Virus record (IMG/VR): IMGVR_UViG_3300033120_000845 | Location: 68,414 to 132,413 of that record | Length of the DNA: 64,000 bases | Strand: one strand, 5' to 3' | Origin: a virus | Taxonomy: Duplodnaviria; Caudoviricetes | In this document: in pieces, positions 1 through 64,000 of the stretch | Numbering within the stretch: position 1 is the stretch's first letter | Layout: every line of letters starts with the position of its first letter | Notes under the pieces: generated by a model | Database searches by the model: none | The model's input: the letters and a program-made list of their open reading frames with translations, nothing else | Told to the model about the DNA's origin: nothing | Program-made: the position numbers and the translations under genes

Positions 1-1
1 T

Positions 2-1495
2 CAAATAGGAGTATCTGAGCAGGATGCAATTATGCAAGGAGTTATGGGAGCAAAGGCTCCAAACTTTACGGGAAATGAAATAAGTTCTCACGAAATAGGG
101 CATTTTTTACAAGATAGGATGTATTATACCACACCTTATCCAAAAACGTTAGAAGGTTTTGAAAAAAAATTATTTTCGAAATACAAAAGTTTCCCTAAAG
201 AGCATCAAGAGGCTATTTTAAACAAACACAAAGATTTTTCAACAAGAAGTACAGCACCTACTAAAATAGATGAAATGTTAGGTGAGTTACAAATAAAGCC
301 CGATTTAGATTATTTTGGACAAAAAAATACAAATTATTTTACAGATGCTAATAAGCAATATGGGACAAACATTGATAATATGGTTGAAAGATTCCCAATG
401 TTTAGAGAGTATCGCCAAGGTATGAGGGACAGTGGGGTCTTGAAAAATAAATGGGATGAAATTACCCCAGAAATGGTAGATGAGTATTATAGTCTAAAAC
501 CAGAAAATAGGTTGAACTCTTTTATGGAGTTGAATGATAAAAATAAAAATCTTTTGAGGGATATTAGTAAAATAGCCCCTGCAATAGCTCCAATATCAGG
601 AGCAGCATACCTATCTACACAAGAAACGCCAACATATCAACAAGGTGGAACAATAGAAGAAGATAAAAAATGGTTACAAAATTGGTATACAAATAGAGTA
701 ATACCTAATATAGATATTCAAAATTTATATTTAGAGGATAAGGATATTTATAAAGATAGGATGACCACTCCACCACCTATTGAAAATGTTGAAAATATTG
801 ATAATAATCCTTATATAACAGGTAGGTATGATTCAAAGGAGAATAAAATATTTTTAACACCCAAATCTGAAAAAAACACTCATTTACATGAATTAACTCA
901 TTACTCCGATAGTTTTCCATCAGCTATGAGAACTGTTCATCAAAATGTAGTTAACCAGAACATTGCCCCTAAAGAAGGGGTTTCAGGTGTATATAAAGAT
1001 AAGTATGAATATTTTACAGACCCAGATGAAGTACATGCTAGGATACAAGTTCTCAGAAAAGAAGCGGGTATAAAACCAAATCAAGAAGTGACTCCCGATT
1101 TTTTAAATAACTTTTTAAAAAGTTATAATGGAGAAGACGAAAATATTAATGACTTATTGAATATAGCTGACCCACCACATTTATTAGAAATGCTTAATTA
1201 TATGGCGGACAATACTAAAGTTAAAAATAGAAGTTTTGCACAACAAGGCGGAGAAATAAAAACAACACCTTACGGACAATGGGAATTCCCAAATCAAATT
1301 ACTAAAGTGCCAAGCAATAACATTACAATGGAGAATGTACCAAGAGCACTAATGGGAATCGCAGATACAGGAGAACAAAGAGTAATGCTTCCTGAAGAAA
1401 AAAATCACATTTTTGAAGGAGCAACAGAAGTGACAGAAGTACCCTTAACTTTTGCACAACTATATAAAATAAAAACAGGTAAAGAATTAAAGTAA
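2..1495 (+). CDS. Virion-associated protein with zincin-like HExxH metallopeptidase motif (5'-partial)
   Basis: Frame is open from the window edge. HLHELTH...DPDEVHARIQ motif; two QQGG motifs; first gene of the large-protein block. Confidence 0.55.
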   Translation, partial: QIGVSEQDAIMQGVMGAKAPNFTGNEISSHEIGHFLQDRMYYTTPYPKTLEGFEKKLFSKYKSFPKEHQEAILNKHKDFSTRSTAPTKIDEMLGELQIKPDLDYFGQKNTNYFTDANKQYGTNIDNMVERFPMFREYRQGMRDSGVLKNKWDEITPEMVDEYYSLKPENRLNSFMELNDKNKNLLRDISKIAPAIAPISGAAYLSTQETPTYQQGGTIEEDKKWLQNWYTNRVIPNIDIQNLYLEDKDIYKDRMTTPPPIENVENIDNNPYITGRYDSKENKIFLTPKSEKNTHLHELTHYSDSFPSAMRTVHQNVVNQNIAPKEGVSGVYKDKYEYFTDPDEVHARIQVLRKEAGIKPNQEVTPDFLNNFLKSYNGEDENINDLLNIADPPHLLEMLNYMADNTKVKNRSFAQQGGEIKTTPYGQWEFPNQITKVPSNNITMENVPRALMGIADTGEQRVMLPEEKNHIFEGATEVTEVPLTFAQLYKIKTGKELK

Positions 1496-4400
1496 TGGAT
1501 AAGAACGATTTCATTTCAAGAAAAATAAGTATTTTAAAAGATGAACACCCTGATTGGTCACACGATAAACTTATCGCGGTGGCTTTTTCGTACTATAATA
1601 AAATGCAACAAGGGGGTATAGTAGATAAAACGCAACTTTTAAATCTAAACTTATCTCAAGACCCATCTTTACCACCAACTACAGCAGTCCCTATGTCATT
1701 TGAAGAACAGCAAAGAACAATTGCACCTCAAATGCCAATTGACCGTATTTTATATAATGTCCAAACACAAGAACCGAAGCAAGGATTACCTGAAGGTACA
1801 TACACTCGCGTAGATTACAAGGGGGGCAGACAAAGCGACTACTTAACCCCTGAAGGGCTGGAAAACTTCAAAAGAATGAATAATTACAGATTATTCATGG
1901 AGCAACAAGCACAGAAGAAAATGCAACAAGGGGGGACATTAAAAATAGAACCTACTTTACCTCCTTATGGACATGAGATAATCAACCCTATAAAATCTGT
2001 ACAAAAAGGAGTTAATCAAGGCAATGAAGGGTATTATGTATATTATGGTGACCCAAATGACCCACAATCAGATAAAGTGTTTTTTACAAATTCTGAGTAT
2101 GAATTAAAAAAATCTCTACAGAAACCGACTTCAATGTATCCGGGTCAATATGAACCACTATTACAAGCATATCTTAAAAAGAATAATGTGAAAATGGAAG
2201 AGGGTGGGTTTATGAATTTACCTGTAATGCAACAAGGAAGTCAATTTTTTGACATCAATTCTCAAACACTTTCTCCCCAACAAGATTTTTCTGTACAAAA
2301 TCAGGACAGACTAAGAAGTTATCATACACCTGCACAACCACAACAAGCAGTGGCGCAACAGTATCCAATAGCACCAAATCAATTCCCTGCTCCGACATTC
2401 CAAAAAGCGGATGTAAATGACATAGAATTACCACAAGGACAAGCACCCTCTCAGCAAGAATACGCATCAACATTAAAAGACGGAATGATGACTGACTATG
2501 GAGAGAATTTAAGATATAACACAGAGCAAGGAACGGTGGGTGAAAGAACACCAACAGGAAAAACTCTAACAAAAGAAGAGTACTTTAATAAAATTAAATT
2601 ATTAAACCCTTATGGTGATGTTGATATTCCTGTGGCTGCTAATATGTTAGGACAATCAATTGGATATGAAGGTGACCAAAAAGGATGGAATGCTGTTCGT
2701 GGTATTGCTTCAGCAGGTAAAATAGTGGCAGGACTTGGTAGAGGAATTCTATCGGGAGTGGCTTCACAAAAATCTTGGAATCAATCTTACCAAGACTATT
2801 TAGCAAATCAAAAAGACCAAGGTAATGTTTATACAGCCTTACAAGAAGGGGGTAAGATTACAGTTGCTGATAGTTTAACAGGTGCGTATACAACTGAAGA
2901 TTTGAATGGAGCAAATGTGGAAGTTGAAAATGGGGAAATTATAAAAGACGGACAAACTCAAGAAGTAACAAAAGCTGTTGGTGAAACACATGAAAATGGA
3001 GGCATCAAAACTAATCTCCCTGACCAATCAAAAGTTATTTCTGACCACACTCAAATCGGCGCAAAAAACGCTAAAAAATATAGAGACGAGTTTGGAGTAA
3101 CGGTTAAAGCCTCTGATACATTTGCTAAGGTGATGGATAAAGTCCAAACTAAAATTGGACTTAAGAAAATTATAAAAGACGAAGCGGACATTATTAAAGA
3201 GATTGACAAAGCAACAACTAAAGGCACAGCAAATGATACTTTAGATGTTAATATGAAATTTCTACAAAGTAAGATGTTAGAGCTACAAGCTAAGAAACAA
3301 CCTTTAGAAGATTTACAAAAAGTTGCTTTTGAATCTGTTTTTGCCGACCAAGAGAGAATTCCGAAAAAGGGAACTAAAGAAGGTGAAGCTCAATTAGGAG
3401 GAATGATGTATAATGACCAAATAATTGGATTATCAAAACAATACAATGTCGCTCCTGAAAGAGTGCAAGAGCTTTTGAAAATGGAAGATGGCGGAGGTAT
3501 TGATTTAAATAATGTCAGAGTATCAAACAGATACGAAGATAAAAATAAATATACATATCAAAACCCTTCAGATACAGATTGGCAAACATTTGGGGATTTA
3601 CTAAAATCCAATCCTAAAGAAGTTTTAGCGGAAATTAAAAGAACACAACCTGAACTTTACGATAAATTCTTAAAGGACGGAAAATATAAAGACCAAAAAA
3701 ACATAGAGGCTTATCAGAAAGGTATTAATGATAATTACACTAAAGTTTTAAAATCAGCAGAAGTAAGATTTGGTAAAGATTCAGAAGCATATAATAAAAT
3801 TAAACAAGATATTGAGGCTTCAAACTTTCTGCCTGTAAAAACAGAATTCAGAAAAGATAAAGGTAAAGAGTTAAATACAGAAGTGAGGGGATTTGATTCT
3901 AAATTCGGTAACTTTACTTCAACTCGTCCAAATTATGAAATCCCAACTCTTCCAAAAGAGGATTATGAAAAAGTAAAAAAGGCAGGGGTAAATTCAAGTT
4001 ATGAGTTGCAAAACAAGTTTCCTGAATTATACGATAAGTATGTTAAAAAAGCAGGATTAGAGGGAGATTTCTATATAGGGCAATTTAATCCTGAAGAAGC
4101 TAAAACAAATACTACCCCAACAGAAAAATCACCTGAAACACTTTATAAAGAAAGAACTTTGACAACAATGCCAATGTTTCCAAGTGATATGATTCTGACT
4201 CCAAGTAATATAATGCCAATTAAAAAGCATGAAATAGCTTTGGAAAGAATGACTCCTGTTAAACAATCTATTGAGCCTAACATCGTAGAAGCGCAAAGAC
4301 AAACACAAGCAGCCGTAAATAATTTCAGTTATCTTCCTGATAATCAAAGAGCAGCGATGTTATCTGAATATATGACAAATCAAGGAAGTGCTGTTAATGA

Positions 4401-4803
4401 TGCCCTAAGTAAAGCCGAACAAACAAATGTTATGGCGCAACAACAAGCAGACCAATTCAACATAGGACAGCGCGCAAAAGAAGATATGATGAATATTCAA
4501 TTTGCTCAAAACTATGAACAAAGAGCTTTAATGGGCTTAGATAATTATGAAAGAAGACTTCAGGGTTATTATAATAAACTAAGCGCAGAGAACAAACAGA
4601 AATATGCTGACACAAGAGATTTGAATTTGTTAAACGCCATGAATGAAAACTTCCAAACAACAGGAAATGACATTGTGTTTATGAATAATCCTTTGATGAT
4701 GCAAGCTAATACTAAAGCCTCGCCATTCACAGCAGAGGAACAAAAACAATGGGCGGCATTAAATAATAAATGGAGAGAGGCTAATAAAGCTAAAAAATCT
4801 TAA
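1495..4803 (+). CDS. Large Gln-rich virion/cargo protein (crAss-like)
   Basis: 1102 aa; repeated MQQGG/MEEGG/LQEGG/MEDGG motifs; EVENGE...GETHENGGI segment of the kind seen in crAss-like structural proteins. Confidence 0.55.
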   Translation: MDKNDFISRKISILKDEHPDWSHDKLIAVAFSYYNKMQQGGIVDKTQLLNLNLSQDPSLPPTTAVPMSFEEQQRTIAPQMPIDRILYNVQTQEPKQGLPEGTYTRVDYKGGRQSDYLTPEGLENFKRMNNYRLFMEQQAQKKMQQGGTLKIEPTLPPYGHEIINPIKSVQKGVNQGNEGYYVYYGDPNDPQSDKVFFTNSEYELKKSLQKPTSMYPGQYEPLLQAYLKKNNVKMEEGGFMNLPVMQQGSQFFDINSQTLSPQQDFSVQNQDRLRSYHTPAQPQQAVAQQYPIAPNQFPAPTFQKADVNDIELPQGQAPSQQEYASTLKDGMMTDYGENLRYNTEQGTVGERTPTGKTLTKEEYFNKIKLLNPYGDVDIPVAANMLGQSIGYEGDQKGWNAVRGIASAGKIVAGLGRGILSGVASQKSWNQSYQDYLANQKDQGNVYTALQEGGKITVADSLTGAYTTEDLNGANVEVENGEIIKDGQTQEVTKAVGETHENGGIKTNLPDQSKVISDHTQIGAKNAKKYRDEFGVTVKASDTFAKVMDKVQTKIGLKKIIKDEADIIKEIDKATTKGTANDTLDVNMKFLQSKMLELQAKKQPLEDLQKVAFESVFADQERIPKKGTKEGEAQLGGMMYNDQIIGLSKQYNVAPERVQELLKMEDGGGIDLNNVRVSNRYEDKNKYTYQNPSDTDWQTFGDLLKSNPKEVLAEIKRTQPELYDKFLKDGKYKDQKNIEAYQKGINDNYTKVLKSAEVRFGKDSEAYNKIKQDIEASNFLPVKTEFRKDKGKELNTEVRGFDSKFGNFTSTRPNYEIPTLPKEDYEKVKKAGVNSSYELQNKFPELYDKYVKKAGLEGDFYIGQFNPEEAKTNTTPTEKSPETLYKERTLTTMPMFPSDMILTPSNIMPIKKHEIALERMTPVKQSIEPNIVEAQRQTQAAVNNFSYLPDNQRAAMLSEYMTNQGSAVNDALSKAEQTNVMAQQQADQFNIGQRAKEDMMNIQFAQNYEQRALMGLDNYERRLQGYYNKLSAENKQKYADTRDLNLLNAMNENFQTTGNDIVFMNNPLMMQANTKASPFTAEEQKQWAALNNKWREANKAKKS

Positions 4804-4855
4804 TTATTTCTGTCAAACTAACCAATTTTCAAAATCTAATTAAATTAACTAATTT

Positions 4856-4886
4856 TGCCCTCTAAACCCATAGGAGGGCATTTTTT
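4856..4886 (+). terminator. Hairpin plus T-tract (putative intrinsic terminator/attenuator)
   Basis: TGCCCTC...GAGGGCA followed by TTTTTT, just before the ATG at 4890. Confidence 0.45.
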
Positions 4887-4889
4887 ATT

Positions 4890-7721
4890 ATGAGCAGTTA
4901 CGTTTCAACACAACCAATCCAATACAATCAAACAACTTCCAACATAAATTTACCGTTAACCAACACGGTACTTTCCACTATGGAAGGAAGATATAATCAG
5001 AATAAAGCGCAAATACAACAAGTGTTAGATGCTTACGGTTCTATTGATTTATTACGAGATGAAGATAAGCAATACTTGGCGGGGAAGCTAAATGATATAA
5101 CAAATGAGATAAATCAGTCAGGAAATAGAAACTTGGCTAAATCTTATGTGGCACAAAATATTTTCAGCAAAGTAAAAACTGTTGCCCAAGATGCCGTTGT
5201 TTTAGATGCTATGGAATCCACTTCAAAGTACAATAACTTTGTGAAGCAGGTGCAGGAAACAAAAGAAAAGAAGCCTGAATTATATAACGATGCAAACTAT
5301 AATTTTGCATTATATGAGGGAGGTTTTAATGACTATATGCAAGGGAAGACTAATAAAGTAGGTACTTTGAATTATACTCCATTTAAAGATGTTCAGAAAA
5401 AATTAAATGATGAGATTTACAAAATAGAACAGCTTTCAAAAGAACAAACTATCCAATATATAGATAATGAGGGGTATATTAAAGAGGTGAAAAAACAAAT
5501 GCTTACTCCTGATGAAGTTAGGCAAATAGCAGCATCAAATTTAAACAATGATGATTTTAAACAGATTGAAATCAATGGTTGGGTAAATACAGGAGGATAT
5601 CAAGACACTTCTATTGTAGATAGTGCAAAAGCCTATGTCAAAGAGAAAGTTGATTATAATAGCGCAAAAGCCCTTTCAATACAAGCTCTGATTGACAATG
5701 GAGGTTTAGATAAGGATACGGAAGCGAGTTATAAAAATCAAGTGCAGGCATATACAAATCAAGTAAAAGAATTAGAAAGGTATGGAAACAGTTTATCTTC
5801 AGTAAAACAAGCGGCAAGCTATGTAGAAAAAGAGAGAACTGTTGAAAATGCAGTTAAAACTTTTGGTGGACTACATGTTCAGAGCACTTCTTGGAAAAAA
5901 AATGATGTGTTTTGGGAACAAAGGAATTATGAATTAAAACAAGCGGAGCTTAAATATCAAATAGAGAAAGATGCAAAAGCAGAAAAAGTAAAACAAGCGG
6001 GTGTATCAGATTTAATTGTCAGTAATTTACCATTAACTTCTGAAGAAATGCCAGATATTGATAATTTAGAATCAAAAGTAGATGCTGAAGCAACTATATA
6101 TCAGACTTCTTATGACACTACATTAAAAGAATACAGAACTAAAATAGAAGACTTATCTAAAAAAGGAGATAAGGAAGCCATTGCAGTAATGGCGCTATAT
6201 AAAGAAAATTTAAAAACTCAGACAGAAGCAGATGCATTTTTTAATGCCGCACAAAAACAGATTCAAACAAATAGTGGACTCAGAATTTTAGAAAACAAAG
6301 ATGGAGTACCTACTAATTATATGAGTTTAATTTCAGATAGCAGAAATAAGTATAAAAAATTAATTGAAGCTAAAGTTCAAGCATCAGAAGAAGCTGAAAA
6401 ACAACATACAGACTCCACTATAAACACAGATGAAACCTTTTCCGCATTTTATAATAATCCAAATACAAAGATGATGTGGAAGGATGTAAACGGAGTTGAA
6501 AAAGCAATGCCTGTTTACAAAGTCCTACAAGCTAATGGATTAATGGATGCAAAGGGTAAGAAAATTGGAGACTTGAATGACAAAAAAGAAGTTTTAAACA
6601 CTCTTAAAAAATCATACTATGCGGATAAGATTTTAACCAGAACAAATGAAAATTCAAGAGATACAAGTTGGAGTTCTGTTAGAGAACTTGCTAAAATGTT
6701 TGGAGAAAAAGCTGACGATGTAACTTTTGGTGGAACGATATGGGAAGATACTGTGACATTTAATCCTAAAACAAAAACAGGACAATTTTTATTACAAGCC
6801 AGAAAAAATGGAGTGTATGACACATTTAATTTTTCTGACCAATCCTTGTCTTCGGATGATGCAACAATCGGCAGATTTTTAAAATCTAATTATAGAGAAA
6901 ATGAATCTTACAAACAAAAACTGAAATCTTTATATGGTAATTTACCTTCTAACAAATCAGTTGGAGTTACAAAAGAGGATAAAACTAACTTTGATAGATT
7001 ATTAGAGGTAGCTAAAAGCGATGCCTCTGAAGATAAATTTGCCATTAATAGTAATGCCAACACTATCAATGTAAAACTTGACGGAGATTATGTTGTAATG
7101 TCACAAGTAGAAGGCACAGGAGAAAAAGCTACAGCTACCCAAACAAGAGTACCAAAAGCAGATTTTATAAAAAATGCGCCGGGATTGGCTCAAAAGTTGG
7201 ATTTTGAAACAGAGGCTTCCTTTTATCAACTAGGAAGGATAGATAACTCAGATTTGGTTTCAGAACCAGTTAAATTTTATGGTAAAGAAACATCATCTAG
7301 GCTCTTTAAATACGGAAGTCAAATAGTTTTAAAAGGAGATATCGAAAAATCCGCTTATCTTAGAAAAGAGGACGCTATAAAAAAAATAAGTGCCTTATAC
7401 CCGGGAAATGAAGAGAGTGTAGAAAAAGTTATAGAAAATTCATCAAAATTCAGTTTGAATGGGGAGGTGGGTAAAAATTTTGATGGAAGCTCCTATTTAA
7501 CAATATATTTAAGAAATAGTGAAGGCGGTATTATAGACCAAACTGAAGTTGATAATATTACTAATGTAGATAATTTTAAACAGATTATTGATGAAATTCC
7601 TCAAGTCTATTATGGATATTTTGCTGAAAGAATATTTAAAGACCAATATTACTCAAAAGCAGCTAGTGGAAGGGACAGTGAAACATATACTAAACTAATG
7701 AAAAATATAAATGGAAAATAA
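4890..7721 (+). CDS. Large virion/cargo (putative ejection) protein
   Basis: 943-aa ORF in the giant-protein block; no catalytic motif recognised. Confidence 0.5.
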   Translation: MSSYVSTQPIQYNQTTSNINLPLTNTVLSTMEGRYNQNKAQIQQVLDAYGSIDLLRDEDKQYLAGKLNDITNEINQSGNRNLAKSYVAQNIFSKVKTVAQDAVVLDAMESTSKYNNFVKQVQETKEKKPELYNDANYNFALYEGGFNDYMQGKTNKVGTLNYTPFKDVQKKLNDEIYKIEQLSKEQTIQYIDNEGYIKEVKKQMLTPDEVRQIAASNLNNDDFKQIEINGWVNTGGYQDTSIVDSAKAYVKEKVDYNSAKALSIQALIDNGGLDKDTEASYKNQVQAYTNQVKELERYGNSLSSVKQAASYVEKERTVENAVKTFGGLHVQSTSWKKNDVFWEQRNYELKQAELKYQIEKDAKAEKVKQAGVSDLIVSNLPLTSEEMPDIDNLESKVDAEATIYQTSYDTTLKEYRTKIEDLSKKGDKEAIAVMALYKENLKTQTEADAFFNAAQKQIQTNSGLRILENKDGVPTNYMSLISDSRNKYKKLIEAKVQASEEAEKQHTDSTINTDETFSAFYNNPNTKMMWKDVNGVEKAMPVYKVLQANGLMDAKGKKIGDLNDKKEVLNTLKKSYYADKILTRTNENSRDTSWSSVRELAKMFGEKADDVTFGGTIWEDTVTFNPKTKTGQFLLQARKNGVYDTFNFSDQSLSSDDATIGRFLKSNYRENESYKQKLKSLYGNLPSNKSVGVTKEDKTNFDRLLEVAKSDASEDKFAINSNANTINVKLDGDYVVMSQVEGTGEKATATQTRVPKADFIKNAPGLAQKLDFETEASFYQLGRIDNSDLVSEPVKFYGKETSSRLFKYGSQIVLKGDIEKSAYLRKEDAIKKISALYPGNEESVEKVIENSSKFSLNGEVGKNFDGSSYLTIYLRNSEGGIIDQTEVDNITNVDNFKQIIDEIPQVYYGYFAERIFKDQYYSKAASGRDSETYTKLMKNINGK

Positions 7722-10548
7722 TAATCCCAATCCTATGGGATTTACACCATTAGATTTTAGTAGTGTAACTCCACAGGAAAATTTACAAAGACAACAATTA
7801 CAATCAGTAGGTACAGCTATAAAAGCAAGCTACTCAGAGGATTATTTAAAACTCCTGAACAAAGCTTCGGGGAATGACCCATTTAAAGATTTTGAGGACA
7901 AACGTGTAAAATTTAAAGATTATACAACCTCTTTTGATGCTGTATATGCGCCCCTTTCTGATAACAATTCGTTTGTTGCAAGGTATGAATCGTATTTACC
8001 AAATGTTAATAACGAAGAGAGGCTTGCACGACAACAATCAGCAGGAGAACAGTGGGCTAACGGATTTAGTAAATTAGGTTTAAAGACATTAACAGCAGTT
8101 GGTGGAGGCACGGTTGGTATCGTAGACTCTTTGGTTACAGGAATAAAAGAAGGTAGCTTATCCGCTGCATATAATAGCGATTTCAATAAGTGGTTAGATG
8201 ACCTAAACACTAAAATGGATTACAAACTCCCAAATTACTACACAGAAGAAGACAGAAATAAAAGTTTCTTCAGTCAAATGGGTACAGTTAATTTTTGGGC
8301 TGATAAAGTGTTTGGAGGACTTTCTTTTACTATTGGTGCAATAGGTTCAGAAGCAATTTGGGCTTCGGTAACAGGAGGTACAAGTTTGTTAGCTAAAGGT
8401 CTTGGTGGAGGGTTAGCAAGATTCAGTTCAAGAGCTATGACACCTGCCGCTACAAGAGAGGCTATGGCGGCGTGGAAAGGGATAGCAACAGCACCAATTA
8501 TAGACGCAACAAACGCCGCTAATTTTGCAGAGTCAGCTATAAGAGGAGCTAATATAGCAAAAGCTTTAGACACAGGTCGTTTCTTAGTGACATCTTCAGG
8601 GTATGAAGCAGGTGTAGAAGCTCGCCAATATATGAAACAGACAGAGGTAGATTGGCTTGAAAACTTTGAAAATACCAATGGTAGACAGCCTGATGCTTCT
8701 GAATTAGCGGGATTCAGAGATAAACTTACTTCAGCAGGGAACGTAGTATTTGCAGCGAATGTTGGAATTGTAGGTCTCTCTAACATGCTAACAATAGGAA
8801 AGTTAGTAAGAGGTAAATCAATTTCACCTGATGTTAACAATGGGTGGATGAATAGAAACTTATTTGGAATAGGATTCACTCAAACAGAGGGTGCTGGAAT
8901 AAGAGCTATAGAAGCCACAACAAAACAAAAATTAGCGGGAAGAGCTTATGGGTTACTAAAAGTAGGAGCGACAGAAGGGGTATTTGAAGAAGGTATGCAA
9001 GGAGTGGCTTCAAGGTCAGCTCAAGATTATATCCTTTCAGCCTATGATGAGAATAAAATAAAACAGGGTTACAATATTATTGACAGTATTGCTCATGGAT
9101 TTAAAGAGTCTTACGGTTCTAAAGAAGGTCTTGAAGAAGTTGGAATTGGTGTTCTTGTAGGTCTTATAGGTGGTGGGGGTACTTCTTTGGCTTCGGGTAA
9201 AGGGTTGTTTAATGAGAAGGGCGTTGAAAGAGATATTGTTCAACAAAGAGTTGAGTACTATAATCAATTTCATGCAGACAATTTAATTGAAGCTCAAAAA
9301 ACCCTTGCAAAAGTTTCCGCAGCATCAGAAAGGTCAGATGTAGCAAAAGCTAATGGAGATTTATTTGGGGAGGTAAGAGCAGATACAGATGTAATGTTAG
9401 CTTCCATAGAAAGAAGTCACCAACTTTTAGATTTAGATAGGACTAAACAACAGTATGCCACAGCTTTAAACACGGTGAATAATGAAGAGTTTGCTAAAGA
9501 AATGGGTATTCCTGTTGAAGAAGTTCAGGCTTGGAAAGAGTCAAAATTAGAACAATTCAACACTTTAGTTGACAATTATGACAAAGGTACAAAAGTAGCT
9601 CAAGCATATTTAGGAGATTTTCAAATCAAAGAGATAGGGGATAAAGAAAATGTAGCGAGAGCTATTGCTTACACCTATGCTTCAGGCATGCAAAGTCAAC
9701 AAGCAGAAAAAGACCTCACCGAGACTATTTCTAAATTAGTTGGAGAGGAGTTTGGACAAGGTAAGTTTGAATCAACAATACAAGCAGATTTACTTTTAGA
9801 TAAAGTTGATAAACAAACTTTGATAGAGTTTGAAAGGTTATCAAAATCGGAGCAAGTTTTAATGACGCGGGAGAAAAAGATAACAGAACAAACCGTTGCT
9901 ACCCCAACAAGCCGAGAAGACAATCAAAAAAAAGCAACTAAAGCAGAGAATGTTAGAAGACAACTTTTAGAAGTTACAGACCAATTAGCAGAAGTACGAG
10001 GTAAAAAACAAGCCCTATCTGAAGTAATTAATCTAAACAACACTTCAAATTTACCATTAACAGTTGAAACTTTAGATAGACAAAAAGGAAACTTAGAGCA
10101 ATTGAAAAGAGCTTTAGAATCTTTAAAAGAAACTAACCCTCACAAGTATGCTTTAATTAACAATTTAATTACCGCACAATCTAAAGCAATTGAATCCACT
10201 AAGTCTTTTGATAATATGTTTAGAGATTTAGCTGACCCTAAAAACAGAGTTACAGTTGTTAGAGGATTTTTAGATAAGCTGTTAAAAGCCAGACAAGGTA
10301 AAGACGATTACACTTTCTTTTCAGATATAGCTAAAACTTATGATGAAAGAGATGAACAGTTTATTGAAAAAGTACCAACACAGGAAGAAGATACAGATAG
10401 AGTAGAATTAGCAGAAGAGGAAACCCAACAGCAAGAGATAAACGCTGAGACAGTTTTTGAAGAGTTGAAGACAACAGAATCTGTAAATAGAAGACAAGAG
10501 TTATTAAAACAATTAGAAGAACTAAACATAATTAAATTAAAATGTTAA
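7711..10548 (+). CDS. Large putative ejection protein with Gly/Ala-rich hydrophobic segments
   Basis: 945 aa; membrane-like GIGVLVGLIGGGG segments; coiled-coil C-half; sole Cys is the last residue. Confidence 0.5.
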   Translation: MENNNPNPMGFTPLDFSSVTPQENLQRQQLQSVGTAIKASYSEDYLKLLNKASGNDPFKDFEDKRVKFKDYTTSFDAVYAPLSDNNSFVARYESYLPNVNNEERLARQQSAGEQWANGFSKLGLKTLTAVGGGTVGIVDSLVTGIKEGSLSAAYNSDFNKWLDDLNTKMDYKLPNYYTEEDRNKSFFSQMGTVNFWADKVFGGLSFTIGAIGSEAIWASVTGGTSLLAKGLGGGLARFSSRAMTPAATREAMAAWKGIATAPIIDATNAANFAESAIRGANIAKALDTGRFLVTSSGYEAGVEARQYMKQTEVDWLENFENTNGRQPDASELAGFRDKLTSAGNVVFAANVGIVGLSNMLTIGKLVRGKSISPDVNNGWMNRNLFGIGFTQTEGAGIRAIEATTKQKLAGRAYGLLKVGATEGVFEEGMQGVASRSAQDYILSAYDENKIKQGYNIIDSIAHGFKESYGSKEGLEEVGIGVLVGLIGGGGTSLASGKGLFNEKGVERDIVQQRVEYYNQFHADNLIEAQKTLAKVSAASERSDVAKANGDLFGEVRADTDVMLASIERSHQLLDLDRTKQQYATALNTVNNEEFAKEMGIPVEEVQAWKESKLEQFNTLVDNYDKGTKVAQAYLGDFQIKEIGDKENVARAIAYTYASGMQSQQAEKDLTETISKLVGEEFGQGKFESTIQADLLLDKVDKQTLIEFERLSKSEQVLMTREKKITEQTVATPTSREDNQKKATKAENVRRQLLEVTDQLAEVRGKKQALSEVINLNNTSNLPLTVETLDRQKGNLEQLKRALESLKETNPHKYALINNLITAQSKAIESTKSFDNMFRDLADPKNRVTVVRGFLDKLLKARQGKDDYTFFSDIAKTYDERDEQFIEKVPTQEEDTDRVELAEEETQQQEINAETVFEELKTTESVNRRQELLKQLEELNIIKLKC

Positions 10549-11045
10549 CACCAAGAAAATTACCTGAAGAAGTTTGCAATTTACTAAATTCAAGACTTTA
10601 TGATGAATATGATGCTCATTATACTTATAGAGCCGCATCAAATTGGCTACAAAATAAGGGGTTTGTAAAAGCCGCTGAATATTTTGCAAAAGAAGCTCAA
10701 GACGAGTTAGAACATGCACAGATATTACAAAAATATATTGTAGATTGGAACGATATGCCGAAATTAATGCCTGTTGAAAACGTACCTTCGGATTTTAGAA
10801 GTTTAATAGAAATCATTGAAAAGGCTTATGAAAAAGAGACCAATCTATACGATTTATACATAGAGACAGCTAAAGAAGTTTTTGAAATGAATGAGCTTGG
10901 AACGTACCAGTTTTTACAACAATTCATCGAAATTCAGAATAACTCTGTAATTGAATATTCAGACATGTTTAATGTTTTAGAGGATGTGGATGTAACAGAT
11001 AAATATAAACTTCTAAAATTAGAGGAATTTTTATTTGGAGAATAA
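10542..11045 (+). CDS. Ferritin (non-heme, FtnA-like)
   Basis: 167 aa; EYDAHYTY..AASNW..GF..AAEYF..EAQDELEHA and YEKE..FLQQFIEIQ ferroxidase-type pattern. Confidence 0.85.
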   Translation: MLTPRKLPEEVCNLLNSRLYDEYDAHYTYRAASNWLQNKGFVKAAEYFAKEAQDELEHAQILQKYIVDWNDMPKLMPVENVPSDFRSLIEIIEKAYEKETNLYDLYIETAKEVFEMNELGTYQFLQQFIEIQNNSVIEYSDMFNVLEDVDVTDKYKLLKLEEFLFGE

Positions 11046-11082
11046 ATTTCTTTTTCTTAACTTTGCCAAATAAAATTATAGA

Positions 11083-14000
11083 ATGGCTTGTGAAATAATT
11101 TACAACGGAAAAACATACACTGAACAAGAGTTCATGCAATTTATAAAAGGAGGAGGATTAGATGTAGTATCTAATCTTACCTCCAAATCTGCTTTACAGA
11201 AAAAGATAAAAGACATTTTAAATGGTACAAGTTATGCGCTCCACTATTTTGGTAATGAAGTAGATGAAATATCCGCAAAAAAACCAACAGAAGAGGAGAT
11301 AACAGAGTACCAAACATTATTAGAAAATAAACAATTTAGGTCTCCAAGATATAAAGAACTTCGTCAAAAACTAAATGATTGGCAAATTATTGACGGAACT
11401 ATGGATAATGAACAAAACTCTTCAATTGCAGATTATGTAGAAATGTATAACTCCATTGAGGAAAATGCCAATAATCCACAACAAGGGGAAGTTACGCAAG
11501 TTACAGAATCTGATTATAATGCATTAGACCAAGTGGATGAATCAACAGAAAGAGGGGGATTTGACCCTTACTCTTCTTTATCTACCCCTGACGTAGCATT
11601 GGCTTACAATCCACCAAATAGTGAAAATAAATTACAATTTTCTTATATTAATATTGAAACTTTAGCTTCCTTTTTTCCTAACCATGAAGTGGTGATGTTG
11701 GATGAAAATGGTATTGAAGTTCCATTTGAGAGTAGAAAAGAAATTGGCACAACTTATGTTTTTAAAGGAGTAAATGAAGATTTCCAAGTGAAGGTGGTGG
11801 ATAAGTCCCGCCTTGAAATGGAAGACTCAGATTTTGCTAAAAATGCTGTCGGAGTTAGAATTAAAACATCGGGAGTAAGTGCGTTTAGGACAGTTTTTAA
11901 AGAAGGTGAACCTGTAAAATCAGATTTTGAATTAAAAGATTTCAGCAGAAGCACTGCAAACTCTTTGGAAAAAGGGGAAGAACTCTCTATAATGGTTGAC
12001 CCAAATAATGAATATAATAGACAGGTGTTGTATGATTTAGAAAATGGTAAGATAACAGAAGAAGAGGCAACAAATAAACTTAACATTGTAATGGTTAAGG
12101 ATGGGAATGTTGTTGGTAATTTTACAGCTATTGGAGAAAAACCAAAAGGCTTTCCAACTTTAGATAAGAACAAAGCAATAAGAGAAGAGGCTTTAAAACA
12201 AGCGCGAGGTTCAGTTACACCTGTAACATTATCAGTCAAAGCTAAAGTTAATATGACATTGGTGGGAAATCCAAATACAAGGTTAAACCCTGATGGAAGC
12301 ATAATAGAACAAGAAATATCAATAGACAGTCTTAATAATATTGTGTCTGTAGGTACAATGACAGATAAAGTAGCAGAAGGAAATCATCCTAAAGACACTG
12401 TGTTTGCTTATGTAAATTCAATGTCTACCAAAAATAAAGGAAAGAAGATACCGTTTGTTGTAATACGTTATAATAATAAAAATATTGCTTTCCCTATTTC
12501 AATTAAAACAGAGAATGTTGATAATTCACAAGCATTGTTGAGTATCATCACGTCTTCTTTATCTCCATCACAAAAATCTTTAAAAACAATTGAGTTATTA
12601 AATTCTTTGAAGGTGGACTATTCTGCAATTGATTTTACAAATCCCGCATGGATTCAATCTCAAGCAACTCAGGAGCTATTAGAAGCTTTAAGGTCTGTAA
12701 CCACACCTACGATAACGATTGACTCTTTAAAAGATAAAAATCAATTGGTGGGTAATACAACTATAGGACTTGATTTAGAAAATTTTCCATTTTTTAATAA
12801 CAAAATTTTATTAGAGCTTCCTGAAATATCTACAAAAGAGCAGATTAAAAAAGAAGAAACAGTAGCTACGGTTCAACCTAAAGTTAAAAAAACTAAAGAT
12901 GCTGTTGTTAATAGAGAAGTATTTATAGATGGAAAATCTACGGGATATTTTGCAGTTCCAACAAGTTCCTCTAATACTCCGGGATATATTATAATAGACA
13001 AAAGAACATATAGTAAATGGAAAACCTTAGATGATGAGCAACAACGAATTGTAGAGAGAGAAGAGACTAACGGAATATCGCAAGAACAGAAAGAAAAACT
13101 TAAAAAAGGAGCTGTAATGAAATTTGCAGCAGAAAAAAGAAAATTATTAGGTTTTCAAATCTCTGATGAATTACAAAAAGTAGATGTGTCTAAAATTCAG
13201 GTTGGGGATACAGCTAAGATTGGGGAAGATTTGTACGAAGTTAAGGGTTTTGCTTTTGGACAACCAATGGTTTCATTAAATGGAGAAAAGTCTAAAAAAT
13301 TAAACAGTTTTAAAAACGAAGTTCAGATACAAGATGGTATTTTAAATGAGAAATCTGCATTGTACGAAAGAGCTTTAAATAACCAAGGTGTAAAACAATT
13401 TGGTTATGGGCTCTCAGAATCAGATGCAATTGAAAGTTTTAAAGAGGAAATTATTTCTCCACAACCAAAAACCAAGGAATCAAAAAAAGCAGAGGCTAAA
13501 CAAGGAGAGAATACAAAAATTGAAAATATTGTATATAATAACGATGAATTTGAAGGCTCGTTTTTAGAGGATTATGAATTCCTTGCACAAGGTAGTGAAA
13601 GTACAGTTTATAGAAGTAAAGATGGTTCGCATGTTATTAAAATATCTGAACCTTATACTTCAAAAGAAGAGAGTCTGTATAAGGCAAGAATCGCTAACAC
13701 TTTATTAAGAGAAATTATTGGTAATTCAGGCTTAGAAGTAATTGGTTATTATGAATATAACGGAGTTAAAAATCCAATATTTAAGCAGAATTATGTAGAA
13801 GGAAGGACATTGTCTAAAAAAGAAGTTGAAGATTATTTAAGAACGGTTAAAGGTGTGATTGAGATAGAGGGTAGTTTCTATTTTAGAAACGCAGGTAAAA
13901 TGTACGCCATAGCTGATTTTACAGATAATGTAATTCAAGATGCAGAGGGTAACATAGTTCCAATAGATTTAGATGTATATGAAGTAACAGACCCTAAATT

Positions 14001-14307
14001 AACAGAAGCCACACCTACAAAAACAGAGAACAGGAGTTTTACAGTTGAGAATCCTTATGGACATATACAAACAATACATTATAAGAATGGAGCTTGGGGT
14101 ACTATAAACTCAAGGACAAAAGAGTTTCAAAAAGAATATCCTAAAAATCAAGAATATTTTGAGTGGTTATATGAAAAATCTTTAAATTCATCAGGCAAGA
14201 TAAAAGAACAGACAGATAATCAATTCAAAAAAGAATTTGAGCAGGAAAAGGCTAATACAGAAACTGCAAAATTAAATAATGAGTTAAACAACGAAGATTG
14301 TAAATAG
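11083..14307 (+). CDS. Large polyvalent-type protein with a C-terminal-half kinase-like domain
   Basis: 1074 aa; FLAQGSESTVYRSKDGSHVIK (Gly-loop/VxK) ... IADFTDNVIQD...IVPIDLD resembles protein-kinase-fold motifs. Confidence 0.55.
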   Translation: MACEIIYNGKTYTEQEFMQFIKGGGLDVVSNLTSKSALQKKIKDILNGTSYALHYFGNEVDEISAKKPTEEEITEYQTLLENKQFRSPRYKELRQKLNDWQIIDGTMDNEQNSSIADYVEMYNSIEENANNPQQGEVTQVTESDYNALDQVDESTERGGFDPYSSLSTPDVALAYNPPNSENKLQFSYINIETLASFFPNHEVVMLDENGIEVPFESRKEIGTTYVFKGVNEDFQVKVVDKSRLEMEDSDFAKNAVGVRIKTSGVSAFRTVFKEGEPVKSDFELKDFSRSTANSLEKGEELSIMVDPNNEYNRQVLYDLENGKITEEEATNKLNIVMVKDGNVVGNFTAIGEKPKGFPTLDKNKAIREEALKQARGSVTPVTLSVKAKVNMTLVGNPNTRLNPDGSIIEQEISIDSLNNIVSVGTMTDKVAEGNHPKDTVFAYVNSMSTKNKGKKIPFVVIRYNNKNIAFPISIKTENVDNSQALLSIITSSLSPSQKSLKTIELLNSLKVDYSAIDFTNPAWIQSQATQELLEALRSVTTPTITIDSLKDKNQLVGNTTIGLDLENFPFFNNKILLELPEISTKEQIKKEETVATVQPKVKKTKDAVVNREVFIDGKSTGYFAVPTSSSNTPGYIIIDKRTYSKWKTLDDEQQRIVEREETNGISQEQKEKLKKGAVMKFAAEKRKLLGFQISDELQKVDVSKIQVGDTAKIGEDLYEVKGFAFGQPMVSLNGEKSKKLNSFKNEVQIQDGILNEKSALYERALNNQGVKQFGYGLSESDAIESFKEEIISPQPKTKESKKAEAKQGENTKIENIVYNNDEFEGSFLEDYEFLAQGSESTVYRSKDGSHVIKISEPYTSKEESLYKARIANTLLREIIGNSGLEVIGYYEYNGVKNPIFKQNYVEGRTLSKKEVEDYLRTVKGVIEIEGSFYFRNAGKMYAIADFTDNVIQDAEGNIVPIDLDVYEVTDPKLTEATPTKTENRSFTVENPYGHIQTIHYKNGAWGTINSRTKEFQKEYPKNQEYFEWLYEKSLNSSGKIKEQTDNQFKKEFEQEKANTETAKLNNELNNEDCK

Positions 14308-17300
14308 ATGAGTTGCGGAATAACATACGATAAAAACGGAAAAATAGTAGAAGTCTTAAATGAGCAAGGAAAACCTTCAAAGCTATATAAAGATGCTCTA
14401 AAAGCCACAGGAAGTGAACAGCAAGCTAAAAGACTTTTTCTGTTGACAAAAACCCCTATGTTTAAAGAAGATGTAATAGATGTTGATAATAAAAGACGTG
14501 CTATTCAGATTAAGAAACAAATTTTAGGGGAAAAAGGTGCGCAAAATCTCGACAGAGTAGAAGAAGCTTCTTTTAGAATGGACAATTTACGAGTTGCTAA
14601 AGATATGGAAAAAGCAGGTAAATCTGCTAAAGAAATTAAATTTGCAACTAATTGGGAAAAAGGGGCAGACTCCAAATGGAGATACGAAGCAGAAGACTTA
14701 CAACTAAAACTTGATGAAGTTGAAGTAGATAGAGAGTATAAATTTATAGACATTGTAAAAGAACAAGGGATTGTGAAAGCATATCCTAAATTAAAAGATG
14801 TTAAAATAAAGTTTGAAGATGGAAAAGGATTACACGGAGCACGAATTACAGGAGATGGCTCACTTATTACTATATTTACCCGAAGAGATTTTGTATTCGG
14901 AGGTGAAGAACACGGGATTGAGTCCCTTCTTGGCATTGAAACACCCAACGGAGGAGGAAGGACATATAGATTATCACGAGTGGATATACGAAGTTTGGAG
15001 CACGAAACAACTCACATTGTACAACAACAGGAAGGTTTCAGTAAAGGAGGCAGTCCAAATGATATTAGAGAAGAAGCCTTTAGATTATCAAAAATTAGTG
15101 GAGAAAGTAGACCACAGGTTATTGTAGATGCTTTGGTTAAGACTCTTAAGAATGAAAAAAATGAGAGGAATAGAAGTATCTTGACGGCGACATTGAGTCA
15201 TTTTGTTAGTAACGATATTTTATTAACAGATGAATATAAGAAAATTGCAGGAGAAGTAGAAGCGCGTTCAGTTGAATCAAGAATAGGATTAACTCCTGAA
15301 CAAAGAAGACAATCGCTGTTATCTGAAGAATTAGGTATTTCTCCAGAAGACCAAATATTTTTAGATGGCGCTTTCGATATGCAAAATTTAATTAACCCCT
15401 TAATTAATCGTTTAGAACAAACAGGATTAGCGGATAATGTATATCAGATGTCTTCTAAGCAAATAGAAGAAAAACTTAGAGATATTGGTATTGATGAAGA
15501 CATAGCTAAACAAATATCTGTGTGGCATGGCTCTCCACACTCCTTTAACCGTTTTACAACTGAAAGAATAGGCACAGGAGAAGGTGCTCAAGCTTTTGGA
15601 TGGGGATTGTATTTTACTGATTTGGAGAGTATTGCTAAGAATTACGCAGAAGTGTTATCAGATTCTTCGCTTGATAATTATATAAAAGAGTTTGATGTTA
15701 AGTTAAATACCAAATATGAAAATTTTCACGATATAGCAAATAATTTATCAGAAGGTAAGTTTTTAAACGAGTCTTGGAGAAAAGAGGCGGATAAGTTAAT
15801 TAAAGGAGAGATTAAATTTTACAAAGATGAATATAAAGATGTAGGTATTTCTGATAAAGAAGCGCAAGAAAATTTAAAATTACTTAATGAGTTAATATTA
15901 GATATAAATAATACGCCTAATAAAAACCTTTATAAAGTATCCCTACACAAAGGTAAAACACCTTCTGAATACACTTGGTTAGAGTGGGATAAACCTATAA
16001 ACAAAGACGAAGCAAAAAAGATAGCAGAAGGCTTTGTAAAAAATAACCCAACTAAGTATGTTGATACAGATGCTCAATATCAAGAATCTTTTAGAGAAGT
16101 TGAAAATGAGGATGGTGATATAGATTTAGTAACTGATATCATAAACTCTAAAGAATCTTTAATCAGGTTTTTTACAGGAATGAATGGGAAAGATATTTAT
16201 GATTTTATAAATGATGGATTTTCTAACGAAATATTATCTCAAGAAGAGGAAATATACCAATCAGTTTATGGAAAAGAGAATAACAATCAAAAAGACACAT
16301 CATTATTTTTACTTGAGAACGGCATTGACGGAATAAAGTACCCAACGGAAAGTATATCTCGTGGAGCGACTTCGGATACAGCAAGAGGGTTCAACTACGT
16401 TGTTTTTGATGAAAATGTTATAACAATAGAAGAACAAATACAATTTCAAAAATTAGGAATTGAGTTAACACCAAATGGGTTTACTTATAAAGGCGATGTA
16501 TATTTAAACAAGGATACTTTAACACAAGACACTCCTATTCACGAGTTTCAACATCTTTTCAGCGATTTCCTAAAGAAAAACAATATAGAAATCTACAATA
16601 GAGGTATTGAACTTGTAAAACAAGAGTTAAGTAAATCAAACAGCGAAATAAAAGACATTATAGGATTTGTAAAAGCAAATCAACCAAAATTAAAAGGTGA
16701 AGCACTTTATGAAGAAATTTTAGCGGAACTTGTTGGGAGACGAGGGGTAGAACTTTTAAATTCCAAAAAGAAATCAGGAATCATTAACTGGATTAAGGAA
16801 GCTTGGTCTGAAATAGCTAAAATGTTAGGGTTGAATAATTATTCAAGTGAACAAGTTGCTAATATGACTTTAAAAGAGTTTGCTGATGCTTCTGCTGTAC
16901 AATTATTGAAAGGAGAAAACATTTCAGAAGAATATCCTTTGAAACAAGTTTATGACTATTACCAAGCTAAAAACTACGAAGGTGAAATTTTAAATGAGTT
17001 TGAAGTTGAAGAGGCTAAAGATGTGATGCTTGTAAATAATATTGAGAATTCTAATAAACTGTTTGATAAATTAACAAAGGCTTTTATTGTTGATGGCGTA
17101 TTTAACCCCACAATAAGCTCTTTAAAAACATTTTATTCTGATTTAGAAGTTAGGAGAGCATTTGAAAGTTTAGGCAGCTTAAAAAGCTTCTATTACAGAT
17201 TTAAGAATACAACGCCGTTTGTAAACAATCAAATTGAGTCTGATAAAAGATTTCTATATAGACGTTCTTTTGAAACAAATAGTTTAGGTAAGTTTTCTTA

Positions 17301-18417
17301 TTACAACCCTTTAATTGAACAAGAGAAGTTTAGATTAGAGTTTGGCGGGATAAAAGATGAAATGAGATTTGAAGATAAAAGTCTGTTTGAACAGTATTCT
17401 AAATTAAAAAGGGTTAAAGTAGTGGACAAAAACAATCAGGAAGTTCCACAAAACAAAACTAAAGAATTTTTAGAAATCACTTTAAAAGATGATAGTGACG
17501 GCTCATTTAGAAGAATGATTCGCACACTTTTAAATGCCCCAACAGAATTATGGAATGACGCGGACGTAAGAAAGTTAAAACAGAAGATATACCAAACAGC
17601 AATTAAGCACTCCTTAGATTTAAAATCATTTGAAGATTTAAATGAAAAAGATTCAAGACAATTGATGACAGCTTTGGTAGATGCTTTTGAAACTTCCGAA
17701 TTAGATAATTTTGCAGAGGTTTATGATGAAATTTTTGCTATAAATAAAAAAGCAAGGGAGTTTGTAACCTCTGAAACAAGACCTGTAGTAAAACTGTATG
17801 ATAAAACAAACGATTATAATTTATTTCAACAGTTTGGGTATCTTCCATTAGGTGATAGAGTTTATTTAAAAACAGATGCTTTGGAAAAATCACTACAGGA
17901 AGTAAAAGATATTTTAGGAGAACCTGATGCAAAACTTGTTAAGAGTATTAATTTAGAAGGTGCTGAGAATGTAGATATTGAGACAATGCAAAAAATGGCA
18001 TTATATTCAAAACGATTTAATACGCTTTTAGAAGATAATACAAAACAAGATGAAAAAGTAAAAGGAGAATTCTTTAGCAATTTGTATGGAGAGTATTTAA
18101 AAAATCCAAATAGTCCAGAATATGAAAATTTTATTTTTACAGAAAAAGGATTAGATTACTACATTAACAAAAAAGATAATATAGATTATAGTAAACCTCC
18201 AATTTACACAGGAAATTATTTTAAAGTATCAGAAACAGAAATTCAGGCAGATGAAATACACCCTGAAATAAGAACACAAGACGGAAGAATATACTATCCT
18301 ACATCTAATAATGTATACTCTATAAACAAAGAAGATTATTTAAATAAATATGAACCTCTTGTAAACAATCAACCAATTGTTATAAGAAAAGGTAAAAATG
18401 ATTTGGATTGTAAATAA
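14308..18417 (+). CDS. Polyvalent protein: LPD23-like region, zincin metallopeptidase, ADP-ribosyltransferase-like domain, second HExxH
   Basis: 1369 aa; ATNWEKGADSKWRYE; LEHETTHIVQQQEGFSKGG...AGEVEAR; VWHGSPHSF..F....IGTGEGAQAFGWGLYFTD...GIDGIKY...NYVVFD; TPIHEFQH. Confidence 0.7.
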   Translation: MSCGITYDKNGKIVEVLNEQGKPSKLYKDALKATGSEQQAKRLFLLTKTPMFKEDVIDVDNKRRAIQIKKQILGEKGAQNLDRVEEASFRMDNLRVAKDMEKAGKSAKEIKFATNWEKGADSKWRYEAEDLQLKLDEVEVDREYKFIDIVKEQGIVKAYPKLKDVKIKFEDGKGLHGARITGDGSLITIFTRRDFVFGGEEHGIESLLGIETPNGGGRTYRLSRVDIRSLEHETTHIVQQQEGFSKGGSPNDIREEAFRLSKISGESRPQVIVDALVKTLKNEKNERNRSILTATLSHFVSNDILLTDEYKKIAGEVEARSVESRIGLTPEQRRQSLLSEELGISPEDQIFLDGAFDMQNLINPLINRLEQTGLADNVYQMSSKQIEEKLRDIGIDEDIAKQISVWHGSPHSFNRFTTERIGTGEGAQAFGWGLYFTDLESIAKNYAEVLSDSSLDNYIKEFDVKLNTKYENFHDIANNLSEGKFLNESWRKEADKLIKGEIKFYKDEYKDVGISDKEAQENLKLLNELILDINNTPNKNLYKVSLHKGKTPSEYTWLEWDKPINKDEAKKIAEGFVKNNPTKYVDTDAQYQESFREVENEDGDIDLVTDIINSKESLIRFFTGMNGKDIYDFINDGFSNEILSQEEEIYQSVYGKENNNQKDTSLFLLENGIDGIKYPTESISRGATSDTARGFNYVVFDENVITIEEQIQFQKLGIELTPNGFTYKGDVYLNKDTLTQDTPIHEFQHLFSDFLKKNNIEIYNRGIELVKQELSKSNSEIKDIIGFVKANQPKLKGEALYEEILAELVGRRGVELLNSKKKSGIINWIKEAWSEIAKMLGLNNYSSEQVANMTLKEFADASAVQLLKGENISEEYPLKQVYDYYQAKNYEGEILNEFEVEEAKDVMLVNNIENSNKLFDKLTKAFIVDGVFNPTISSLKTFYSDLEVRRAFESLGSLKSFYYRFKNTTPFVNNQIESDKRFLYRRSFETNSLGKFSYYNPLIEQEKFRLEFGGIKDEMRFEDKSLFEQYSKLKRVKVVDKNNQEVPQNKTKEFLEITLKDDSDGSFRRMIRTLLNAPTELWNDADVRKLKQKIYQTAIKHSLDLKSFEDLNEKDSRQLMTALVDAFETSELDNFAEVYDEIFAINKKAREFVTSETRPVVKLYDKTNDYNLFQQFGYLPLGDRVYLKTDALEKSLQEVKDILGEPDAKLVKSINLEGAENVDIETMQKMALYSKRFNTLLEDNTKQDEKVKGEFFSNLYGEYLKNPNSPEYENFIFTEKGLDYYINKKDNIDYSKPPIYTGNYFKVSETEIQADEIHPEIRTQDGRIYYPTSNNVYSINKEDYLNKYEPLVNNQPIVIRKGKNDLDCK

Positions 18418-18437
18418 TAAATTCATACTTTTGTCTT

Positions 18438-18614
18438 ATGGATAAAATAATGGAAACTTTAAAAGCACTCGGATTTAATGTGGAGAATAAAACTCCCGAA
18501 GAGTGCTTTTCTCTTTTAATAGAGGAATATATTCTACTTTGTCAAGAAATAGAAAAGAGTAACGAAGAACAATTTAAAAAAGAAATACAAAGACTTTTAA
18601 AACCAAATAATTAA
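18438..18614 (+). CDS. Small hypothetical protein (58 aa, below the ORF-track cutoff)
   Basis: MDKIMETLKALGFNVENK...; fills the intergenic gap; its stop overlaps the next ATG (TAATG). Confidence 0.55.
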   Translation: MDKIMETLKALGFNVENKTPEECFSLLIEEYILLCQEIEKSNEEQFKKEIQRLLKPNN

Positions 18615-21600
18615 TGGCTTGTCAAATAGTGTATGATAAACAAGGTAAAATAAAACTTGTTTTAGATAAACAGAAAAGAGAATCTAAGATTTACAATCAA
18701 TTAAAGAGTCATCCTATGATAGATGACCCACTAACAGCGTATACGAACTTTCCTGAAGATATTAAGGATGAGTCTGCGTATAATGTTATACATAAAGTTG
18801 GAGATAAATTTTACAACTCTTATAAAGAGGCTTTAAAAGCCACGAATGAAAATGGTAAGATTGAAATTGTTTTTCAAGGAGAGGGACAGACTAAAGTGTT
18901 GTCCACAATTACAAAATCTACTGATGTAGAGACAAAAGACGGTTTTATTAATTTTTATATTGAAAATAATTTAATCGCTGATAAAAGGAAAAATGGAAAA
19001 TTAACAGGGCAAGGAATTTCAAATAAAGAAAGGCTTTTTAATGCTTTAGAGATTCAAAGATTGGCAGTTTCTACATTGGGAGTGGATTCGTTTAACTTAG
19101 ACTATTATTCATTTGAAATTTCAGAACCAACTTTAGGGAAAACAAAACTGACTCTTAAAAATGGAGAAGAAGTTTTTGTATCGCCCGAAGAAATCACAAA
19201 TATTAACGATTTTAGAAATCCCGAAGAAGCAAATATAGTAAAAAACTATAAAGAGCCTGTATATCGAGATTTACCAAAACCTCAGTCACAATCTGAGGAA
19301 AGTTTGCAACTAAAATTAATGGATGTTCTTAATAACTTAGGAGTATCTGTTATGTCAATTACAGACTATACTAAAAGATATAGAATTAAAAACGGTGTTA
19401 ATCCTTCTGCAAGAGCTTTAGCTGATATTGCTAATGGTGTAATTGCTTTGGAAGAAGGTGTTGCCACTATAGAAGATTTTATTGAAGAGGTGGCTCATTT
19501 TATTGAAAGCGCAACTTCGGCAGAGAAAAAAGAAAACATCCTTAGAAATATTCATAAAACTAAGGAATATATTGAACATGCGGAGGCTTACAGAACTATT
19601 TATTCCGAAGATTATTCAGGAGAAGAATTAGAAAATATTGTGAGAAGAGAAGTTCTTGGAAAAGTGATAAAAAATTCCATTCAAGAAAACGAGCAAAGAA
19701 ACGAAACGGAAAGAAATATTCTTCAAAGAGCTTTTGATTTAATTGTAGATTTCGTAAATAGTATTACCTCCAATAATGAGCTTAAAATATATTTGAATGA
19801 TATTAACGATGCCATAGAACAAAATACTTCGGGACTAATTGACAGGAAAAACATCAACTCAATCTACACATTTTATTCTACTGCCAAAAGTCCTATTACA
19901 AAAGAAGTTTTAAGAATTATTGGACATTTGAATAATGTAAGAACAAATCTACCAAAAACAGACATAGCTTCCATTGTTAAAATAGAGCAACAAATTAATA
20001 CTTCAGAAGAGGTGTATAGTGTTGTGGCACTTTTAGATGTAATTAACCATGCTGTAAAAAAACTACAAAACGCTTTAAAAGATTCAGAAGTGAATAATAA
20101 AGATTATGCTTTCACTTTAGAAGAAACCTCTTTATATTTTGAAACTTTGAATATTGCGGAATCATTGCCAAGAATTGCAGAGGCTTTAAGGTCACAACCG
20201 TTTGAAATCGGCAAAAAAGATTTAAAAGAAGCAACTATCTCAAGATTGCAAGAGGTTAAACAAAATCTTGACACATTAAAAGCACAGAAAGAATCTATTG
20301 TAAATACCACCACTAAAAGAATTGTGGATGAATTGATGCGAGATAGTAATAATCAGCAATCAAGGGAATATTATGAAGAAGCTATTATAAGAGCAAAAAA
20401 TGATGCAACAATCTTGTCTTCAACATTTGGAACTTTAGCAAACTCCACTGATGGTATGTTAAATATTATTGGTAAATTATTAGTTTCGATGACGGGTCAG
20501 GCACATAGAAATATGTATAATGATTATCAAGATTATGTCAATCAAATGGAATCTTTAGGATTTAAAGCTAAGGATGTTGCTGAGTTTTTGGACGGAAACT
20601 ATATGATTTCTGAATTCAATTTAACAGAATTTGATAATGATAATGACAAGGATTTTATCCCTGCTTATAGAGAAATAACACAAGATAGTGAAATAACAGA
20701 TGAAGAAATTATTAAGCAAAAAAATAGCAATTCTTTAAAAATTGATAGCGATATTTTCCAACAAGTTTCTGCGCGAGCTATGGAACTTTCAGATGTCAGA
20801 GTGGAGAAAAGTAGAAAGCCCGAATTCTATGAAAAAATTGAGCAACGTTATCAAAACGCAGGAATAGAAAAAGACAGCCCCACAAGAGCATATCTCAGTG
20901 TATTCCTATCGGAAGTTAGCAAGTTTAAAAATAAAGCAACAGATGAGAACGGCAAAACAGACTACACAAAACTATCCTTACAAGAGTATGAAACTCTAAA
21001 ACAGTTACAACAAGACAGAAAACTAAAAAAGGATTATTTTGATATTACATCAGGAGAACTTAAAAAAGGATTAGAATACAAAGGGCTTGATGAAAAAGGA
21101 AAACCTATTTATACTTTAGCTGATACTAATGTTTCTGATGAGGCGCGTATTGCTTTTGAGTTAAATAAATTAGATGCCCTCACTTTAGAGGAACTTAAAC
21201 AAGGCGGTGATAGAGACAATACAAAAGCATTAAGAGATTTCAAAGATAGTTTAAAAGGACTAAGTAGAGAAGCACAAGTTAGATTTATTGAAGTGAATGC
21301 CACTTTAGGTTTTACAGAGGCTTATTATGAAGCAATTCAAGCTAAGGTTTTAAATGAAGACGGAAGCGTGTCTGACAAGCCGAGTATTCTATCTCAAATG
21401 TTAGAGCAAGGTAAGGATGAGCAAGCTAAAAGATTAGCGGAGATTAATTCTCAAATTAATACTTTACTTAAGGCTTACACAAGTAAAACAAACCCAACAG
21501 AAATTGTTGCCGATGATATTCCTGAAACAACAAAAGAATTAATCAGACAATTACATTCTGAACGCACAGCTATTATTCAAGATTTTTCGGGCGAAACATT

Positions 21601-24112
21601 TGAAACAGAAAGACAAATTGATTTAATAACCGACACTAATGAGTCGTTCAATAAGGAATTAGATAAATACGAAAATTATAAAGATAAACTTCAATTTATA
21701 ATGGATAATACAACAGATGCTGATGCTATGTTGATTAGAAAAATGGAAGTATATTTTGATGAGTTTTTAAAAGGCAATAGAACAAAACCGCCAAAGTCTT
21801 TAGAGCGTTTTTATAGTGGGCAAGAAACAAAAGAAAAAGTTATTTTAGAATATGCGAAAACTAAAGTGTTGCCATACTATAAGAGAACAGCCTCTGATGA
21901 GTATTTCGAGATAGTAAACCGTTTAAAGAATAGCTCGGAAGACATTAATAAAATTATTGATGATATTAATAACTCTGAATTTTTAAAATTACAGCCAAAT
22001 CCATCGTTCTTCACAAAAGAGGAAGATGACAGTTTGAATCCAAATTACAGACCAAACCTAAGAACAGGATGGAGACAACCAAAGGCTTCTTTATATAGAA
22101 ATGCTGACTTTTTTAAACTTTTCGGCGAGGGTACAAAAACAGACGACAAAGGATTTATTATTGTAGAAACAGCATCTAACAAGAAAAAGGCAGAATTTTA
22201 TAACGCCACTTTAGCATTCAGATTTAAAACTTTAGATTATATGGATGTGTCTAAAGGATATAACTATTACACCGCGCCACAAATTAGGGCAAAAGGAGTG
22301 GAAAGATGGGCTAAAATATTTAATGTAGACAATTTGAAGGGTGCTGTTAAAGACCTTACAACATTTACGGAGGACGATATGATTTTAGGGGACAACTCTT
22401 TAGGAACAGACATTAGAATCATTCCTAAAATGTACACTCGAAAATTAGATGACCCTGAAGATATGTCTAAAAACTTATTCACTTCTATGATGATGCAACA
22501 TAATGAGGCAACGTTAAGGGATAGTAGGGTTAAGTATTTAGGACAGATTAATTCTGTTATGGAAACTATTCAGACAAGAGAGCAGTTTAAAGGCAAGCCT
22601 GCTGAAACAACTAATGCTTACAAACAAGCTAAGTCAGCAGTTGATTATGCGGTGTTTGGCAAACAACAAGAGTTCACAATGCCTGTAAAAACAGCTTTAG
22701 GGGAATTTGATGCTGTTAAAGTGTTGCAAGGATTTAGTAGTTTAATTAGGTTTAAAAACTTAGGTGGGTCGGTTGTAATTCCTCTAACATCTGCAATGTC
22801 GGCAAAAGTTGTACAGCAAATTGAAAGAGTAGTTGGGCAATATTACGAGTCTAACACTTACAATTTAGCAACAAAGGATTTCTTAAAACATGTTGCAAAA
22901 GGAACATCTGAGGCGGGTAAAATAAACCAGTCGGCTTACATTAACGTAGCGGGAAGATATTTTGGTTCTTTTGATATGGAAGAGGGGATTAAAAACTCTA
23001 ATTATAGTCCATTTCTAAAAAATCTACCAAGAAGTACAATGGCTTTATATTCTGCCTCAATGTATGGCTTGTTTGGAAAAAACTTATTCTACACATTTAA
23101 AAATACAAGAGTAGTAGATGGTGGTGTAACGACATATCAGAAGTTTAGAGCTAATAACATCGCGCTAAAAGAAAGTGAAATCAAGCAAAAGTGGAAACAA
23201 TATGAAAATGCCACAATTGATAACTATTTCGAGGTAAAAGATGGTAAGATAGTTTGGAATACAGAAAAATTAGGAAAGGATGTTGTGGACTTCAATATTG
23301 AAGACATTGAGAATTCCATTAGAGCGCAAGTGAAAAACCTTAATATCCGAGTGGATAACCAATTATCTAAAGAGGATAAGGTATTGGCTCAAAGACATGG
23401 ATTACTAAATTTATTGATGATTCACCGAGGATGGTTGGTAGCAGCCACAGAAAACAGATTTAAAGGAATGCACCACAATACACAAACGGATATGTGGGAA
23501 GAAGGAAGCTACCGTTCTTTTTATAATTATTTAGGCGGGGTGATAAAAGAATGGAGAAGAAATGGACATAGTGTAGTTAAAGCATTTAAAACAGAGTGGG
23601 ATAACGCAGGTAAATTAGATAATCCCGAATTAACCTATTTGAGAAGAAGTAATCTTAAAAGAGTTGGTATTGAATTCGCAGTTTTAAATACTTTAGCTTT
23701 AGTTTCATTAGTTATACAAGGATATGCAGATGATGACGAAAACAAAGATTTGTATGCTTTACAAATGACTAATCTACTTCTTTACAGAACAGCTTTGGAA
23801 AGTAACTCAGCTTCATTTGGAATTGGAAGTTCATACTCATCTGTAATTGATGACCCACTATTAGCTTGGCAGACTGCAAAAGATTTATCAAAAGTTACAG
23901 ATATTTTTGATTCAGGTGAAATTAGTACAGGAGCTTGGTCAGGTTACACTAAAGGGGAGCAATTCCTATTCAAGAATACGCCATTATTAAAGCAATATAA
24001 GGACATGAGCAATCCATATGAAAAATTCAACTCAACGAAGTATTTTTCAGAGGTTAGAAATAATCAAATGGCAACAGTTCCTTTGTATAATTTCTTAAAT
24101 AAAGAAGAATAA
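18614..24112 (+). CDS. Giant virion/ejection-type protein
   Basis: 1832 aa; degenerate zincin-like IEEVAH; N-terminus similar to that of 14308-18417; hydrophobic helix near the C-terminus. Confidence 0.55.
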   Translation: MACQIVYDKQGKIKLVLDKQKRESKIYNQLKSHPMIDDPLTAYTNFPEDIKDESAYNVIHKVGDKFYNSYKEALKATNENGKIEIVFQGEGQTKVLSTITKSTDVETKDGFINFYIENNLIADKRKNGKLTGQGISNKERLFNALEIQRLAVSTLGVDSFNLDYYSFEISEPTLGKTKLTLKNGEEVFVSPEEITNINDFRNPEEANIVKNYKEPVYRDLPKPQSQSEESLQLKLMDVLNNLGVSVMSITDYTKRYRIKNGVNPSARALADIANGVIALEEGVATIEDFIEEVAHFIESATSAEKKENILRNIHKTKEYIEHAEAYRTIYSEDYSGEELENIVRREVLGKVIKNSIQENEQRNETERNILQRAFDLIVDFVNSITSNNELKIYLNDINDAIEQNTSGLIDRKNINSIYTFYSTAKSPITKEVLRIIGHLNNVRTNLPKTDIASIVKIEQQINTSEEVYSVVALLDVINHAVKKLQNALKDSEVNNKDYAFTLEETSLYFETLNIAESLPRIAEALRSQPFEIGKKDLKEATISRLQEVKQNLDTLKAQKESIVNTTTKRIVDELMRDSNNQQSREYYEEAIIRAKNDATILSSTFGTLANSTDGMLNIIGKLLVSMTGQAHRNMYNDYQDYVNQMESLGFKAKDVAEFLDGNYMISEFNLTEFDNDNDKDFIPAYREITQDSEITDEEIIKQKNSNSLKIDSDIFQQVSARAMELSDVRVEKSRKPEFYEKIEQRYQNAGIEKDSPTRAYLSVFLSEVSKFKNKATDENGKTDYTKLSLQEYETLKQLQQDRKLKKDYFDITSGELKKGLEYKGLDEKGKPIYTLADTNVSDEARIAFELNKLDALTLEELKQGGDRDNTKALRDFKDSLKGLSREAQVRFIEVNATLGFTEAYYEAIQAKVLNEDGSVSDKPSILSQMLEQGKDEQAKRLAEINSQINTLLKAYTSKTNPTEIVADDIPETTKELIRQLHSERTAIIQDFSGETFETERQIDLITDTNESFNKELDKYENYKDKLQFIMDNTTDADAMLIRKMEVYFDEFLKGNRTKPPKSLERFYSGQETKEKVILEYAKTKVLPYYKRTASDEYFEIVNRLKNSSEDINKIIDDINNSEFLKLQPNPSFFTKEEDDSLNPNYRPNLRTGWRQPKASLYRNADFFKLFGEGTKTDDKGFIIVETASNKKKAEFYNATLAFRFKTLDYMDVSKGYNYYTAPQIRAKGVERWAKIFNVDNLKGAVKDLTTFTEDDMILGDNSLGTDIRIIPKMYTRKLDDPEDMSKNLFTSMMMQHNEATLRDSRVKYLGQINSVMETIQTREQFKGKPAETTNAYKQAKSAVDYAVFGKQQEFTMPVKTALGEFDAVKVLQGFSSLIRFKNLGGSVVIPLTSAMSAKVVQQIERVVGQYYESNTYNLATKDFLKHVAKGTSEAGKINQSAYINVAGRYFGSFDMEEGIKNSNYSPFLKNLPRSTMALYSASMYGLFGKNLFYTFKNTRVVDGGVTTYQKFRANNIALKESEIKQKWKQYENATIDNYFEVKDGKIVWNTEKLGKDVVDFNIEDIENSIRAQVKNLNIRVDNQLSKEDKVLAQRHGLLNLLMIHRGWLVAATENRFKGMHHNTQTDMWEEGSYRSFYNYLGGVIKEWRRNGHSVVKAFKTEWDNAGKLDNPELTYLRRSNLKRVGIEFAVLNTLALVSLVIQGYADDDENKDLYALQMTNLLLYRTALESNSASFGIGSSYSSVIDDPLLAWQTAKDLSKVTDIFDSGEISTGAWSGYTKGEQFLFKNTPLLKQYKDMSNPYEKFNSTKYFSEVRNNQMATVPLYNFLNKEE

Positions 24113-24120
24113 TTTAAATT

Positions 24121-24150
24121 TCCCTTGTAAAAATTTGCAAGGGATTTTTT
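24121..24150 (+). terminator. Intrinsic terminator after the giant-protein operon
   Basis: TCCCTTGTAA...TTGCAAGGGA followed by TTTTTT. Confidence 0.65.
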
Positions 24151-24165
24151 ATTTTACTATATTTG
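24135..24165 (+). promoter_or_regulatory. Bacteroidota sigma-A-type promoter
   Basis: TTG-N20-TATATTTG, overlapping the terminator, upstream of the endonuclease gene. Confidence 0.7.
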
Positions 24166-24183
24166 CAAATAAAATAAATCAAT

Positions 24184-24957
24184 ATGTCACCAAAGAAAGG
24201 AAAAAACAGCCCCTATTTTAAAGACAAGACAGGTGAAAAACACATTACTAACGAGGGATATGAGATAGAAATTGTAGAATATTTTGGAGCATTCGATTGT
24301 ACAATAGTATTCAGTGATGTATATAAGGCGGTATTATATAATGTACACTATAGCAATATTAAAATAGGTCAAGTTAGAAATCCATATCATCCTGCTCTCT
24401 ATGGGATAGGGTATTATGGACAAGGTAAATATGAACATTACAAAGATAAAACTCCTACTATATGTTGTCGTAGATGGAGAAGTTTAATAGAGAGAAGTGG
24501 TTCAATTAAACTTAAAGAGATATATACTACTTACAAAGACGTTACCGTTTGTGAAGAGTGGAAATGTTTTCAAAACTTTGCAGAGTGGTTTGAGAAAAAC
24601 TATATCGATGGGTGGGACTTAGATAAAGATATTTTAGTAAAAGGAAACAAAGTTTATAGCCCTGAAACTTGCTGTTTTATACCACATGAAGTCAATTCAA
24701 TGATTGTTAAATCTGATAAAAATAGAGGAGAATGCCCCATAGGTGTTAGAAAAATATACAACAGATTTCAAGCAAGAATTAATAAAGGAGACCAATTAAT
24801 AAATTTAGGACGATTTGATAAAAAAGAAGAAGCCTTCCGAGCATATAAAATCGCAAAAGAGGATTACATTAAAGAAGTGGCGGACAAATATAAGCACCAA
24901 TTACCCGAAAAAGTTTATGAAGCACTTTACAACTACCAAGTAGAAATAACAGATTAA
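24184..24957 (+). CDS. HNH-like homing endonuclease with AP2-type C-terminal domain
   Basis: VCEEWKCFQNFAEWF...WDLDKDILVKGNKVYSPETCCFIP; GVRK..NRFQARI....INLGRF...EEAFRAY. Confidence 0.7.
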   Translation: MSPKKGKNSPYFKDKTGEKHITNEGYEIEIVEYFGAFDCTIVFSDVYKAVLYNVHYSNIKIGQVRNPYHPALYGIGYYGQGKYEHYKDKTPTICCRRWRSLIERSGSIKLKEIYTTYKDVTVCEEWKCFQNFAEWFEKNYIDGWDLDKDILVKGNKVYSPETCCFIPHEVNSMIVKSDKNRGECPIGVRKIYNRFQARINKGDQLINLGRFDKKEEAFRAYKIAKEDYIKEVADKYKHQLPEKVYEALYNYQVEITD

Positions 24958-24958
24958 T

Positions 24959-25177
24959 ATGAGAAATAAAGGGAAAACGCGCCAAGAAATAGAACAATTA
25001 AAAGAATCGCTTGATGAAGGTAAGAAAGTATTGTGTTATGGACTGTTAGAGTCAAATAGATATTTAGACCAACTCGGTAAAGAATATTTAGCAGAAGAGG
25101 TGTTTAGAACAGAGTTTAATATTGAAACAGAACAAGAGGTAAAGACTTTAATTGGTAATAGGCTTTATAAAATATGA
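24959..25177 (+). CDS. Hypothetical protein
   Basis: Tightly packed ORF in the + operon. Confidence 0.5.
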   Translation: MRNKGKTRQEIEQLKESLDEGKKVLCYGLLESNRYLDQLGKEYLAEEVFRTEFNIETEQEVKTLIGNRLYKI

Positions 25178-25641
25178 GCGCAGTAGCTTTTACAGGAAAT
25201 AGGGATATAAAACCCGAAAAACAATTGATGTGGCATCTTCATGACGTAATTGTTGACCACATAGAAAACAAAGGATGTGATGTATTCTATAACGGTTTAG
25301 CCATTGGTTTTGATTTTCACTCCGCAAGAATAGTAATAAAACTAAAAGAAAAATATCCTCACATAAAGTTGATTGGTTGCGTCCCATGTAAAGACCAAGA
25401 TAAACTTTGGAGTAAAGAGGATAAGGAAATGTATCAACACATTCTAAAAAACTGCGATAGTATAGTTTATGTAAGTGAAGAAGAATATAAACCTTATCTC
25501 ATGCAACGCAGAAATGAGTACATGATAATGCATTGCCAATATGTAATAAGTGTTTATAATTACAGCGGTAAAGGAGGAACGTTTCAAACTTTAAATTTTG
25601 CCGAGAAAAAAGATAAAGAAATAACAATTATAAAACCGTAA
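25174..25641 (+). CDS. SLOG-superfamily protein (YspA/DUF1273-like)
   Basis: VAFTGNR...GLAIGFD...LIGCVPCKDQDKLW...MQRRNEYMI...GGTFQT. Confidence 0.8.
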   Translation: MSAVAFTGNRDIKPEKQLMWHLHDVIVDHIENKGCDVFYNGLAIGFDFHSARIVIKLKEKYPHIKLIGCVPCKDQDKLWSKEDKEMYQHILKNCDSIVYVSEEEYKPYLMQRRNEYMIMHCQYVISVYNYSGKGGTFQTLNFAEKKDKEITIIKP

Positions 25642-25771
25642 AAATGAAAACAATAATTAAAAGAACAGAAAAAGGAAGCTATCAAATAGATAATATTAAA
25701 GTAAATACAACTTATATTATAACACATTTAGAAGGAGAAGAACCTAAAATAGAAGAAAAAGAAAACTAAAA

Positions 25772-25969
25772 ATGTTAGAATTTAAAAATCCAATCCCAAT
25801 AATAGTAAAAGAAACGGGACAAGAAGGATATGCTATATACACAACAAATAATGGAACTTACGAAAATGATTGTTGGACAATAGTGTTATGTAAAGGAGGA
25901 GACATTATAACAGTGACTGTTGACCAAATTAAAACACATTGTAACAAAACTTTTGGAATAGAGAAATGA
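25772..25969 (+). CDS. Hypothetical protein
   Basis: ORF in the + operon; stop overlaps next start. Confidence 0.5.
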   Translation: MLEFKNPIPIIVKETGQEGYAIYTTNNGTYENDCWTIVLCKGGDIITVTVDQIKTHCNKTFGIEK

Positions 25970-26247
25970 GGAGCAGTAGAGAAAAGCAAATAAATAGGTA
26001 CGTTTCAGATTGGTGTTGGAATAATTTAGGCGGAGATATAGATTGGGATAATAATGTTTATGCCCACGTTCTGAAAGGAGTAGAAATCGCCGAAAAAGAA
26101 TTTAAAAAGAAGATTAAAGACAAGTACAACGCTTTAAACTCACAACTACAAGAAACAGAACACATAAAACTAGGTAAAAGAGTTAATTTAGAAAAAGTGG
26201 CGGAATTAAAAGTCAAATTAGAATTATTAAAACAATTGATGAAATGA
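25966..26247 (+). CDS. Hypothetical protein (last + strand gene before the convergent strand switch)
   Basis: 93-aa ORF. Confidence 0.5.
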   Translation: MRSSREKQINRYVSDWCWNNLGGDIDWDNNVYAHVLKGVEIAEKEFKKKIKDKYNALNSQLQETEHIKLGKRVNLEKVAELKVKLELLKQLMK

Positions 26248-26280
26248 AATATAGAAAATTAAAAAGCAAACCCTCTTCCT

Positions 26281-26466
26281 TTATTTGGTTGAGGGTTTTC
26301 TGTATTCTGTTATTTTTGGACTACTTGTTAAATACCATTTACCATCTTTATCGAGGTATGTTCTGCAAGGCTTCTTATCTTCTTTTTTCCAAGGTTTTCT
26401 CTGTGTGGTTAAAATCCTCTCCAATTCTGCTCGTGCCTCTTCCTCTGTATCAAAAGCTATTTTCAT
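26281..26466 (-). CDS. Hypothetical protein
   Basis: 61 aa; start overlaps the stop of the upstream - strand gene. Confidence 0.5.
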   Translation of the reverse strand: MKIAFDTEEEARAELERILTTQRKPWKKEDKKPCRTYLDKDGKWYLTSSPKITEYRKPSTK

Positions 26467-26741
26467 AGTTCCTCTTTTTCATTAATAACTTCTATTTTAT
26501 AACCCTCTTCTTTCTGCATATATTTAAGAATAATACCTAAATACAATGCTTCAGAGTAATTCAATTTACCAATTTTCTCTGTTCTGTATTTTAATTCGTT
26601 GCCTGTATTTCTCACTTTAAAAGCAAGTGTGTTTGGATGTGACCATTCAGGGTCGCCGGGAGAATAGAATAAACAATAGTCTTGTTCATTTATTTCAAGA
26701 TAAAAACTATTTACACTATCTACAATTATTTCTTTTCTCAT
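26463..26741 (-). CDS. Hypothetical protein
   Basis: Coupled small ORF. Confidence 0.5.
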   Translation of the reverse strand: MRKEIIVDSVNSFYLEINEQDYCLFYSPGDPEWSHPNTLAFKVRNTGNELKYRTEKIGKLNYSEALYLGIILKYMQKEEGYKIEVINEKEEL

Positions 26742-26947
26742 AATGTGTCTCCAACTTTAAATTTACCTTTCTCATCAAAAAATTGCATTTTAATTCCGTT
26801 CTTGTCTTGATACTCGTACCTGCTATATTTTGTTGAGTTGATGCAAGGGTCGGATAGTATTATTGTAAAAGGTTTTTCTAATGGTTTTTGACTACAACTA
26901 ATCGCCGCCAAAGAAATAAGAACAACGATAATAACTCTATAATTCAT
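26738..26947 (-). CDS. Putative small lipoprotein
   Basis: MNYRVIIVVLISLAAISC lipobox-like signal. Confidence 0.5.
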   Translation of the reverse strand: MNYRVIIVVLISLAAISCSQKPLEKPFTIILSDPCINSTKYSRYEYQDKNGIKMQFFDEKGKFKVGDTL

Positions 26948-27167
26948 CTTTCAAATTTTTTAAAAATTTATCTGCATATACTCCTGCTCTCTTAACAGAA
27001 GATTCATAACTGTCTTTACTATGAGAAACATAATTTATCTCGTATACTAATGTTTCCACTAAATTACATAAAGTAACTAAATTGTTAAACCTTTCACCAT
27101 CTCTTGAAGCGTCTCCTGCTGGGTTAATGTTTCCCACCAATTTTAAAACTATTTCTCTTATTTCCAT
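26937..27167 (-). CDS. Hypothetical protein
   Basis: Coupled small ORF. Confidence 0.5.
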   Translation of the reverse strand: MEIREIVLKLVGNINPAGDASRDGERFNNLVTLCNLVETLVYEINYVSHSKDSYESSVKRAGVYADKFLKNLKDEL

Positions 27168-27389
27168 ATTTCTAATTTATTTAATTTTATAAATATAAAT
27201 TGTATCTATTGTTTTACCATCAGTTGTTAATAATTTTTCAGGTGTAATAATGACATTGCTTCTAATTTCTTGTGTGTCACCTGAAAAAGTAAAAATAGCA
27301 ATACCCCCTGCCATAATCATACCAACAACCCAACCTGCTGTAAAAATGTCAAATTCTCTCATGTTATAAATTTTTAAAAGTTTATGTAG

Positions 27390-27420
27390 CAAATATAAAT
27401 ATAATAAATGATATAAACAA
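27390..27420 (-). promoter_or_regulatory. Bacteroidota-type promoter
   Basis: Minus strand TTG-N20-TATATTTG. Confidence 0.65.
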
Positions 27421-27512
27421 GCAAACTACGTAAATATTTTAAAATTTCGCCGAAAAAAGAATAAAGAACGGAAAACAAAAAAGCCCCTCTATTAAGAAAG
27501 GCTTAGTGTTAG

Positions 27513-28475
27513 TTAATTTGGAGTAGCAATTGTAATGTTTTTACCTTTAGGTTTAGCTGTTCTACTTCTACCAATACTTCCACACTTCCCGCATCGACAA
27601 GCATCGTATTGGTTAGTATAGGTAGTGTAAACACCTTCCCATTTTAAATCTGTTGAACCACAACTATGGCAAGAATGGATGTCCTCCGCAACAAATAAGC
27701 CGACATTAGGGTGAGGCTTGATATAAGGCAGTAATGCTAAATATACATCTTCTAATAGACGAACATCTTGAATATTATAAGTTTCCATTTCTGTTAGAGC
27801 TTCGTTTTCTCCTTGCATACATCGTTTCCATAAATCAAAACCTCCTGTAGATAGTTTTTCACCCAATCCTAAGAACTTTCCAATATAGTCAAGTTTGTTA
27901 GACGTAATATTAAACCTTCTTCGAGCATGAATTAGGGTATCAATAACTTGATAAGGCATTGGTGGTGTAAGACCATTTTTAAGGAATCTTGTATTTATGC
28001 GTTTAATGTCAAACTTTAAAGCGTTATGAGCCACAACCACATCAGCTTCCTCTAATAACTCCCACAAACTTTTTGAAATACGCTCATCGTTTTCATTTAA
28101 CACTTCTTCCGAAGTAAGTTTATCTGACATGACTTTATCATCAAAAAGCCATTTAGCAGACCAAGTAAGCATAAACCAATCTGATTCAAGCATATTTAAA
28201 GAATGTCCTAAATTTACATTCCAAATTCCCCAAACATAACTTTTCAGAGGAGCTGTTTCTATATCGAAGACTAAAATTTTCATTGAATGCTTTGGTGTAG
28301 TTATTTCTTCACTGTAACTTTCCTTTGCCCCAACTCTATCAAGCCACTTAGAAGCCGACCTTCTTACAGAATCTGAATAAGGTATGCTATTAGCTTCACA
28401 ATAAGCTTTGGCAGCTCTTGTAATGTTTTCTTCTCTATCGTAGAGATTTTGTAATTGATTTAAATTAAATTCCAT
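27513..28475 (-). CDS. DEDD/RNase H-like 3'-5' exonuclease with C-terminal Zn ribbon
   Basis: ILVFDIETAP, VAHNALKFDI, IDTL, YNIQDV; CHSC...CGKC. Confidence 0.8.
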   Translation of the reverse strand: MEFNLNQLQNLYDREENITRAAKAYCEANSIPYSDSVRRSASKWLDRVGAKESYSEEITTPKHSMKILVFDIETAPLKSYVWGIWNVNLGHSLNMLESDWFMLTWSAKWLFDDKVMSDKLTSEEVLNENDERISKSLWELLEEADVVVAHNALKFDIKRINTRFLKNGLTPPMPYQVIDTLIHARRRFNITSNKLDYIGKFLGLGEKLSTGGFDLWKRCMQGENEALTEMETYNIQDVRLLEDVYLALLPYIKPHPNVGLFVAEDIHSCHSCGSTDLKWEGVYTTYTNQYDACRCGKCGSIGRSRTAKPKGKNITIATPN

Positions 28476-28835
28476 CTATTCTTTATTAGTTAATTTATCT
28501 AAACTCTCTTCAATCATTTCAGAGAGACAAGTTCCACCATTATAAAATCGCATAAAATAAGTATACCCATTTTCATCATCGCCTTCCAATTCTTGAATAT
28601 CCTCGTAAGGGTCTAATTCTTTATGTTCTACGTTGAAATAGAGTTTTCCCGCAGAATAAAAATAAGTTTCATATAAATCACAGTTTCCTAAAAACCCTTG
28701 AATACTCTCATCTTCATCCCACCAATCTTCTTTAAACTTATCGCCTAAAACTCTTTTTAAATAGTCTTTATCGGCTTCATTTTCTAATCTTTTTTGTAAA
28801 ATAATCTTACCACTGTGGCTTTCGTAATCACTCAT
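28476..28835 (-). CDS. Hypothetical protein
   Basis: 119-aa ORF abutting the next gene. Confidence 0.55.
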   Translation of the reverse strand: MSDYESHSGKIILQKRLENEADKDYLKRVLGDKFKEDWWDEDESIQGFLGNCDLYETYFYSAGKLYFNVEHKELDPYEDIQELEGDDENGYTYFMRFYNGGTCLSEMIEESLDKLTNKE

Positions 28836-29086
28836 ATACTTTTTGTTTAGTTATTATTTTCTTTTCTCGGCGAAATAATCTTCACCATTTACCGTTAATT
28901 TGATTAATAATTAATTCTGTATCTATTTTTATTATTTGCGCGTAGTAAGGTGGTGTATAAATACTCATCTAATCCTCACTTAAAATTCGTAATACTGTGT
29001 AACAATCACTTCTATCAAACTGCTCATGTGATTCATCATAAGTATAACTTTCATCCATTTCTTCTTCCATCTCTTCTAACCACTCT

Positions 29087-29326
29087 TTAAATCTTAATTT
29101 CATTTCTATATTTTCTTATTAAATTAAATATTTCTGTTAAGTTCTCAAATTCAAATCCTTTGTTCATATATCCTACTGTGAAGTAGTGTTCAGAAGCAAA
29201 CTTCTCTTTTACTTTTTTGCCGCAAATCGTGTCTAAATACACCCAAGGATAATTGGCAAAGTATGTTGTGTCAATCCCTATTTTAAGAAGCCTATTTCTA
29301 AATATTGTTAGCTTATCCATTTTCAA
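29087..29326 (-). CDS. Hypothetical protein
   Basis: Small ORF in the - operon. Confidence 0.5.
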   Translation of the reverse strand: MKMDKLTIFRNRLLKIGIDTTYFANYPWVYLDTICGKKVKEKFASEHYFTVGYMNKGFEFENLTEIFNLIRKYRNEIKI

Positions 29327-29841
29327 CTTTATAATTTAATTCAAGTGCCTTGTCTAAACTAATAAAACAATCTTCATTTGGGATATAGCATGTATTTTCT
29401 CTAAAAGTACTCCACATATATTGTTTCCAATCTTTGTTGTATTTGTGCATTATCAATTTAAATTTATCTATTGATGTTAGTTGTATACAAGTTTTCATTT
29501 TAATTTATTTAATATTTCCCCTCTTTTCTCAAAATCGGCGGATAAAAAATTACAAACCAATTCACTCAACTGATTCTCTAATACAATATCCATTCTAACA
29601 GGAGTTAAATCTCCATATTTACCAATTTCTTTAATGTCTACTTTATACTCTTTCATTCTTCAACATTCTTAATAATTCATCTTCACTAACATCTTTCATA
29701 ATTTCATCACAATCTGCATGAGATTTTCCAATTAAATAATATTGTTTTAAATTATCTTCAATTGGTTCATCTTTTCCTATCCATACAGATAGTAACCCTT
29801 TATGGTAAGCGTTTAAAATTTCGTTGTCTGTCATATATTTA

Positions 29842-30192
29842 TTATTTTAATTTCTCTCTAATTATTTTTGAAAAATGTTCAGGTGTTAAATTTTTATTCT
29901 GTTTCATAGCTTTTCGCGCCCAAATTAACTCGTTGTTAAAATCTCTTCTATGTGCGTAATAATCTGCCGTAAGCATAGGTATAGCCCACTTTCTATTCTT
30001 TTTCTTAAACTTATTATGACAACAAACACCGCCTATAAACCCGTCTCTTGTAACATAAACCTCATCATCATAAGAACCACAAGTACTAAAAGCAATGGTA
30101 TAATAACCATCTTTATCCGCCTCTTTAGTCATAAATATAAATTTATCTGAATATATTCGCTCCCAACCTAATAAAGTTAATTCATTTTTCAT
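29842..30192 (-). CDS. Hypothetical protein
   Basis: 116-aa ORF in the - operon. Confidence 0.5.
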   Translation of the reverse strand: MKNELTLLGWERIYSDKFIFMTKEADKDGYYTIAFSTCGSYDDEVYVTRDGFIGGVCCHNKFKKKNRKWAIPMLTADYYAHRRDFNNELIWARKAMKQNKNLTPEHFSKIIREKLK

Positions 30193-30606
30193 AATCTCAG
30201 TATGTGGGTATTATAATAGTTTTTACTTTTAATTTTTCTTGCGAGGCTTTTGCTTCATCTAATGAATCGAATGTACCTAACAAAATAAAAGTATTTTTAC
30301 TAAGAGTCTCTACGTCATCGAAGAAAAGATACTCCTCCAATTGAAATAAGCTGAATTTATTATGAACTGTGTCCTTCATATTCTTCTAAAAATTTATTAA
30401 ATAACTCCTCTTTACTGAAAACATTTCCAAACAAATTATCTTTAAAATGCTCGCCTTCTACACCCAAGGGTTCAAAATTTCGCGCACAAAAAGAAATAAA
30501 ACTGATAGAAAAATCCTTACACACATCAAAAGCAATATTAACATTAGCTTCTGTATTGTGGTCTGATAAATGAGATAGTAGTTTATCTCTTAATTCTTGT
30601 TTTAGT

Positions 30607-30957
30607 TTATTCATAGTTCCCTTTTGCTTTACGGACAATTGGTTCTAAAACTTCTATAATCTTAACATTGTTTTCTTTCTGTATTTCTAAAACCCGCTCA
30701 TAATTTAAAGTAAACCATTGTTGATTACCAAAACCTGTCTCTTTTACATTAAACCACATACAATCTTCAGAATCATCATAATTATTGTGATAGTTATAGC
30801 TCTCATTAGATGCAATCCAACCCCAACCTTCAACTATATCATTAGTATCTAAGTCAATGGAGAAGGCTCTTACTTTAGATTTACCTATTAACTTCTTTAG
30901 CTCTTCTATGCCCTCATAATTAGAAGGTCTTTTTAAATAATTAATTTCTACTTTCAT
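30607..30957 (-). CDS. Hypothetical protein
   Basis: 116 aa; directly downstream of a promoter-like motif at 30979-31009. Confidence 0.5.
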   Translation of the reverse strand: MKVEINYLKRPSNYEGIEELKKLIGKSKVRAFSIDLDTNDIVEGWGWIASNESYNYHNNYDDSEDCMWFNVKETGFGNQQWFTLNYERVLEIQKENNVKIIEVLEPIVRKAKGNYE

Positions 30958-31110
30958 AATTCCTTAATTTCTATAATACGAAGATAGTTATTTAATTTAA
31001 TATTTGCAACTTTTTCTACTAAATTTTCTTCAGTTTTTTTATCGCGGCAAAAAAGTTTAATTTTACTTTTATATTCTACGGGTTGAAGAAGTGTCAGTAA
31101 TTTTTCTGTT

Positions 31111-32028
31111 TTATTCATCTTTTTTATTTTTTATGGGAGTTGGATAATTCAACCCCTTATTAAATAACGTCAATGAGGTCTTTAAATATCCGTCAATATT
31201 GGTTCTAATATAGTTATGATTTCTAATACTGTCTTCTATGACTTCCCACATATTATCTGAATCTATGCCATAAAAACTACACAATCCTCCAGCGGTAAAA
31301 CTACAAGAAACTATTGAATTGTGGGCATTTTCCTCTATCCTGTCAAACAAATGTTTCACTAAACTAAAGCATTTCTCGACATCCTCTTCACTAACATCTT
31401 TAGCAACTTCTATCTCTCCGATATGAGGAACAAAACCCCCGTCCTTATAACCACGTTTAATAATACCAACTGCATCTTCCCTAAATTTAGCATTTGGGTC
31501 ATAACTGTTGTAGAGTGGTTGGGTGAGTCGTTCATTACAGAAGTCTAAGTTTCTAAACTTGTCTAAATCGTGCGCAATTCCGTACCAAAGAGATTTGTAA
31601 TGTAGGACACTTGTAGGAGTTTCACCCAAAAGAAATATGAATTTACAGCCTGTGGAACTGGGCGAATTAAAGGCAAAAATACAATCTTTTCTTTTTTCAA
31701 AAACATAATCTCTTAATATATCGCAATATTCAACATCATCATATTCAAAAACTGCAAGAGGAAGGTAGGATTCGATTGATTCATAATTTCTGATAGGATT
31801 AAAAATAGCAGAAGGTGTTGTAAAAAATAATCTCTCTGCTTTTAATCGGTTTTTCTCTTCTTTATCTCCCCTCGCACCTGCTTCTTGAATCAATTTAAAT
31901 GCTTCAATCATTTCAGGTTTAGGTGAGATAATGCTGTTTATCAGTTGGGAAAGTGTAATAAATCCGTCAGGACGTACATTTTTTATACCACGAGTATACC
32001 ACTGAAATTTTAAATCTAAGTATGACAT
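31111..32028 (-). CDS. BT4734-like/VirE N-terminal domain protein (putative primase-polymerase)
   Basis: LKAERLFFTTPSAIF..RN; VFEYDD; FAFNSPSSTGCKFIF; SYDPNA. Confidence 0.65.
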   Translation of the reverse strand: MSYLDLKFQWYTRGIKNVRPDGFITLSQLINSIISPKPEMIEAFKLIQEAGARGDKEEKNRLKAERLFFTTPSAIFNPIRNYESIESYLPLAVFEYDDVEYCDILRDYVFEKRKDCIFAFNSPSSTGCKFIFLLGETPTSVLHYKSLWYGIAHDLDKFRNLDFCNERLTQPLYNSYDPNAKFREDAVGIIKRGYKDGGFVPHIGEIEVAKDVSEEDVEKCFSLVKHLFDRIEENAHNSIVSCSFTAGGLCSFYGIDSDNMWEVIEDSIRNHNYIRTNIDGYLKTSLTLFNKGLNYPTPIKNKKDE

Positions 32029-32352
32029 CTATTTTTTCTTTTTCCAAAATTTAAGCTTTTTTGACGATAGGTAAATATCTAATAATTCTTCACAAGTGGT
32101 TTTAAAATCCATCTTATTATCTAAACAGAATTTCTCTAATTCCTTAACTTCTTTAGTCTGTTTTTTATTTTTTATCGCGCGAAAAAGTGATAAAACGTAT
32201 TCAGTATTATCCCAATAAGCCTCCTTTTCAACCTCTTTAAAATGTAAAGCAGGCTCTTTACACCATTCACCTCTAACTCTAATATCACTCAATTGAATAG
32301 AGCCATTACTATTTTCAATTGCTCTATAAACTGTTACATCTCTTTCCATCAC
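32029..32352 (-). CDS. Hypothetical protein
   Basis: Coupled ORF. Confidence 0.5.
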   Translation of the reverse strand: MMERDVTVYRAIENSNGSIQLSDIRVRGEWCKEPALHFKEVEKEAYWDNTEYVLSLFRAIKNKKQTKEVKELEKFCLDNKMDFKTTCEELLDIYLSSKKLKFWKKKK

Positions 32353-32747
32353 CTACTTAAAATTAAATATCCGCTAAAAATAAGACTTCCATATAAAGCC
32401 ACTTTAGTCCAAATTGTTTTATTGTTTGCTCTTTTTAAATCTTTTTCAAGATTAGTAATCTGTTTGTCTTTGTTACTTTTAATTTCTTCTTGTAATTTAT
32501 TTTCGCGCGAAAAAGTTGAAATAATAGCATCATTAACCTCATTTTTCTTCTCTAATTGACTCACAAGAATCTTATATTGTTTAACTTCTTCCAAACAATA
32601 ATCATAACTCACTAAATCTTTTATAACTAAACGTGCTGTTGTGTTAGATAAGATTACTTTTGTAGTGTCTGTCTGTGCTTTTACTTCTTTCGCGCCGAAA
32701 AACAATAAAAACAAAAATATAAATTTATTTATCATATCTTTTTTCAA
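32349..32747 (-). CDS. Membrane/exported coiled-coil protein (possible lysis accessory)
   Basis: N-terminal signal, coiled coil, C-terminal hydrophobic segment. Confidence 0.4.
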   Translation of the reverse strand: MKKDMINKFIFLFLLFFGAKEVKAQTDTTKVILSNTTARLVIKDLVSYDYCLEEVKQYKILVSQLEKKNEVNDAIISTFSRENKLQEEIKSNKDKQITNLEKDLKRANNKTIWTKVALYGSLIFSGYLILSR

Positions 32748-33054
32748 AATACTCTGTTAATGATTTGTTTCCCATTTTACTCACCTCACTTGTTTTTTTA
32801 TCTCTTTCTATAGTGATGTTGTTAATAGTTGTTTTTGATGTCGCAATTTGAGAGGACAAACTATCTTTTTGTTGTTGATATTTATCCCTTTCTTTTTTAA
32901 TCTCTTTGATTTCTGCCTCTTTAGCTGAATTTTCTTTCTTTAGATTTTCATTTTCCATTACTTTAGTTTCGCCGCGAAAAAGACTAAAACCAAGAGAAAC
33001 AAACAAACCAAAACAGATGATTAGAAGCACTTTATTTATTTTATTATTTTCCAT
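32725..33054 (-). CDS. Membrane-anchored coiled-coil protein (possible spanin-like)
   Basis: N-terminal TM followed by a coiled coil; overlaps the next gene. Confidence 0.4.
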   Translation of the reverse strand: MENNKINKVLLIICFGLFVSLGFSLFRGETKVMENENLKKENSAKEAEIKEIKKERDKYQQQKDSLSSQIATSKTTINNITIERDKKTSEVSKMGNKSLTEYFEKRYDK

Positions 33055-33056
33055 GT

Positions 33057-33884
33057 TTAAATTTTAATGTTTTGTAAAGGGGATTGTATTTTACTAATTG
33101 TAGAATGAGAAATATGTAAATATATAGATGTGGTTTTAACAGAACTGTGACCAAGTAAGCGTTGTATCATGTTGATATCAATTCCTGCATCACACATGTG
33201 GCTTGCTGAACAATGTCTAACCAAATGTGTATAGACTCTTTTGTCTAATCCTGCCTTTGTAGCTAATTGTTTAACAACTTGTAACACACTTCTTGAAGAA
33301 TATTGTTCTGAAAATTGCCCGCCAAAAATAAAAGACTTAGTTTTAAATTCGCGGTAATATTCCTCCATTAATTTTAGTAATGTGTCGTTCAATCCCACTT
33401 GCCTGTTTTTTCCACCCTTAGCATTTAGTATATAAATAATCATTCTACTTCTATCAATATTTTCCCACCTTAAATTAATGAGTTCTGAAACACGCAAAGA
33501 ACAAGAGTATAAAAGTGCTAAAATTAACTTATGCTTCCTATTCTCACACATATCAAACATTTTTTGAATTTCCTCTACAGAGAGAATGATTGGCAAGCTT
33601 TTATCTTTCTTTGTATAAGGTATATTTTTAAACTTTTGTTTTTGATTTAAACAAATATCATAAAATAACTTTATAGCAGAATGATAGTTTCTTTGAGTAT
33701 TAGCTTTTATGCAATTGCTTAAAAAATGTTTAATGTCTTGTTCATTGATATTCTTAGGGTGGTCTTTATTAATAGTGGATAAAAACACATCAATGCAACT
33801 ACTGTAATTTTTAATACTGTTTTCTCTATATCCTCTTCGTTTCATTTCCTGAATGAAAGTTTGTTTGTGTTCAGAAGTTTTCAT
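33057..33884 (-). CDS. Tyrosine recombinase/integrase (candidate cassette integrase)
   Basis: N-terminal SAM-like domain (RRGYRENSIKNY); intact catalytic set LRVSE, AKGGKNR, HLVRH, LGH, TTSIY; no IntI-specific insertion visible before the HxxR box. Confidence 0.9.
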   Translation of the reverse strand: MKTSEHKQTFIQEMKRRGYRENSIKNYSSCIDVFLSTINKDHPKNINEQDIKHFLSNCIKANTQRNYHSAIKLFYDICLNQKQKFKNIPYTKKDKSLPIILSVEEIQKMFDMCENRKHKLILALLYSCSLRVSELINLRWENIDRSRMIIYILNAKGGKNRQVGLNDTLLKLMEEYYREFKTKSFIFGGQFSEQYSSRSVLQVVKQLATKAGLDKRVYTHLVRHCSASHMCDAGIDINMIQRLLGHSSVKTTSIYLHISHSTISKIQSPLQNIKI

Positions 33885-33886
33885 TG

Positions 33887-33944
33887 TTAAGTATTGATTT
33901 TATTAGTGTTTTAGAGTGTGTAATACATATTTATGTTAGGCGAT
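33887..33944 (+). other. attI-like primary site of cassette array 1
   Basis: 27-bp motif TTAAGTATTGATTTTATTAGTGTTTTA (33887-33913; 26/27 identical at 62895-62921), then GTT core at 33935 with no preceding hairpin; immediately upstream of the integrase start. Confidence 0.65.
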
Positions 33945-34289
33945 ATTTGGACACAACTCGTTTAACAAATCGAAAGACTTATTAAAATTCTCAAATATTG
34001 GTTCTATATCGTTCCCTGTACTTTCTCCATTTAAGAAAAACTCGCAACTAATACTTTTTTCTTGGCACAAATATTTTATAGCCGAAACAAAGTCTGGACT
34101 ATTTGAATAAAAGTCCATTGATTTATTTAACGACAATGCTTTTTGTGCTTGTATCACCTCATTTAGTGGGTGCAACTGATGCCTACACTTATCTTCAATG
34201 GAAACTCCACAGTAAACACGAATAAAAACATCGCCTAACACAGGTTTTGTGCTATTGCTTTGCTCGGTGTTTAAATTTTGCTCAGTCAT
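33936..34289 (-). CDS. Cassette 1 hypothetical protein
   Basis: Starts inside the attC-like loop; TAA stop is the complement of the GTTA core. Confidence 0.7.
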   Translation of the reverse strand: MTEQNLNTEQSNSTKPVLGDVFIRVYCGVSIEDKCRHQLHPLNEVIQAQKALSLNKSMDFYSNSPDFVSAIKYLCQEKSISCEFFLNGESTGNDIEPIFENFNKSFDLLNELCPNIA

Positions 34290-34371
34290 AATATGTAATG
34301 TTTAGTGTTTAAATTAAAATTTGTTTTATTTTTGGTCGCAACAGACACAAAGCCTGAAAACGTTAGTGGCA
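34230..34371 (+). repeat. attC-like site 1
   Basis: ATCGCCTAAC-a-CAGGTTTTGTGCTATTGC...GCAACAGACACAAAGCCTG-aaaac-GTTAGTGGCA. Confidence 0.85.
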
Positions 34372-34374
34372 ATT

Positions 34375-35079
34375 TTAAGAAGCGTTCGTGTCAATAACAA
34401 TCGGTTCTATAAATGTACCAAGTTCATATTTTTTATTCTCTCCTTTTGGATAAGGTTTAATTTGATAATTAAGTTTTTTCATATACTCTTTTCTTTTAGT
34501 TTTACTTGTTGCAAAATAAATGTATCGGTGTTTAGCACTTCTGTATTTTCTTAAACCTTTTTGTTTTTCATTATCGTAGTGCCTTGAATGTTTTCCACCT
34601 TCAACATATTTGTCAGTTCTCGCTTTTGTCATTCCTGTATAAATCCAATTTGTAGCTTGATAAATATATCCGTTATGGTTCATTTGAGTATCAGCATAAG
34701 AAACTAAAATTAAATCTTTTGCTTTCAATTCATTTAGACACCAAGCCACAAATTTAGATAGTTGTATTTCAATTTCGCCATCAACACAAAGTCGGTTTAA
34801 TTCAAATACCTTTTCGCTATATTCTTTTCCACAAACTCCAATACATAAACTATTACTTGCAGGTTTACCAAATGTGCATACTGCTTTTAAGACATCTTTT
34901 TCATAATAACCAAAAGAAAAAGTAATACTCGGTTTTCTACCTGAATAGTGGCGAGGTAATAAAAAATCAACCGCTTGTTTATACGTTATTGAAGAAAAAC
35001 TGCCACTAACACTGCATATACGCAATGTGGGGTTTAGTGCTTCAACAATGTTTTGGTTTTCAAATAAACTTTTTTGCAT
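34375..35079 (-). CDS. Cassette 2: Mom-like (GNAT-fold) DNA adenine-modification protein
   Basis: FLLPRHYSGR, VCTFGKPAS, FELNRL, VSYADTQMNHNGYIYQATNWIYTG, KHRYIY. Confidence 0.75.
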   Translation of the reverse strand: MQKSLFENQNIVEALNPTLRICSVSGSFSSITYKQAVDFLLPRHYSGRKPSITFSFGYYEKDVLKAVCTFGKPASNSLCIGVCGKEYSEKVFELNRLCVDGEIEIQLSKFVAWCLNELKAKDLILVSYADTQMNHNGYIYQATNWIYTGMTKARTDKYVEGGKHSRHYDNEKQKGLRKYRSAKHRYIYFATSKTKRKEYMKKLNYQIKPYPKGENKKYELGTFIEPIVIDTNAS

Positions 35080-35137
35080 AATTTAAATTTTAGTTTTTAT
35101 AAGTCCCACACTGCGTATATGCTTTTACGTTAGCGGA
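35001..35137 (+). repeat. attC-like site 2
   Basis: TGCCACTAAC-act-GCATATACGCAATGTGGG...CCCACACTGCGTATATGC-ttttac-GTTAGCGGA. Confidence 0.85.
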
Positions 35138-35141
35138 GATA

Positions 35142-35780
35142 TTATTCACGTTTTGTTAAATAAGACTTTAAATGCTCACGATATTCAGGAGTTCTATTTT
35201 TCACAAGAAAATCAATAGTTTTATTCATTTCAATTTTACGATACTCATCTATTCCAATTTCTCTCATTTTTAAAATCACATCGCCTGTTACTCCAAAACA
35301 ACAATCTTCATAATCCGATTGGTTTTTATAATTGTACATTTTAGTTTTGTCTATTTCAATTTCTGAATTGACCAAGCCTTCTAAAGTTGGAAGTTTTTTA
35401 TATCTTTCTATTCTTTCTTTTTTTCTTTGTAAACCTTCAAATATTAAATCCAAGCAATGTTCTTTAGTGTATCCGTAAACGTGTTGTGAAGCCGTTGAAA
35501 AAGAACTATAAATAGAATCACTATAATTAGTTTCTTGCGGATGCCTTTCTTCTACTTTTATTTCCTCATCTAATATTAAATCAAGATATTGCTCTTTAGT
35601 GTGTTTATGGACATACTCATTTAAGTATATTTCTTTTAATTCATTTTGAACTTTTTTAGCAACATCATAATCTAAAAATTCTTTTCTTAAATTTACAAGA
35701 TAATCCTTTCTACAAATACCATCCGCTAACACAGGTTTTGTGCTATTGCTTTGTTCGGTGTTTTCTGAATGTTTGGTCAT
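35142..35780 (-). CDS. Cassette 3 hypothetical protein
   Basis: Starts in the att loop; N-terminus NTEQSNSTKPVL shared with cassette 1. Confidence 0.7.
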   Translation of the reverse strand: MTKHSENTEQSNSTKPVLADGICRKDYLVNLRKEFLDYDVAKKVQNELKEIYLNEYVHKHTKEQYLDLILDEEIKVEERHPQETNYSDSIYSSFSTASQHVYGYTKEHCLDLIFEGLQRKKERIERYKKLPTLEGLVNSEIEIDKTKMYNYKNQSDYEDCCFGVTGDVILKMREIGIDEYRKIEMNKTIDFLVKNRTPEYREHLKSYLTKRE

Positions 35781-35859
35781 AATCTGTATTTTTAGTGTTT
35801 AAATTAATGTTTTGGTCTATTTTTACGCAACAGACACAAAGCCTGATAACGTTAGCAAA
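35722..35859 (+). repeat. attC-like site 3 (near-copy of site 1)
   Basis: TCCGCTAAC-a-CAGGTTTTGTGCTATTGC...GCAACAGACACAAAGCCTG-ataac-GTTAGCAAA. Confidence 0.85.
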
Positions 35860-36304
35860 CAGTTAATTCACGGCCTGTTAAAGCGAAATAAAAGTTTTGA
35901 AGTTGATGAACATATTTTACAACATCAAAAAAAGTAGAGCCTTGAAATCTTAATCCAAAAGTTTTTAAATTATGTTTTGGCAAAAAATAATCAAATCTTG
36001 TGTCTTTTTTCAACTCGTATCTTAATGTAAACTCGTTATCAATTATTTTTTCAAATCCGAATTTCATTAACCATTCCTCATTTATTTCAATCGGTTGATA
36101 ATCTTCGTTCATTTCGTGTTTTATTCCAAAAATCCGTAAATCATCATAGTCAATTTCTGAAACTTCAAGCCATTCTTTGCGTTCATCCATTTTATCAACA
36201 ATTCTATAATTTATCAAATTACCTATTCTAAACTCCTTATCCGTAACCGATTTGCTAACATCGGTTTTGACTAATGCCTTACTTGGTTTTGTGCTTTTAC
36301 TCAT
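35852..36304 (-). CDS. Cassette 4: Bacteroidota-phage-type hypothetical protein
   Basis: EFRIGNL...QPIEINEEWLMKFGF...VHQLQNFYFALTGREL; stop within the GTTA core. Confidence 0.7.
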   Translation of the reverse strand: MSKSTKPSKALVKTDVSKSVTDKEFRIGNLINYRIVDKMDERKEWLEVSEIDYDDLRIFGIKHEMNEDYQPIEINEEWLMKFGFEKIIDNEFTLRYELKKDTRFDYFLPKHNLKTFGLRFQGSTFFDVVKYVHQLQNFYFALTGRELTVC

Positions 36305-36389
36305 TGGTTTTTAATTTAAAAATTAGTTTGTGCTTTTGTGTCTAGTCTTTAATTTACGGCACTAGACAAAGCCGAGAACCGTTATGCAC
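36251..36389 (+). repeat. attC-like site 4
   Basis: TTTGCTAAC-a-TCGGTTTTGACTAATGCC...GGCACTAGACAAAGCCGA-gaacc-GTTATGCAC. Confidence 0.85.
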
Positions 36390-36408
36390 AAGCACTACGT
36401 TATCGTTT

Positions 36409-37155
36409 TCAAATGAAATTTACGTTATAGACTAAATCCTTTTCTTCCTTGTTTATAATGTATTTTCCTGCTTCAAAATCACTTCTTACCCATTTAGCAA
36501 GAAAATCTACTTCGCCTTTTCTTTCAACTCTATAAACCATTCCTTCGGGTTTTTCATCAGGTGTAATTCCGTATGTTTTTTTGTTTAGTTCTGGTAATAT
36601 ATTTTCAACAGTTTCTGATTTTCCTCTGTGTAATAGTCTTGGAAGTTGTATTTCATATTTATTATAAAAACTATCCAAAACATCAAAACTGCTTCTTTGG
36701 TTATTTGCTGTAAAATGGTCAAAGAAAACTATCGGTTGTAATCGGGTATCAATATTATATTTAATTCCGTGTGCTTGCGCTAACCATTCTCCTGTAATTC
36801 TTTCTCCATTTTTTAACAAATCCATCCAAGTCATTATATTTTTATAAACCCAATCACTAAATAAATGATGTTGCTTGTAAGGGCTTGTATTTGCAATATA
36901 TCCACTTCTAGTAAGTGCAACTATTCTATTGTCAATTTTTCCAATTCCTACATTAGAACCGTCATATTTTTCAAAGACAAAAATTTCATCGTTTTTATCT
37001 CTAACTTTTACAGTTAAAATTCTTTCTTGTCCTTTATCTATAAAATGGTCGCCAGTTCCTAAATTACTATTTGATAAATGAGGAATTGAACCGTAATTTT
37101 TAATACCTAATGGTTTCATAAGTTCATTTATTTTTAAAATACCGTGCCAGTGCAT
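36409..37155 (-). CDS. Cassette 5: ATP-dependent RNA ligase-family protein (start may be 37119)
   Basis: Motif I EKYDGSN; GEW; FFD; PEGMVYR; AKWVR. Confidence 0.8.
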   Translation of the reverse strand: MHWHGILKINELMKPLGIKNYGSIPHLSNSNLGTGDHFIDKGQERILTVKVRDKNDEIFVFEKYDGSNVGIGKIDNRIVALTRSGYIANTSPYKQHHLFSDWVYKNIMTWMDLLKNGERITGEWLAQAHGIKYNIDTRLQPIVFFDHFTANNQRSSFDVLDSFYNKYEIQLPRLLHRGKSETVENILPELNKKTYGITPDEKPEGMVYRVERKGEVDFLAKWVRSDFEAGKYIINKEEKDLVYNVNFI

Positions 37156-37287
37156 AACAGCAATTTTGCGCTATTACCGTTTTAGGCTTTGGGTTATGTT
37201 AATTTTGTATTTGTTAATATTATTTCTTAATCAATGATTTCGGCTTTCTTATCGGTAACAGTCGCAAAGTTGCAAAACGTTATGCGC
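37150..37287 (+). repeat. attC-like site 5
   Basis: GTGCATAAC-a-GCAATTTTGCGCTATTACCG...CGGTAACAGTCGCAAAGTTGC-aaaac-GTTATGCGC. Confidence 0.85.
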
Positions 37288-38301
37288 AACCTTTCGTAAT
37301 CGTTTCCATAATACGATTTTGCGCTATATCGAAATAGTTTTTATCCATTTCTATTCCAATAAATTTACGGTTAGTGTTTACGCAAGCTACTCCAGTACTA
37401 CCTGAACCCATAGTAAAATCTAAAACAGTTTCACTTTCATTTGTATATGTTTTTATTAAGTACTCCATTAAATCTAATGGTTTTTGTGTTGGATGTACCC
37501 TTAGTTTAACCCTAAAATTAAAATTAAGTATATTGGTATTTCCAAAAGTACTGTTGTAAACTTCCTCTATTTCTTTATATTCAAATAAACCTAATGGTTC
37601 TTTTAATTTATTCCACATTTCCATAGTAGGAACTTGTCCGCATTTATTATTCCCAGTATAAATACTCCACATTCCACCTCCATTTTTAGCAACTCCAAGT
37701 AGACTATGAAAATCATCTTTACCTAAACCGTATTTTAAACAAGCTTCTTTTTTATTACTTTTGCTATTTTTGGTCTTGCATTTTTAGTATTCACATTTAT
37801 CAGCTCACATATATTTGGGTGCATTTTATATTTACCAATATTCCTGCCACCTAAAACTTGTTTTCCTTTATTTATAAACAGTAATTCTCTGTGTATTAAG
37901 TTGTTTTTTAATAAATTTGGATATATAAACTCTTGGGTTTTATGTGAACCAAATATAATTAATCTGCCACCACTTCGTAATGTTCTTGAACATTCTGTTA
38001 TTACACTATTAAAAAAAATATTAGCTTCATTAAATGTTTTATTGTCCCACGATTCATTAACCATACCAATGTAAGGTGGGTCAACAATAACAGCATCAAT
38101 ACTTCCATCAGGTATTTTCTTCATCAATTCAAGACAATTTCCGTTCCACAATTCAGGCAGCGCATAACAGCGGTTTGGAGCAATTGCCGTTTCATTTTCA
38201 AATAAACTTTCTTGCATAATATCAAATTTTGTTTTCATAATTAATTTTTCGGTACGGCAACTGCACCAAGCCGTAGGCGTTATAATAAACTTAACACACA
38301 A
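37280..38301 (-). CDS. Cassette 6: beta-class N6A/N4C DNA methyltransferase split by a -1 frameshift at 37747-37753 (true start probably near 38217-38238)
   Basis: Upstream ORF has GNCLELMK..IDAVIVDPPY; downstream ORF has HPTQKP..VLDFTMGSGSTG..FIGIE; the -1 frame is open across the junction. Confidence 0.8.
38160..38285 (+). repeat. attC-like site 6
   Basis: GCGCATAAC-ag-CGGTTTGGAGCAATTGCCGT...ACGGCAACTGCACCAAGCCG-taggc-GTTATAA. Confidence 0.85.
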
Positions 38302-38498
38302 TCTGTAATGTCATCTAAATCCTCATCGCTAATAAGAGTAATTATGTTAGTAAAGCTGTCAGAAACCATAACTTCCCTAATATCAAATTCTGCTCTACTA
38401 TTTGAATATTCTTCATAAGGATAATAATATCCTGTAATTGTTAGGGGTATTCCTCCTTTGAATACAACTTCTACTGTTTCTAAGTTTTTTGCCGCCAT
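38280..38498 (-). CDS. Hypothetical protein bordering the array
   Basis: 72 aa; stop lies in the last GTTA core. Confidence 0.55.
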   Translation of the reverse strand: MAAKNLETVEVVFKGGIPLTITGYYYPYEEYSNSRAEFDIREVMVSDSFTNIITLISDEDLDDITDCVLSLL

Positions 38499-38521
38499 AG
38501 TTATTTTCTATTTTTCTTTTA

Positions 38522-38552
38522 CAAATCTACAATAAATATTTTAAACTACCTA
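38522..38552 (-). promoter_or_regulatory. Promoter-like element reading into the cassette array from its distal end
   Basis: Minus strand TAG-N20-TAGATTTG (-7 matches TAnnTTTG; -33 imperfect). Confidence 0.5.
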
Positions 38553-38577
38553 ATGATTAGATTAATTTATAATCTTT

Positions 38578-38892
38578 CTAAATAATTTCCTTGTATTTTA
38601 ATTTCTTTCCGCGCAAAATATCACCAATGAATTTGTCAATATTCCACTGCCTTAAAACTTTACTCCAAGCTTTTACTTTAAGTTTATATTCTTCTTCTGT
38701 TAAGTGTGGATGATGATTCTCTCTGTTCATAATATTATTCCAGTGCTCATTGATTACAATATCCAATTCTTTAGCTTTTTCCGCCAAAAAATCTTTATAA
38801 AGTTCTTCAACATTATCACACTTAACTTCCCAAACATTATTGATATAAGAAGTTTCGCAGAGTGAATCATAACGTTTTGTAATGTAAATCAT
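38578..38892 (-). CDS. Hypothetical protein
   Basis: Packed ORF. Confidence 0.5.
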   Translation of the reverse strand: MIYITKRYDSLCETSYINNVWEVKCDNVEELYKDFLAEKAKELDIVINEHWNNIMNRENHHPHLTEEEYKLKVKAWSKVLRQWNIDKFIGDILRGKKLKYKEII

Positions 38893-38894
38893 AT

Positions 38895-39281
38895 TTATAA
38901 ATAATCAAAAAAATTAGTACTCTTCTTTAAGTCATCAAATCCTTCTAAATACTCATCAGCTTTTTCTAAATATTCTGTTTTATATTTTTTCCACAATAAT
39001 AATTCTTCTTCTAAATCTTTTATTTTCTTGTCAAAATGTTCGGCAACCTCTTTCTTATTAAAACAGCATTCAAAGTTAGATATAACACCCCAAAACTTTT
39101 TATAATTGTTATTTACTAACTTATCAAAGAATATTTTAGAGCTGTAAAACTTATTTTTACTTTTAAGTTCTTCTGAATTAAGAGATTCTTTTTCAAATTC
39201 AGTGTAGTCTCTAATCACTACAAAATTTCCAAATCTACCTTCTTTAGTGTAAAACACTATTTTACCTTCGTCTTTTTTCAT
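38895..39281 (-). CDS. Hypothetical protein
   Basis: Packed ORF. Confidence 0.5.
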   Translation of the reverse strand: MKKDEGKIVFYTKEGRFGNFVVIRDYTEFEKESLNSEELKSKNKFYSSKIFFDKLVNNNYKKFWGVISNFECCFNKKEVAEHFDKKIKDLEEELLLWKKYKTEYLEKADEYLEGFDDLKKSTNFFDYL

Positions 39282-39562
39282 TTTTCTAAAATATAACTTC
39301 TAACTAATTTTAATAAATTGTGTTCTTTTCTCAACTCTTTTTCCGTCCAATCGTTTTTACCAAGTTTCAAGTCATAATATTCGCCCCAATAATAAAGTTT
39401 TATAGAGTCAAAATCGTCTAATAAATCAAATGATAGAAAAGATAAATCAGATACAGTTAAATCCCCACTACCTAAATATGCTGAATCTTTAATATCTTTA
39501 TAATAGTGCAATACTTCTTCAAAATGATTATTTTCGGAAGCTAAGAATGTTATTGTTTTCAT
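39278..39562 (-). CDS. Hypothetical protein
   Basis: Packed ORF. Confidence 0.5.
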   Translation of the reverse strand: MKTITFLASENNHFEEVLHYYKDIKDSAYLGSGDLTVSDLSFLSFDLLDDFDSIKLYYWGEYYDLKLGKNDWTEKELRKEHNLLKLVRSYILEK

Positions 39563-39563
39563 A

Positions 39564-39965
39564 TTATAAATTATTTAGAAATTCTTTTAACTCTTCACTC
39601 TGGTCGGCAAGAAAAACTGAAGATAAATCCCAATCCATAACTATTTTATACATTTCTTTCTTAAAGGACGTAGAAGTAGTTGCATTAGATTTTTTCTTCC
39701 AATATTCTAAAACATCATTTAATTTAATGGGGTGGTAAATAATATCAAAATCAGTTTGTATCCATTTTGAAGCATCTTCACTTATAATCATATCAAACTC
39801 CCAAACCTTACCGTATCTGTATTCGTAACTGTCAAAGACTTCTTCCTCAAATTGTTGGTCAAATATATTCCAATGAGGTCTATAAATGACAGCACCATCT
39901 GTTAACTCTTTTAATCTTGGTAAAGCTTCTCTAATTTTATTTTCTAATTCCTGTATCATAATCAA
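39564..39965 (-). CDS. Hypothetical protein
   Basis: Packed ORF. Confidence 0.5.
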   Translation of the reverse strand: MIMIQELENKIREALPRLKELTDGAVIYRPHWNIFDQQFEEEVFDSYEYRYGKVWEFDMIISEDASKWIQTDFDIIYHPIKLNDVLEYWKKKSNATTSTSFKKEMYKIVMDWDLSSVFLADQSEELKEFLNNL

Positions 39966-40306
39966 TTATCTAAAAATTCATCAATCTGTTCTTTTAAATC
40001 TTCTATTGTATTACTTGTAAATGGAGGCATTGTTTCATCTTCTAAAGCTAAAGTTAATACTTCATCTAAATCGTAATGGTATAATTTATAAAAGCCTATA
40101 GGAGTGTCAGGATAAACTGTTAGTTCAATAACAGTGTTTGCTTCCACCATTCCATCGTAAACTTCTTGTGAAATATCATTAAGATATTTTTCGTTTGGGT
40201 AGCTCTTTAAATATTCTTCTGCCGTTTGATAGTCATCTCTGTGTAGATTTATTTCTAAAGATATGCTACCTTTTGTTTTTTCTATTAATTGTTGTAGTTT
40301 GTTCAT
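39962..40306 (-). CDS. Hypothetical protein
   Basis: Downstream of a promoter-like motif at 40325-40355. Confidence 0.5.
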   Translation of the reverse strand: MNKLQQLIEKTKGSISLEINLHRDDYQTAEEYLKSYPNEKYLNDISQEVYDGMVEANTVIELTVYPDTPIGFYKLYHYDLDEVLTLALEDETMPPFTSNTIEDLKEQIDEFLDN

Positions 40307-40494
40307 GTTTCTTAATTTTTTTTGTAAAGATATAAATAAAAATAATACGGTGCAAGTAAAAAGCGAAAATATTATAATAAAGTTAAAAATTAATAATAAA
40401 CTTGATTGGTTTATTGTGCAAAAACAGGTTTATTATTGCGCGAAAAAAGATTAAAAACAGAAAAAAGAGCCTTAATTAGACTCTTTTAGTGTAG

Positions 40495-40713
40495 TTATGA
40501 TTTCTTGGACACTTTAATTAAACTTCCACAACCAATATTAAAACCTATACCGTCATCCAACTCAGTAAAGGATATAATATCTTCTGATACACCTTTCATA
40601 GTTAAATGATTAACTAACATTTCTAAATTCTCAGGTCTTACATATTCTGAAAACATGTCTACAACTTCCATATTTGTGTAGCACTTGTTGTTTGTTAAAA
40701 TAAATGTTTGCAT
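40495..40713 (-). CDS. Hypothetical protein
   Basis: 72 aa; followed by a terminator-like hairpin near 40462-40488. Confidence 0.5.
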   Translation of the reverse strand: MQTFILTNNKCYTNMEVVDMFSEYVRPENLEMLVNHLTMKGVSEDIISFTELDDGIGFNIGCGSLIKVSKKS

Positions 40714-40715
40714 AA

Positions 40716-41423
40716 TTATTTCATTATTATTGAAGTGATATTGTCGTAAACATGCTCCTTTCTAGGGATAAGTAAATAATCCTTTACTACATTAGTTTTT
40801 TGATATGGGGTCATTAACACAAAGTTTTCATCGTCTTTAAAATTAAAGTATGCCTCTTCTAATTCTAAAGGCATTATTTTATAATCATAACATTTTAAAT
40901 CGAGTTTTCTCATCATTTTAGATAGAATCATGGCTCCATTCCATTTAGAAATATACAAGTAAGAAAAAACTCTTCCATCTTTTTTAGTTTCTGTGAGTAT
41001 TGAAGGATAAATACCTAATTTATTAAAAAATGGGAGCAGTACTTTTTCTTCAATGTTCCTATCTAAAGCGTGGGTATTTATATTGTAAAAATTATTTGTT
41101 TTATGTCTTGACCCGTCATCCATCATCCAAAGAGCTATGCCTAACTCGTCTAATTCATTTACAATATCTTGATAAGTGTAATCTAATAATTTCCTACCAA
41201 AATCAGACACCCTACAAGAAATACTAAAAATAGGAGCTTTTTTAAAACCTTGATTCATACTTTCTCTCACTTCTGCGGTACATAGATTTCCCAGCAATTT
41301 CTTTTTTAATTCCATGTACTCTTTGTGTACACAATTAAAGCTCATAGCCCCTGTCTTGTGCAAGCTGCCATCTCCTAAAATTCCGCTTAACATTATTTGT
41401 TTTTGTTCGTTTGTTATTTCCAT
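40716..41423 (-). CDS. Free-standing LAGLIDADG homing endonuclease
   Basis: Two motifs, MLSGILGDGSL and IALWMMDDGS. Confidence 0.85.
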   Translation of the reverse strand: MEITNEQKQIMLSGILGDGSLHKTGAMSFNCVHKEYMELKKKLLGNLCTAEVRESMNQGFKKAPIFSISCRVSDFGRKLLDYTYQDIVNELDELGIALWMMDDGSRHKTNNFYNINTHALDRNIEEKVLLPFFNKLGIYPSILTETKKDGRVFSYLYISKWNGAMILSKMMRKLDLKCYDYKIMPLELEEAYFNFKDDENFVLMTPYQKTNVVKDYLLIPRKEHVYDNITSIIMK

Positions 41424-41542
41424 TTTGTTTTATAAAACGCAGAAAGTTCCAAAGAGTGCAACGCAACTACACATCTAAGGAACTCCTACTTATTTTAAAT
41501 ACTTTCAATTGAAACTGAATGTTGCGTAAACAATTTCAAAAA

Positions 41543-41573
41543 CAAAGGTATGAAATTTTACTTAATTGTGCAA
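41543..41573 (-). promoter_or_regulatory. Bacteroidota-type promoter
   Basis: TTG-N20-TACCTTTG. Confidence 0.65.
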
Positions 41574-41595
41574 ACTACTTAACTTTAGTTTAACA

Positions 41596-43614
41596 CTAAT
41601 GCGTTTCAGATATATTACTTCCCACTTGGGTTTCACATGCTAACTCTACATTTAATCTCAATTGACTATTAACCCTTCTCATTGCTTCACTAATAATATC
41701 AATAGTTTTTTGAGTATTTGATTCTTCTACAATATACGCTGAATCGTCATGTGATTGAGTTACAGGAAAAATTCCCATCTGAGTACAATTCCATACCCAC
41801 ATGTTGAAGCAATAAACTGCGCTAGACTGGTTTATAATACTGAAAATATCTTTTGAGTTCCTACAATAATAGTAGAATTTTGAAATAGGGTTATATATCC
41901 AAGTCTCATCCCCAACTTTTTTTGAAATAAAGCTATTTGTTACTTCTTTTACTGCAAAATGAATTTGCCAATACGAATCTATAAGTTTTTGTGCTTCTTT
42001 TTTAGATATTTCTAAAGTTCTGCCTAAAGTCTCACTGCCTACAAGGTAGAGTGAGCTATAGTTACAAGTTTTCCCCTTACTTCTAACATTTTTCAATTTT
42101 TTCATTAAATCATTTTGCTCCGCCTCAGGTAAAGAAAGTAATTTTCTAACTTCATCCGTTGGTTTATAAAGTTCACTAAAGGTTTCAACATCTAAGTTAG
42201 GGTTGTCTTTCACAGCGGATTTAAATATATAGAAAACCTCCTCATCCGAAGACATTAGCCCTGCAAAAACAGAAATTTCGCAATGGGGGTCAAAGTAAGG
42301 CATTTGTGTTTTTTTAATTCTCTCAGGATTGATAAAAAACGTATAATGGTCTGACGTTCTACTTTCAATACCTGAAAGGTCACTCTGAACAATTTTCTTC
42401 CCTTCTCCCGCTATAAGGCACTCTCTAATCCATTTTCCATCCCTAATATCTCCTTTTCCTGTATAACGAGGAAGATTCACCAAAACGGAGTGCATCCACC
42501 TCATAGAAACGGCTAAGGCTTGTAAACCTTGAGAAATCATTTCATTTTCATCCATTTTAGAAAGAAATGATTTTAATATACCTATCCTATGAGTGAGAAT
42601 TGTAAGTCCATCAAAAGCTTCAATAGCAGGCTCTTTATCAATTAGCTTTAAAACACTTGAACAAAGCATTTTATCCTCTGTCATAATCTGCTCAACTACC
42701 TTAGTTTCATTAGTTTCTTTATCCCTATTGTGTTTAAATGTTTTTGGACTCCATCCCAAAAGATAAAGCCAGTCTTTTTTTTGTTTTACGGAATTTGGAT
42801 TAGGCTCTTCCCAAGATATAATTTCTTCAATTTCACCATCGTAATTATCAGACAAATTGCATCCTTTAATTAATGTCATCCATTTTTCTCCAGCCACTGA
42901 AAGACTTCCATCTTTTTTATACAAGGAGTTTGGCTTCTTTCTCTTAACTTTTACAGGAATTTTAGGCATTGCTTTTCTAAGCTGCTCTAATTTTTCTTCC
43001 TTTAATGATTCAAAGTATGCAAGATTTTTTTTAGTCTTATCAACATCAACTTTTATCTTCTGCTTCTCTTGCATAAAAGAGCAGTCCATAATCCAATTTA
43101 ATAGGTTTATAAGTCTTATTTTATCTTTTGAGCTATCTTCATACATTAAGTCAAGTTTAGCTCTTAAATCTTCCCAAAGTAGTATATTAATCTTTACATC
43201 TTCTTCACAACGATGGACATATTCTTCATAAGACAAGTTTTCCCAATCTGTTATTTTTGGTTTTGGTACTCCATAATCTTCTCCGAATGATTCTAAGCCG
43301 AATTTTTTCCCCTCTTTTGCACGAGTTGGATAAAGCCACCAAGCCAAAGCTAAGGAATCAATAACAGTTGCTGTAACAGTGATATTGTGTATTTTTTCCA
43401 AAACAGGCTTGTCGTATCGTCTTCCATTATGCATTACAATAATGTTTTCAGGATTACAGAATACTTTTTCTACATCTTCTTTTTTATCTGTAGATTTTAT
43501 TACCCATTTTCCTTCGCTGTTTTTATAGCCGACAGATAGTACATGCATCTTTGTCACTTGCTCAATTAACCCATCAGTTTCGCAGTCTGCAACAAAAATC
43601 TTATCTAAATTCAT
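41596..43614 (-). CDS. polA: Family A DNA polymerase with 3'-5' exonuclease
   Basis: Exo motifs ADCETDG, HNGRRYD, RCEEDV; pol motif A SDLSGIESR, motif B RSKGKTCNYSSLY, motif C QSHDD. Confidence 0.92.
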   Translation of the reverse strand: MNLDKIFVADCETDGLIEQVTKMHVLSVGYKNSEGKWVIKSTDKKEDVEKVFCNPENIIVMHNGRRYDKPVLEKIHNITVTATVIDSLALAWWLYPTRAKEGKKFGLESFGEDYGVPKPKITDWENLSYEEYVHRCEEDVKINILLWEDLRAKLDLMYEDSSKDKIRLINLLNWIMDCSFMQEKQKIKVDVDKTKKNLAYFESLKEEKLEQLRKAMPKIPVKVKRKKPNSLYKKDGSLSVAGEKWMTLIKGCNLSDNYDGEIEEIISWEEPNPNSVKQKKDWLYLLGWSPKTFKHNRDKETNETKVVEQIMTEDKMLCSSVLKLIDKEPAIEAFDGLTILTHRIGILKSFLSKMDENEMISQGLQALAVSMRWMHSVLVNLPRYTGKGDIRDGKWIRECLIAGEGKKIVQSDLSGIESRTSDHYTFFINPERIKKTQMPYFDPHCEISVFAGLMSSDEEVFYIFKSAVKDNPNLDVETFSELYKPTDEVRKLLSLPEAEQNDLMKKLKNVRSKGKTCNYSSLYLVGSETLGRTLEISKKEAQKLIDSYWQIHFAVKEVTNSFISKKVGDETWIYNPISKFYYYCRNSKDIFSIINQSSAVYCFNMWVWNCTQMGIFPVTQSHDDSAYIVEESNTQKTIDIISEAMRRVNSQLRLNVELACETQVGSNISETH

Positions 43615-43617
43615 ATC

Positions 43618-43809
43618 CTATTCTTTTTTTATATACCCTTTAAATTTAAACAACTTATAAAACTCAACTTCTTCTCTGCAATACTTCTTACCACTTTCTA
43701 TCTGCACATAAATTATTGCTTTTTCCCATTTTCGCGTATGAGGATTTTTCATCTCTACTTCTTCTTGAATGTAGTAGTCTTTTTGTTTGTATGTGTAGTG
43801 TTTTTTCAT
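43618..43809 (-). CDS. Small DUF1653-like protein
   Basis: YTYKQKDY...AIIYVQ....KYCREEVEFYKLF. Confidence 0.45.
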   Translation of the reverse strand: MKKHYTYKQKDYYIQEEVEMKNPHTRKWEKAIIYVQIESGKKYCREEVEFYKLFKFKGYIKKE

Positions 43810-44068
43810 CTGTTTTTATAAAGTTCACTTTGTTCTCAATCTTTTTTCGCGGCAAAATTATACTCTTCAATCATCTTTTCCATCTTTTGCCGAAATTACT
43901 GTCTCTGAATACAAGGACACATAAAATTTAAGTCTTTTTCTTCACATTCACAGTAATATTTATCCTCGCCTTCTTCTAAAGTTTCCGCCCACTTATCAAT
44001 TATAAAATCTTCTGTGATTAATTTATCTTTTAATCTTTCTATATCTTGTTCTGTTAGTATGTATGTTT

Positions 44069-44344
44069 TCATAACATTTTATCAATTAAAGGTAAACATT
44101 CTTTAAGTTTTGTATTTAACTCAAGCATTTCCATATCCCCTGTTGAATCTAATGGATATACTTTTAAAGATAAATTTATAATCTTTTTCAACAAAATTAA
44201 TTCATAAGTTAAATCACCTTCTCCGCCAAAGTTTAAAGCCATGTCAGCAATTTGCTCAACATTGTCATCAGTCATATTATTTATTATAGCATATTCTATA
44301 TCTTTTATGCGTAATGACGTAACCATTTCAATTTTATTCTCCAT
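44069..44344 (-). CDS. Hypothetical protein
   Basis: Packed ORF. Confidence 0.5.
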   Translation of the reverse strand: MENKIEMVTSLRIKDIEYAIINNMTDDNVEQIADMALNFGGEGDLTYELILLKKIINLSLKVYPLDSTGDMEMLELNTKLKECLPLIDKML

Positions 44345-44562
44345 ATTGTTTCTTTAACTGTTATAGTTTTTTACGTTCTCTTTTTTCTTTTGCTTTTAAT
44401 TTCTTTTCCGCCGCGATTTTAGTTTCTAAAGTTTTAAAAGTTGGTTCAAGAGGATGTTTCCAATATTCCATTAACAAATGTGTGGGAGCTTTTTCAAGTC
44501 CTTTATAGAAACTTTTTATAATTAGTTCAGCTTTTAAGTCTTCTATAATCTTTATTAGTTTC

Positions 44563-44829
44563 TTATTTCTCATAATCTAAAAATATTTTCAAAGTTTCTC
44601 CGTTATCTTGTTCTTGTATTTCACAGTTTTTTACATTGTAGTTTGCATATACTCTTCCCTTATCTTTTTGTATTACTTCTACTCTGTTTATTTTTTCTTT
44701 GTTTTCAGTTTTTTGCGCCAAAGAAAAAGCATCAAAAAACATCTTCTTATATTCTTTCTCGTGCAAGTTAAACATATAAGTTGACATTTGCAAGTTTTCT
44801 TCTTTATATTTATTCCAAATTTCTTCCAT
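44563..44829 (-). CDS. Hypothetical protein
   Basis: Packed ORF. Confidence 0.5.
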   Translation of the reverse strand: MEEIWNKYKEENLQMSTYMFNLHEKEYKKMFFDAFSLAQKTENKEKINRVEVIQKDKGRVYANYNVKNCEIQEQDNGETLKIFLDYEK

Positions 44830-45568
44830 CTTCTAAATTTGATAAAACTTCAAACTTTACTTGTGCATAAATAATACCTCTACAGATAACTTTGTTAAAA
44901 GAATCTTTTATGTCTTTTAAACTGTATTGTGGTTTATTTTCCCTAATTAACTTCTCAACAGTTTCTTTGTTTTTAAACCTTTTTCCGTCATATTTACTAT
45001 TCTTATGATGTTCATAGCAAGTTTCAACACACTTAAATTTAACATCGTCATAAATATAGAAAGTGTCTCCTTCTTTAATTACTCCTCCGTCTTCTGTTGT
45101 ATAAGATTTATGTTTTTCAATATACTTTTGAGCGGATTCGTAAGTAGAGAACGCCCTTCCTTCTATTTGCTGTGTATTTTCTTTAGTAGCAAAACTTGTG
45201 AACCAAATTTCAAAATTATCACAAACAGTAAATATATTATCTCCTTCAAAAATATCCACGCCATCTGATGTTGTAAATAAAATCTCTTTTATAAACGGTT
45301 CAAAATACTTTTCCTGTCCCTCATACCAATGACTAAAAGGATGCCCATTAAAAATATTATCAAGATGCACAATTTTGCCTATTTTCCAAGCAATTCCGTC
45401 ATCATTCCAAATACCATTTGGATTTTCTATTAATTTAAATTTTTTAACTTCATCCCAATATTCTAAATTTGGATGTCCTTCAATAACTAAATTCTCAATC
45501 TTCATACATCCATCTCTGTATGTCATTATAGAACCGTTTGTTTTATGTTTGTACGCTTTAGTTTCCAT
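44810..45568 (-). CDS. Hypothetical protein with an internal tandem duplicated module
   Basis: FTTSDGVDIFEGD and YTTEDGGVIKEGD repeats. Confidence 0.55.
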   Translation of the reverse strand: METKAYKHKTNGSIMTYRDGCMKIENLVIEGHPNLEYWDEVKKFKLIENPNGIWNDDGIAWKIGKIVHLDNIFNGHPFSHWYEGQEKYFEPFIKEILFTTSDGVDIFEGDNIFTVCDNFEIWFTSFATKENTQQIEGRAFSTYESAQKYIEKHKSYTTEDGGVIKEGDTFYIYDDVKFKCVETCYEHHKNSKYDGKRFKNKETVEKLIRENKPQYSLKDIKDSFNKVICRGIIYAQVKFEVLSNLEDGRNLE

Positions 45569-45800
45569 TTTTCAATATTTTTAATTCGTGATTCATTACA
45601 CTCAACTGACTTTCTGCCACACTTCTTAAATCAGCATTTATTTCTCTTACTAATTCTATTTCGGCGCGAATAAGATTAAAAACAACAGTTGATTTTTCCT
45701 CATCTAAAACAGAATCTAATTTCTCTTTAATTACTTCTAATCCTTTATCTAATAGTCTACAAGTTTTAGGGTATGGAAGTCTAATGTGTTCTATTTTCAT
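45558..45800 (-). CDS. Hypothetical coiled-coil protein, paralog of 50914-51144
   Basis: Shares GLEVIKEKLDSVLDE.KSTVVFNLI.AEIE and AESQLSVMN. Confidence 0.6.
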   Translation of the reverse strand: MKIEHIRLPYPKTCRLLDKGLEVIKEKLDSVLDEEKSTVVFNLIRAEIELVREINADLRSVAESQLSVMNHELKILKNGN

Positions 45801-46215
45801 TTTCTACGATTTCAATTAATTTTTCTAAACAAGCTTGACGAGCTTTTTCGTAAGTATTATAAAAAGAACTATAGAAATCTCCTAATTTTAGATTAAATCG
45901 GTATAATTCTTTTTCCACCTCATCATCATAATATTTGTACACCCAAGAATCTAAATTATATTTTTCCCTAAACCAATCAAAAGTTTGTTGAAAAAGTGGT
46001 GCTATACATATTTCAGAATCGTTTTTATAAATAACATCTAATTCCGAGTTAGTTCTCTTTTCCCAAGTAGCGTCTTGGTCATACCACGTAACTTTAGGAT
46101 TAGAGAAATGAAATCCTAAACAAGGTTCATCAAAACCTAATTCTTTAAGTTTTAAAGCTAATTCATAAGGTATAAATTCTTTTTCCATATTGTTTATTAT
46201 AATATTCGTTAGCAA
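45781..46215 (-). CDS. Bacteroidota-phage-type hypothetical protein
   Basis: FIPYELALKLKELGFDEPC...APLFQQTFDWFREKY. Confidence 0.6.
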   Translation of the reverse strand: MLTNIIINNMEKEFIPYELALKLKELGFDEPCLGFHFSNPKVTWYDQDATWEKRTNSELDVIYKNDSEICIAPLFQQTFDWFREKYNLDSWVYKYYDDEVEKELYRFNLKLGDFYSSFYNTYEKARQACLEKLIEIVENENRTH

Positions 46216-46297
46216 ATTTAATAGCTTCTTTTAATTTTGTGATGAATGTTTCATCGTATATAAAGTTTTTCATAATATTTGTTTTATTTTTCTTCTA

Positions 46298-46327
46298 CAA
46301 AGATAGTGATTATTTTCTTACCTCCAA
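46298..46327 (-). promoter_or_regulatory. Bacteroidota-type promoter
   Basis: TTG-N19-TATCTTTG. Confidence 0.6.
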
Positions 46328-46428
46328 ATAAAAATTGTAAATTTTCTTTATTTTTCGTCGTAAAAAAGAAATTTAGAAATAGTCTAAATAAAAAACAGCC
46401 TATAAATAAATACAGACTGTTGATTATA

Positions 46429-47532
46429 TTAAAAAGGAGATTTATTATCGTCCTGTAAATCATTAAAATTTGGTTCAAAAGCCTGAAGATTTTGAGGAGC
46501 TTCGAATACAGGTAGTGTTGTGAATGTTGGAGTTGAAATAGTTGTTTTTTTCCTATCTTCTCTAACTTTATCCGCATTTGGTATATTAATCTCTTCTGCG
46601 TAAATATCTAAGTACAGTCCTTCCGCTTCACGACATTTTAAAAGATGGACATAGTTAACAGCGTAAGTTTCCAGAGATACTCTCCCATTTTTATCCTCTT
46701 CTAAGAAATATTTACTCAAATTTGGATACCTCTCTGGGTCAACCTTAGTATACTCTTTTATACCTAACTTTTGAGGACTTATCATAATAGCTACATAATC
46801 AGCCACCTGAAATGTAAATTGAGAATAATATATATCGCTTGCAGTAGGTTGAGACATTATATTTTTGTCTTGTGCCCTCTTAGCCATATCTGAGTTAGTT
46901 TGTGAAAGTAAAATAAAAATAACATTCTCATAAGTCATTTTTAAATCTACAATCTTCTCAATAAAATGCTCTATGATGGTGTTTTTTGGCTCTCCCCTAT
47001 CTCCTTGAACCAAAGCAAGGTGGTCGACAGTTATTACTACAGAGGATTTATTTTTGTTAGCTTCTAAAAATTCCTTACACCCTTCAAAAAATTTGGAAGG
47101 TGTTGTAGGAACTTGTGAAATACTTACCCTATCATCTTGTAAAGATTTAAAATACTCATTTGCTAAATTTTTCTCTTCTTCCGTAAACTGCTCTAATAGT
47201 ATTTCCTTTTTTGTTTTAGATTTAATATTCTTTGAAAGCCCACGTAAAATTAAACTGATAACCCTCATTTCTAATGATATATGAAGAACAGCAAAATTAT
47301 CTGAAGTAGGGTTTAGCGACTTGTTTAAAATATTATCAGTCATTTTAGCTAATTGGAAACTTTTACCAACACCTGAGCCTGCTGAATAAACTATAACTGA
47401 CCCGTTAACCACAGGAAATAAATCATCAAAATACGGAAGTCCTGTTTTTACAACACCTTTCTCTCCATTTTGATATTGCTTAATTTCTTTGAATGCTTTT
47501 TCTGTTAGGTCTTTAAACTTTTGTATTTGCAT
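46429..47532 (-). CDS. DnaB-like (SF4) replicative helicase
   Basis: KTGLPYFD; Walker A SAGSGVGKS; ISLEM; Walker B VVITVDHL; LLSQTN; QVADY; LKCRE. Confidence 0.85.
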   Translation of the reverse strand: MQIQKFKDLTEKAFKEIKQYQNGEKGVVKTGLPYFDDLFPVVNGSVIVYSAGSGVGKSFQLAKMTDNILNKSLNPTSDNFAVLHISLEMRVISLILRGLSKNIKSKTKKEILLEQFTEEEKNLANEYFKSLQDDRVSISQVPTTPSKFFEGCKEFLEANKNKSSVVITVDHLALVQGDRGEPKNTIIEHFIEKIVDLKMTYENVIFILLSQTNSDMAKRAQDKNIMSQPTASDIYYSQFTFQVADYVAIMISPQKLGIKEYTKVDPERYPNLSKYFLEEDKNGRVSLETYAVNYVHLLKCREAEGLYLDIYAEEINIPNADKVREDRKKTTISTPTFTTLPVFEAPQNLQAFEPNFNDLQDDNKSPF

Positions 47533-48134
47533 TAGTCGTATATCTCAAAACTGTTATCTAATCTCTCTTTGTTTTTTAAATAGTGCTTATAAAGCCAACT
47601 ATCGTGAATATCAGGTTTAGCTTCATAACATATAGTTTTTCCTCTGTCAGATGTGAATTTTTTAGGATAGAATAAAGTAAACTCTAAAACTTTTGAAGCC
47701 TCATCTACATATTCATCTTTTAAGAAATCAATAAATAATTTAACCAAGTTATTTTTTTGTATCCCTGTTTCATGCTTAAACCATGCTAAATATTTTTTAA
47801 CTCTATTAGGATTTCCAATCTCTTTATTTTTTTCAATATAATAATTTGAAAGCCATGTGAAAAGTTTATCCTCTTCATCGGAGGCTATAGGTTCTGTTAA
47901 AATAGTGTTTAAAAGTTTTTTACCTTTATTTGATAACCTTAGTTTTAAGCGTACATCTTCATTAGCCTTCCCTTTGATATAAGTTACAAGAGAAGATTCT
48001 TCTAAACGCTTTAAAACATCGTCAGGTAGTGTTTCTAACACTCTTTTTTCAACTTGTTTTGCCGCAACAAGATAGTAAATATCAGAGGGCTCTAATTCAC
48101 TTCTAAAAAAACTGTCAAAATTAATATACATCAC
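47532..48134 (-). CDS. Hypothetical protein (possible winged-helix replication protein)
   Basis: Coupled to the helicase; LEESSLVTYIK...LRLSNKGKKLL wing-like segment. Confidence 0.45.
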   Translation of the reverse strand: MMYINFDSFFRSELEPSDIYYLVAAKQVEKRVLETLPDDVLKRLEESSLVTYIKGKANEDVRLKLRLSNKGKKLLNTILTEPIASDEEDKLFTWLSNYYIEKNKEIGNPNRVKKYLAWFKHETGIQKNNLVKLFIDFLKDEYVDEASKVLEFTLFYPKKFTSDRGKTICYEAKPDIHDSWLYKHYLKNKERLDNSFEIYD

Positions 48135-48228
48135 AAAAACAATTTATTAATTACATAATAACAGCACCACACTTCTAAAGCTATCACACTTATATATCCT
48201 AAAATTTCAAGTGCGAATAATAATCTTT

Positions 48229-48522
48229 TCATAATGATATTGATAAAAACTCTTTTATAATATTTTCTTTTAAAGATTTCATAATATTATTAATATCAGA
48301 AGTTATCTGTTTCTCTTCTTTAATCTTTTTTCTGCCGATTTTAACACCCTTAAAAAATATTTCATACTCGGTAGAAGTATTAAAATAATCAACTATTAAT
48401 ACAGAGTCTTCTAAAGTGACTTTAGTTACTAAGTTGGTGTATTTACCAAATTCTACTGAAATATTTTTAAATTCTGTATTTTTCATTAAAGTGTAGAAAA
48501 TGTCTAATTCTTTATTTTCCAT
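48229..48522 (-). CDS. Hypothetical protein
   Basis: Coupled ORF. Confidence 0.5.
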   Translation of the reverse strand: MENKELDIFYTLMKNTEFKNISVEFGKYTNLVTKVTLEDSVLIVDYFNTSTEYEIFFKGVKIGRKKIKEEKQITSDINNIMKSLKENIIKEFLSISL

Positions 48523-48902
48523 TACACTAAATCATTTAATACCACAGGTTTAAATCCTTTTGGTTTTATCACTTTACCCACTGAATTTTTCAAAGGTTTT
48601 CCATCGACTAACTTTGACATATTGTTCTCATGTACTCGGTTAAAGGCTTCTTCAAATACATGTTGCAATCCATGAGCGTTTATAGTACCCATTAAAATAT
48701 AAAATTGGTCTACTAAGCTATCCAATGTTTCCACTAAATCTTCTGTCTCTGTGGCTTCCTCATACTCTTCCAACTCTTCATAAGCTAAATCAAATCTTAA
48801 CCTGCTTTCGTTTTCTGTTAACATTGTTGGTTCGTGGCTAACCTCTTGGTCAAAAACCTCTTGAAATCCCCTTACTTTATTTAAAGCTTCTTTTAATTCC
48901 AT
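48522..48902 (-). CDS. MazG-like/PRA-PH nucleotide pyrophosphohydrolase
   Basis: EELEE..DSLVDQFY..VHENNMSK..GKVIKPKGF. Confidence 0.85.
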   Translation of the reverse strand: MELKEALNKVRGFQEVFDQEVSHEPTMLTENESRLRFDLAYEELEEYEEATETEDLVETLDSLVDQFYILMGTINAHGLQHVFEEAFNRVHENNMSKLVDGKPLKNSVGKVIKPKGFKPVVLNDLV

Positions 48903-49208
48903 TTTATTTATAATATTTACTTTTCTTAAATAGTTTACGAAGTAGGCTTATTTGTTCTTGGTTGAATTTGAATACACCTAAATCTGTTTTTAATTTTTTA
49001 TGCGCGAAAATATAATTTATTTCTATTTCGGATAATTTATACTTTAACATTTCTCTGTTGTTTAATATAATTCTCCGCCTCAAGTAAATTACCTGTAAAG
49101 ACAACTTCTACATATACTTCATCGAATTCTTCTGTATAAGATAGAACATTATATCTATTCTTTTTAACCCATGAAATTCTATATTTTTGCATAGTTTTTT
49201 ATTTTTTA

Positions 49209-49239
49209 CAAATATACTTAATTTTATTTTCCTGTGCAA
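49209..49239 (-). promoter_or_regulatory. Bacteroidota-type promoter
   Basis: TTGCAC start; TTG-N20-TATATTTG. Confidence 0.7.
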
Positions 49240-49424
49240 TACAAAGTCTCAAAAAAGATTAAAAAATATCTAACTTTCTCAATTCTTTTCTCAACAACAC
49301 TCTTTCATAAGGAGATAGAAGTCTTTCTAAGTCTAATATTGTTTGAATGTTTTGTGTTATTTCTGTTTCTTTCTTTTCTTCGCCGAAATTTGATTCCTCC
49401 CAATATTTTAAACTATCGCTCATA

Positions 49425-49766
49425 TTATCTATTTTGGTACTTTCTAACTCTGTTTTTAATTTTCTGAAATTCTTCTAATGTTTTAAATTCATCGTTCTTT
49501 AAACTATATGGTAAATCAAACATTTTCATCTCTTTCTTTAAATGAGGTTCTAATTTAACTAAATCCCACTTGTCTAATGGAATTAATACTCCCATTTCTA
49601 TAAGCTCTATTGGGCGAAATTGGTAGCTAATATAGTAATTTGTTTTATTTTTGTTTGTGGCGCACTTAACCCATCCGAAATAAAAGCTGTTGCAAAATAC
49701 ATCCCCCTCTTTCACATTGAAAAATTCGCTAAATACTACATCTCTTGCTATTTTGTAAAATTTCAT
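49425..49766 (-). CDS. Hypothetical protein
   Basis: Packed ORF. Confidence 0.5.
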   Translation of the reverse strand: MKFYKIARDVVFSEFFNVKEGDVFCNSFYFGWVKCATNKNKTNYYISYQFRPIELIEMGVLIPLDKWDLVKLEPHLKKEMKMFDLPYSLKNDEFKTLEEFQKIKNRVRKYQNR

Positions 49767-49773
49767 ATCATTA

Positions 49774-50022
49774 TTATTTATATTTTTCGTATTTATAAAT
49801 TGAATTTAAAGTTTTAAATGTTTGTTCGTCAATGATTTCTGTTACAGGAGAAGTACTAATTCCTTGATTTTGATAATTAATATATCCTAAATTAAATCTC
49901 TCACCTATTTGTGGCGGTTTAATAAATCCCCCGACATGGAAAGGCTTAGACTCACCAAATGTAGAATTTTCATGAAAAGGGTTTTCCACATTCCCTATTT
50001 TTGTAATTTTATATGTTTCCAT
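49774..50022 (-). CDS. Hypothetical protein
   Basis: Coupled to thyA; STSPVTEI...FKTLNSIY. Confidence 0.55.
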   Translation of the reverse strand: METYKITKIGNVENPFHENSTFGESKPFHVGGFIKPPQIGERFNLGYINYQNQGISTSPVTEIIDEQTFKTLNSIYKYEKYK

Positions 50023-50921
50023 TATATTGCTATTTCTAAATTTTTACTAAGTTTTTCAATTCCCCCTAAACCACTGATTTTAAAATCTTCCCATTTGTGC
50101 TCATAGAAATTCTTTGGTTCACAAATTAATTCCATTTTAGGTTGTAATCCTGTTGGTTCTCTGTCTAAAATCTCTTCCATTGCTTCTAAATGTCTGTCAT
50201 AAATATGTTCATTAAAAACAATATGTTGAAAATTTCTTACTTTATGCGTGATTTCTGTTTTGAAAGTTAGGTGGTTTGCTATCATCATTGCCAACATTAC
50301 ATATTCTGATGGGTTTATGGAAGCTGTCATTAATAAATCTCTGCTTCTTTGTGATAAATTAAAATCAATGTATCTAATATCACCGTCTTCTTCAATACTC
50401 CAATCAGTTCTGAAAGCACACGGTGGTAACGGTTTAGGTACTGAATTCAAATCTTCTTCTTGCCATAAATCTATTGTTAATCTACGACTTTCCCAATTGT
50501 GCTCCATATCGTAAAGAAGTTTATTCATTAAATCATATTTCTTTACAATATATCCATAGGTTTTTCCAATATCTGAATGAGTGTAAAACTTTTCTCCATT
50601 TTTTAATATCATGTAATTTTTTGTAACTATAAAATCTCTCCACCATGAATGAATACTTAGGTGAGCATCTTCAATAATATTTGACTGTTTTAGGTAAATC
50701 CACTCCATTTCGTAAAAACAGCCTTTTAATGCGGTTGTTCTTAAAGTGCTTATTGGAAACTCCCCTTTTAAAATATCATAATCATATACTCTTTGCCTCA
50801 CTTGTTTATAGTGTGCAGGAGTTCCGTCAGTCCATTTTGTTCTTGGGTTTTTACTCCATGTCCCTCTATATTTAATATCTAAAATGGTATTTTTTAAATA
50901 ATTATCTGCTTTGTTACTCAT
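50022..50921 (-). CDS. thyA: Thymidylate synthase (ThyA family)
   Basis: GKTYG, SRRL, LPPCAF, LSQRSRD, HIYDRH. Confidence 0.9.
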   Translation of the reverse strand: MSNKADNYLKNTILDIKYRGTWSKNPRTKWTDGTPAHYKQVRQRVYDYDILKGEFPISTLRTTALKGCFYEMEWIYLKQSNIIEDAHLSIHSWWRDFIVTKNYMILKNGEKFYTHSDIGKTYGYIVKKYDLMNKLLYDMEHNWESRRLTIDLWQEEDLNSVPKPLPPCAFRTDWSIEEDGDIRYIDFNLSQRSRDLLMTASINPSEYVMLAMMIANHLTFKTEITHKVRNFQHIVFNEHIYDRHLEAMEEILDREPTGLQPKMELICEPKNFYEHKWEDFKISGLGGIEKLSKNLEIAI

Positions 50922-51144
50922 TCTTTAATTTATCATTCATTACACTTAACTGACTTTCTGCTGCTGTTCTCATGTTGGAGTTCAGTTCTCTTAGTTTTTC
51001 TATTTCCGCCGAAATAAGATTAAAAACAACAGTTGATTTTCCCTCATCCAAAACAGAATCTAACTTTTCTTTAATTACTTCTAATCCTTCATCTATTAAA
51101 GGACAAGTCATTTTAAAATCAAGTTTTACATGTTCTATTTTCAT
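50914..51144 (-). CDS. Hypothetical coiled-coil protein, paralog of 45558-45800
   Basis: Clear nucleotide and protein similarity. Confidence 0.6.
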   Translation of the reverse strand: MKIEHVKLDFKMTCPLIDEGLEVIKEKLDSVLDEGKSTVVFNLISAEIEKLRELNSNMRTAAESQLSVMNDKLKNE

Positions 51145-51446
51145 AATTTACAAATTACATATCCCCCTAAAACCGCCAAAAGAATAAAAACAAAACTCCA
51201 CACAAACAGAATCTCTCTATTTAAAACAGTTTTATTTTCTATCTTCTCCAATTCTTTCATTTTTTCTCGCGCCAAAAAATAATCGTTAAAAGGAACTTCT
51301 CCTCCAATAAGTCCTATATATTTATGCCAAACACTTATATTACATATCCAATAGGTTTCTTGAATTAAATATTCTTCTTTGTTTTCAGTGATTTTTAGTA
51401 TCTCATACTCTTTTTTCGCGCGAATTTTATCCCAAAGTATTTTCAT
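51141..51446 (-). CDS. Hypothetical membrane protein
   Basis: C-terminal TM segment. Confidence 0.5.
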   Translation of the reverse strand: MKILWDKIRAKKEYEILKITENKEEYLIQETYWICNISVWHKYIGLIGGEVPFNDYFLAREKMKELEKIENKTVLNREILFVWSFVFILLAVLGGYVICKL

Positions 51447-51714
51447 AATCTTCTAAATAATTATCCTTATTAAACTTACTCATCCATTGTAATGTGTTTC
51501 TTTCACAGTTATTTTCAAAACTTTTTTCAGGAAATGAAGTTGTTTTATGAAAGTCATACCCATATTTACTTGCTTCAACCATGTCTTTTTCTGTGTAAAA
51601 ATTATTTTGCGCCCATTCCACAGCTAAAGAAATCATTTGGTCAAAGTTATCCTTTAATAGTGTATCGGGGTCAGGATGTACCTCGCCAATATATTTTATA
51701 AATTTATTGTTCAT
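51427..51714 (-). CDS. Hypothetical protein
   Basis: Packed ORF. Confidence 0.5.
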   Translation of the reverse strand: MNNKFIKYIGEVHPDPDTLLKDNFDQMISLAVEWAQNNFYTEKDMVEASKYGYDFHKTTSFPEKSFENNCERNTLQWMSKFNKDNYLEDYENTLG

Positions 51715-51716
51715 AA

Positions 51717-51983
51717 TTATTGGTTATATATAAGATTAAACTTCTCCAACTGTTCATTATAATAACTTAAAACACTTTCAGTATTTGATATTTGTCGCAA
51801 TAAAAGATACTTTAGATATCTCACCGCTTCTTCTTTAGTATCAAAACTTTTTACCCAATTTGTGTTTAAAGCCTCTCTATTTATTTCATTTATCCAATAA
51901 AAAGACAGAGACTTTTTTACATAACTTGTTTCCAAAATTTCTAAATTCATATCTGTACGAACTTGATAAATTTTATTTTCCAT
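51717..51983 (-). CDS. Hypothetical protein
   Basis: Packed ORF. Confidence 0.5.
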   Translation of the reverse strand: MENKIYQVRTDMNLEILETSYVKKSLSFYWINEINREALNTNWVKSFDTKEEAVRYLKYLLLRQISNTESVLSYYNEQLEKFNLIYNQ

Positions 51984-51985
51984 AA

Positions 51986-52312
51986 TTAAATTTTTTTACA
52001 ATTATACCACCCTTCTTTACTTTCAATAAATTTTCCAATACAATTAAAATATAATGAATTGTCTGAAAAATAATCTCTTTTATCAATTAATAATCCGTTA
52101 CATAATTTTATTTTCTTCTGTTCTATTTCTTTTATTAACTGTTTGTTTCCTTTCTCTTTTAATTCTTTTTCTCGAGAAAAAATAAAATCTAAAACTAATA
52201 ATTGTTTCATTATAAAAGGCTCAACATAATATTTCTCTTGTACAACCCTTGGTTCAGACTTAATAGCACTTCTAACTGTGAATTGGTATTTATCTAATAT
52301 TTTCATAGTCAT
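51986..52312 (-). CDS. Hypothetical protein
   Basis: Packed ORF. Confidence 0.5.
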   Translation of the reverse strand: MTMKILDKYQFTVRSAIKSEPRVVQEKYYVEPFIMKQLLVLDFIFSREKELKEKGNKQLIKEIEQKKIKLCNGLLIDKRDYFSDNSLYFNCIGKFIESKEGWYNCKKI

Positions 52313-52583
52313 CTTTAATTAAAAACTGATTACATCCAAAATCTTTCAAGGTAATTAACTCTGCTTTATAGTCTGACCCATCTTGAACAAAAGCCCTATC
52401 CTTCTTATTTTCTTCGCGCAAAACTCTAAAACAATCCCATGAATCTTCTACTTCTTCATCTGTCCATTCTGTAGATTCCCAAAACATTTTAACTCTTGTG
52501 CACAGCCCTGTTTTCATATTTTTAATTGGACGACTGTCGGTAACTTCCCAAAATTTACAATTTAAACATATATTTCTTTCCAT
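52290..52583 (-). CDS. Hypothetical Cys-containing protein
   Basis: CLNCKFW..GLC..FGC; start moved to MERNIC, downstream of a -7 promoter element near 52603. Confidence 0.5.
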   Translation of the reverse strand: MERNICLNCKFWEVTDSRPIKNMKTGLCTRVKMFWESTEWTDEEVEDSWDCFRVLREENKKDRAFVQDGSDYKAELITLKDFGCNQFLIKDDYENIR

Positions 52584-52842
52584 AACTTTTATTTTTCTTT
52601 TACAAATATACAATTTTCGCGCGGAATAAAAAAGAAAGTTCAAATAAATTTTCACAAAAACAGAAGAAAAAATACTAATTTAAATTAAATCTAAATTACG
52701 AATGTTAATGAGTGGACAAAAGAAAACCCCACTAAAAGCAATCTTGCGATTATTAATAATGGGGTTAGTTTGATTATAAAAATCCTTTTAAAAATAAAGT
52801 GAGAATCCAATCCTCACGTCCGAGGTAACTGTACATGTCTTA

Positions 52843-54969
52843 TTACTTAATTGGGCAAGCTCCATTGTCACATCCACCTAATTCTTCAAAGTCTTCTTCT
52901 TTCAATTCTACAGAAGTAATAGGTTTAACTTTTGAAGACATTTCTAAATACTGTGCTTCTGTAATAGGTTCAAAAGGTGCTTGTTGAAAACCATGTCCTG
53001 AGTATAATAAGAAGCTTAAAGTTTTAAAATTGTCTTTAAAATTATCTTCTAAATACTGTTTTAATACAGGTAACTCTTCTTTCTTATAATAAGCTGTAAC
53101 AGACACTGAATTATCTGACCAATTTTTCTGCATAAATTTAACCTTTTCAAGTTGCTCAAAAACAGTCATATCATCAGCAGAAATTGTTCCGTCAGGGTAT
53201 TTACAAGGAAACTCTACAACCATTGTGCTCCTATCGTCTGTCCCATCAAAATTCTTTTGAGGCTCTACGTGATACCCGTTAGCTCTACAAACATCGATTA
53301 ATGGAGACCCTGATTGCATTCTGATTCTTCTAATATAATACTGCCCTGATGTTGCGGGATGTACGCCTGAAGTACACCCTGCTAATAAAGACAGAGACCC
53401 ACTTGGCTTAACTGTTGTTAATTTAATACTTGCATTGAATCCCATAGCTTTAGAATATTCTTTATCATAAGCTCTTAAATATTTATAGCAACCATCTAAC
53501 CAACTAAGCTGTTTATCTGTACACATCATTACACCTGTAATACCAATACCCATACGCATATTCTTATGTACGATATCTTCTGTATCTTTTTGGTGACAAC
53601 TTAATGCCAGAGAGTGTTTATTAACTCTATACAACATAGTAGCTACTTTCAATAATTCTTCATACGAAGTGATATTAGGTAAGTAAATTTCAGCTAGGCA
53701 GCATGTTTCAAAACTAGCTAAAGATTGTTCCGCACCAAATTTGTTACTCTACTAATAGAGGATAAGTCATTTCTGCTTATCTCTGCAATTTCAGTTTGTT
53801 ATATTTGCAGTTCGGACTATACCACCTTCTCATTGAGAAGCCCCTTGGTAGTCTCTGAGGGCTTGCATTTCTGCCTATCCCTGCTGATTATCCTCTTCAG
53901 GACTTCCCAGCATATTCAGGGTTATTCGTAATACATCGCTGTATTAAGCCGCTAGCGTTAACGGATTGTATCCTTCCACATCAGGGTCAGGGTATTCATA
54001 TTCTCCTAATCTACCTACTTTCCTAGATAACTCTAAATTAATTAAACCGTAAGGCTCTCCTTGTTCATAAGTATCCCAAAATTCTTGAGGTAAATCTTTA
54101 ACATCTTGTACATCAATAGAATTGTTAGACATTGCTCTCCAATTAGGTACATTACCTAAATCCCATCTTTTAGCTTTTAAATATTCTAAATCATCATAAT
54201 CGCCAATAGCTATTTGAGCACTTCTTCTGATATTTCCTGCGACTACAATCATACCAATGATATTCATAATATCTAAACAGTCTATGGGTCTTAATTGCTT
54301 TCCTCTTCTCTTATCTAACACACCTTGTATTAAATCAATACCCTCTACTAAAATACTCGCTCCTGAAGAAACTCCTCCAAAGCCTTTAATTAATTCTCCT
54401 TTTCCTCTGATTAATTGAGTACTGTAAGTAAAACTTTCTCCTGAATAAAAATAAGACTTTAAAACTTTCCCTAATAATTTAACCCACCCTTCTCGTGTAT
54501 CAGGAACGATAAAATCAGCTTGTTTATCATCGAGCCTTACTATTTTTGGTTTTTTCTTTTGTAATTTAGGTAGCTTATATACGTGCTCTTTTTTAATTGA
54601 GTAACCTACCCCTGAACCCAACATAAGCATGTCCATCGCCCAAGTGAAAGGTTTAATTGGATTATCAATAACAACAAAAGCACAATTTTGTAAAGAGGGT
54701 AATCCTAATCGGTCAACTGTTTCTGTACCCAATTGCCACATAAATCTCCCCGCTACCGAGCCTTTCATATTGTGGCGCATATCCCTATAGAATTCTTTCT
54801 CTTCAGGTAATAAATTTAATTTTAATTGTTTTTCAATACCTTTTAACTCTCTTTCAACTGTGTCTGAGAATTCCTCTGTTGTTCCATCTTTTTTTGTTCT
54901 TGCATACGTCCTCTTGTAGGTAATGTAGCCGAGCTCACCCCATTTAACGGGTCTTTTTTCAATTTCCAT
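52843..54969 (-). CDS. nrdJ: Class II (adenosylcobalamin-dependent, monomeric RTPR-type) ribonucleotide reductase; exons 54969-53961 and 53735-52843
   Basis: TYKRTY, LQNCAF, GSGVG, VVAGNIRRSA; spliced NPCAEQ; TTVKPSG; DNSVSVT; C-terminal CDNGACPIK; joined length 633 aa. Confidence 0.9.
53736..53960 (-). ncRNA. Group I self-splicing intron (225 nt, no ORF)
   Basis: 5' exon ends in U, intron ends in G; P1 CCGU/GCGG; P ATGCTGGGAA, Q AATCAGCAG, R CTCAGAGACTAC, S GGTATAGTCC; removal restores AAT CCG T|GT GCG GAA (NPCAE). Confidence 0.92.
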
Positions 54970-55010
54970 TTTCTGCTTATATATTTATTTAATTTAGTTA
55001 CTTTTTTAGT

Positions 55011-55044
55011 TAAAAAACGCCCCAAAGAAATTCATCTGAGGGGC
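55011..55044 (-). terminator. Terminator-like hairpin upstream of nrdJ
   Basis: Minus strand GCCCCTCAGA...TTTGGGGC followed by GTTTTTT. Confidence 0.55.
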
Positions 55045-55180
55045 ATTATTGTTTTCTCATCTTTAAATTACTGAGAATTTGTTTTAGGAATCTCTGTTCC
55101 TTTTATTTTTTTACGGCGATGCTCCTTTGTAAAGGACTGTTCATGTCGTAGCTATCTCGGACAGCTTTTTATTTCTTATG

Positions 55181-55211
55181 CAAATATACAACTATTATTT
55201 TAATCCCACAA
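55181..55211 (-). promoter_or_regulatory. Bacteroidota-type promoter
   Basis: TTG-N20-TATATTTG. Confidence 0.7.
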
Positions 55212-55258
55212 ATAAATTAGTTCATTAAAAATATTTCTGTGGTTGTGAGGTTTTTTAT

Positions 55259-55564
55259 CTATTCCCAATTGCGATATTTACTTTTAAATTCTTTTAAAAT
55301 TTCTAAAGTTTCTTTTTGTACCTCTAACATCTCTACTATTTGAGGAAGAATTATTTGTTTTAAATCAGTATACTTCTCTAATGCTTGAGCTACAGTTGGG
55401 AAATAAAATCTCTCTTCTGCTGTGTATTCTGTTTCTAATCCTTCTTTACTAATTCTTTTTTGCGGAAAATGTTGTACTAAGCAAACCCCTCTTCCCCCGT
55501 CTGTCTTTAGATAATGAGATTTGTCTATTATAATTTTATCTGTTTTTTTAAATAAGTTGTTCAT
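55259..55564 (-). CDS. Hypothetical protein
   Basis: 101-aa ORF. Confidence 0.5.
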   Translation of the reverse strand: MNNLFKKTDKIIIDKSHYLKTDGGRGVCLVQHFPQKRISKEGLETEYTAEERFYFPTVAQALEKYTDLKQIILPQIVEMLEVQKETLEILKEFKSKYRNWE

Positions 55565-55823
55565 GTTTTGTGTATTTTATTGTTTCTGTTTCTATCCAAA
55601 AATGTTTGTGCTTTTGGTCATCATAATCGAAAATCTCACTCCTGATAAATTCTACAAAATCTAAATCAACCTCACCAAATTCATAAACTGTTAATTCAAA
55701 AGAGTCTTCATCCTCATACTTTGATAGATTTTCAATGATGTCTTTAACTAAAACTCCGTTGTGTCTTTCCATGAATTCTAAAGCGTCATAGTCGCCGTAA
55801 TTACTTAAATAGAGTACTCTCAT
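55548..55823 (-). CDS. Hypothetical protein
   Basis: Likely start MRVLYL. Confidence 0.5.
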   Translation of the reverse strand: MRVLYLSNYGDYDALEFMERHNGVLVKDIIENLSKYEDEDSFELTVYEFGEVDLDFVEFIRSEIFDYDDQKHKHFWIETETIKYTKHEQLI

Positions 55824-56376
55824 ATTTATTTTTAATTTTTTCCGCAAATAAAAAAGAAACAGAAGATAATTTACTCAAACAATAAAACGTTTTTCGTGCG
55901 CCTATACCTTAGAGCAGTAAAGTAAACTATTTTTAGAGCAACTTCTGTTTAATCTACAACTTACAAGATAGCTTCTCTTGTCAATCACTTTGTTGTCAGC
56001 TTTGTGGAGAAATGGAGCATCGACTTCCCTTACCACTTCCTGCCCTCGATATTACGCAAGCACAGTACAAATCCCCCTTTTTTATAAAACCTACCTAATT
56101 ATGCCACCAAAAATAAACACTATCATTCATAAGCTACGAACTTACAAAATCAATCTCCTACATATCAGAGCATAAGGATGTTTATTTCTAACTTAAAACT
56201 ATTACTTGGCTTGTGATGTAATATTGTAACTATTATTTACCTTTAATATCCTAGTATACCACGGAAATATTACTTGTTTCTTGTTAGTTAGATAGGTTTT
56301 GTTTTTCCCACCACATGTTTTTGAGTTTCAAACTTTTTATTACTAATTAGTTTTTTGTGGTGAGAATAGTTTTAAC

Positions 56377-56586
56377 TTATTCAAACACTTTTTTGTACAC
56401 TTCACTTATTCCTACTCCTGCAAAAAATGCTAAAACATAAACACTTATAGTAGCTAATATTTTAAATGTTGGGTCGTAAATAGACTCTCTTTTTTCAATG
56501 TATTACCAACTTTCAGGCATAAAAAACGGATAGAAAATCAATACCACTGTAAGTATTGAAAATAATAACACTTTAAATTTTTTCAT
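56377..56586 (-). pseudogene. Small two-TM membrane protein interrupted by an in-frame TAA at 56503-56505
   Basis: MKKFKVLLFSILTVVLIFYPFFMPESW*YIEKRESIYDPTFKILATISVYVLAFFAGVGISEVYKKVFE; directly after a promoter. Confidence 0.5.
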
Positions 56587-56608
56587 AGTTTTCTTTATTT
56601 TTCTTTTA

Positions 56609-56639
56609 CAAATATATAAATAATTTATTTAATGTGCAA
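56609..56639 (-). promoter_or_regulatory. Bacteroidota-type promoter
   Basis: TTGCAC start; TTG-N20-TATATTTG. Confidence 0.7.
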
Positions 56640-56651
56640 GAGAAAATTGAT

Positions 56652-57362
56652 TTATTTTTTGAAATATTTTTTATAAACAGAAAAATACTCTGCTATTTCT
56701 TTACATACAGATACTACCTCATTCCTTAAATATTCCTCCACATCCTCTTTTCTATACGGAGTTGGTATGTAGTCAATCTTCCCTGTTAATCTAAGGCAAT
56801 TTTTATCTCCTATCTGTAAATTGTTTCCTTTTCGGTCTAAGTGATTAACTTGACAACCTCCAATACTGAAACCTTCTAATTCTCTTTGATATGCATATAT
56901 ACGAGTTTGATAATATTTTTTCATGTCCCCATATTTTTCCATCATACTTTTAGAAGCTCCTGTCTTTAAATCCTCAATCCACCTTAAACCTTCACTATCA
57001 TATTCGTGGTCGCTGAATCCTTGCAAAACGCAATCTTTCAACCCGAACGGCTCTAAGTCAATCACTACTTCCGCCTCGAACTTAGAAGAATCATGTTTTA
57101 ATAAAGTGTCAATCGTTTTCATATCAAAATCTGACAAATTATCATCTTTTTCGCCGTCAGAAAAATAAGTTCCGACAAGATTTCCAAAAAAAGCAAACAT
57201 TCCACTTTTTGAAGGTATCCCTAAAAAATAACCTTGGACATATTGCTCTTTATATTCTTTAAAAGAGTTTAACTGAGAATAGCTTATTTTGTACTTATTT
57301 TTATGTTGAGGGTAATTACCTAACTCGTTTTCATATTTCTTAGGTAGCTCTATTTTTTCCAC
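56652..57362 (-). CDS. PD-(D/E)xK nuclease (RecB/Cas4-like fold)
   Basis: ISYSQL; FEAEV; QGFSD; IEDLKTG; YQTRIYAY. Confidence 0.75.
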   Translation of the reverse strand: MEKIELPKKYENELGNYPQHKNKYKISYSQLNSFKEYKEQYVQGYFLGIPSKSGMFAFFGNLVGTYFSDGEKDDNLSDFDMKTIDTLLKHDSSKFEAEVVIDLEPFGLKDCVLQGFSDHEYDSEGLRWIEDLKTGASKSMMEKYGDMKKYYQTRIYAYQRELEGFSIGGCQVNHLDRKGNNLQIGDKNCLRLTGKIDYIPTPYRKEDVEEYLRNEVVSVCKEIAEYFSVYKKYFKK

Positions 57363-58300
57363 AATTCTTCTTTTAGTTGTTCTATAATTTGGTCAATTTC
57401 TTTTTGATTAATCACTTTCCCGAAATTTGGGTCTATTTCAGCTAAAGATGCCCTAATCAAATTTAAAATAATCTCTTTATCCTTCTCACTTCCTTTCTTT
57501 TTGTCGAAAATTTTCTTAAAGGTTTCTTTTGATTCTCTTGTAATTTTTTTCACAAGAGCTATTTTCTGTAATAAAGGTAATTCAATAGCCGCTACCTCTC
57601 CTTCCAATTCCACTACATTTGAAACTACCTCTTTTAACGGTTGTTCTCCTTCTGCTTTTCTGTGGATGTTAACCATAGCTATTATTTCGTTGATAGAACT
57701 TCTGTCCAGTTCGTTTTCGCCGCCCTCAGATTTATATGTGGTATAAACATCTTCCCCATCAACAAAATCCGCAGGTAAATTATAAATATAAGCCCATTCC
57801 GCTAAAGAATTAGAGAACCATGAGCATCCCTTTAAATAAGATTGCAAGTCTAAGCAAGTTAAGCTCCAAGGCTTTTTTCCAAAATGTTGTAAATCCTTTG
57901 GATAATCGCTTAAAATGCCATTTTTAGAAGCTCTTGTTGTAATAAATGGTAGTGAGAAATCTGCGTTCCACACAACTGTCTTAAAACCTTTAAAACGGTC
58001 TTCGTTGTACAGATTTAAGAACCTTTGTATAATTTCTTTTTCGCCGCCTTTTAAAACTAAAGTAGAAATAACACCATCTTCTTTACAATACGCAATAGTA
58101 ATACTGTAAATTTTAGCGAATAAAGGATTTTTACTTGACTCTTTATAATATTTCTGATAAGTTTCTGCTTCTGTTAATGGTGTATTTGTATTAAAATCTT
58201 TACCATACTTATTTTTAAATAAAGCAAATTCTTGTGAATCTACTTTAATATCTTCCGTATTAGGAATACTTGTTATTTTAATGTATATATTTTTTTCCAT
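57350..58300 (-). CDS. PolB-type 3'-5' exonuclease-like protein, apparently lacking catalytic acidic residues
   Basis: NPLFAKIYSI..GEKEIIQRF..VVWNADFSLPFI..RA..KPW...LDL; IKITSI where FDIET is expected. Confidence 0.5.
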   Translation of the reverse strand: MEKNIYIKITSIPNTEDIKVDSQEFALFKNKYGKDFNTNTPLTEAETYQKYYKESSKNPLFAKIYSITIAYCKEDGVISTLVLKGGEKEIIQRFLNLYNEDRFKGFKTVVWNADFSLPFITTRASKNGILSDYPKDLQHFGKKPWSLTCLDLQSYLKGCSWFSNSLAEWAYIYNLPADFVDGEDVYTTYKSEGGENELDRSSINEIIAMVNIHRKAEGEQPLKEVVSNVVELEGEVAAIELPLLQKIALVKKITRESKETFKKIFDKKKGSEKDKEIILNLIRASLAEIDPNFGKVINQKEIDQIIEQLKEELWKK

Positions 58301-58302
58301 AC

Positions 58303-58713
58303 CTACAAATTTCTCGAATTTTTATATTGCTCTTTGAATTTAACTACAGCTTCTTTTAAATCTTCAGCTCTTAAAAAGCAGAGGCGCGTACTAACACCAG
58401 AAAAAGCGTGGTAATTAATGCAGTCGTCGTAAGCGAAGTTTTTTCCTAAATAAAAATAAGGGTAGTACTTTCTTTGATTGGTATTATCCCAATCACATTT
58501 AACTCCTTTGTTATAAAAGTTCACAATCATTCTCTCCACTTCTTGAAATTTTGCAAACTCTGAAACATTTTTATAAAGTTCTTCAAAAGCTCCTTCTGTA
58601 GTATTATGATACGTATAAACTTCATCCATTGGATTTTGTTTTTTAGCGTTTTCAATTAGCTCGTTTAATTCTGACAAAGAAAATTCTTTACCATTGATAT
58701 TAATTTTTTCCAT
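58303..58713 (-). CDS. DGR target protein 1 (136 aa)
   Basis: Contains VR1 encoding FAYDDCINYHAFSGVSTRLC. Confidence 0.85.
   Translation of the reverse strand: MEKININGKEFSLSELNELIENAKKQNPMDEVYTYHNTTEGAFEELYKNVSEFAKFQEVERMIVNFYNKGVKCDWDNTNQRKYYPYFYLGKNFAYDDCINYHAFSGVSTRLCFLRAEDLKEAVVKFKEQYKNSRNL
58379..58438 (-). repeat. DGR variable repeat VR1
   Basis: 10 mismatches to TR in 60 nt, all at TR adenines. Confidence 0.92.
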
Positions 58714-59645
58714 AATATTTTTCTGTTAAATTTATTGAATCACAAGCAGATAACCAGCCTTTATAAGATGGTAACGACTTAAGATTATTCCTCTTCTTTA
58801 TAAATTTTTTCTTAATTGTTTTTCTTAATAATGTATGTGTATGATAGTGTTTGAATCCTAAAAAGTCAATTCCGCGTTTTTCAACAGGAAATACTTGATA
58901 ACTTTTATTTATTTCTAAATTTAACTCTTTTAACTTAACTCTCATTTTAAATAAAACTTCGTGTAGGGACTCTTTACTGTTTGATAAAATAACTAAATCA
59001 TCGCAGTACCTGAAGTAATATCTGATTTTTAATTCTTGTTTTAAATAGTGGTCAAAATCATTTAAATATACGTTAGCTAATATTTGGCTTAATAAGTTAC
59101 CAAGAGGTAGTCCTTTAGCAGAGTCTATAATCTCGTCTAATAATTTTAAAGTCGGTTTACATTTTATTTTTCGCCTAATTTTAGTTTTTAATATTTCATT
59201 ATTTATTGAAGGATAGAATTTTTTAATGTCTATTTTTAAACAAAATTTTGTACCATCGATGTCTTTCAAAACCCTTCTTAAATTATAAGAACATTTATGA
59301 ACACCTCTTCCTTTTATCGAACTATAAGTGTCAGCAACAAATGTTGGTGTGAATATAGATTCAATTTGTAAATATATCCCCCAATGCATAATCCTGTCAG
59401 GGATAATAAGGTAACCTTGAAATTACTCTATGTTTAGGTTCAAAAATTTCAAAGTCATTATAGTGTGAAGTTTTGTATTCTCCATTAATTAATATATTAT
59501 TTAAATGTAATATATTTTGTTCTTCGTTTTCAAGATGTATTTTAACCCCTTTCTGCTTTAGTTTCCCCCTTCTTGCTCGTTTATCTGCCTGTTTTAAATT
59601 TTCTATACTAATAATCTTACTATAAATATTTCCTGTTCTTCTCAT
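58700..59645 (-). CDS. DGR reverse transcriptase, split by a +1 frameshift at 59397-59402 (joined length about 314 aa)
   Basis: EPKHRVISRLPYYP|DRIMH; KIDIKKFYPSI; GLPLGNLLSQ; YFRYCDD; IDFLGF. Confidence 0.92.
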
Positions 59646-59747
59646 ACTCTGTTTAAGAAGGTTGTTTTCGATTACTCTACTAACAACCTATTAAGGCTTC
59701 TTTTTATTTTTCACCATGTTGGTGAGGTTAATATACTTTTTAAATAA

Positions 59748-59808
59748 ACATAGGTGCGTACTAACATCAGAATTAGTGTTGTAATTATTGTAGTCGTTGT
59801 AAGCGAAG
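59748..59808 (-). repeat. DGR template repeat TR (non-coding)
   Basis: CTTCGCTTACAACGACTACAATAATTACAACACTAATTCTGATGTTAGTACGCACCTATGT, AAY-rich; hairpin TCACCA-TGT-TGGTGA at 59711-59725 between TR and RT. Confidence 0.92.
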
Positions 59809-59823
59809 GGTGCTACAACTATA

Positions 59824-60294
59824 TTAACCTTGTAACATAAATGACTTAAAAATTTTAACAAACTCTTTGTTTTTTCCTATGTATTCACATAAATATCTTG
59901 ATTTCAGACAGAGGCGCGCACTAACATCAGAATGAGCGTCGTAAAAATTGTAGTCGTAGTAAGCGAAGCCATCTTCTTGCATTTTCCACCAAATTTGATA
60001 TTTATATTCTGAAGAATCCTTCCAATCAAAGACATACTTTTCGTTTAAAGATTTCACTATAACAATAGCTTCTTGTTGACTTACAACGTGAGGAGATAAT
60101 CCAACAACAGATTGTAATAATTTTAATTGAGTTACTTCTTCATCCTCATCACCCAAGTAACTAACGGCATCGTTTAATGTTTTAATTCTTTCTGTAATAT
60201 CTTTGACTACTTCTTTAAAGGTCAGTTTACCTGTGTTTTTATCAAAACTGTCTACTTCATATCCTTGTGGGATTTCAATCTTTACTTCTTTCAT
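59824..60294 (-). CDS. DGR target protein 2 (156 aa)
   Basis: Contains VR2 encoding FAYYDYNFYDAHSDVSARLC. Confidence 0.85.
   Translation of the reverse strand: MKEVKIEIPQGYEVDSFDKNTGKLTFKEVVKDITERIKTLNDAVSYLGDEDEEVTQLKLLQSVVGLSPHVVSQQEAIVIVKSLNEKYVFDWKDSSEYKYQIWWKMQEDGFAYYDYNFYDAHSDVSARLCLKSRYLCEYIGKNKEFVKIFKSFMLQG
59908..59968 (-). repeat. DGR variable repeat VR2
   Basis: 9 mismatches to TR in 61 nt, all at TR adenines. Confidence 0.92.
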
Positions 60295-60334
60295 AATTTT
60301 TTATTTTTTTGTTTAAATACTCATTCTTCGTTTA

Positions 60335-60365
60335 CAAATATATGTATTTATATTTTAATGTGCAA
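60335..60365 (-). promoter_or_regulatory. Promoter of the DGR operon
   Basis: TTGCAC start; TTG-N20-TATATTTG. Confidence 0.7.
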
Positions 60366-60391
60366 ATTTTTTTATTCTTTTTTCGCGGAAT

Positions 60392-60676
60392 TTATTCCTC
60401 ATTTTTAAATCGCCCACAAAAATTATAAGTTTTATAGACATGTTCTAAATACCAAACAATGCCGTTCTCATCTACTCTTAGATTACGAGGTTTCTTAAGT
60501 TTTCTTGAACGTTCTATTACACCAATTCTGACCAATTCTTTCCACTGTTCAAAGCTACAATCTTCATAGTTTTCTCCGTGGCGAATTTTATATACTTCTT
60601 CTATTTGTTCGGGCGAATATCCGTATTTTTCTAATCTTTGTTTGTATTCTTCCCAAGGTTGTTTACTGCTGTTCAT
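60392..60676 (-). CDS. Hypothetical protein
   Basis: 94-aa ORF. Confidence 0.5.
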   Translation of the reverse strand: MNSSKQPWEEYKQRLEKYGYSPEQIEEVYKIRHGENYEDCSFEQWKELVRIGVIERSRKLKKPRNLRVDENGIVWYLEHVYKTYNFCGRFKNEE

Positions 60677-60818
60677 TTTCTACAATTTCAATTAATTTTT
60701 CTAAACATACTATTCTACAAAGATTTCTTGCTCATTTTCTTGCCATTCCACAGGGGCTTTTTATTTATTTCTGCAATTTGTTCTTTTGTTAATTCCATGA
60801 TTTTCTTATTTTCTTTAG

Positions 60819-60849
60819 CAAATATATATCTTTATTTTTAATTGTGCAA
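60819..60849 (-). promoter_or_regulatory. Bacteroidota-type promoter
   Basis: TTGCAC start; TTG-N20-TATATTTG. Confidence 0.7.
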
Positions 60850-60962
60850 ATTATTTTTGTAATTTATAATGATTTTAGATAAGTTATTTTATTCACTTTT
60901 AAACATGACAATAAACTTCGACTTTCATCGAAGAATTTTTATTATTACCTACTATAGGGAGC

Positions 60963-61853
60963 TTACTGCTCAGATAAGAAATGGCAAAAATCAAACTGTA
61001 AGTAGTCTAACTTTTCTACTTTCTCTTTTACAGGGAAGTTTGTTGTTGTGAATTCGGGGATTAACTCTCTGAACAGTTTACCTTCAGAATACATTAAAGA
61101 AATATCCACATTGAATTTTAATTCTCTGTATTCTTTATATGTGCATTTTCTTAAGTATTTAAACTTTCTTCTTGTTTTTATTATTCCCGCGCCAACCAAC
61201 TTCTTCTTCCAGTAGAAACCGTTAGATTTAGTTTTTGTTTCACCAAATTTTAATTTAGAAAAACCATAATTACTCATTACTGTTTTAGCATTAAATGAAC
61301 TTCTATCTTCAGCATACGTTAAATCACTATCATTCCAAGAGTCTTTAAAATTAATCTCTTTTTGTGACAGTCTGTATCCTTTAGATATTCTCCCTATTAC
61401 TTTATTCTGCTCGTAACGTCTATCTATTCGATTTTTTTGTATTTGTTCCGCGCGAATTATCCTCACTCTAAAACTGAATAATTTAGTTTCGGAAAAAGTA
61501 CCTACTTCGATTGGAACTCTTTTTGGTCTTCTTAGACCGCAATATCTCTTATTAATTTTATTAACTCCCACCAAAACAAAATTACCAACAGAATCAAAAC
61601 GGCACAATTCTAATTTCTGCAACTCTTTAATGTATTTTCTTAAAGTAGTTACAGACAGATTAGTTTTATCTTTTAATGTGTGGTAAATGTTTCTGTTTTT
61701 CTCTTTGTAGATTTTTATTGCGGATTTTTTCTTCGTGATATTTTCTATTCTCTTAGCAAACTTTAGCATAGCGTAAACCGCCACCAAACTATCCCCGCCT
61801 TCGGAGAAAAGTTCAGCATAAAGTTTAGAATTTATGTTAATGTAGTTTTGCAT
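60963..61853 (-). CDS. Basic helix-turn-helix DNA-binding protein
   Basis: LKDKTNLSVTTLRKYIKELQKLEL HTH-like segment; start moved to MQNYIN. Confidence 0.55.
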   Translation of the reverse strand: MQNYININSKLYAELFSEGGDSLVAVYAMLKFAKRIENITKKKSAIKIYKEKNRNIYHTLKDKTNLSVTTLRKYIKELQKLELCRFDSVGNFVLVGVNKINKRYCGLRRPKRVPIEVGTFSETKLFSFRVRIIRAEQIQKNRIDRRYEQNKVIGRISKGYRLSQKEINFKDSWNDSDLTYAEDRSSFNAKTVMSNYGFSKLKFGETKTKSNGFYWKKKLVGAGIIKTRRKFKYLRKCTYKEYRELKFNVDISLMYSEGKLFRELIPEFTTTNFPVKEKVEKLDYLQFDFCHFLSEQ

Positions 61854-62038
61854 AGTAAAAATAGCTAAAAATAAAAAACCCTTATAAACGAAAGTTGAGA
61901 CCAAGAGCCACCACGCATCTTAAAATCTCAACCTTACAATTTATAAGAGTAATCTTATTTATATTTGTCGATTTTTTAGTGGTGGATAAAATCTATACTT
62001 CCAATAAGTAGCGAAACGGATTTTCCCATTTCTGACCG

Positions 62039-62069
62039 CAAATATACAATACATACTTCAATTAAACAA
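62039..62069 (-). promoter_or_regulatory. Bacteroidota-type promoter
   Basis: TTG-N20-TATATTTG. Confidence 0.65.
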
Positions 62070-62211
62070 ATTGGTTAGTTTTATATAAATAATTATTTTT
62101 TAAAAATGTCTTTCCACGAATCGTTTAATGTTATAAACCACGCAATTAATACCATTCCTCCCACTATAATAGCTGCTATTTGAGCACCTTCTGATAAATT
62201 TTCCATAATTT

Positions 62212-62610
62212 TTAATTGATAGGGTTAGCTAATTGCATGACAGAGAAATTTAAATCTACAAATCTCACACCGTATATTTCTTCTTTAAATACTTGAAGAT
62301 ATATTTCCTCCCCTGATTTATCATCTAAAAGATGTAATTCTGCGTATTCTAAACCGTTTTTTGTTTTGTCATATTTTGTTTCCGCTATTTGTGTTAAATT
62401 ATAGACAGTATTTGCTATATAAAACTTAACTTTATCGTTTTTGTTTCCATAGTTAAAAAAGATTCTTGTTTCTAAGTTTTTCCATTCAGTTTTTTCTCCC
62501 GCCGAATTAGTAAACATCGCTATTGTGTAACTTTTTACAAATTGCTGTTTTTCTTGTGCCCGCGCGAAAAAAGTTAAAAACAGAAGGACTAATAAGATTA
62601 ATTTTTTCAT
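62212..62610 (-). CDS. Exported protein with signal peptide
   Basis: MKKLILLVLLFLTFFARA-Q. Confidence 0.6.
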   Translation of the reverse strand: MKKLILLVLLFLTFFARAQEKQQFVKSYTIAMFTNSAGEKTEWKNLETRIFFNYGNKNDKVKFYIANTVYNLTQIAETKYDKTKNGLEYAELHLLDDKSGEEIYLQVFKEEIYGVRFVDLNFSVMQLANPIN

Positions 62611-62630
62611 AATATTTGGTTTTGTGTTTT

Positions 62631-62879
62631 TTAAAAAGGACATTCATTTTCTCCAAATGTGCTTACTGTTATATTTATTTCTTTTGTTAATTGTTTTAAC
62701 TTATTTATAGTCATTTTCCGCCGCGAAATATTAAAAACAAAGGTAGAAGAAAAACAATACATTGGAATCTCTTTCAAACTATAACTTCTTCTGTTTTTAG
62801 TATAAGGAAGTCTGTATAGTTTCTTTTTATACCAACCATAAGGTGTTCCATTATATTCAAAACCATATTTAAAAATCAT
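62631..62879 (-). CDS. Hypothetical basic protein at the position equivalent to the integrase in array 1
   Basis: 82 aa; start lies just downstream (- strand) of the 27-bp motif. Confidence 0.5.
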   Translation of the reverse strand: MIFKYGFEYNGTPYGWYKKKLYRLPYTKNRRSYSLKEIPMYCFSSTFVFNISRRKMTINKLKQLTKEINITVSTFGENECPF

Positions 62880-62894
62880 ACTATTGTGGTAATT

Positions 62895-62956
62895 TTAAGT
62901 GTTGATTTTATTAGTGTTTTACCACATTGGTTGCGTCAATGAGCGAGTTAAACGAT
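62895..62956 (+). other. attI-like site of cassette array 2
   Basis: TTAAGTGTTGATTTTATTAGTGTTTTA (62895-62921), then GTTAAACGAT at 62947. Confidence 0.6.
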
Positions 62957-62967
62957 AGTTTTTCAAA

Positions 62968-63399
62968 CTATACGGATAAACCTAATTGATTAATAGCATT
63001 AGTGTTTAATTCAAACTCAAAATCGAATCCTAATAAATCCTCAACAAGTTCATTTTTGCTTATCCAAAATCTTTCTTCGCCATCACTATCTTTGTATGTA
63101 GTTTCGAACATATTTTCCCCAACTTCAAAATCTGTGAAACAATCAAAGAAAACGCTTCCTTTTGCTTCATTATAAACCCCTAATTCGGCTTTATAGTCAA
63201 ATTCAGTGGAAAAATGGATTCTTTCAGGTTCTTCCAAAATTCTTTCCGATTCATCTGTTACAGCAAACATTTTAAGTGTTATAGGCTGTTTTAAAAAATT
63301 AGCGTAATTACTAATCTTTGTAAGCATTTTTACCTCGTCATAAGGTGGATTTTCATTTAATAAATTCAAACAAAAATCTGTCATTGGAATTAGTTTCAT
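62968..63399 (-). CDS. Cassette hypothetical protein (Bacteroidota-phage type)
   Basis: MKLIPMTDF...NYANFLKQP..LKMF. Confidence 0.65.
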   Translation of the reverse strand: MKLIPMTDFCLNLLNENPPYDEVKMLTKISNYANFLKQPITLKMFAVTDESERILEEPERIHFSTEFDYKAELGVYNEAKGSVFFDCFTDFEVGENMFETTYKDSDGEERFWISKNELVEDLLGFDFEFELNTNAINQLGLSV

Positions 63400-63422
63400 A
63401 ATCTATTTGTGTTAATTAAACC

Positions 63423-63522
63423 ATCGTTTAACAAAGGTTTGGCGCAATAAAGCCAACACCTTCTGATTAATATTCTTGTTTTTCTAAGGCTTTACTTCGC
63501 CAAGCCTCTGGACGTTATAAGC
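63423..63522 (+). repeat. attC-like site 7
   Basis: ATCGTTTAAC-aa-AGGTTTGGCGCAATAAAGCC...GGCTTTACTTCGCCAAGCCT-ctggac-GTTATAAGC. Confidence 0.85.
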
Positions 63523-64000
63523 AAGCTGCTACGTTCCTGCTCCGAATGAAAGTTCCCCATTGTTCAGCCATAGCTTTTGCCACCCCACTAAAAGTTTTTG
63601 AGCTTTCCTTTTGGCTTATATTTACAAATTGGTATTTCTGTCCTCGTTTCTTCCCTCCTGTATTGCTCGGCAAATACGGCTTATAGTTGCTCTTAATATC
63701 AGTCGGCTTTAATAGTGGCAAATTTTTCAACCACAATAATGTTCGCTTACTAAATTCGTGTCCATATTCGTAGGGCTGTATCGCTTGGTCTTGTTTTGGC
63801 AATTCAACTACTTTTAATGGTGTTGGATTTTCAATAGCAATATATTCAATCGGTGCATTTAGTAGTTGTAAAAACAAGTCCTTAGCTTCCATTGCTTTTG
63901 CGTATCTGTCTTGGCACAAATTTCCTGCCGTTGGATACATCCATCTTGCTCCAGCCCTACTCATATAAGTACAAGGTGGGTGTGCAATCATCATATCATA
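63515..64000 (-). CDS. Cassette gene: C5-cytosine DNA methyltransferase-like protein (5'-partial)
   Basis: DMMIAHPPCTY, IAIENP, IQPYEYGH..SKRTLLWL, SKTFSGVAKAMAEQWG; stop within the GTTA core. Confidence 0.75.
   Translation of the reverse strand, partial: YDMMIAHPPCTYMSRAGARWMYPTAGNLCQDRYAKAMEAKDLFLQLLNAPIEYIAIENPTPLKVVELPKQDQAIQPYEYGHEFSKRTLLWLKNLPLLKPTDIKSNYKPYLPSNTGGKKRGQKYQFVNISQKESSKTFSGVAKAMAEQWGTFIRSRNVAACL

Follow-up and report, generated by a model that had tools for sequence, protein, structure and literature searches.

Gene cassettes headed by attC-like hairpins beside a Xer-like recombinase suggest an integron-like gene-capture platform in a Flavobacterium-type phage

Integrons, including the sedentary chromosomal ones, are defined by IntI. 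Two phage systems also involve hairpins: the promoter-stem-loop (PeSL) elements of T4-type phages, for which gene shuffling by ordinary recombination has been proposed, and the integration of the CTX phage, in which XerCD at dif acts on folded single-stranded phage DNA and only one strand is exchanged. In surveys, integrons are nearly absent from Bacteroidetes (PMC9024848). Qi et al. (2023) described CALINs, integrase-less clusters of attC-like sites, in virulent phages, including Polaribacter phage P12002L, a hairpin of which was recombined by IntI1 at G|TT (PMC9892861). In Bacteroidales, the rAID-1 arrays pair a XerD-family recombinase with long co-directional arrays of small genes, whose intergenic repeats were called "reminiscent of integrons" by the authors (Ross et al. 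2019, bioRxiv 10.1101/471110).

Here we analysed a window of 64,000 nt (the whole stretch of DNA under study) from the 132-kb genome of a Flavobacterium-type phage, in which six accessory genes are held as cassettes beside a Xer-like recombinase. We consider it probable, at roughly 80%, that this locus is a phage-borne integron-like gene-capture platform. Its features are the following, each cassette being given with its perfect inverted repeat.

33057-33884, minus strand: Xer-like tyrosine recombinase of 275 aa (PF00589, 1.3e-36, and PF13495)
33885-33937, no strand: attI-like junction, 51 nt from the recombinase ATG to the first G|TT
33936-34362, minus strand: cassette 1, 117-aa protein without a family match in domain or PHROG-type searches (ORF 33936-34289, hairpin 34236-34365; repeat GTTAGGCGAT/ATCGCCTAAC, 10 bp, at 33935/34230)
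34363-35129, minus strand: cassette 2, Mom-like DNA modification protein (PF25680, 4.8e-29; phrog_1384, 1.2e-57; ORF 34375-35079, hairpin 35007-35132; repeat of 10 bp at 34362/35001)
35130-35851, minus strand: cassette 3, 212-aa protein of unknown function (ORF 35142-35780, hairpin 35727-35854; repeat of 9 bp at 35129/35722)
35852-36381, minus strand: cassette 4, 150-aa protein (phrog_10066, 1.7e-19; ORF 35852-36304, hairpin 36256-36384; repeat of 9 bp at 35851/36251)
36382-37279, minus strand: cassette 5, RNA ligase (PF09414, 1.4e-23; ORF 36409-37155, hairpin 37155-37282; repeat of 9 bp at 36381/37150)
37280-38279, minus strand: cassette 6, split N6/N4 DNA methyltransferase (PF01555 in both halves; frames 37280-37672 and 37735-38301, hairpin 38165-38282, which contains in-frame ATGs at 38217 and 38238; repeat of 9 bp at 37279/38160)
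62947-64000, minus strand: start of a second array (array B), which continues beyond the window end at genome positions 1-2745 (repeat GTTAAACGAT/ATCGTTTAAC; hairpin at 63429-63517)

The cargo of this phage consists mostly of DNA-modification and repair genes, of the type that counters host restriction.

The locus resembles integrons in that an insertion site adjoins the 5' end of a tyrosine recombinase gene, and in that imperfect palindromes with conserved AAC...GTT ends separate the single-gene cassettes of an array. The hairpins, about 125 nt long (118-130 nt), lie between the gene bodies, each reaching from the right-hand repeat to the next GTT, and their TAACA...CGTTA ends are invariant. 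A first-pass annotation had described six tandem units with end repeats of 9-10 bp starting at GTT; all six are perfect, and none extends further. As in integrons, the cassette ends are complementary (6/6), so that the recombination site is complete only in the circle. Among hairpins selected by folding energy, the same rule joins 173 of the 245 neighbouring pairs from viral loci and 83 of the 115 from bacterial loci. A scanner requiring TAACA...CGTTA, at least 60 nt between the cores and a DNA fold of -6.5 kcal/mol or better found 13 hairpins in the 132-kb genome and 0 in three shuffles of it.

As with integron sites, it is the structure that is kept rather than the sequence, with compensatory changes. 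In 50 sequences, likewise selected by folding energy, the stem columns 12-21/122-131 showed as many as four Watson-Crick pair types, with no unpaired cell in most pairs, and the covariation score of 0.473 (0.134 in shuffles) was matched by 0 of 500 shuffles. We used a length-matched alignment, since the loops misaligned the arms in the raw MAFFT alignment and RNAalifold returned no structure from it. In 263 matches picked by pattern only, with no folding involved, the two free stem bases were complementary in 152 cases, against ~16 expected by chance. Rfam holds no family for these sites, the nearest being WsnRNA46, whose 27.6 bits fall short of the gathering score (65.3). Classical attC sites have spacers of ~5 nt on both arms and an extrahelical G and T; the phage sites instead have asymmetric spacers (1 nt versus 5 nt), a single bulged base and two conserved non-Watson-Crick positions, a T.G at 16/127 and an invariant A opposite mostly C at 25/117. 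The G at column 127 was considered as an extrahelical base and rejected, as it faces a conserved T and forms the T.G pair on the plus strand.

Apart from the recombinase, the 132-kb genome contains no PF00589 match. The attI-like stretch adjoins the 5' end of the recombinase gene, as in integrons. Across seven recombinase-first loci, the 5' end always faces the array with unchanged polarity, the gap from ATG to GTT is near-constant (51 nt in most), and ...ACATAT(n)TAT|GTTA is conserved, while past the GTT the sequence differs at each locus. A recombinase homolog is placed in the same way in 10 pattern-derived loci, the eleventh (L114) being cut at the locus end. These homologs, 31-89% identical, sit by arrays in unrelated phages, and the genes flanking the recombinase in two of the loci (L009 and L010) are unrelated to those found here. 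Recombinases that are 80-89% identical and share the attI-like stretch have entirely different cassettes behind it.

A distance and polarity to the first GTT that persist on unrelated backbones, together with conservation that reaches only up to the crossover point, would be difficult to account for if the cassettes were site-specific but the enzyme moving them lay elsewhere, the recombinase being a lysogeny integrase or a dimer-resolving Xer merely located beside the array. We regard this alternative as unlikely. The mover would then be a host enzyme, for instance one of the array-associated recombinases of Bacteroidota or the host XerC/D, and several observations agree with it: arrays without such a recombinase are common in phages (mumin and morran, for example), in which the task must fall to a different enzyme or to a co-infecting element; array B is far from the recombinase; hairpin-bearing Flavobacterium genomes encode array-linked relatives that are 35-39% identical, in addition to housekeeping Xer proteins; and the best family match of the phage enzyme is itself a Xer model. 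The locus can, on the other hand, be explained without an attP-like feature or a tRNA target, and a quick tree places the phage recombinases next to the chromosomal array-associated enzymes and apart from the Flavobacterium housekeeping Xer clade, with an aLRT of only 30 for the joining split.

Gain or loss of cassettes at GTT borders in related phages, on which the first-pass annotation had made its reading depend, is seen between the near-identical phages mumin6-1 and mumin6-3. They differ by a one-cassette indel of 506 bp with borders inside AACGTTA, and the piece consists of a gene body and its right-hand hairpin. We also compared homologous bodies located in different contexts. In 8 pairs the right hairpin was clearly better conserved than the left, and in 0 pairs the reverse was seen; next to bodies that are 100% identical, identity was 0.99-1.00 for the right hairpin and 0.47-0.71 for the left. 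The converse unit, left hairpin plus body, which the side of the extra bases had prompted us to consider, is ruled out by the mumin indel and by the linkage of bodies with their right-hand hairpins. Single cassettes of the array were also found in separate metagenomes, starting exactly at 33935, 34362 and 35129: a 434-nt contig spans exactly 33935-34365, that is cassette 1, and two others match from exactly 34362 to 35017 (cassette 2) and 35129-35740 (cassette 3). Where metagenome contigs showed joints, the flanks measured only 20-29 nt, and we did not take these joints as evidence for circles or deletions.

In older divergences, neither flanking hairpin is held in common. The body of cassette 3 is 85.9% identical to a cassette of locus L015, with different hairpins on both sides, and that of the RNA ligase cassette is 93.6% identical to genes of F. 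psychrophilum phages (2A, 6H, FPSV), the homology starting at CGTTATGCAC and ending 12 nt past GTGCATAAC. In both comparisons it stops 7-12 nt past TAAC, and a lone G|TT crossover does not account for these ends. Overall, the comparative sequence evidence supports site-specific mobility of the cassettes.

Each of the six genes reads on the minus strand toward the recombinase and has its start codon inside its right-hand hairpin. Likewise, the gene runs on the opposite strand and begins within the hairpin in 149 of the 158 cassettes of viral loci, whereas in Bacteroidota loci the classical order, with the site behind the gene, is found in 64 of 74 (versus 10 otherwise). The integron layout initially assigned to the locus therefore stands only in part: the 5' end of the recombinase gene does lie at attI and the array, but the genes point toward the recombinase and the hairpins precede them, so the layout is not classical. 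In integrons the ORF comes before attC and is transcribed away from intI from a common promoter, which is not the case for the phage cassettes; the hosts differ too, here being Bacteroidota and their phages.

This arrangement invites the explanation that the hairpins serve expression, as leaders, terminators or RNA-processing sites, and that the genes are shuffled by homologous or microhomology recombination, with no dedicated recombinase. A start codon and conserved leader within every phage hairpin would fit, as would hairpins of the same sequence type heading unrelated genes, homology of older cassettes stopping in the hairpin arm instead of at the core, and the fold itself: all six hairpins fold on either strand, the minus (mRNA-sense) strand more stably in 6/6. 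Nevertheless, we hold this explanation to be very improbable, because it leaves the perfect cassette-specific end repeats, the indel borders within the 7-nt core and the recombinase association without explanation, and because the sites behind bacterial genes (64 versus 10) indicate that a role at gene starts is not general. The PeSL cassettes of T4-like phages, moreover, have neither cassette-specific end repeats nor a recombinase, whereas the phage array has both.

Concerning the enzyme, we located all six catalytic residues (R131, K156, H220, R223, H246 and Y255), in agreement with the intact R-K-HxxR-H-Y set noted at first pass. Its best NCBIfam match is XerA_Arch, with 206.8 bits (cut-off 220), and it is also below the equivalog cut-offs of XerD (166.9 bits; 329.6) and XerC (156.2; 335). 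The IntI models, which had been expected to miss or to match weakly, gave 165.1 bits in two stretches for TIGR02249 (cut-off 265) and 83.1 bits for NF011946 (cut-off 435). Residues 176-195 align opposite residues 180-241 of VchIntIA, so the IntI-specific insertion of ~40 aa, a domain that lies close to the catalytic core, ranges over about 35-60 aa and in integrons reads the extrahelical bases, is indeed absent, as the first reading had suspected; the best 120 of 2251 relatives are all 242-279 aa long. Identity is 23% with IntI1, over a span of 297 aa of IntI1 versus 250 aa of the recombinase, and 26% with IntI2, and in the quick tree the recombinase is placed outside the IntI clade (aLRT 99). 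From its sequence we conclude that it is not an IntI. A classical integron with a merely divergent-looking IntI is thus hardly credible: the AAC...GTT cores, the attI adjoining the recombinase gene at its 5' end, the alignment of the C-terminal tail with VchIntIA and the 165 bits for TIGR02249 would fit, against scores under both IntI cut-offs, the missing insertion in a family of short relatives, the low identities, the position outside the IntI clade, the 1/5 spacers and the flipped cassettes.

The proposal of an independent or divergent integron-like system with a non-IntI recombinase holds, given the indels at the core and the different cassettes behind the attI-like stretch. In such a gene-capture platform, a cassette would consist of one gene and the preceding ~125-nt imperfect palindrome, which carries the start codon and 5' leader. 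Acting on the folded site, the Xer-like recombinase would carry out strand exchange at the conserved G|TT, which reads AA|C on the complementary strand, a crossover that would be common to integrons. Excision would release the cassettes as circles, where pairing of their 9-10 bp ends completes the site, and insertion would take place at the attI-like junction or at other hairpins; in this way, unrelated Flavobacteriia phages and host chromosomes may trade small accessory genes. Catalysis by this recombinase, a single-stranded folded intermediate and the choice of strand are what we infer from the locus. Since cleavage by tyrosine recombinases takes place at the 5' edge of the central region and the crossover is beside the terminal box, the recombining folded strand would be the minus (coding) one. 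The CTX phage likewise relies on a Xer-type enzyme acting on a single-stranded phage DNA hairpin, as the folded substrate would be here, but there the whole phage genome enters chromosomal dif by means of host enzymes, with no cassettes or arrays.

In our literature searches we found no paper describing such a phage cassette platform, and there are two partial precedents (PMC9892861; bioRxiv 10.1101/471110). The CALINs resemble the array in that attC-like sites cluster around DNA methyltransferase genes of a Flavobacteriia phage, there without an integrase, but PMC9892861 reports no cognate recombinase or attI, covers only two P12002L sites with apparently divergent directions, and does not describe the polarity, the breadth of the family or the Xer-like enzyme. 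The rAID-1 arrays belong to the same phylum and, judging from the published description, also place a recombinase beside horizontally acquired small genes; however, their array lies past the recombinase stop codon, whereas the phage array is upstream of the recombinase start, and their cargo is chromosomal and serves interbacterial immunity, in contrast to the phage-borne anti-restriction genes.

It appears reasonably probable, with somewhat less assurance than for the platform as such, that these loci represent a second, IntI-independent integron lineage, with short Xer-like recombinases on Bacteroidota chromosomes and phages and flipped phage cassettes that use the site as leader, exchanging anti-restriction and accessory genes. 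If so, the IntI insertion would be dispensable for folded-site recombination, and IntI-based surveys would have missed the gene-capture system of a whole phylum. The locus would hold the full integron logic (enzyme, insertion site and single-gene cassettes) on a different recombinase and in a phage, with mobility suggested by comparison of sequences, and makes the need for the IntI domain in folded-DNA recombination testable. The platform may provide a direct mechanism by which the accessory regions of Flavobacteriia phages become mosaic, and in particular it can account for the differences in methyltransferases to which Nilsson et al. tied plating efficiency (PMC7077304). A compact 275-aa enzyme with structure-defined sites could also become a recombination tool.

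Array B has five further hairpins at the left end of the genome, linked by inverted repeats of 9-10 bp, with no recombinase and no conserved attI adjoining. A motif of 28-30 nt at both array starts was considered as a shared attI and rejected, as the core-proximal parts differ and other genes have similar leaders.

The initial idea of a gene-capture system in a phage genome retains its integron-like sense and loses its restriction to this phage: the site family is present in >118 viral contigs and >120 Bacteroidota genomes, and some Flavobacterium chromosomes show a rAID-like layout. On account of its TAACA, CGTTA and 60-nt requirements, the scanner missed the short P12002L sites as well as the sites with a GTTG core in loci L251 and L252, all of which were recognised by eye; in P12002L, short TAACA...CGTTA hairpins with end repeats lie around the methyltransferase gene gp54.

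The sequence comparisons described here support the integron-like reading of the array proposed in the first-pass annotation, through the end repeats, a one-cassette indel and the linkage of arrays to a recombinase. We regard the locus as a variant of the integron kind, with a putative catalytic role for its recombinase. The window forms the final 64 kb of an IMG/VR virus record of 132,413 bp (estimated to be ~92% complete), has a GC content of 31%, and encodes virion proteins, a DNA polymerase, a DnaB-like helicase and a ribonucleotide reductase. The locus comprises the following features.

33057-33884, minus strand: tyrosine recombinase, 275 aa, the only one in the whole genome
33935-38282, genes on the minus strand: six cassette units with end repeats and hairpins
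34289, 35079, 35780, 36304, 37155 and 38217/38238, minus strand: ATG positions of the cassette genes, inside hairpins
Cassette 1: 117-aa protein, function unassigned
Cassette 2: Mom-like DNA modification protein
Cassette 3: 212-aa protein, function unassigned
Cassette 4: 150-aa protein, phrog_10066
Cassette 5: RNA ligase
Cassette 6: N6/N4 DNA methyltransferase, frame-split

The six units with unit-specific exact inverted repeats starting at GTT, noticed beforehand from the sequence alone, were all borne out (6/6): the 9-10 bp from GTT pair perfectly, in inverted orientation, with the TAAC-ending bases beyond the gene, and in no unit does the match extend further. Each TAAC is separated from the following GTTA by a hairpin of 118-130 nt. 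All six minus-strand genes begin at an ATG within the right-hand hairpin, the arm of which is translated in three different frames across the six genes.

It had been suggested that related phages might show gene gain or loss at GTT borders, and we found such a case in two Flavobacterium phages with hairpin arrays, mumin6-1 and mumin6-3, which are identical over the compared region apart from one 506-bp indel. This indel corresponds to one gene body and its right-hand hairpin, and both its borders lie within a common AACGTTA. For gene bodies that are 100% identical in differing contexts, identity amounts to 0.99-1.00 between the right hairpins and only 0.47-0.71 between the left ones; when all 24 homologous body pairs were compared, better conservation was clear for the right hairpin in eight and for the left in none. 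Given this linkage of gene bodies to the right hairpin, we conclude that a cassette consists of a gene and the hairpin heading it. Single cassettes of the window array also occur, at 90% identity or more, in wastewater, sludge and river metagenome contigs from other studies, which begin exactly at 33935, 34362 and 35129; one contig of 434 nt is cassette 1. The RNA-ligase body has counterparts among the genes of F. psychrophilum phages at 93.6% identity, with homology running from the GTT core to 12 nt beyond TAAC. Older cassettes fit the model poorly, as neither flanking hairpin is common to homologues and homology ends 7-12 nt into the arm. Here, exchange or conversion between hairpins may have taken place, or recombination may make use of both strands.

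Two IMG/VR phages that have no other gene in common with the window phage encode recombinases 80% and 86% identical to its enzyme, and both carry hairpin arrays on the same side of the recombinase and with the same polarity. Four more look-ups starting from the recombinase (67-89% identity) led to five loci in phage contexts with arrays, two of which have variant cores (GTTG) and arrays recognised by eye only. Starting from the hairpin pattern alone, we retrieved 11 loci that also encode a recombinase homologue (31-64% identity); in ten, its 5' end points toward the array with the same polarity, while locus L114 is cut at its end on that side. Many array-bearing phages carry no recombinase, which is a poor fit to the model. 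The attI-like stretch, from the recombinase ATG to the first GTT, measures 51 nt in most loci, with ...ACATATnTAT|GTTA at its end. Beyond this GTT the sequence varies between loci, as would be expected if cassettes insert there. As for bacterial loci, the hairpins of two Flavobacterium chromosomes (L256 and L259) lie downstream of a 35-39% identical recombinase, which is the rAID-1 layout; in other bacterial loci the array is at the recombinase 5' side, as in the phages.

The enzyme itself is not an IntI. Among family models it matches archaeal XerA best (206.8 bits, cut-off 220). The IntI model, for which a miss or weak match had been anticipated, scored 165 bits, below its cut-off of 265, with the match split in two pieces. 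In the alignment to VchIntIA, 20 query residues stand opposite 62 IntI residues, which indicates that the IntI-specific segment is absent, in agreement with the first-pass annotation. The protein shares 23% identity with IntI1 and 26% with IntI2, and the closest 120 of 2251 relatives are nearly always 275-279 aa long. In a quick tree, 16 of 17 phage enzymes group together (aLRT 84) beside array-associated Bacteroidota chromosomal enzymes, separate from the IntI clade (99) and the Flavobacterium housekeeping Xer clade (100); its deep branches lack resolution, and the split setting array-associated enzymes apart has an aLRT of only 30.

A scanner for TAACA...CGTTA sequences that fold as DNA at -6.5 kcal/mol or lower returned 13 hairpins in the genome versus none in three shuffles. 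In an alignment of 50 phage and bacterial sites selected by folding, the proximal stem covaries (columns 12/131: GC 22, UA 12, CG 10, AU 6, unpaired 0), with a score of 0.473 versus 0.134 in shuffles that was reached by 0 of 500 shuffles. Because these sites had been selected by folding, a second test was run on 263 exact pattern matches with two stem bases left free, which were complementary in 152 versus ~16 expected by chance. The strict pattern matches at least 118 viral contigs and at least 120 genomes, nearly all Bacteroidota. Among the loci listed, end repeats of at least 8 bp from GTT joined 173 of 245 viral-locus pairs and 83 of 115 bacterial-locus pairs of adjacent hairpins separated by less than 3 kb (chance rate ~0.4%). 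The geometry of the sites is unlike that of attC: the spacer is asymmetric (1 nt against 5 nt), a single base is bulged, T.G is conserved at columns 16/127, and column 25 is invariably A, opposite a mostly-C base. In the loops of phage and bacterial sites (columns ~36-100), (T)TAGTG-like words recur with similar spacing; these may be accessory binding sites. Hairpin 6 (38150-38295) gave a weak full-length match to the Rfam Wolbachia sRNA WsnRNA46 (27.6 bits, gathering score 65.3).

The mumin indel places the crossover inside AACGTTA, beside the terminal 4-bp box. Since cleavage by tyrosine recombinases falls at the 5' boundary of the central region, the exchanged folded strand should be the minus strand, read 5'-...TAA|C-GTTTT-, and we infer that this is the recombining folded strand. 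The minus strand folds more stably in 6/6 sites. Phage genes are flipped relative to the site (149 vs 9); bacterial cassettes follow the classical gene-then-site order (64 vs 10).

In surveys made with IntegronFinder, integrons are reported as nearly absent in Bacteroidetes (PMC9024848). Qi et al. (PMC9892861) described integrase-less attC clusters (CALINs) in phages, including Polaribacter phage P12002L, one site of which was recombined by IntI1 at G|TT. The P12002L sites are short but of the same design as the window hairpins: the methyltransferase gene gp54 (L255, the P12002L genome, 38036-38940) lies between hairpins of ~55-60 nt that have TAACA...CGTTA ends, and the end repeat here is GTTACCTA/TAGGTAAC. 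These features link the published CALIN to the window site family. The rAID-1 arrays of Bacteroidales combine an XerD-like recombinase with integron-like repeats (Ross et al., bioRxiv 10.1101/471110), in a layout that differs from that of the window phage. Our literature search retrieved no paper describing a platform of this kind, in which a phage carries flipped cassettes together with an attI and an Xer-like recombinase of its own.

Mom and methyltransferases shield phage DNA against restriction, and phages are known to repair cleaved tRNA with RNA ligases; the Mom-like, methyltransferase and RNA-ligase cassette products may have such roles. In mumin phages, methyltransferase content has been tied to plating efficiency (Nilsson et al., PMC7077304). 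The cassette 6 methyltransferase occupies two reading frames with a break near an A-run (37672-37735). The gene may be a pseudogene, or the break may stem from a slippery site or from faulty assembly; contigs of the source sample show no variant at this split. Unrelated cassette proteins have hairpin-encoded N-terminal leaders in common (34236-34289, 35727-35780, 35007-35079, 38165-38238), MT..TEQSNSTKPVL in cassettes 1 and 3 and MQ[KE]SLFEN in cassettes 2 and 6.

A second array, array B, runs from 62947-64000 of the window across the contig ends into 1-2745 of the whole genome (L005), with six hairpins chained by 9-10 bp end repeats; neither a recombinase nor a conserved attI adjoins it, a poor fit to the model. 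A 28-30 nt motif, TTAAGT[AG]TTGATTTTATTAGTGTTTTA, is common to the starts of both arrays (33886-33913 and 62894-62921), and the sequences from it to the first GTT differ between the two; it could act as a promoter or leader, or in accessory binding. One further hairpin of the family stands alone at 15531-15654 of L005, with an end-repeat partner on neither side. Finally, 92.8% identical copies of one gene, which encodes a methyltransferase-like protein of 214 aa, stand at both contig ends (L005 61-548 and window 63513-64000), and may represent a diverged terminal repeat, two cassettes or a strain-variant assembly.

Follow-up and report, generated by a model that had tools for sequence, protein, structure and literature searches.

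Phage integron-like cassettes with the putative recombination hairpin ahead of the gene, and its predicted use as a translation start

Integrons are the textbook gene-capture system. In their classical form (IntI, attI and attC, as in the sedentary integrons of Vibrio cholerae), the recombination site lies 3' of the gene, and a promoter beside attI drives transcription of the genes away from intI. How, then, should a locus be read in which every cassette gene points towards the recombinase and many seem to begin inside the recombination site itself? The window studied here (the whole 64-kb stretch of DNA that was analysed) comes from a phage of Flavobacterium type with a genome of about 132 kb, and is best explained as carrying integron-like arrays of cassettes. 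When every possible pair was scanned for arm-duplex energy, seven TAAC...GTTA hairpins stood out at -22 to -31 kcal/mol, far above background, the best pairing without these sites being about -12 kcal/mol. Six belong to array 1 and one to array 2; hairpin coordinates in the following list are those of the plus strand.

33057..33884, minus strand: tyrosine recombinase, 275 aa, Xer/IntI-like (Pfam Phage_integrase and Phage_int_SAM_4)
33885..33938, minus strand: attI-like junction of ~50 nt, from the last TAAC box (core 33935-33938) to the recombinase ATG; hairpin absent here
33936..34362, minus strand: cassette 1, ORF 33936-34289 with hairpin 34236-34365; loop ATG, core-TAA stop
34363..35129, minus strand: cassette 2, Mom-family ORF 34375-35079 with hairpin 35007-35132; loop ATG
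35130..35851, minus strand: cassette 3, ORF 35142-35780 with hairpin 35727-35854 (twin of hairpin 1); loop ATG
35852..36381, minus strand: cassette 4, ORF 35852-36304 with hairpin 36256-36384; loop ATG, core-TAA stop
36382..37279, minus strand: cassette 5, RNA-ligase ORF 36409-37155 with hairpin 37155-37282; ATG inside the 3' box
37280..38279, minus strand: cassette 6, N6/N4 DNA methyltransferase in two ORFs (37735-38301 and 37280-37672) with hairpin 38165-38282; loop ATGs at 38217 and 38238, core-TAA stop
38280..38498, minus strand: flanking ORF of the phage (72 aa), which ends on the TAA that the first 5' box provides; not a cassette, because an upstream hairpin is absent
38522..38552, minus strand: promoter-like motif; its TAnnTTTG-type box (38522-38529) precedes the ATG at 38498 by 23 nt
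62949..63514, minus strand: first cassette of array 2, ORF 62968-63399 with hairpin 63429-63517; ATG 23 nt past its box; 10-bp inverted box at 62948-62957 and 63423-63432
63515..64000, minus strand: second cassette of array 2, ORF 63515-63994; core-TAA stop

The hairpin at 63429-63517 is not an orphan site: it opens array 2, which spans the contig ends and continues with five further hairpins at genome positions 748-2745. The initial annotation had placed all cargo on one strand, and the ORFs of cassettes 1-6 and of the first cassette of array 2 are indeed all on the minus strand, each lying between perfect inverted boxes of 9-10 bp. It had also placed translation starts within the sites, and the coordinates bear this out: the first ATGs of ORFs 1-4 (34289, 35079, 35780 and 36304) and both candidate ATGs of ORF 6 lie in hairpin loops, from which reading passes through the 3' arm and then the 10-bp box. 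ORF 5 starts inside its 3' box (37155), and ORF 7, the first of array 2, past its own box. The N-termini said to be shared are likewise present, NTEQSNSTKPVL in ORFs 1 and 3, and MQKSLFEN and MQESLFEN in ORFs 2 and 6, as are the stops formed by the TAA complementary to the core (33936, 35852, 37280, 38280 and 63515).

The generality of these observations was assessed on 376 hairpins of the window's type from 115 phage sequences; the loci were retrieved by one sequence pattern, so that one hairpin subfamily is over-sampled. A loop ATG from which reading stays open is present in 126/271 cases (46%) for the gene's own frame and in 67/542 (12%) for the other frames, an odds ratio of 6.2 (p = 7e-26, after dereplication). 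The coupling persists when each frame is taken separately, frame-0 cassettes giving 64% versus 12% and frame-1 cassettes 49% versus 11%. Furthermore, one protein body may carry different hairpin-coded leaders, and one leader heads up to 13 unrelated bodies. In locus L009, a body homologous to cassette 3 follows a different hairpin and leader, and is still in frame. The Pfam Mom domain of cassette 2 begins at residue 28, right after the box-coded residues, and no in-frame ATG, GTG or TTG lies between box and domain. Moreover, GenBank CDS calls begin in loops in a cultured phage.

These patterns suggest that the loop serves as a portable module for the start of translation, with the ATG in the loop in about half of phage cassettes, and that the 3' arm and box would encode the end of a hydrophilic leader of 14-21 residues. 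Because the gene sits behind its recombination hairpin, the hairpin would often supply the start codon and the first ~17 amino acids. The loop start is not universal, since in about half of the cassettes from phages the start lies 15-60 nt past the box; the proposal that att sites supply translation starts is upheld statistically, by frame coupling and leader swaps, for predicted loop starts in part of the cassettes. Supply of the stop is real, but confined to a minority: the TAA of the next box probably serves as stop in some cassettes, the core TAA being used in 30/188, and only 2 ORFs extend past the box.

Could the layout be as described, with the true starts at or after the 3' box and the loop ATGs untranslated by-products of the hairpin sequence? 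We regard this as unlikely. The codon that runs from the spacer T into the box G reads GTG, ATG or TTG in 40/61 frame-1 loop-start cassettes, which may start at the box; 137 cassettes clearly begin 15-60 nt downstream, and GenBank places the start of one CDS of the Flavobacterium phage morran9-1 at the junction ATG. Yet the same codon is CTG in 20/61, and the frame-0 cassettes, which have no junction start, show the strongest coupling. Downstream ATGs are not above background either (an alternative ATG within 26 codons in 47% versus 43%). The Mom and methyltransferase domains begin a few residues from the box, where a start codon is absent, and a swapped hairpin brings a loop ATG that is again in frame.

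The phage hairpin is an imperfect structure of 120-126 nt, with a 10-bp box, arms of ~19 bp with three mismatches at fixed positions rather than bulged bases, and an AT-rich loop; in the large majority, a spacer of 4-5 nt on one arm faces one of 0-1 nt on the other. A box inverted repeat of 9-10 bp spans 178/250 cassette bodies, versus about 1% of random box pairs, the comparison median being 4 bp for in-situ hairpins and for random pairs alike. Genes lie downstream of the hairpin and follow its polarity (sense-only 223, antisense-only 10). When homologous cassettes of different phages are compared, similarity begins 0 to -2 nt from their own TAAC in five pairs, and at -5 and -8 nt in two further ones. 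Its other end lies 0 to +3 nt from the following TAAC in most pairs for which a next hairpin is defined; three pairs stay similar for 27-88 nt into that hairpin.

Within two near-identical pairs, cultured phages differ by one unit of this kind. The Flavobacterium phages mumin6-1 and mumin6-3, at 99.9% identity, are set apart by a TAAC-bounded segment of 506 bp, and lillamy9-1 and lillamy9-6 by a cassette replacement with the same boundaries; these indels consist of a hairpin and the gene downstream of it. The mumin indel has a 7-nt direct repeat at its flanks, and slippage could also have produced it. Because the mobile unit, from TAAC core to TAAC core, is a hairpin followed by a gene on the same strand, the recombination site lies at the gene's 5' end. 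About half of the shared cassettes carry a different hairpin, with the breakpoint at the 3' box. Such swaps, with their second breakpoint at the 3' box, show hairpin and body to be separable modules; they are not explained by a single-crossover model. Classical integrons recombine one folded DNA strand, with resolution by replication; as an indirect hint of the same in the phages, the gene-sense strand gives the better single-stranded fold at 262/360 sites, and whole-hairpin ssDNA energies are modestly better than those of shuffles, the gain being modest because the loops are long.

The other end of the array is occupied by the recombinase, which is found downstream of the array and on the same strand in 10/11 sequences. 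A motif after the TAAC is kept in 10 loci, across recombinase identities of 31-86%, with ~50 nt from the last TAAC to the recombinase ATG, and the cassette-side box of this attI is perfectly complementary to the 3' box of the last hairpin in 8/10. In both arrays of the genome, a hairpin is absent at the recombinase or attI end. The best NCBIfam match of the enzyme, NF040815 (XerA/integron-integrase), scores 206.8 bits, below the cut-off of 220; XerD (166.9, cut-off 329.6) and XerC (156.2, cut-off 335) fall short of their curated cut-offs as well, and TIGR02249 matches in two pieces with 165 bits (cut-off 265). The closest solved structures are those of XerA (4a8e and 5hxy). IntI4 (2a3v) also aligns in two pieces – residues 13-175 and 196-272 of the query with 12-179 and 242-319 of the chain, leaving 20 aa where IntI4 has 62 – so that ~42 residues are absent. 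By this alignment, the recombinase is without the IntI-specific insertion, an additional domain in the catalytic fold.

Another explanation would make the hairpins RNA-level or regulatory stem-loops rather than recombination sites, spread by homologous or illegitimate recombination. Candidates of this kind are translation insulators, processing sites, and promoter stem-loops like the T4-type PeSL elements; the recombination-site and regulatory roles are not mutually exclusive. Such an origin would account for hairpins in phages without any tyrosine recombinase and for the independent assortment of hairpins and bodies, and the placing of the start codon in an open loop hints at a function within the mRNA. 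We consider it very unlikely all the same, because the breakpoints coincide with a 4-nt core beyond which, on both sides, the sequences are unrelated, because complementarity of 9-10 bp across the body makes sense solely for an excised circle, and because the linkage of recombinase and conserved attI persists over 31-86% identity. Furthermore, the Bacteroidota-type box TAnnTTTG is depleted in the sense direction: the 376 hairpins contain it 12 times in sense versus 79 times in antisense, a sense rate below that of gene bodies (one motif tested). This rarity sets them apart from T4-type PeSL cassettes, in which each repeat carries a promoter into the downstream gene.

The cassettes seem to be without promoters of their own. 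A minus-strand TAnnTTTG-type box does exist at 38522-38552, where the initial annotation had seen a promoter-like motif; it is not significant by itself, as the same 8-mer occurs 60 times on the minus strand of the window, and the two-box promoter pattern was unmatched at these positions. The further claim that expression runs opposite to Pc logic follows from the geometry, but insofar as it names a promoter it depends on this candidate.

Arrays with the same hairpin family in Bacteroidota genome contigs put the inverted polarity of the phage genes into relief. There, 73/83 cassette genes are antisense to the hairpin, i.e. in the classical direction; most start <=60 nt past a box and stop <=45 nt before the next, the gene precedes its site, and the cassette genes diverge from the recombinase. 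The inverted polarity claimed in the initial annotation is thus supported by the TAAC-to-TAAC homology, by the differences between phage pairs, by the position of recombinase and attI at the downstream end, and by these arrays with the opposite gene direction. Perfect inverted repeats around every body, together with the opposite orientations in phages and genome contigs, might also suggest that the 10-bp boxes are inversion sites and the genes segments flipped by the recombinase. We give this little credence: orientation is near-fixed within each set (223 versus 10 in phages, 102 versus 14 in genome contigs), and a search for inverted cassette bodies detected not one in flipped orientation, either among phage bodies or between those of phages and bacteria, unlike a shufflon or inverton, with segments in both orientations. 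That the phage polarity is classical after all, with each gene belonging to its downstream hairpin and the loop ATGs to the neighbouring cassette, would match the layout in the genome contigs and the common breakpoint of type II pairs at the 3' box, but is hardly tenable, given that in no phage pair does homology reach the 3' box of the downstream hairpin, that in most it ends at the next TAAC, that the hairpin is missing at the recombinase/attI end of both arrays, and that the cultured isolates differ by a hairpin with its downstream gene.

Compared with known systems, the phage arrays with their hairpin-first cassettes share with classical integrons single-gene, seemingly promoterless cassettes, one type of site on unrelated genes, imperfect inverted hairpins with AAC/GTT cores, complementarity spanning the cassette, crossover within the core, and an attI adjoining the tyrosine recombinase gene. 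They differ in the recombinase, which lacks the IntI-specific insertion, and in the site, which has a one-sided spacer of 4-5 nt where attC has a two-sided unpaired spacer and two extrahelical bases. Unlike in classical integrons, the site precedes the gene, the genes read towards the recombinase, the gene-sense strand folds better and would carry the cut, and start codon and leader peptide are often predicted within the site. Recombination sites reportedly influence the translation of classical cassettes, too – a short ORF in attI1 is said to aid it, and attC stem-loops in the mRNA to hinder it –, yet they do so from outside the coding region, whereas in the phages the start codon appears to lie within the site, which would itself be translated. 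On the CTX phage attP, XerCD acts on a hairpin folded from one strand, whose unpaired central region sets strand and polarity, and host enzymes bring the whole phage genome into dif. An Xer-type enzyme with a hairpin folded from one strand is predicted here as well, except that the enzyme is phage-encoded and would move single genes.

Recombinase and cassette genes also share one strand in the integrons of the Treponema group, in which the integrase gene alone is turned and the cassettes keep the gene-then-attC order (Cury et al. 2016, PMC4889954); in the phages, by contrast, it is the gene within each cassette that is reversed, with the array located upstream of the recombinase. CALINs, clusters of attC-type sites without integrase, have been described in virulent phages (Qi et al. 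2023, PMC9892861). Array 2, with six sites and no adjacent recombinase, fits this description, as does the 14-site array of morran9-1, whose whole genome gave no match to PF00589. That study covers canonical attC recognised by IntI1, and Flavobacterium or Bacteroidota phages, Xer-like enzymes and gene orientation are unmentioned in it. We found no description in the literature of phage cassettes with the hairpin before the gene.

Taken as a whole, we think it probable that the locus is a mirror-image array with entry at attI, a loop-start module and read-through transcription. New cassettes would enter the conserved attI immediately upstream of the short Xer-like recombinase gene, the recombinase making its cut at TAA|C in the gene-sense single strand once this has folded. 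This attI would be the far end of an operon in which all genes read towards the recombinase, so that new cassettes would land farthest from the promoter, and transcription would be read-through from upstream phage promoters. More tentatively, and with slightly more doubt than confidence, we propose that Bacteroidota and their phages hold one system with two mirror-image cassette pools: a host pool of gene, then site, read away from the recombinase, and a phage pool of site, then gene, read towards it. The phage hairpin would provide any captured body with a start codon and leader peptide, and crossovers at both boxes would reshuffle bodies and hairpins. The suggestion of the initial annotation that the sites indicate how new cassettes are built, still a conjecture, would thereby obtain a concrete route.

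For integron biology, the system would amount to a natural mirror-image experiment on two open questions, the making of cassettes and their fixed polarity: one family of sites occurs in both polarities and is, by prediction, translated in one of them, and the exchange of hairpins and bodies is visible at defined breakpoints. Because it occurs in cultured, tractable Flavobacterium phages, some of them one cassette apart, translation starts, strand choice and cassette exchange are directly testable. Phage annotation is affected as well, through unrelated proteins with common N-terminal extensions and tiny ORFs in hairpins, and the arrangement is relevant to the exchange of methyltransferases and other counter-defence genes among phages.

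The source is a single phage contig of 132,413 bp, the final 64 kb of which form the window, and from ~26 kb onward in the window every gene is carried on the minus strand. Arm pairing was scored for all TAAC...GTTA pairs in the window; seven sites reach -22 to -31 kcal/mol, and the best pairing outside these sites is about -12. Six of the seven separate the genes at 33936-38301 (array 1, cassettes 1-6), and the seventh lies at 63429-63517 in array 2. On the gene strand, a site is made up, in this order, of a 10-bp box with TAAC at its end, a spacer of 4-6 nt, the 5' arm, an AT-rich loop, the 3' arm, 1-3 bases and a second 10-bp box that opens with GTTA, and every gene body in the window has a perfect inverted box pair of 9-10 bp on its two sides. 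Arm-duplex energy separates the sites better than the ssDNA folding z-scores of whole hairpins, which are weak (hairpin 2 excepted) because the loops are 80 nt long. The only Rfam match, WsnRNA46 at hairpin 6 (E = 0.019), is sub-threshold and was judged to be a chance hit. The cassettes carry a Mom-family protein, an RNA ligase and a split N6/N4 methyltransferase. The last of these (37280-38301) is found in two ORFs, the N-terminal part covering Pfam positions 1-60 and the C-terminal part positions 146-220; a slippery A-run at 37735-37760 within it was pointed out in the initial annotation.

A recombinase gene lies beside array 1:

33057-33884, minus strand: tyrosine recombinase of 275 aa with Pfam Phage_integrase and SAM_4 domains

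The top curated family matches of this protein are XerA/integron-integrase, XerD and an integron-integrase subfamily, each under its cut-off. Its alignment with the solved IntI4 structure falls into two pieces, 20 residues standing in place of 62 in IntI4; the IntI-specific insertion is therefore absent from the phage recombinase. In 10 of 11 sequences the last hairpin is followed, 270-1130 nt downstream and on the same strand, by a homologue of the recombinase (31-86% identity), and a conserved junction motif precedes each homologue. For the cultured Polaribacter phages Freya_10 and Leef_1, whose integrases are 30-35% identical, a search beside the integrase found no hairpin arrays.

Since the TAAC/GTTA core sequences are symmetric, the core alone cannot show how a cassette is oriented, and five other lines of evidence were used. 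First, both arrays of the genome are without a hairpin at their downstream end (gene strand), where the last box adjoins a hairpin-free junction. Second, we surveyed related hairpins: a pattern scan of viral contigs gave more than 118 stretches, which were passed, together with two recombinase-fetched loci and the whole genome, to a structure-based hairpin finder. This sample, seeded with one sequence pattern and with mechanical ORF calling, comprises 376 oriented hairpins in 115 sequences, with up to 12 per array; their length mode is 120-126 nt, and the one-sided spacer is nearly universal. Third, for cassettes present in two contexts, homology in most pairs stops within 0 to +3 nt of the next TAAC, and in about half it starts exactly at the TAAC before the cassette's own hairpin. 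Fourth, near-identical isolates differ by single units.

TAAC-bounded, cassette-sized indel or replacement between near-identical cultured Flavobacterium phages (L245-L248, the mumin and lillamy phages)
L245, 4193-4698, versus L246
L247, 7018-7737, versus L248, 7017-7476

Thus mumin6-1 and mumin6-3, which are 99.9% identical, differ in one 506-bp TAAC-bounded unit, and one hairpin-plus-gene unit is exchanged at TAAC boundaries between lillamy9-1 and lillamy9-6. Neither phage pair encodes a tyrosine recombinase. The hairpin of the extra mumin6-1 cassette is reduced to its 5' arm. Taken together with the fifth line, the downstream position of the recombinase, these sequence comparisons indicate that the mobile unit is a hairpin plus its downstream gene, with the crossover in the TAAC that precedes the hairpin. 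The classical polarity, in which a gene would travel with the hairpin downstream of it, is ruled out by the homology boundaries and the isolate indels. The earlier statement that the cassette genes are inverted holds, for the classical writing, with the G|TTA crossover at the right end of the site on the window plus strand, puts the genes on the opposite strand.

Among the phage arrays, sense-only cases outnumber antisense-only cases by 223 to 10. Folding as ssDNA is better on the gene-sense strand at 262 of 360 sites, a preference that agrees, indirectly, with a presumed cut at the 5' box of that strand. About half of the shared cassettes have a different upstream hairpin, with homology starting at the 3' box, which shows that a hairpin can be parted from its body and that there is a second crossover position. 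As to flipping of bodies between the inverted boxes, no body was seen in both orientations.

The same pattern matches at least 120 genome contigs, nearly all from Bacteroidota, with many metagenome bins among them. When orientation is assigned by the same spacer rule, the genes flanking these hairpins are antisense in 102 cases and sense in 14, and an antisense-strand gene is present in 73 of 83 cassettes. Most of these antisense genes start less than 60 nt past one box and stop less than 45 nt ahead of the next, outside the hairpins. Where a genome contig has its recombinase placed as in the phages, the cassette genes are divergent from it. Given the antisense genes and this divergence, the Bacteroidota genome-contig arrays match the classical integron layout, of which the phage arrays form the mirror image.

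The inverted polarity places each hairpin in front of its gene. In the window, ORFs 1-4 have their first ATG in the loop and ORF 6 has loop ATGs at 38217 and 38238, as originally proposed; ORF 5 starts inside its 3' box and ORF 7 starts 23 nt past its box. Among 284 phage cassettes whose downstream gene is clear, 131 have their first ATG within the hairpin, 12 have it in the 3' box and 137 have it 15-60 nt further downstream. In the dereplicated set, 126 of 271 cassettes show, in the frame of the gene, a loop ATG from which arm and box can be read through without a stop, versus 67 of 542 for the other two frames (odds ratio 6.2, p = 7e-26); the frame-controlled rates are 64% versus 12% (frame 0) and 49% versus 11% (frame 1). 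This family-wide coupling argues for translation starts in the loops. A further ATG within the following 26 codons shows no excess in loop-start genes (47%; background 43%). In frame-1 cassettes, the spacer T and the box G contribute to a codon that in many cases is GTG, ATG or TTG and could be an alternative start.

The predicted hairpin-encoded leaders, which run from the loop ATG through the 3' arm and box, have a median length of 17 residues and are abundant in K, N, T and S. The N-terminal peptides reported to be shared by unrelated window proteins are present in the ORFs as read, and across the family a single leader is found on up to 13 unrelated bodies, with more than one body in 47 of 56 multi-member hairpin clusters. 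Homologous bodies also carry different leaders, all in frame (e.g. cassette 3 of the window and its relative in L009, one of the compared sequences). The conserved N-terminal motifs of Mom and of methyltransferases start within a few residues of the box, with no start codon between. GenBank gene calls of the Flavobacterium phage morran9-1 (L124) likewise begin in loops. This phage further has tiny annotated CDS wholly or mostly within hairpins (4620-4724, 6787-6888, 8320-8415, 9715-9822), probably gene-calling artefacts from the open frames of the arms.

At the other end of the genes, the five stop codons that the initial annotation assigned to core TAA triplets are borne out in the window. 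Of 188 cassettes, 30 have their stop codon in the TAA of the following box; reading continues beyond that box in only 2 ORFs, so genes that reach it are in the TAA frame. The annotation had suggested that sites supplying start and stop signals reveal how new cassettes are built, an idea that the separability of hairpin and body would fit, short of proof.

In the 376 hairpins (L001-L121, loci of the compared set, and the genome), TAnnTTTG boxes in loops are antisense in 79 cases versus 12 sense. The antisense excess may be a compositional effect of A-rich loops or a mark of antisense promoters. Promoters of the cassettes' own in the loops were rejected, the sense box being depleted and the two-box pattern absent from 33-39 kb. 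A sigma-70 scan gave fewer matches than shuffles; the sigma-70 model is uninformative for Bacteroidota. No terminator-like site was found within the array, and this, with the scarcity of sense boxes, makes read-through from upstream the likely mode of transcription. The promoter proposed at 38522-38552 could not be upheld, as the segment holds only a -7-type box that is not significant by itself. The two-box Bacteroidota promoter pattern has three minus-strand matches (41543-41574, 60335-60366, 60819-60850) with a near-identical upstream half, a candidate phage promoter family; the first sits 3 kb upstream of array 1. A motif of 22-28 nt with a CGCGCG centre between T and A runs occurs four times, in part as inverted pairs (31035-31062, 32168-32195, 32496-32523, 40429-40456), and one copy adjoins a terminator-like site at 40463-40487.

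Array 2 occupies 62948-64000 of the window and continues at genome positions 748-2745, with at least six hairpins; it crosses the ends of the contig, which is therefore circularly permuted. No recombinase lies next to this array, and its junction (62880-62948) has only the distal 20-nt motif in common with the recombinase-side attI. The ORF of its next cassette (63515-63994) opens with a motif that contains PPC and recalls cytosine-5 methyltransferases. Two isolated hairpins of the family lie outside the window:

Genome positions 15531-15654: isolated family hairpin
Genome positions 17781-17908: isolated family hairpin, in opposite orientation

Our literature search on integrons, tyrosine recombinases and Flavobacterium phages, of incomplete coverage, found no published description of the hairpin cassette system, and the Baltic Flavobacterium phage paper does not mention hairpins. 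A site in morran9-1, a phage with 14 hairpin sites and no tyrosine recombinase, matches hairpin 1 with 92% identity over 142 nt. This suggests a Flavobacterium host and exchange between unrelated phages.

Follow-up and report, generated by a model that had tools for sequence, protein, structure and literature searches.

Results

A tyrosine recombinase gene adjoins an array of hairpin-bearing cassettes

The window analyzed here is a stretch of 64,000 nucleotides (positions 68,414 to 132,413 of the Caudoviricetes record IMGVR_UViG_3300033120_000845). It contains a tyrosine recombinase gene, an attI-like junction, an array of six cassettes that each carry an imperfect hairpin, and a seventh hairpin outside this array. 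For each hairpin (S1 to S7), we list the bases at positions 6 and 15 after the AAC box with the bases that oppose them.

33057-33884, minus strand: 275-aa Xer/XerA-like tyrosine recombinase (Pfam PF00589, PF13495)
33915-33944, minus strand: attI-like junction at the array's left end, a conserved sequence beside a TAAC box, ~50 nt upstream of the recombinase start
34231-34370, plus strand: hairpin S1 of cassette 1 (33936-34362); T34245/G34352, A34254/C34342, extra A34345
34375-35079, minus strand: Mom-like gene of cassette 2
35002-35137, plus strand: hairpin S2 of cassette 2 (34363-35129); position 6 paired, A35016/T35120; A35025/C35111
35142-35780, minus strand: open reading frame (ORF) of cassette 3
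35722-35859, plus strand: hairpin S3 of cassette 3 (35130-35851); T35736/G35841, A35745/C35831, extra A35834
35852-36304, minus strand: ORF of cassette 4
36251-36389, plus strand: hairpin S4 of cassette 4 (35852-36381); T36265/G36371, A36274/C36362
36409-37155, minus strand: RNA ligase gene of cassette 5
37150-37287, plus strand: hairpin S5 of cassette 5 (36382-37279); T37164/G37269, A37173/C37259, extra T37262
37280-37672 and 37735-38301, minus strand: N6/N4 DNA methyltransferase of cassette 6, split into ORFs
38160-38287, plus strand: hairpin S6 of cassette 6 (37280-38279), the array's last site; T38174/G38270, A38183/C38261
63424-63522, plus strand: hairpin S7, with a short loop; T63438/G63504, A63447/C63495

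The original prediction had placed all seven hairpins at 34230-38285. Six of them lie within 34231-38287, but S7 falls well outside. S7 precedes a methyltransferase cassette at the contig end and has a near-identical copy at genome positions 1987-2073; it is probably a member of an array at the start of the genome record. A chance origin of the window sites is excluded: the window contained seven sites scoring at least 24, while each of 20 shuffled versions contained zero or one and the reversed sequence contained none.

The recombinase resembles XerA and lacks the IntI insertion

Judged by its sequence, the 275-aa protein, which is encoded by a single-copy gene in the 132-kb genome, is a candidate for the enzyme that recombines the cassettes. 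Its best NCBIfam match was XerA_Arch (206.8 bits; cut-off 220). It scored 166.9 bits against the XerD model (cut-off 329.6) and 165 bits, in two stretches, against the integron-integrase model TIGR02249 (cut-off 265). In an alignment to VchIntIA (2a3v), ~42 residues of IntI 180-241 were absent, and the model of the recombinase has a short loop at residues 181-196. Using Foldseek, we found that the nearest folds were those of XerA (4a8e, 5hxy), followed by 2a3v, which needed ~50 gap columns. The enzyme is thus without the IntI segment that binds extrahelical bases, and the IntI-specific insertion has been described as essential for integron function (PMC8138268).

The junction at the left end of the array contains a motif, TAAC followed by ATA-n-ATATGTA, that occurs once in the genome and recurs at the equivalent place in 10 loci, the recombinases of which share 61-100% identity. 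Relatives of the recombinase likewise adjoin such arrays and the conserved attI-like motif. Within this junction, G33935 would be the crossover G. In Muminvirus phages, new cassettes appear at the equivalent array end; we did not find a tyrosine recombinase in these phages, which do carry arrays.

The hairpins share a set of fixed irregularities

On the plus strand, each site opens with TAAC and a short spacer and closes with a long spacer and GTTA; in between, two arms of ~20 nt enclose a loop of 13-79 nt. The original prediction was that the arms keep equivalent imperfections, and all seven sites have this geometry. The predicted outer T-versus-C difference corresponds to a T opposite G at position 6 in S1, S3, S4, S5, S6, and S7, S2 having an A-T pair at this place. 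The inner A-versus-G difference, an A opposite C at position 15, is present in all seven sites. Whichever strand is considered, these two positions comprise one G-T wobble and one A-C mismatch. An extra right-arm base does occur in S1, S3, and S5 (A34345, A35834, and T37262, respectively). S4 has an A36270/A36366 mismatch in place of this bulge, and near the same place S6 contains an A38179/A38265 mismatch and S7 a C/T mismatch. The spacers are asymmetric, as had been noted, with an offset of 3-4 nt in all of the window sites.

We compared these sites with a wider family consisting of 43 distinct phage sites and 60-61 bacterial chromosomal sites. The AAC and GTT boxes are invariant in the phage sites, where the flanking T and A are present in 41/43, and also in 61 chromosomal sites. 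Position 15 carries A against G in 40/43 phage sites, never reversed, and is non-standard in 60/60 chromosomal sites. Position 6 carries T against C in 32/43 phage sites, again never reversed, and in 22/61 chromosomal sites. As family-wide features, the A/G difference is therefore nearly invariant, but the T/C difference is optional. The spacers differ by 4 nt in 30/43 phage sites (0-3 versus 4-7 nt), and 14/43 have one extra base in the long-spacer arm, between positions 10 and 14 and mostly at 12 or 13. Our site model matched 103 of 151 sampled genomes; IntegronFinder surveys have reported almost nothing in Bacteroidetes.

The arms covary and one strand folds more stably

The original prediction also held that structure, and not sequence, is kept, and suggested covariation and both-strand folding as checks. 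The arms do covary. In the 43 phage sites, 84% of structure cells were paired (63% in shuffles) and the covariation score was 0.48, compared to 0.13 in shuffles (0/500 as high) and 0.06-0.08 with slid partners; in chromosomal sites, the score was 0.69 versus 0.16, although these statistics overstate independence, since many sites are related by descent. Compensatory changes were present at all 13 RNAalifold pairs. Because the covarying positions include non-conserved ones that lie 60-90 nt apart, these data point to selection on a folded strand. Sequence is nevertheless kept in part. Position 1 after AAC is A in 43/43 phage sites, and TT at positions 7-8, K/G at 9-10, and T at 16 are conserved, raising the possibility that part of recognition is sequence-specific. 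The hairpins also recur as families: the S1 body has ~90% similarity with S3 and with sites in mumin6-1 and L014, and one bacterial array contains more than 10 hairpins that are alike.

Folding of both strands revealed a systematic advantage of the minus-strand hairpin, which was favored by 1.4-1.6 kcal/mol in 41-44 of the 54 phage sites folded. Among 60 chromosomal sites, this strand was favored in 49-57, by 2.4-3.5 kcal/mol. The corresponding advantage of bottom strands in integrons is 2.12 kcal/mol (PMC5027507). The asymmetry tracks the orientation of the site rather than the direction of the gene: genes run with the site's model strand in chromosomes and against it in phages, and the asymmetry stays with the boxes.

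Genes and hairpins move together as cassettes

The boxes on the two sides of each gene are exact 9-nt reverse complements. A cassette starts with TTA, the last three letters of a GTTA box, and ~5 variable letters, after which comes the minus-strand gene. The gene is followed by the reverse complement of the cassette-start letters and TAAC, then by the hairpin, in which the leader of the gene and, often, its start codon are located, and finally by the G of the next GTTA. All cargo in the window is antisense to the top strand of the site, in contrast to the co-directional cargo of bacterial relatives.

Comparison of 99.9%-identical Muminvirus phages revealed four natural cassette gains, losses, or swaps, all of which were joined inside AACG/TTA (slash, junction) in the long-spacer box. 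In these indels, the gene and its hairpin leave or enter as a single unit. The clean junctions lie at the half-site with a 10-11 nt center, and the central regions differ between the recombining partners. The Mom cassette with its hairpin (34357-35132) recurs, with unlike flanks, in a contig from another metagenome. The gene portion of the RNA ligase cassette is 93.6% identical to Flavobacterium psychrophilum phages, the identity beginning at the right box of S4. Some shared modules, including RNA ligase and cassette 3, end ~10 nt inside the short-spacer arm and not at a box, and in two phages the hairpins borne by the RNA ligase gene are unrelated. Neither of these observations follows from a cassette model with strictly one crossover.

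Discussion

A proposed single-strand hairpin system without IntI

We think it somewhat more probable than otherwise that the hairpins are attC-equivalent sites of an integron-like system found widely in the chromosomes of Bacteroidia and in their phages, in which a short Xer-like tyrosine recombinase takes the place of IntI. The substrates of this recombinase would be folded single strands. The original prediction that the enzyme may use single-stranded hairpins with recognition determinants of its own is partly and indirectly supported: the arms covary, the asymmetric features keep fixed distances from AAC and are never reversed, one strand folds more stably, the asymmetry goes with site orientation, the crossover half has a non-dif spacing, and the recombinase is without the IntI segment.

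The mechanism that we consider most likely would resemble that of integrons. The minus strand, which is the bottom strand by the crossover rule, would fold such that the two boxes pair into a 9-10 bp stem. Four nucleotides would then bulge out just 3′ of the cleavage point (TAA/C), followed by the ~20-bp stem. With the box stem and the inner stem each bound by one recombinase subunit, a single strand could be exchanged with the attI-like site or another hairpin, and the junction would be resolved by replication. The fixed irregularities, namely the 4-nt bulge, the C-A/T-G at position 6, the bulge or mismatch near 12/13, and the invariant G-T/A-C at position 15, may allow each strand to be told from the other, and likewise one hairpin end from the other. 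They would stand in for the extrahelical bases and unpaired central spacer of attC and be recognized by an enzyme without that insertion of IntI. The analysis established the site family, its covariation, the cassette logic, the crossover position, the strand bias in stability, and the missing insertion; we infer folding in vivo, the identity of the cut strand, and the role of each irregularity.

Other explanations for the sites

Xer enzymes normally act on duplex DNA. In a dif-like duplex reaction, each half-site would be a double-stranded core bound by the Xer-like enzyme, the layout would be inverted because a module, as in pdif, requires two inverted cores, and the T/C and A/G differences would be half-site consensuses. 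Such a reaction would fit a recombinase that scores best with Xer models and has no IntI insertion, and a short-spacer half that resembles a dif core, with a 6-bp center between the TAA box and the conserved TTKG arm. Junctions are seen near both boxes, and positions 1, 7-10, and 16 are conserved in sequence. We nonetheless regard a duplex reaction as rather unlikely, since covariation between non-conserved arm positions 60-90 nt apart would be unexplained and the systematic difference in strand stability would be without a role. Moreover, the clean junctions occur where the 10-11 nt center gives a spacing unlike that of duplex cores, and classical two-strand exchange is blocked because the central regions differ between recombining partners. 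We give slightly less credence still to the idea that the sites are real but their irregularities are by-products of founder hairpins, of the process that makes cassettes, or of protecting long palindromes from cutting. Although near-identical hairpin families (S1/S3 and the bacterial array with more than 10) and the optional nature of position 6 are consistent with this idea, position 15 is non-standard in 100/103 distinct sites and never reversed, while neighboring pairs use all four letters. Its distance from AAC is also fixed despite differing arm sequences, and protection of palindromes would fix neither position nor direction.

Two further explanations concern the hairpins as RNA or as mobile elements. 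It is very unlikely that they act in mRNA processing, termination, or translation control. In this phage, it is the sense strand that folds more stably, and leaders and start codons lie in the loops. However, in bacterial arrays the genes are on the other strand relative to the site and the same asymmetry is kept, no fitting Rfam family was found, and an RNA element explains neither the complementarity of boxes across genes nor the precise cassette indels. Less likely again, to the point of being highly improbable, is that the hairpins are MITE-type elements. They do form ~136 bp units with inverted ends and many copies, common to Flavobacterium-type bacteria and phages, and a census that may or may not include these hairpins links such hosts and viruses through MITEs (PMC11602168). 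Against this explanation, the elements lack direct target duplications, and the variable letters next to the boxes are inverted and pair across the gene rather than across the element. Natural indels remove the gene plus the hairpin together, and the arrays are linked to an attI-like site and a tyrosine recombinase.

Implications

Integron biology rests on one enzyme family, IntI, reading folded DNA via extrahelical bases. Under the integron-like reading, the same cassette logic would operate with a simpler Xer-like enzyme and different, sharply conserved irregularities, providing a natural second case in which to ask which properties enable a tyrosine recombinase to work on single-stranded hairpins. 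Our data suggest that cassette arrays not reported in IntegronFinder surveys are present in a large proportion of Bacteroidia genomes and in many Bacteroidia phages. If these arrays belong to a second, IntI-independent lineage of cassette recombination, hosts and viruses would have in common a single machinery for cassette exchange that is overlooked by current integron finders. The phage cargo consists of counter-defence genes, among them methylases, Mom, and RNA ligase, and differences in methylase content among Muminvirus phages have been linked to host range (PMC7077304). Together, these observations suggest that the sites are hinges of the arms race between phage and host. For mutagenesis, the 4-nt bulge and position 15, which is invariant, offer direct and inexpensive targets.

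Comparison with known systems

The system shares much with integrons. As in attC sites and the sedentary chromosomal integrons that contain Vibrio VCRs, imperfect palindromes are bounded by AAC and GTT boxes, the start of each cassette pairs with its own inverse box, and the crossover is at G/TT. The tyrosine recombinase gene has a neighboring site that is predicted to function as attI, the arms vary in sequence but retain their structure, and the bottom strand is more stable. Near-identical hairpins within an array are also a feature of the Vibrio VCRs.

There are also differences. The recombinase lacks the IntI insertion in the catalytic domain (I2 helix, intI_Cterm). A one-sided bulge of 4 nt replaces the 5-6 by 5-6 unpaired region of attC, and the invariant G-T/A-C position is a further difference. 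Extrahelical bases of attC are on the R''-L'' arm (PMC5027507), whereas the 4-nt bulge and the single extra base described here are on the arm beside the crossover box. Integron cassettes are promoterless, co-directional, and served by a common promoter; the phage cargo is antisense and starts inside the site. The sites also depart from Xer/dif, in which ~11-bp arms flank a 6-8 bp center and crossover takes place at the borders of that center, as only the short-spacer half has a 6-bp center and the clean junctions lie at the other half.

Our literature search for such sites in phages yielded only reports of phage CALINs, such as that of Polaribacter phage P12002L. In virulent phages, CALINs are attC-type clusters around DNA methyltransferase genes in phages without an integrase (Qi et al., 2023; PMC9892861); Muminvirus phages likewise carry arrays without a tyrosine recombinase. 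That study treats the sites as ordinary integron attC usable by IntI1 and describes no dedicated recombinase, attI-like site, or special geometry. We found that P12002L attC1 has the lopsided spacers of the present family, and this was the only one of six sites that IntI1 failed to recombine, a single negative result (PMC9892861). By our reading, the P12002L "attC2" is a constant sequence at the start of two P12002L arrays.

We are about evenly poised as to whether the sites represent a second, IntI-independent lineage of folded-single-strand recombination, in which an Xer-like enzyme would recognize hairpins by a one-sided 4-nt bulge and an invariant G-T/A-C position in place of extrahelical bases and would serve large arrays in most Bacteroidia chromosomes and, with flipped, self-expressed cargo, in their phages. 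For CTX phage, Val et al. reportedly found in 2005 that XerCD recombines the folded single-stranded attP, with a forked hairpin of one strand serving as the substrate of a Xer-type enzyme and replication resolving the junction. The resemblance would be limited in that the whole phage is integrated at dif by the host XerC and XerD, not by a dedicated enzyme, with no cassettes or arrays. In the pdif modules of Acinetobacter plasmids, genes lie between inverted Xer-type sites and are swapped as modules; however, those sites are 28-bp duplexes without long covarying arms, while the crossovers here occur at the half without dif spacing. Finally, Arbiol et al. are said to have described, in 2010, promoter-stem-loop (PeSL) cassettes in hyperplastic regions of T4-type phages. 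PeSLs are without AAC/GTT boxes, chained complementarity, a linked tyrosine recombinase, or an attI-like site, but, like the hairpins of the present array, they are stem-loops with expression signals that bracket small accessory genes and mark gene shuffling.

Seven sites share the same irregularities

We searched the window for TAAC...GTTA pairs with complementary inner arms. Seven sites scored at least 24 and the next candidate scored 20; the same search gave 0-1 site in each shuffled window and 0 in the reversed sequence. On the plus strand, each site consists of TAAC, a short spacer, an arm of ~20 nt, a loop, the second arm, a long spacer, and GTTA. Six are consecutive, and the seventh lies beyond the stretch to which the original prediction assigned all seven:

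34231-38287: sites S1 to S6, consecutive
63424-63522: site S7

That prediction held that the arms keep equivalent imperfections, and the seven sites bear it out. With positions counted from the first nucleotide after AAC in the left arm, the outer T-versus-C difference is a T opposite G at position 6, present in S1, S3, S4, S5, S6, and S7, with a normal pair in S2. The inner A-versus-G difference is an A opposite C at position 15 in all seven. S1, S3, and S5 have the one additional right-arm base ascribed to them; near the same place, there is a mismatch in S4 and S6 (A/A) and in S7 (C/T). The spacer is asymmetric as described, being 3-4 nt shorter on the AAC side than on the GTT side.

Rfam returned nothing for ~40 other sites. 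Its sole match, S6 to Wolbachia sRNA 46, was weak (27.6 bits versus a gathering score of 65.3) and was treated as chance. A promoter reading was rejected after Bacteroidetes -33/-7 boxes, sought by eye in the arms and loops, showed no consistent spacing. In four metagenomes, summed contig depth rises several-fold to a peak at the S3 and S4 hairpins (35814-36014 and 36216-36416); these hairpin bodies are therefore present in many other contexts (sludge, river, and wastewater samples).

The inner irregularity is a family invariant and the arms covary

We examined 43 distinct phage sites and 60-61 chromosomal sites. Position 1 is A in 43/43 phage sites, and positions 7-8 are TT. At position 6, T stands against C in 32 of the 43, the rest have a normal pair, and C never stands against T; the chromosomal sites (n = 61) have C-G (27), U-G (22), G-C (9), or A-U (3). 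At position 15, A stands against G in 40 of 43 phage sites, never the reverse, and chromosomal sites are non-standard in 60/60. The inner A/G position is therefore invariant in the family, and the outer T/C difference is frequent but optional. The spacer offset is 4 nt in 30 and 3 nt in nine of the 43 phage sites, and chromosomal sites show the same geometry. The long-spacer arm has an additional base, mostly between positions 12 and 13, in 14 of the 43.

All four letters are used at the paired positions. The covariation check proposed with the original prediction showed that the arms covary in both groups: the phage sites scored 0.481 versus 0.130 when shuffled, a value reached by 0 of 500 shuffles, with 84.2% of cells paired versus 62.7% in shuffles, and the chromosomal sites scored 0.685 versus 0.161, with 88.2% paired versus 57.8%; many sites are kin by descent, so these figures overstate independence, but the control with slid partners, which keeps the kinship, was equally clear (0.06-0.08 for phage sites). 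RNAalifold reported compensatory changes in 13 of its 13 pairs.

The two strands fold differently

Under the integron convention, and judging from the way a tyrosine recombinase cuts relative to its binding arm, the plus strand would be the top and the minus strand the bottom; the cut would be expected at TAA|C in the long-spacer box. We folded the sites as circular cassettes with DNA parameters. This second proposed check, on both strands, revealed that they differ in shape and that the minus strand is more stable. The outer part of the minus strand forms a box stem of 9-10 bp, followed directly 3′ of the expected cut by a one-sided 4-nt bulge, mostly G then pyrimidines. Inward of the bulge are four pairs, the position-6 C-A mismatch, six pairs, and a bulged base or mismatch, and the innermost stem includes a G-T wobble at position 15. 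On the plus strand, positions 6 and 15 form a T-G wobble and an A-C mismatch, respectively, and the internal loop is 1 by 5. The minus strand was more stable by 1.4-1.6 kcal/mol in phage sites (41-44 of 54) and by 2.4-3.5 kcal/mol in chromosomal sites (49-57 of 60); for integrons, the bottom strand has a reported advantage of 2.12 kcal/mol (PMC5027507).

The sites chain cassettes of minus-strand genes

The virus record (132,413 bp, G+C ~30%) is classed as linear and ~92% complete, and the window is its last 64 kb. Large plus-strand ORFs fill the first 26 kb of the window, and the remainder holds minus-strand replication and accessory genes:

Beyond 26 kb, minus strand: PolA, DnaB, ThyA, and RNR
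33057-33884, minus strand: tyrosine recombinase gene (275 aa), with one short ORF between it and S1
Cassette cargo, all minus strand: Mom-like protein, two unknown proteins, RNA ligase, and split N6/N4 DNA methyltransferase

The recombinase gene is single copy in the genome. The 9-nt boxes on either side of each gene are exact reverse complements, and each right box is complementary to the left box of the following site. Chained complementary boxes are the classical signature of integron cassettes and are present here too. The cargo genes have their start codons at the right-hand site, either in its loop or at its box. The Mom-like and methyltransferase ORFs start in hairpin loops (35011-35079 and 38168-38217) with nearly the same peptide (MQKSLFEN and MQESLFEN) and run through the short-spacer arm, in a frame relative to the box that varies by site. 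At 37672-37735, the cassette methyltransferase is split into ORFs 37280-37672 and 37735-38301; the first covers the C-terminal and the second the N-terminal part of a single Pfam domain, so the gene is either frameshifted or broken. The 3′ end of cassette 4 (35839-35914; ORF 35852-36304, phrog_10066) resembles the gp008 cassette of Muminvirus mumin6-1 (L002, 4177-4252), the unit that mumin6-1 has and mumin6-3 lacks.

A covariance model built from the sites found 16 full sites at four places in the genome. Three groups are outside the window, at genome positions 743-2750, 15526-15659, and 17776-19734; one is inverted, its genes along with its sites, and neither a recombinase nor the attI-like motif was found in these three groups. 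DNA methyltransferase cassettes (phrog_757) that are ~95% identical, each with a different hairpin before it, occur at 63515-64000 and at the genome start (1-707 of L015, from the rest of the genome). The break in the record probably falls at a methyltransferase cassette that is duplicated or polymorphic, and S7 is likely part of the array at genome 1-2750.

Related sites occur in phages and across Bacteroidia

The same site family, with chained boxes, is present in Flavobacterium phage 2A and the Muminvirus phages, as well as in viral and metagenome contigs with recombinases 61-89% identical to that of the window. Polaribacter phage P12002L has a short form. A search of Muminvirus and P12002L found no tyrosine recombinase at all, and no close relative of the window's recombinase was found in phages sharing the sites; the best match in phage isolates was 35% identical (Polaribacter phage Leef_1). 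A scan of bacterial genomes with the single recombinase protein found nothing; with an alignment as query, six contigs were hit in metagenome-assembled genomes, where they may be phage sequences that were binned as bacterial. P12002L also contains, at ~29150-29245 and 37175-37270, two copies of a ~75-nt sequence published as P12002L_attC2. Each is a constant flank ending G|TTA where the methylase/Mom array starts, and looks like the phage's attI-like end rather than an attC.

Among 151 genomes drawn evenly within the class Bacteroidia, 103 had matches to the site model (E 1e-4 or better), many with 15-22 scored sites in tight arrays. One of the 151, G093, is an unpublished genome and underlies none of our conclusions. 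We read four chromosomal arrays, all with the same geometry, chained boxes, and a recombinase of ~275 aa (32-36% identical) at one end. Genes in chromosomal arrays run along the model strand of the site, whereas the phage arrangement is the opposite, a flipped-cargo version. Chromosomes G014, G142, G044, and G125 (L033-L039) carry arrays of at least 20 sites, uniformly 136 nt long. The original observation is thus confirmed and extends beyond the window.

Units are exchanged at the long-spacer box

Near-identical Muminvirus genomes (99.4-100%) differ in their cassettes: mumin6-3 has lost one unit, tooticki6-1 has one replaced, and filifjonk9-1 has gained one unit plus a block of several. All junctions fall within AACG|TTA of the long-spacer box, and the exchanged unit opens with TTA and variable letters, continues through the gene and the complementary box, and closes with the hairpin at its G. 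New units are received at the constant end of the array, which behaves like attI. The Mom unit at 34357-35132 (gene plus S2, delimited by the two GTTA boxes) recurs in contigs of other metagenomes with unlike flanks on both sides. At ten loci, a conserved sequence lies beside a TAAC box ~50 nt upstream of the recombinase start, and the array starts exactly there; in the window, this attI-like sequence occupies 33915-33944. Several short contig joints with sides under 30 nt (36398 to 37141, 34330 to 38408, and others) were left out of the evidence, and window parts uncovered in other runs were not informative.

A candidate mechanism and its alternatives

The original prediction suggested that the recombinase may use single-stranded hairpins, and we likewise infer a single-stranded substrate. 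With moderate confidence, we favor an integron-like reaction on the folded minus strand. One subunit would sit on the box stem and another on the inner stem, one strand exchange would take place at TAA|C, and the junction would be resolved by replication. Strand and orientation would be selected through the asymmetry that the bulge and the fixed positions of non-Watson-Crick pairing create. In the phage, the stable strand is also the sense strand, which would allow the hairpin a role in mRNA. In the bacterial arrays, however, the gene strand is switched with respect to the site but the asymmetry is unchanged, which ties the features to the site as DNA.

A duplex or two-strand mechanism appears unlikely, at roughly one chance in six. 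In its favor, the short-spacer half is laid out as a dif core, with a box, a 6-bp center, and a conserved arm, and some genes seem to have changed their hairpins. The RNA-ligase gene shares 93.6% identity with its counterpart in F. psychrophilum phages, but the match begins at the S4 right box and stops ~11 nt inside the S5 left arm, and the hairpins are unrelated; cassette 3 in another metagenome ends in the same way. For a gene to change its hairpin, some exchange must occur at the short-spacer box or close to it, which leaves room for a duplex or two-strand mechanism; the other strand may be used, strands may be exchanged a second time at the inner-stem border, or homologous exchange may act within the conserved TTKG. 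One hairpin also occurs in four contexts (S1, S3, a mumin6-1 site, and an L014 site), with matching sequence that spans precisely TAAC to GTTA. We rejected this as proof of left-box crossovers, since uniform hairpins are normal in chromosomal integrons.

Comparison with integrons

CALINs were reported in virulent phages, including P12002L with methylase cassettes, and of six sites tried with IntI1 only attC1 of P12002L, the family-like one, was not recombined (Qi et al., 2023; PMC9892861). Muminvirus methylase content was linked to plating efficiency, with no sites noted (Nilsson et al., 2020; PMC7077304). IntegronFinder surveys found almost no integrons in Bacteroidetes. A MITE census linked Flavobacterium and its phages through shared inverted-repeat elements, which may include these hairpins (PMC11602168). 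Our literature search found no paper on the recombinase, the attI-like site, or the hairpin determinants.

Residues 13-175 and 196-272 of the recombinase align with 12-179 and 242-319 of VchIntIA (2a3v); ~42 residues of the IntI-specific segment are therefore absent. The protein scored below the cut-off of the integron-integrase model, with XerA as the best family. By predicted structure (pLDDT 76), its closest neighbor is archaeal XerA, followed narrowly by 2a3v. In the 2a3v paper, the insertion reportedly bears residues that contact extrahelical bases. Integrons are described as unable to function when it is missing (PMC8138268). In a canonical attC site, 5-6 nt are unpaired on each arm, and 2-3 bases near L'' are extrahelical, on the arm opposite the one with the cleaved AAC (PMC5027507); here, in contrast, the spacer is lopsided and the additional bases are on the arm bearing the cleaved AAC. 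The original interpretation is supported in part: selection on structure and recognition determinants unlike those of attC are well backed. We place the system among integrons, as a variant of its own.

Follow-up and report, generated by a model that had tools for sequence, protein, structure and literature searches.

Does this phage genome carry a swappable kit of counter-defence genes, exchanged one by one in the manner of integron cassettes? This question is raised by an array of six gene cassettes in the window, i.e. the whole 64,000-nucleotide stretch analysed (positions 68,414 to 132,413 of IMG/VR record IMGVR_UViG_3300033120_000845), which belongs to a 132-kb phage genome whose hosts are Flavobacterium-like bacteria (Flavobacteriia). 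The array is located in the early/replication half of this genome, in the replication module, between polymerase genes. The genes that a preliminary description had named between positions 34375 and 38301, encoding a Mom-like protein, an N6A/N4C methyltransferase, and an RNA ligase, were all present on the minus strand, with Pfam/PHROG matches. The features involved, in window coordinates, are as follows:

33057..33884, minus strand: Xer-like tyrosine recombinase of 275 aa (PF00589, 1.3e-36, and PF13495)
33935..33937, plus strand: GTT core without a hairpin, forming the attI-like end of the array beside the recombinase gene (read from the sequence)
33936..34364, minus strand: cassette 1, ORF117 (33936-34289, pI 4.7) with its 5' hairpin site (34237-34364)
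34365..35131, minus strand: cassette 2, Mom-like protein (34375-35079; PF25680) with its 5' hairpin site (35008-35131)
35132..35853, minus strand: cassette 3, ORF212 (35142-35780) with its hairpin site (35728-35853)
35854..36383, minus strand: cassette 4, ORF150 (35852-36304; phrog_10066) with its hairpin site (36257-36383)
36384..37281, minus strand: cassette 5, RNA ligase (36409-37155; PF09414) with its hairpin site (37156-37281)
37282..38281, minus strand: cassette 6, frameshifted beta-class N6/N4 DNA methyltransferase (PF01555 in both halves) with its hairpin site (38166-38281)
62968..63516, minus strand: cassette of array 2, ORF143 (62968-63399, pI 4.2) with its hairpin site (63430-63516)
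63515..64000, minus strand: C5-methyltransferase-like gene of array 2 (phrog_757), truncated at its 5' side where the contig stops

The hairpin sites are of the attC type, namely imperfect hairpins between ...AAC and GTT... with unequal spacers (in most sites, a spacer of 1 nt follows AAC and one of 5 nt precedes GTT). Their loops are long (90-135 nt) and contain a start codon. The plus-strand order in each cassette is TT-gene(antisense)-AAC-hairpin-G, so that the hairpin lies at the 5' end of the cassette's own gene, with the start codon inside or adjoining it. At a duplex energy of -22 or below, the genome contained 18 sites, whereas random genomes matched in dinucleotide composition contained 1-2. 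Of the 18 sites, 16 were located inside arrays, six of them in the main array. A gapless inverted-repeat search and a simple regular expression did not pick out the sites, and an energy scan that allowed short loops became unspecific without recovering the 50-60 nt sites of Polaribacter phage P12002L.

The array had been described beforehand as swappable, and this part of the description held. The Mom cassette was recovered in 12 further IMG/VR contigs, in which 84-95% nucleotide identity was limited to the cassette while the neighbours were unrelated; in these 12 contigs, the shared stretch had one end at the outer GTT of the 5' hairpin (~35097-35133) and the other at the following GTT core (34350-34362). 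Similarly, the RNA-ligase cassette occurred in six IMG/VR contigs and in Flavobacterium psychrophilum phages. Its shared stretch stopped at the GTT core at 36376-36380 in five of the six contigs, for instance in L110 (37282 to 36380), and within the gene in the most distant one. In addition, the differences between the arrays of Muminvirus phages consist of whole cassettes. As in integrons, one gene and one hairpin are exchanged together, and the crossover is placed by inference at G|TT. Judged by these kept boundaries, the cassettes are real mobile, exchangeable units.

The enzyme that would exchange them at the G|TT cores is the neighbouring Xer-like tyrosine recombinase, whose gene is the next one downstream when the array is read in gene direction. 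Its best NCBIfam match was NF040815 (XerA/integron integrase; 206.8 bits, under the cut-off of 220); the scores against TIGR02249 (integron integrase; 165 bits in two stretches, cut-off 265) and PRK15417 (83, cut-off 435) were below the thresholds too, and by these family models the recombinase is not an IntI-type integrase with the IntI-specific extra domain. All four homologues found in IMG/VR adjoin hairpin arrays, three being encoded immediately downstream of an array with several sites and the fourth (L012) at ~1.1 kb from a single detected site. Beside the recombinase gene, the flank of the GTT core at 33935..33937 pairs with the opposite end of the ORF117 cassette (GTTAGGCGAT / ATCGCCTAAC), and this core may be attI in function. 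Bacterial integrons share with the present array the TT-gene-AAC-hairpin-G unit, the hairpin-less core by the recombinase gene, and the stockpile of conflict genes, sedentary chromosomal integrons being banks of anti-phage defence systems (bioRxiv 10.1101/2024.07.02.601686). However, they make use of an IntI recombinase, whereas the recombinase described here fails the IntI models and its carrier is a phage; also, their cargo provides defence, whereas the recognisable cargo here counters it. Furthermore, promoterless integron cassettes are read outward from Pc at attI, whereas the array genes are antisense and read towards the recombinase gene, which makes a Pc-type arrangement impossible.

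In the hyperplastic regions of T4-type phages, promoter/stem-loop modules lie on either side of small early genes and promote their shuffling as modules. The present array resembles these modules in its repeated stem-loops, small early genes, and shuffling. It is nevertheless very improbable that its hairpins are simply early-gene expression signals (terminators, promoters, or translation-start modules), with cassettes arising T4-like through homologous recombination between repeated hairpins. Such a role would account for the start codons and conserved leader peptides located in the hairpins, for the majority of the sampled arrays having no recombinase inside the fetched locus, and for one hairpin type being found on different genes, as in L105, which has only the hairpin in common with the Mom cassette. 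Yet, the shared stretches end at invariant GTT cores and not within the repeated arms, and the recombinase lies beside a hairpin-less core, a position that is kept in its homologues. Moreover, the two ends of each cassette are complementary in a cassette-specific manner, as they would be if a circular intermediate is formed (e.g., GTTAGCGGA...TCCGCTAAC, read from the sequence), and a like-built attC site of P12002L was recombined by IntI1 (PMC9892861). The AAC/GTT cores, the asymmetric spacers, these cassette-specific ends, and the adjacent tyrosine recombinase set the array apart from the T4-type modules.

Concerning what is exchanged, the recognisable cargo consists mostly of enzymes that chemically mark phage DNA. 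The Mom-like protein matched PF25680 (E 4.8e-29; 101.9 bits versus a gathering score of 27.1; profile positions 4-202 of 202) as well as phrog_1384 (E 1.2e-57), and its gene was the only Mom gene that the family search returned for the genome. The N6/N4 methyltransferase, which starts at the ATG at 38238 and ends at 37280, is split over two ORFs, one with the DPPY motif (37735-38301) and one with the TMGSGSTG motif of the FxGxG type (37280-37672). Hence, the announced methyltransferase is indeed there, with PF01555 matches in both halves, but its reading frame is broken, motif IV and the AdoMet motif being in different frames. The frameshift is located in an A6 run (37748-37753) that would need one more base to keep the frame, and the intact orthologue P0121 (315 aa, 91-95% identity) aligns in two frames that meet at this A run. 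A sequencing error may be behind it, or a recent mutation, or else -1 slippage on A_AAA_AAG; an IMG/VR search for near relatives of the frameshifted gene returned none.

The C5 methyltransferase-like gene reported for array 2 was confirmed as well, as a compact gene cut by the contig end. It matches phrog_757 ('DNA methyltransferase', 3.7e-49), and a full copy of 214 aa, 93% identical, is present at genome positions 63-707 (a tail/head match). Its protein gave no Pfam match, including PF00145, and a PDB sequence search returned nothing. The AlphaFold model (pLDDT 81.6) retrieved solely C5 cytosine methyltransferases as top Foldseek matches (best M.HaeIII, 1dct, E 2e-7), and PPC and EN motifs were invariant in 35 homologues. 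This suggests that the protein probably works like a C5 cytosine methyltransferase with a compact fold. An hhalign comparison of tiny C5-like alignments with Dcm, which covered the PC motif only (probability 7.6%), was superseded by the fold search. A true PF00145 member (2.7e-42) is encoded by a solo cassette gene at genome positions 14562-15467. Altogether, seven family searches identified a Mom, an N6/N4 methyltransferase, one Dcm-type, and two compact C5-like genes as the DNA-modification genes of the genome, and all five are located in cassettes, which represent 9% of the sequence and 22 of the 200 ORFs (p ~1e-5). Mu Mom and the orphan phage methyltransferases, known for shielding phage DNA from restriction, belong to the same families (PF25680, PF01555, and PF00145); here, and in many sampled arrays, such genes form individually mobile cassettes instead, with up to five per array.

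The RNA ligase fits this scheme less well. T4 RNA ligase mends tRNA cut by anticodon nucleases, and a similar function had been put forward for the cassette gene. A ligase is present indeed: it matches PF09414 (E 1.4e-23), has the lysine motif KYDG, and is ~94% identical at the nucleotide level to F. psychrophilum phages 6H, 2A, and FPSV. However, it is of the Rnl2 type, consists of the nucleotidyltransferase domain only, and lacks the C-terminal domain. PF09414 was the only ligase family matched, and a PDB sequence search gave no matches. A Pnkp partner was not detected in the genome either (no match to PF13671; for PF08645, just a 14-bit fragment with stops). Whereas T4 tRNA repair combines Rnl1 with Pnkp against the anticodon nuclease PrrC, the common point with the present array is thus a phage-carried RNA ligase, and the anticodon-nuclease argument does not transfer.

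The preliminary description had proposed a catalogue of cassette cargo across homologous arrays as a check on the claimed skew towards counter-defence functions, and two such catalogues gave different outcomes. In the first one, for which a hairpin probe had retrieved 47 IMG/VR loci, methyltransferases represented 29 of the 168 cassette families versus 6 of the 360 flanking ones (local profile search; odds ratio 12.3, p 1.6e-10), the cassette counts being lower bounds, as the site scan is blind to short hairpins and the cassette and control sets are imperfect. A methyltransferase was present in 19 of 29 arrays. Pfam annotation of 150 cassette families gave 14 N6_N4, two C5, and one Dam families, compared with one C5 family among 150 flanking families and no N6_N4 among the 25 of these listed. 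The complete Pfam list of the cassettes contained no restriction endonuclease partner, indicating that the methyltransferases are orphans. PADLOC returned methyltransferase models only among the 25 cassette families listed, which gives no sign of defence systems in the cassettes. In the second catalogue, of arrays ascertained through relatives of the Mom protein, the RNA ligase, and the integrase, there was no methyltransferase enrichment (1 of 95 cassette versus 4 of 312 flanking families).

These outcomes bear on the possibility that the cassettes are a general accessory pool (host takeover, superinfection exclusion, regulators, and morons), in which methyltransferases are conspicuous since they are large and easily recognised, the rest being unrelated to defence. 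Although rather unlikely, this reading agrees with the ~80% of cassette families without a Pfam match in both samples, with the lack of a methyltransferase excess in the second sample and its mixed Pfam list (lysozyme, HTH, GIY-YIG, PAPS reductase, and Bro-N), with the recurrence of YopX (five families in the first sample, one in the second), and with the membrane proteins carried by an inverted array of the same genome. Acidic, DNA-mimic-like proteins were not enriched either (pI below 5 in 22% of the cassette proteins versus 18%); the small cassette proteins were somewhat more acidic as a group (median pI 6.6 versus 8.5, p 0.003), but acidity was rejected as evidence. However, conspicuous size would hardly explain the excess of the first sample: with the same annotation pipeline, flanking genes of equal median length included 1.7% methyltransferases versus 17% in cassettes, and among proteins of at least 180 aa the proportions were 6 of 79 (8%) and 19 of 26 (73%), respectively. 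Also, a general pool leaves the location of all five DNA-modification genes of this genome in cassettes unaccounted for.

On balance, the six-cassette array is therefore probably best described as an integron-like platform for accessory genes with a strong anti-restriction component, and not as a pure anti-defence kit. The units are exchangeable and their recognisable cargo, in this genome and in the first sample, is mostly DNA-modification enzymes, as the kit idea had it, but the second sample is flat, RNA ligase and Mom are rare cargo (no Mom among the 150 sampled cassette families), and the methyltransferase gene of the main array is frameshifted. On this platform, the Mom-like protein and the methyltransferases would, by analogy with established systems, shield phage DNA, both on entry and during replication, from the restriction enzymes of the host, and cassette swapping could re-tune the protection of phage lineages to local hosts, with the RNA ligase and many small proteins riding the same vehicle.

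Orphan methyltransferases with regulatory roles are also known (Dam in P1, CcrM-type enzymes). The array's place between the polymerase genes of the replication module would suit a function of methylation in the phage's own biology, be it replication, packaging, or expression control, without any restriction evasion. This is very improbable, as 29 methyltransferase families among 168, with their presence varying between close relatives, fit an arms race and not a fixed regulatory need, and as the frameshifted gene appears to be dispensable here. In addition, Muminvirus phages, which carry such arrays, plate poorly on host LMO6 when one methyltransferase is missing, and their methyltransferase content correlates with plating efficiency (PMC7077304).

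The uncharacterised cassette proteins ORF117, ORF212, ORF150, and ORF143 had been considered anti-defence candidates as well, but no such link was found. None of them gave an informative family, or a match to an anti-defence family (Ocr, Ard, or Acr), in Pfam, PHROG, or NCBIfam, and families of these types were not seen in the cassette cargo in general. For ORF212, the ESM Atlas provided no lead either. ORF150 has 806 homologues, all annotated as 'hypothetical', and only 'hypothetical' viral clusters in the ESM Atlas. A fold search with its AlphaFold model (pLDDT 81.9) was uninformative, with no PDB match at E<=0.001 in Foldseek and BFVD matches to uncharacterised phage proteins only; its best VIA-wide score (Z 5.1, frataxin-like and MotA C-terminal-like sheets) was not trustworthy.

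Tentatively, phages of Flavobacteriia might share a counterpart of the integron, i.e. a common cassette pool with hundreds of families that a Xer-like recombinase moves and that is directed against host immunity, in which Mom and methyltransferase cassettes are lineage-by-lineage alternatives and the hairpin serves both as recombination site and as leader-peptide translation-start module. If so, the small uncharacterised proteins would offer many new anti-defence proteins with gene limits already set, as hairpins mark the borders of hundreds of small genes that travel in phages with known counter-defence genes, resulting in a short, testable list of candidates. A cassette platform with anti-restriction enzymes on the phage side would show that both sides use the same genetic device in their arms race. 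It may also explain why flavobacterial phages that are almost identical differ in host range, among them phages under consideration for aquaculture that infect the fish pathogen F. psychrophilum.

Phage arrays with methyltransferases and a proposed anti-restriction benefit are already known, as Qi et al. 2023 (PMC9892861) described attC clusters bearing methyltransferase genes in virulent phages, among them a phage of Polaribacter. These clusters (CALINs) and integrons are similar to the present arrays in their AAC...GTT hairpin sites, their occurrence in virulent phages, and their orphan-methyltransferase cargo. The present arrays differ in their resident Xer-like recombinase, their size (up to 18 sites), the long loops with a start codon, and the orientation of the genes, antisense to that of classical cassettes; moreover, the cargo was quantified here against the flanks, and Mom, RNA ligase, and C5-like enzymes are part of it too. 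In P12002L, like-built hairpins were found 5' of a methyltransferase gene and a Mom-like gene, and also between two more methyltransferase genes.

The window corresponds to the second half of a 132,413-bp IMG/VR virus record that was 92% complete according to CheckV, with a G+C content of about 30%. Very large virion proteins were encoded by the plus-strand half of the genome, and the genes for replication, coding for a DNA polymerase, a DnaB-like helicase and a ribonucleotide reductase, were located in the minus-strand half. The cassette array was situated in this replication half, between the gene for the polymerase exonuclease subunit (27513-28475) and the polymerase gene (41596-43614). All genes that the preliminary description had named, coding for a Mom-like protein, an RNA ligase, an N6/N4 methyltransferase and, in a second array at the window end (array 2), a C5 methyltransferase-like protein, were retrieved and their identities were borne out by family or fold matches:

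34375-35079, minus strand, Mom-like protein (Pfam Mom, 4.8e-29)
36409-37155, minus strand, RNA ligase (PF09414, 1.4e-23; KYDG lysine motif)
63515-64000, minus strand, array-2 C5 methyltransferase-like gene, truncated by the contig end (phrog_757 match)

The genes of the array were separated by six imperfect hairpins (116-128 nt) with AAC and GTT at their bounds, and the complementary ends were specific to each gene body (e.g., GTTAGCGGA...TCCGCTAAC). Genome-wide, 18 such sites were present at a duplex energy of -22 or lower, versus 1-2 in random sequences with the same dinucleotide content; 16 of them belonged to this array, an array that runs across the contig ends, a solo cassette or an inverted array. 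The decisive evidence that these are cassettes came from a comparison of shared stretches. The Mom cassette had counterparts (84-95% identity) with unrelated neighbours in 12 further viral contigs, and all 12 shared stretches started inside the upstream hairpin or at its outer end (approximately 35097-35133) and ended at the next GTT core (34350-34362). Similarly, the RNA-ligase unit ended at 36376-36380 in five out of six IMG/VR contigs, the most distant one stopping within the gene, and the unit of one contig took in the upstream hairpin too. Cassettes in common with Flavobacterium phages, at 84-95% nucleotide identity, suggest a host within the Flavobacteriia. Since the shared stretches ended at GTT cores, the plus-strand unit reads TT-gene (antisense)-AAC-hairpin-G. 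This is the unit of a classical integron cassette, but the genes face the opposite way, with their start codons in or beside their own hairpin. The start codons and first 15-25 codons of cassette genes were located inside the hairpins at 35008-35131, 38166-38281, 34237-34364 and 35728-35853; thus, the putative recombination site doubles as a translation-start module. Mom and the N6/N4 methyltransferase had the leader MQ[KE]SLFEN in common with methyltransferases of other phages, and ORF117 had the leader TEQSNSTKPVL in common with ORF212.

A tyrosine recombinase gene (275 aa) came after the array, beside a hairpin-less GTT core; its product reached neither the cut-off of the XerA/integron-integrase model nor that of the IntI model. 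All four recombinase homologues in IMG/VR adjoined hairpin sites: three directly followed a multi-site array, and the fourth was separated by about 1.1 kb from the only site detected in its locus. Recombination itself, by the Xer-like enzyme, is inferred.

The N6/N4 methyltransferase gene consisted of two ORFs in different frames, both halves aligning to intact homologues of 250-280 aa. Comparison with an intact 315-aa orthologue (P0121; 91-95% identity) located the break in an A6 run (37748-37753) that is one base shorter than the in-frame length. Read in the zero frame, this run yields A_AAA_AAG, the classical heptamer for -1 slippage; the break may therefore be due to such slippage, to an error in the homopolymer or to a mutation of recent origin. 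For the array-2 C5-like gene, a full copy (214 aa, 93% identical) was present at the opposite contig end. The Pfam search of its product returned no match, but the best PDB matches of the protein model (pLDDT 81.6) were all C5 cytosine methyltransferases, and PPC and EN motifs were invariant across 35 homologues, so that the name C5 methyltransferase-like is right as a description of the fold and not as Pfam membership. The two C5-like copies occupied the contig ends (genome 61-548 and 131926-132413, the latter being window 63513-64000), and the hairpin at window 63429-63524 was 96% like that at genome 1986-2081. Array 2 therefore runs on into the array at the record start, and the two may be parts of a single, circularly permuted array that was split during assembly.

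Cassette regions made up 9% of the genome and 22 of its 200 ORFs (at least 50 aa). A search with seven DNA-modification families (PF01555, PF00145, phrog_757, PF25680, PF02086, PF05869 and PF02384) retrieved five genes, all of them in cassettes (hypergeometric p 1e-5, or 1e-4 with the two C5-like copies counted once). Besides these, the cassettes encoded the RNA ligase, two membrane proteins and some ten small soluble proteins for which no match was obtained. The membrane proteins (84 and 151 aa, clearly hydrophobic) were encoded by the inverted array (genome 17782-20486, outside the window) and are at odds with DNA modification.

Cargo was catalogued across homologous arrays in two samples. 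Sample 1 was collected with a 22-nt probe for one hairpin type, which in the window sits on ORF117 and ORF212 and on no methyltransferase gene, and comprised 47 loci on about 44 viral contigs (2.5-143 kb) with up to 18 sites per array. ORFs between two sites formed the cassette set (217 proteins, 168 families at 50% identity) and ORFs separated from the nearest site by more than 150 nt the flank set (436 proteins, 360 families), with equal median lengths (101 versus 99 aa). Among 150 cassette families, Pfam retrieved N6_N4_Mtase (14), YopX (5), C5 methylase (2), Dam (1) and a few singletons; among 150 flank families, it retrieved HNH endonucleases, DnaA-C, helicases and one C5 methylase, N6_N4 being absent from the 25 families listed. 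PHROGs concurred with these tallies. An iterative local profile search found methyltransferases in 29 of 168 cassette versus 6 of 360 flank families (odds ratio 12.3, p 1.6e-10) and, for proteins of at least 180 aa, in 19 of 26 versus 6 of 79. At least one methyltransferase was present in 19 of the 29 arrays having at least three cassette ORFs, and six methyltransferase genes were annotated in GenBank along one such array region of Flavobacterium phage filifjonk9-1. No restriction endonuclease occurred in the complete Pfam list of the cassette set, indicating that the methyltransferases are orphan enzymes. However, sample 2, retrieved via relatives of Mom, the RNA ligase and the recombinase and counted without the ascertained gene, had methyltransferases in 1 of 95 cassette versus 4 of 312 flank families and a mixed Pfam list, and is the main caveat to the excess. 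With both samples pooled (30/263 versus 10/672, odds ratio 8.5), the excess persisted, yet it was clearly uneven between lineages. YopX-domain proteins, the sole recurrent Pfam family besides methyltransferases, accounted for one of the 95 cassette families of sample 2. Single cassettes of sample 1 encoded an R2K ATP-grasp protein, a SLOG-type (YAcAr) protein, a DUF5131 protein and a PAPS-reductase-like protein.

Mom was not found among the 150 sample-1 cassette families searched with Pfam, and its more distant homologues often occurred without any hairpins; thus, Mom and the RNA ligase are occasional rather than typical cargo. The probe-found arrays contained many methyltransferases and no Mom, and the Mom-found arrays almost no methyltransferases, which may reflect alternative solutions or a lineage difference. 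In ten viral contigs, some of 70-140 kb, the match to Mom was restricted to its last 47 codons; in nine of these contigs, a hairpin site started 14 nt past the match, as after full-length Mom. The remnant (about 150 nt) stopped at the GTT core in all four nucleotide-aligned contigs (L095, L099, L103 and L104), the others (L096-L098 and L100-L102) having a protein match only. These contigs look like carriers of decayed Mom cassettes. As for the RNA ligase, the established countermeasure against anticodon nucleases consists of T4 Rnl1 and Pnkp. In contrast, the cassette ligase belongs to the Rnl2-type family with a nucleotidyltransferase domain only, and no kinase/phosphatase partner was found in the genome, so that the likening to T4 tRNA repair was not sustained; by analogy, a role against RNA-cleaving defences would be possible.

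The four proteins proposed as anti-defence candidates (ORF117, ORF212, ORF150 and, in array 2, ORF143) had no informative match in Pfam, PHROG and other family or profile searches, and family, fold and acidity analyses revealed no tie between uncharacterised cassette proteins and defence. The ORF150 family contained more than 800 'hypothetical' proteins, and a fold search with its confident model gave no informative match. ORF117 and ORF212 matched other cassette proteins weakly (E 1e-7 to 4e-4), plausibly mainly through the common hairpin-encoded leader peptide. Small cassette proteins had a somewhat lower pI than flank proteins, with no enrichment of strongly acidic ones.

Taken together, the initial observation holds, with partial support for its interpretation. 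The array is a platform of swappable cassettes, and its recognisable cargo shows a strong, albeit not uniform, bias to DNA modification, which most likely serves anti-restriction; an 'anti-defence kit' extending to the RNA ligase and the uncharacterised proteins is a hypothesis. Clusters of attC sites have been described in virulent phages, among them Polaribacter phage P12002L, which has two methyltransferases; phage attC sites have been shown to recombine in an IntI1-dependent manner, and it has been proposed that attC cassettes could aid phages against restriction (Qi et al. 2023, PMC9892861). Furthermore, 35 Muminvirus genomes contain 15 methyltransferase genes, one being linked to plating efficiency, with no mention of hairpins or cassettes (Nilsson et al. 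2020, PMC7077304). No paper was found describing a resident Xer-like recombinase, the inverted gene orientation, start codons within sites or a quantitative cargo analysis. The P12002L hairpins differ in their short loops (50-60 nt hairpins), which the duplex-energy scan misses, and have the same build (AAC-spacer-stem...stem-spacer-GTT). They were located at approximately 30013-30065, 38033-38095 and 38880-38935, a Mom-like gene and a methyltransferase gene each having one on their 5' side and the remaining one being situated between two further methyltransferase genes.
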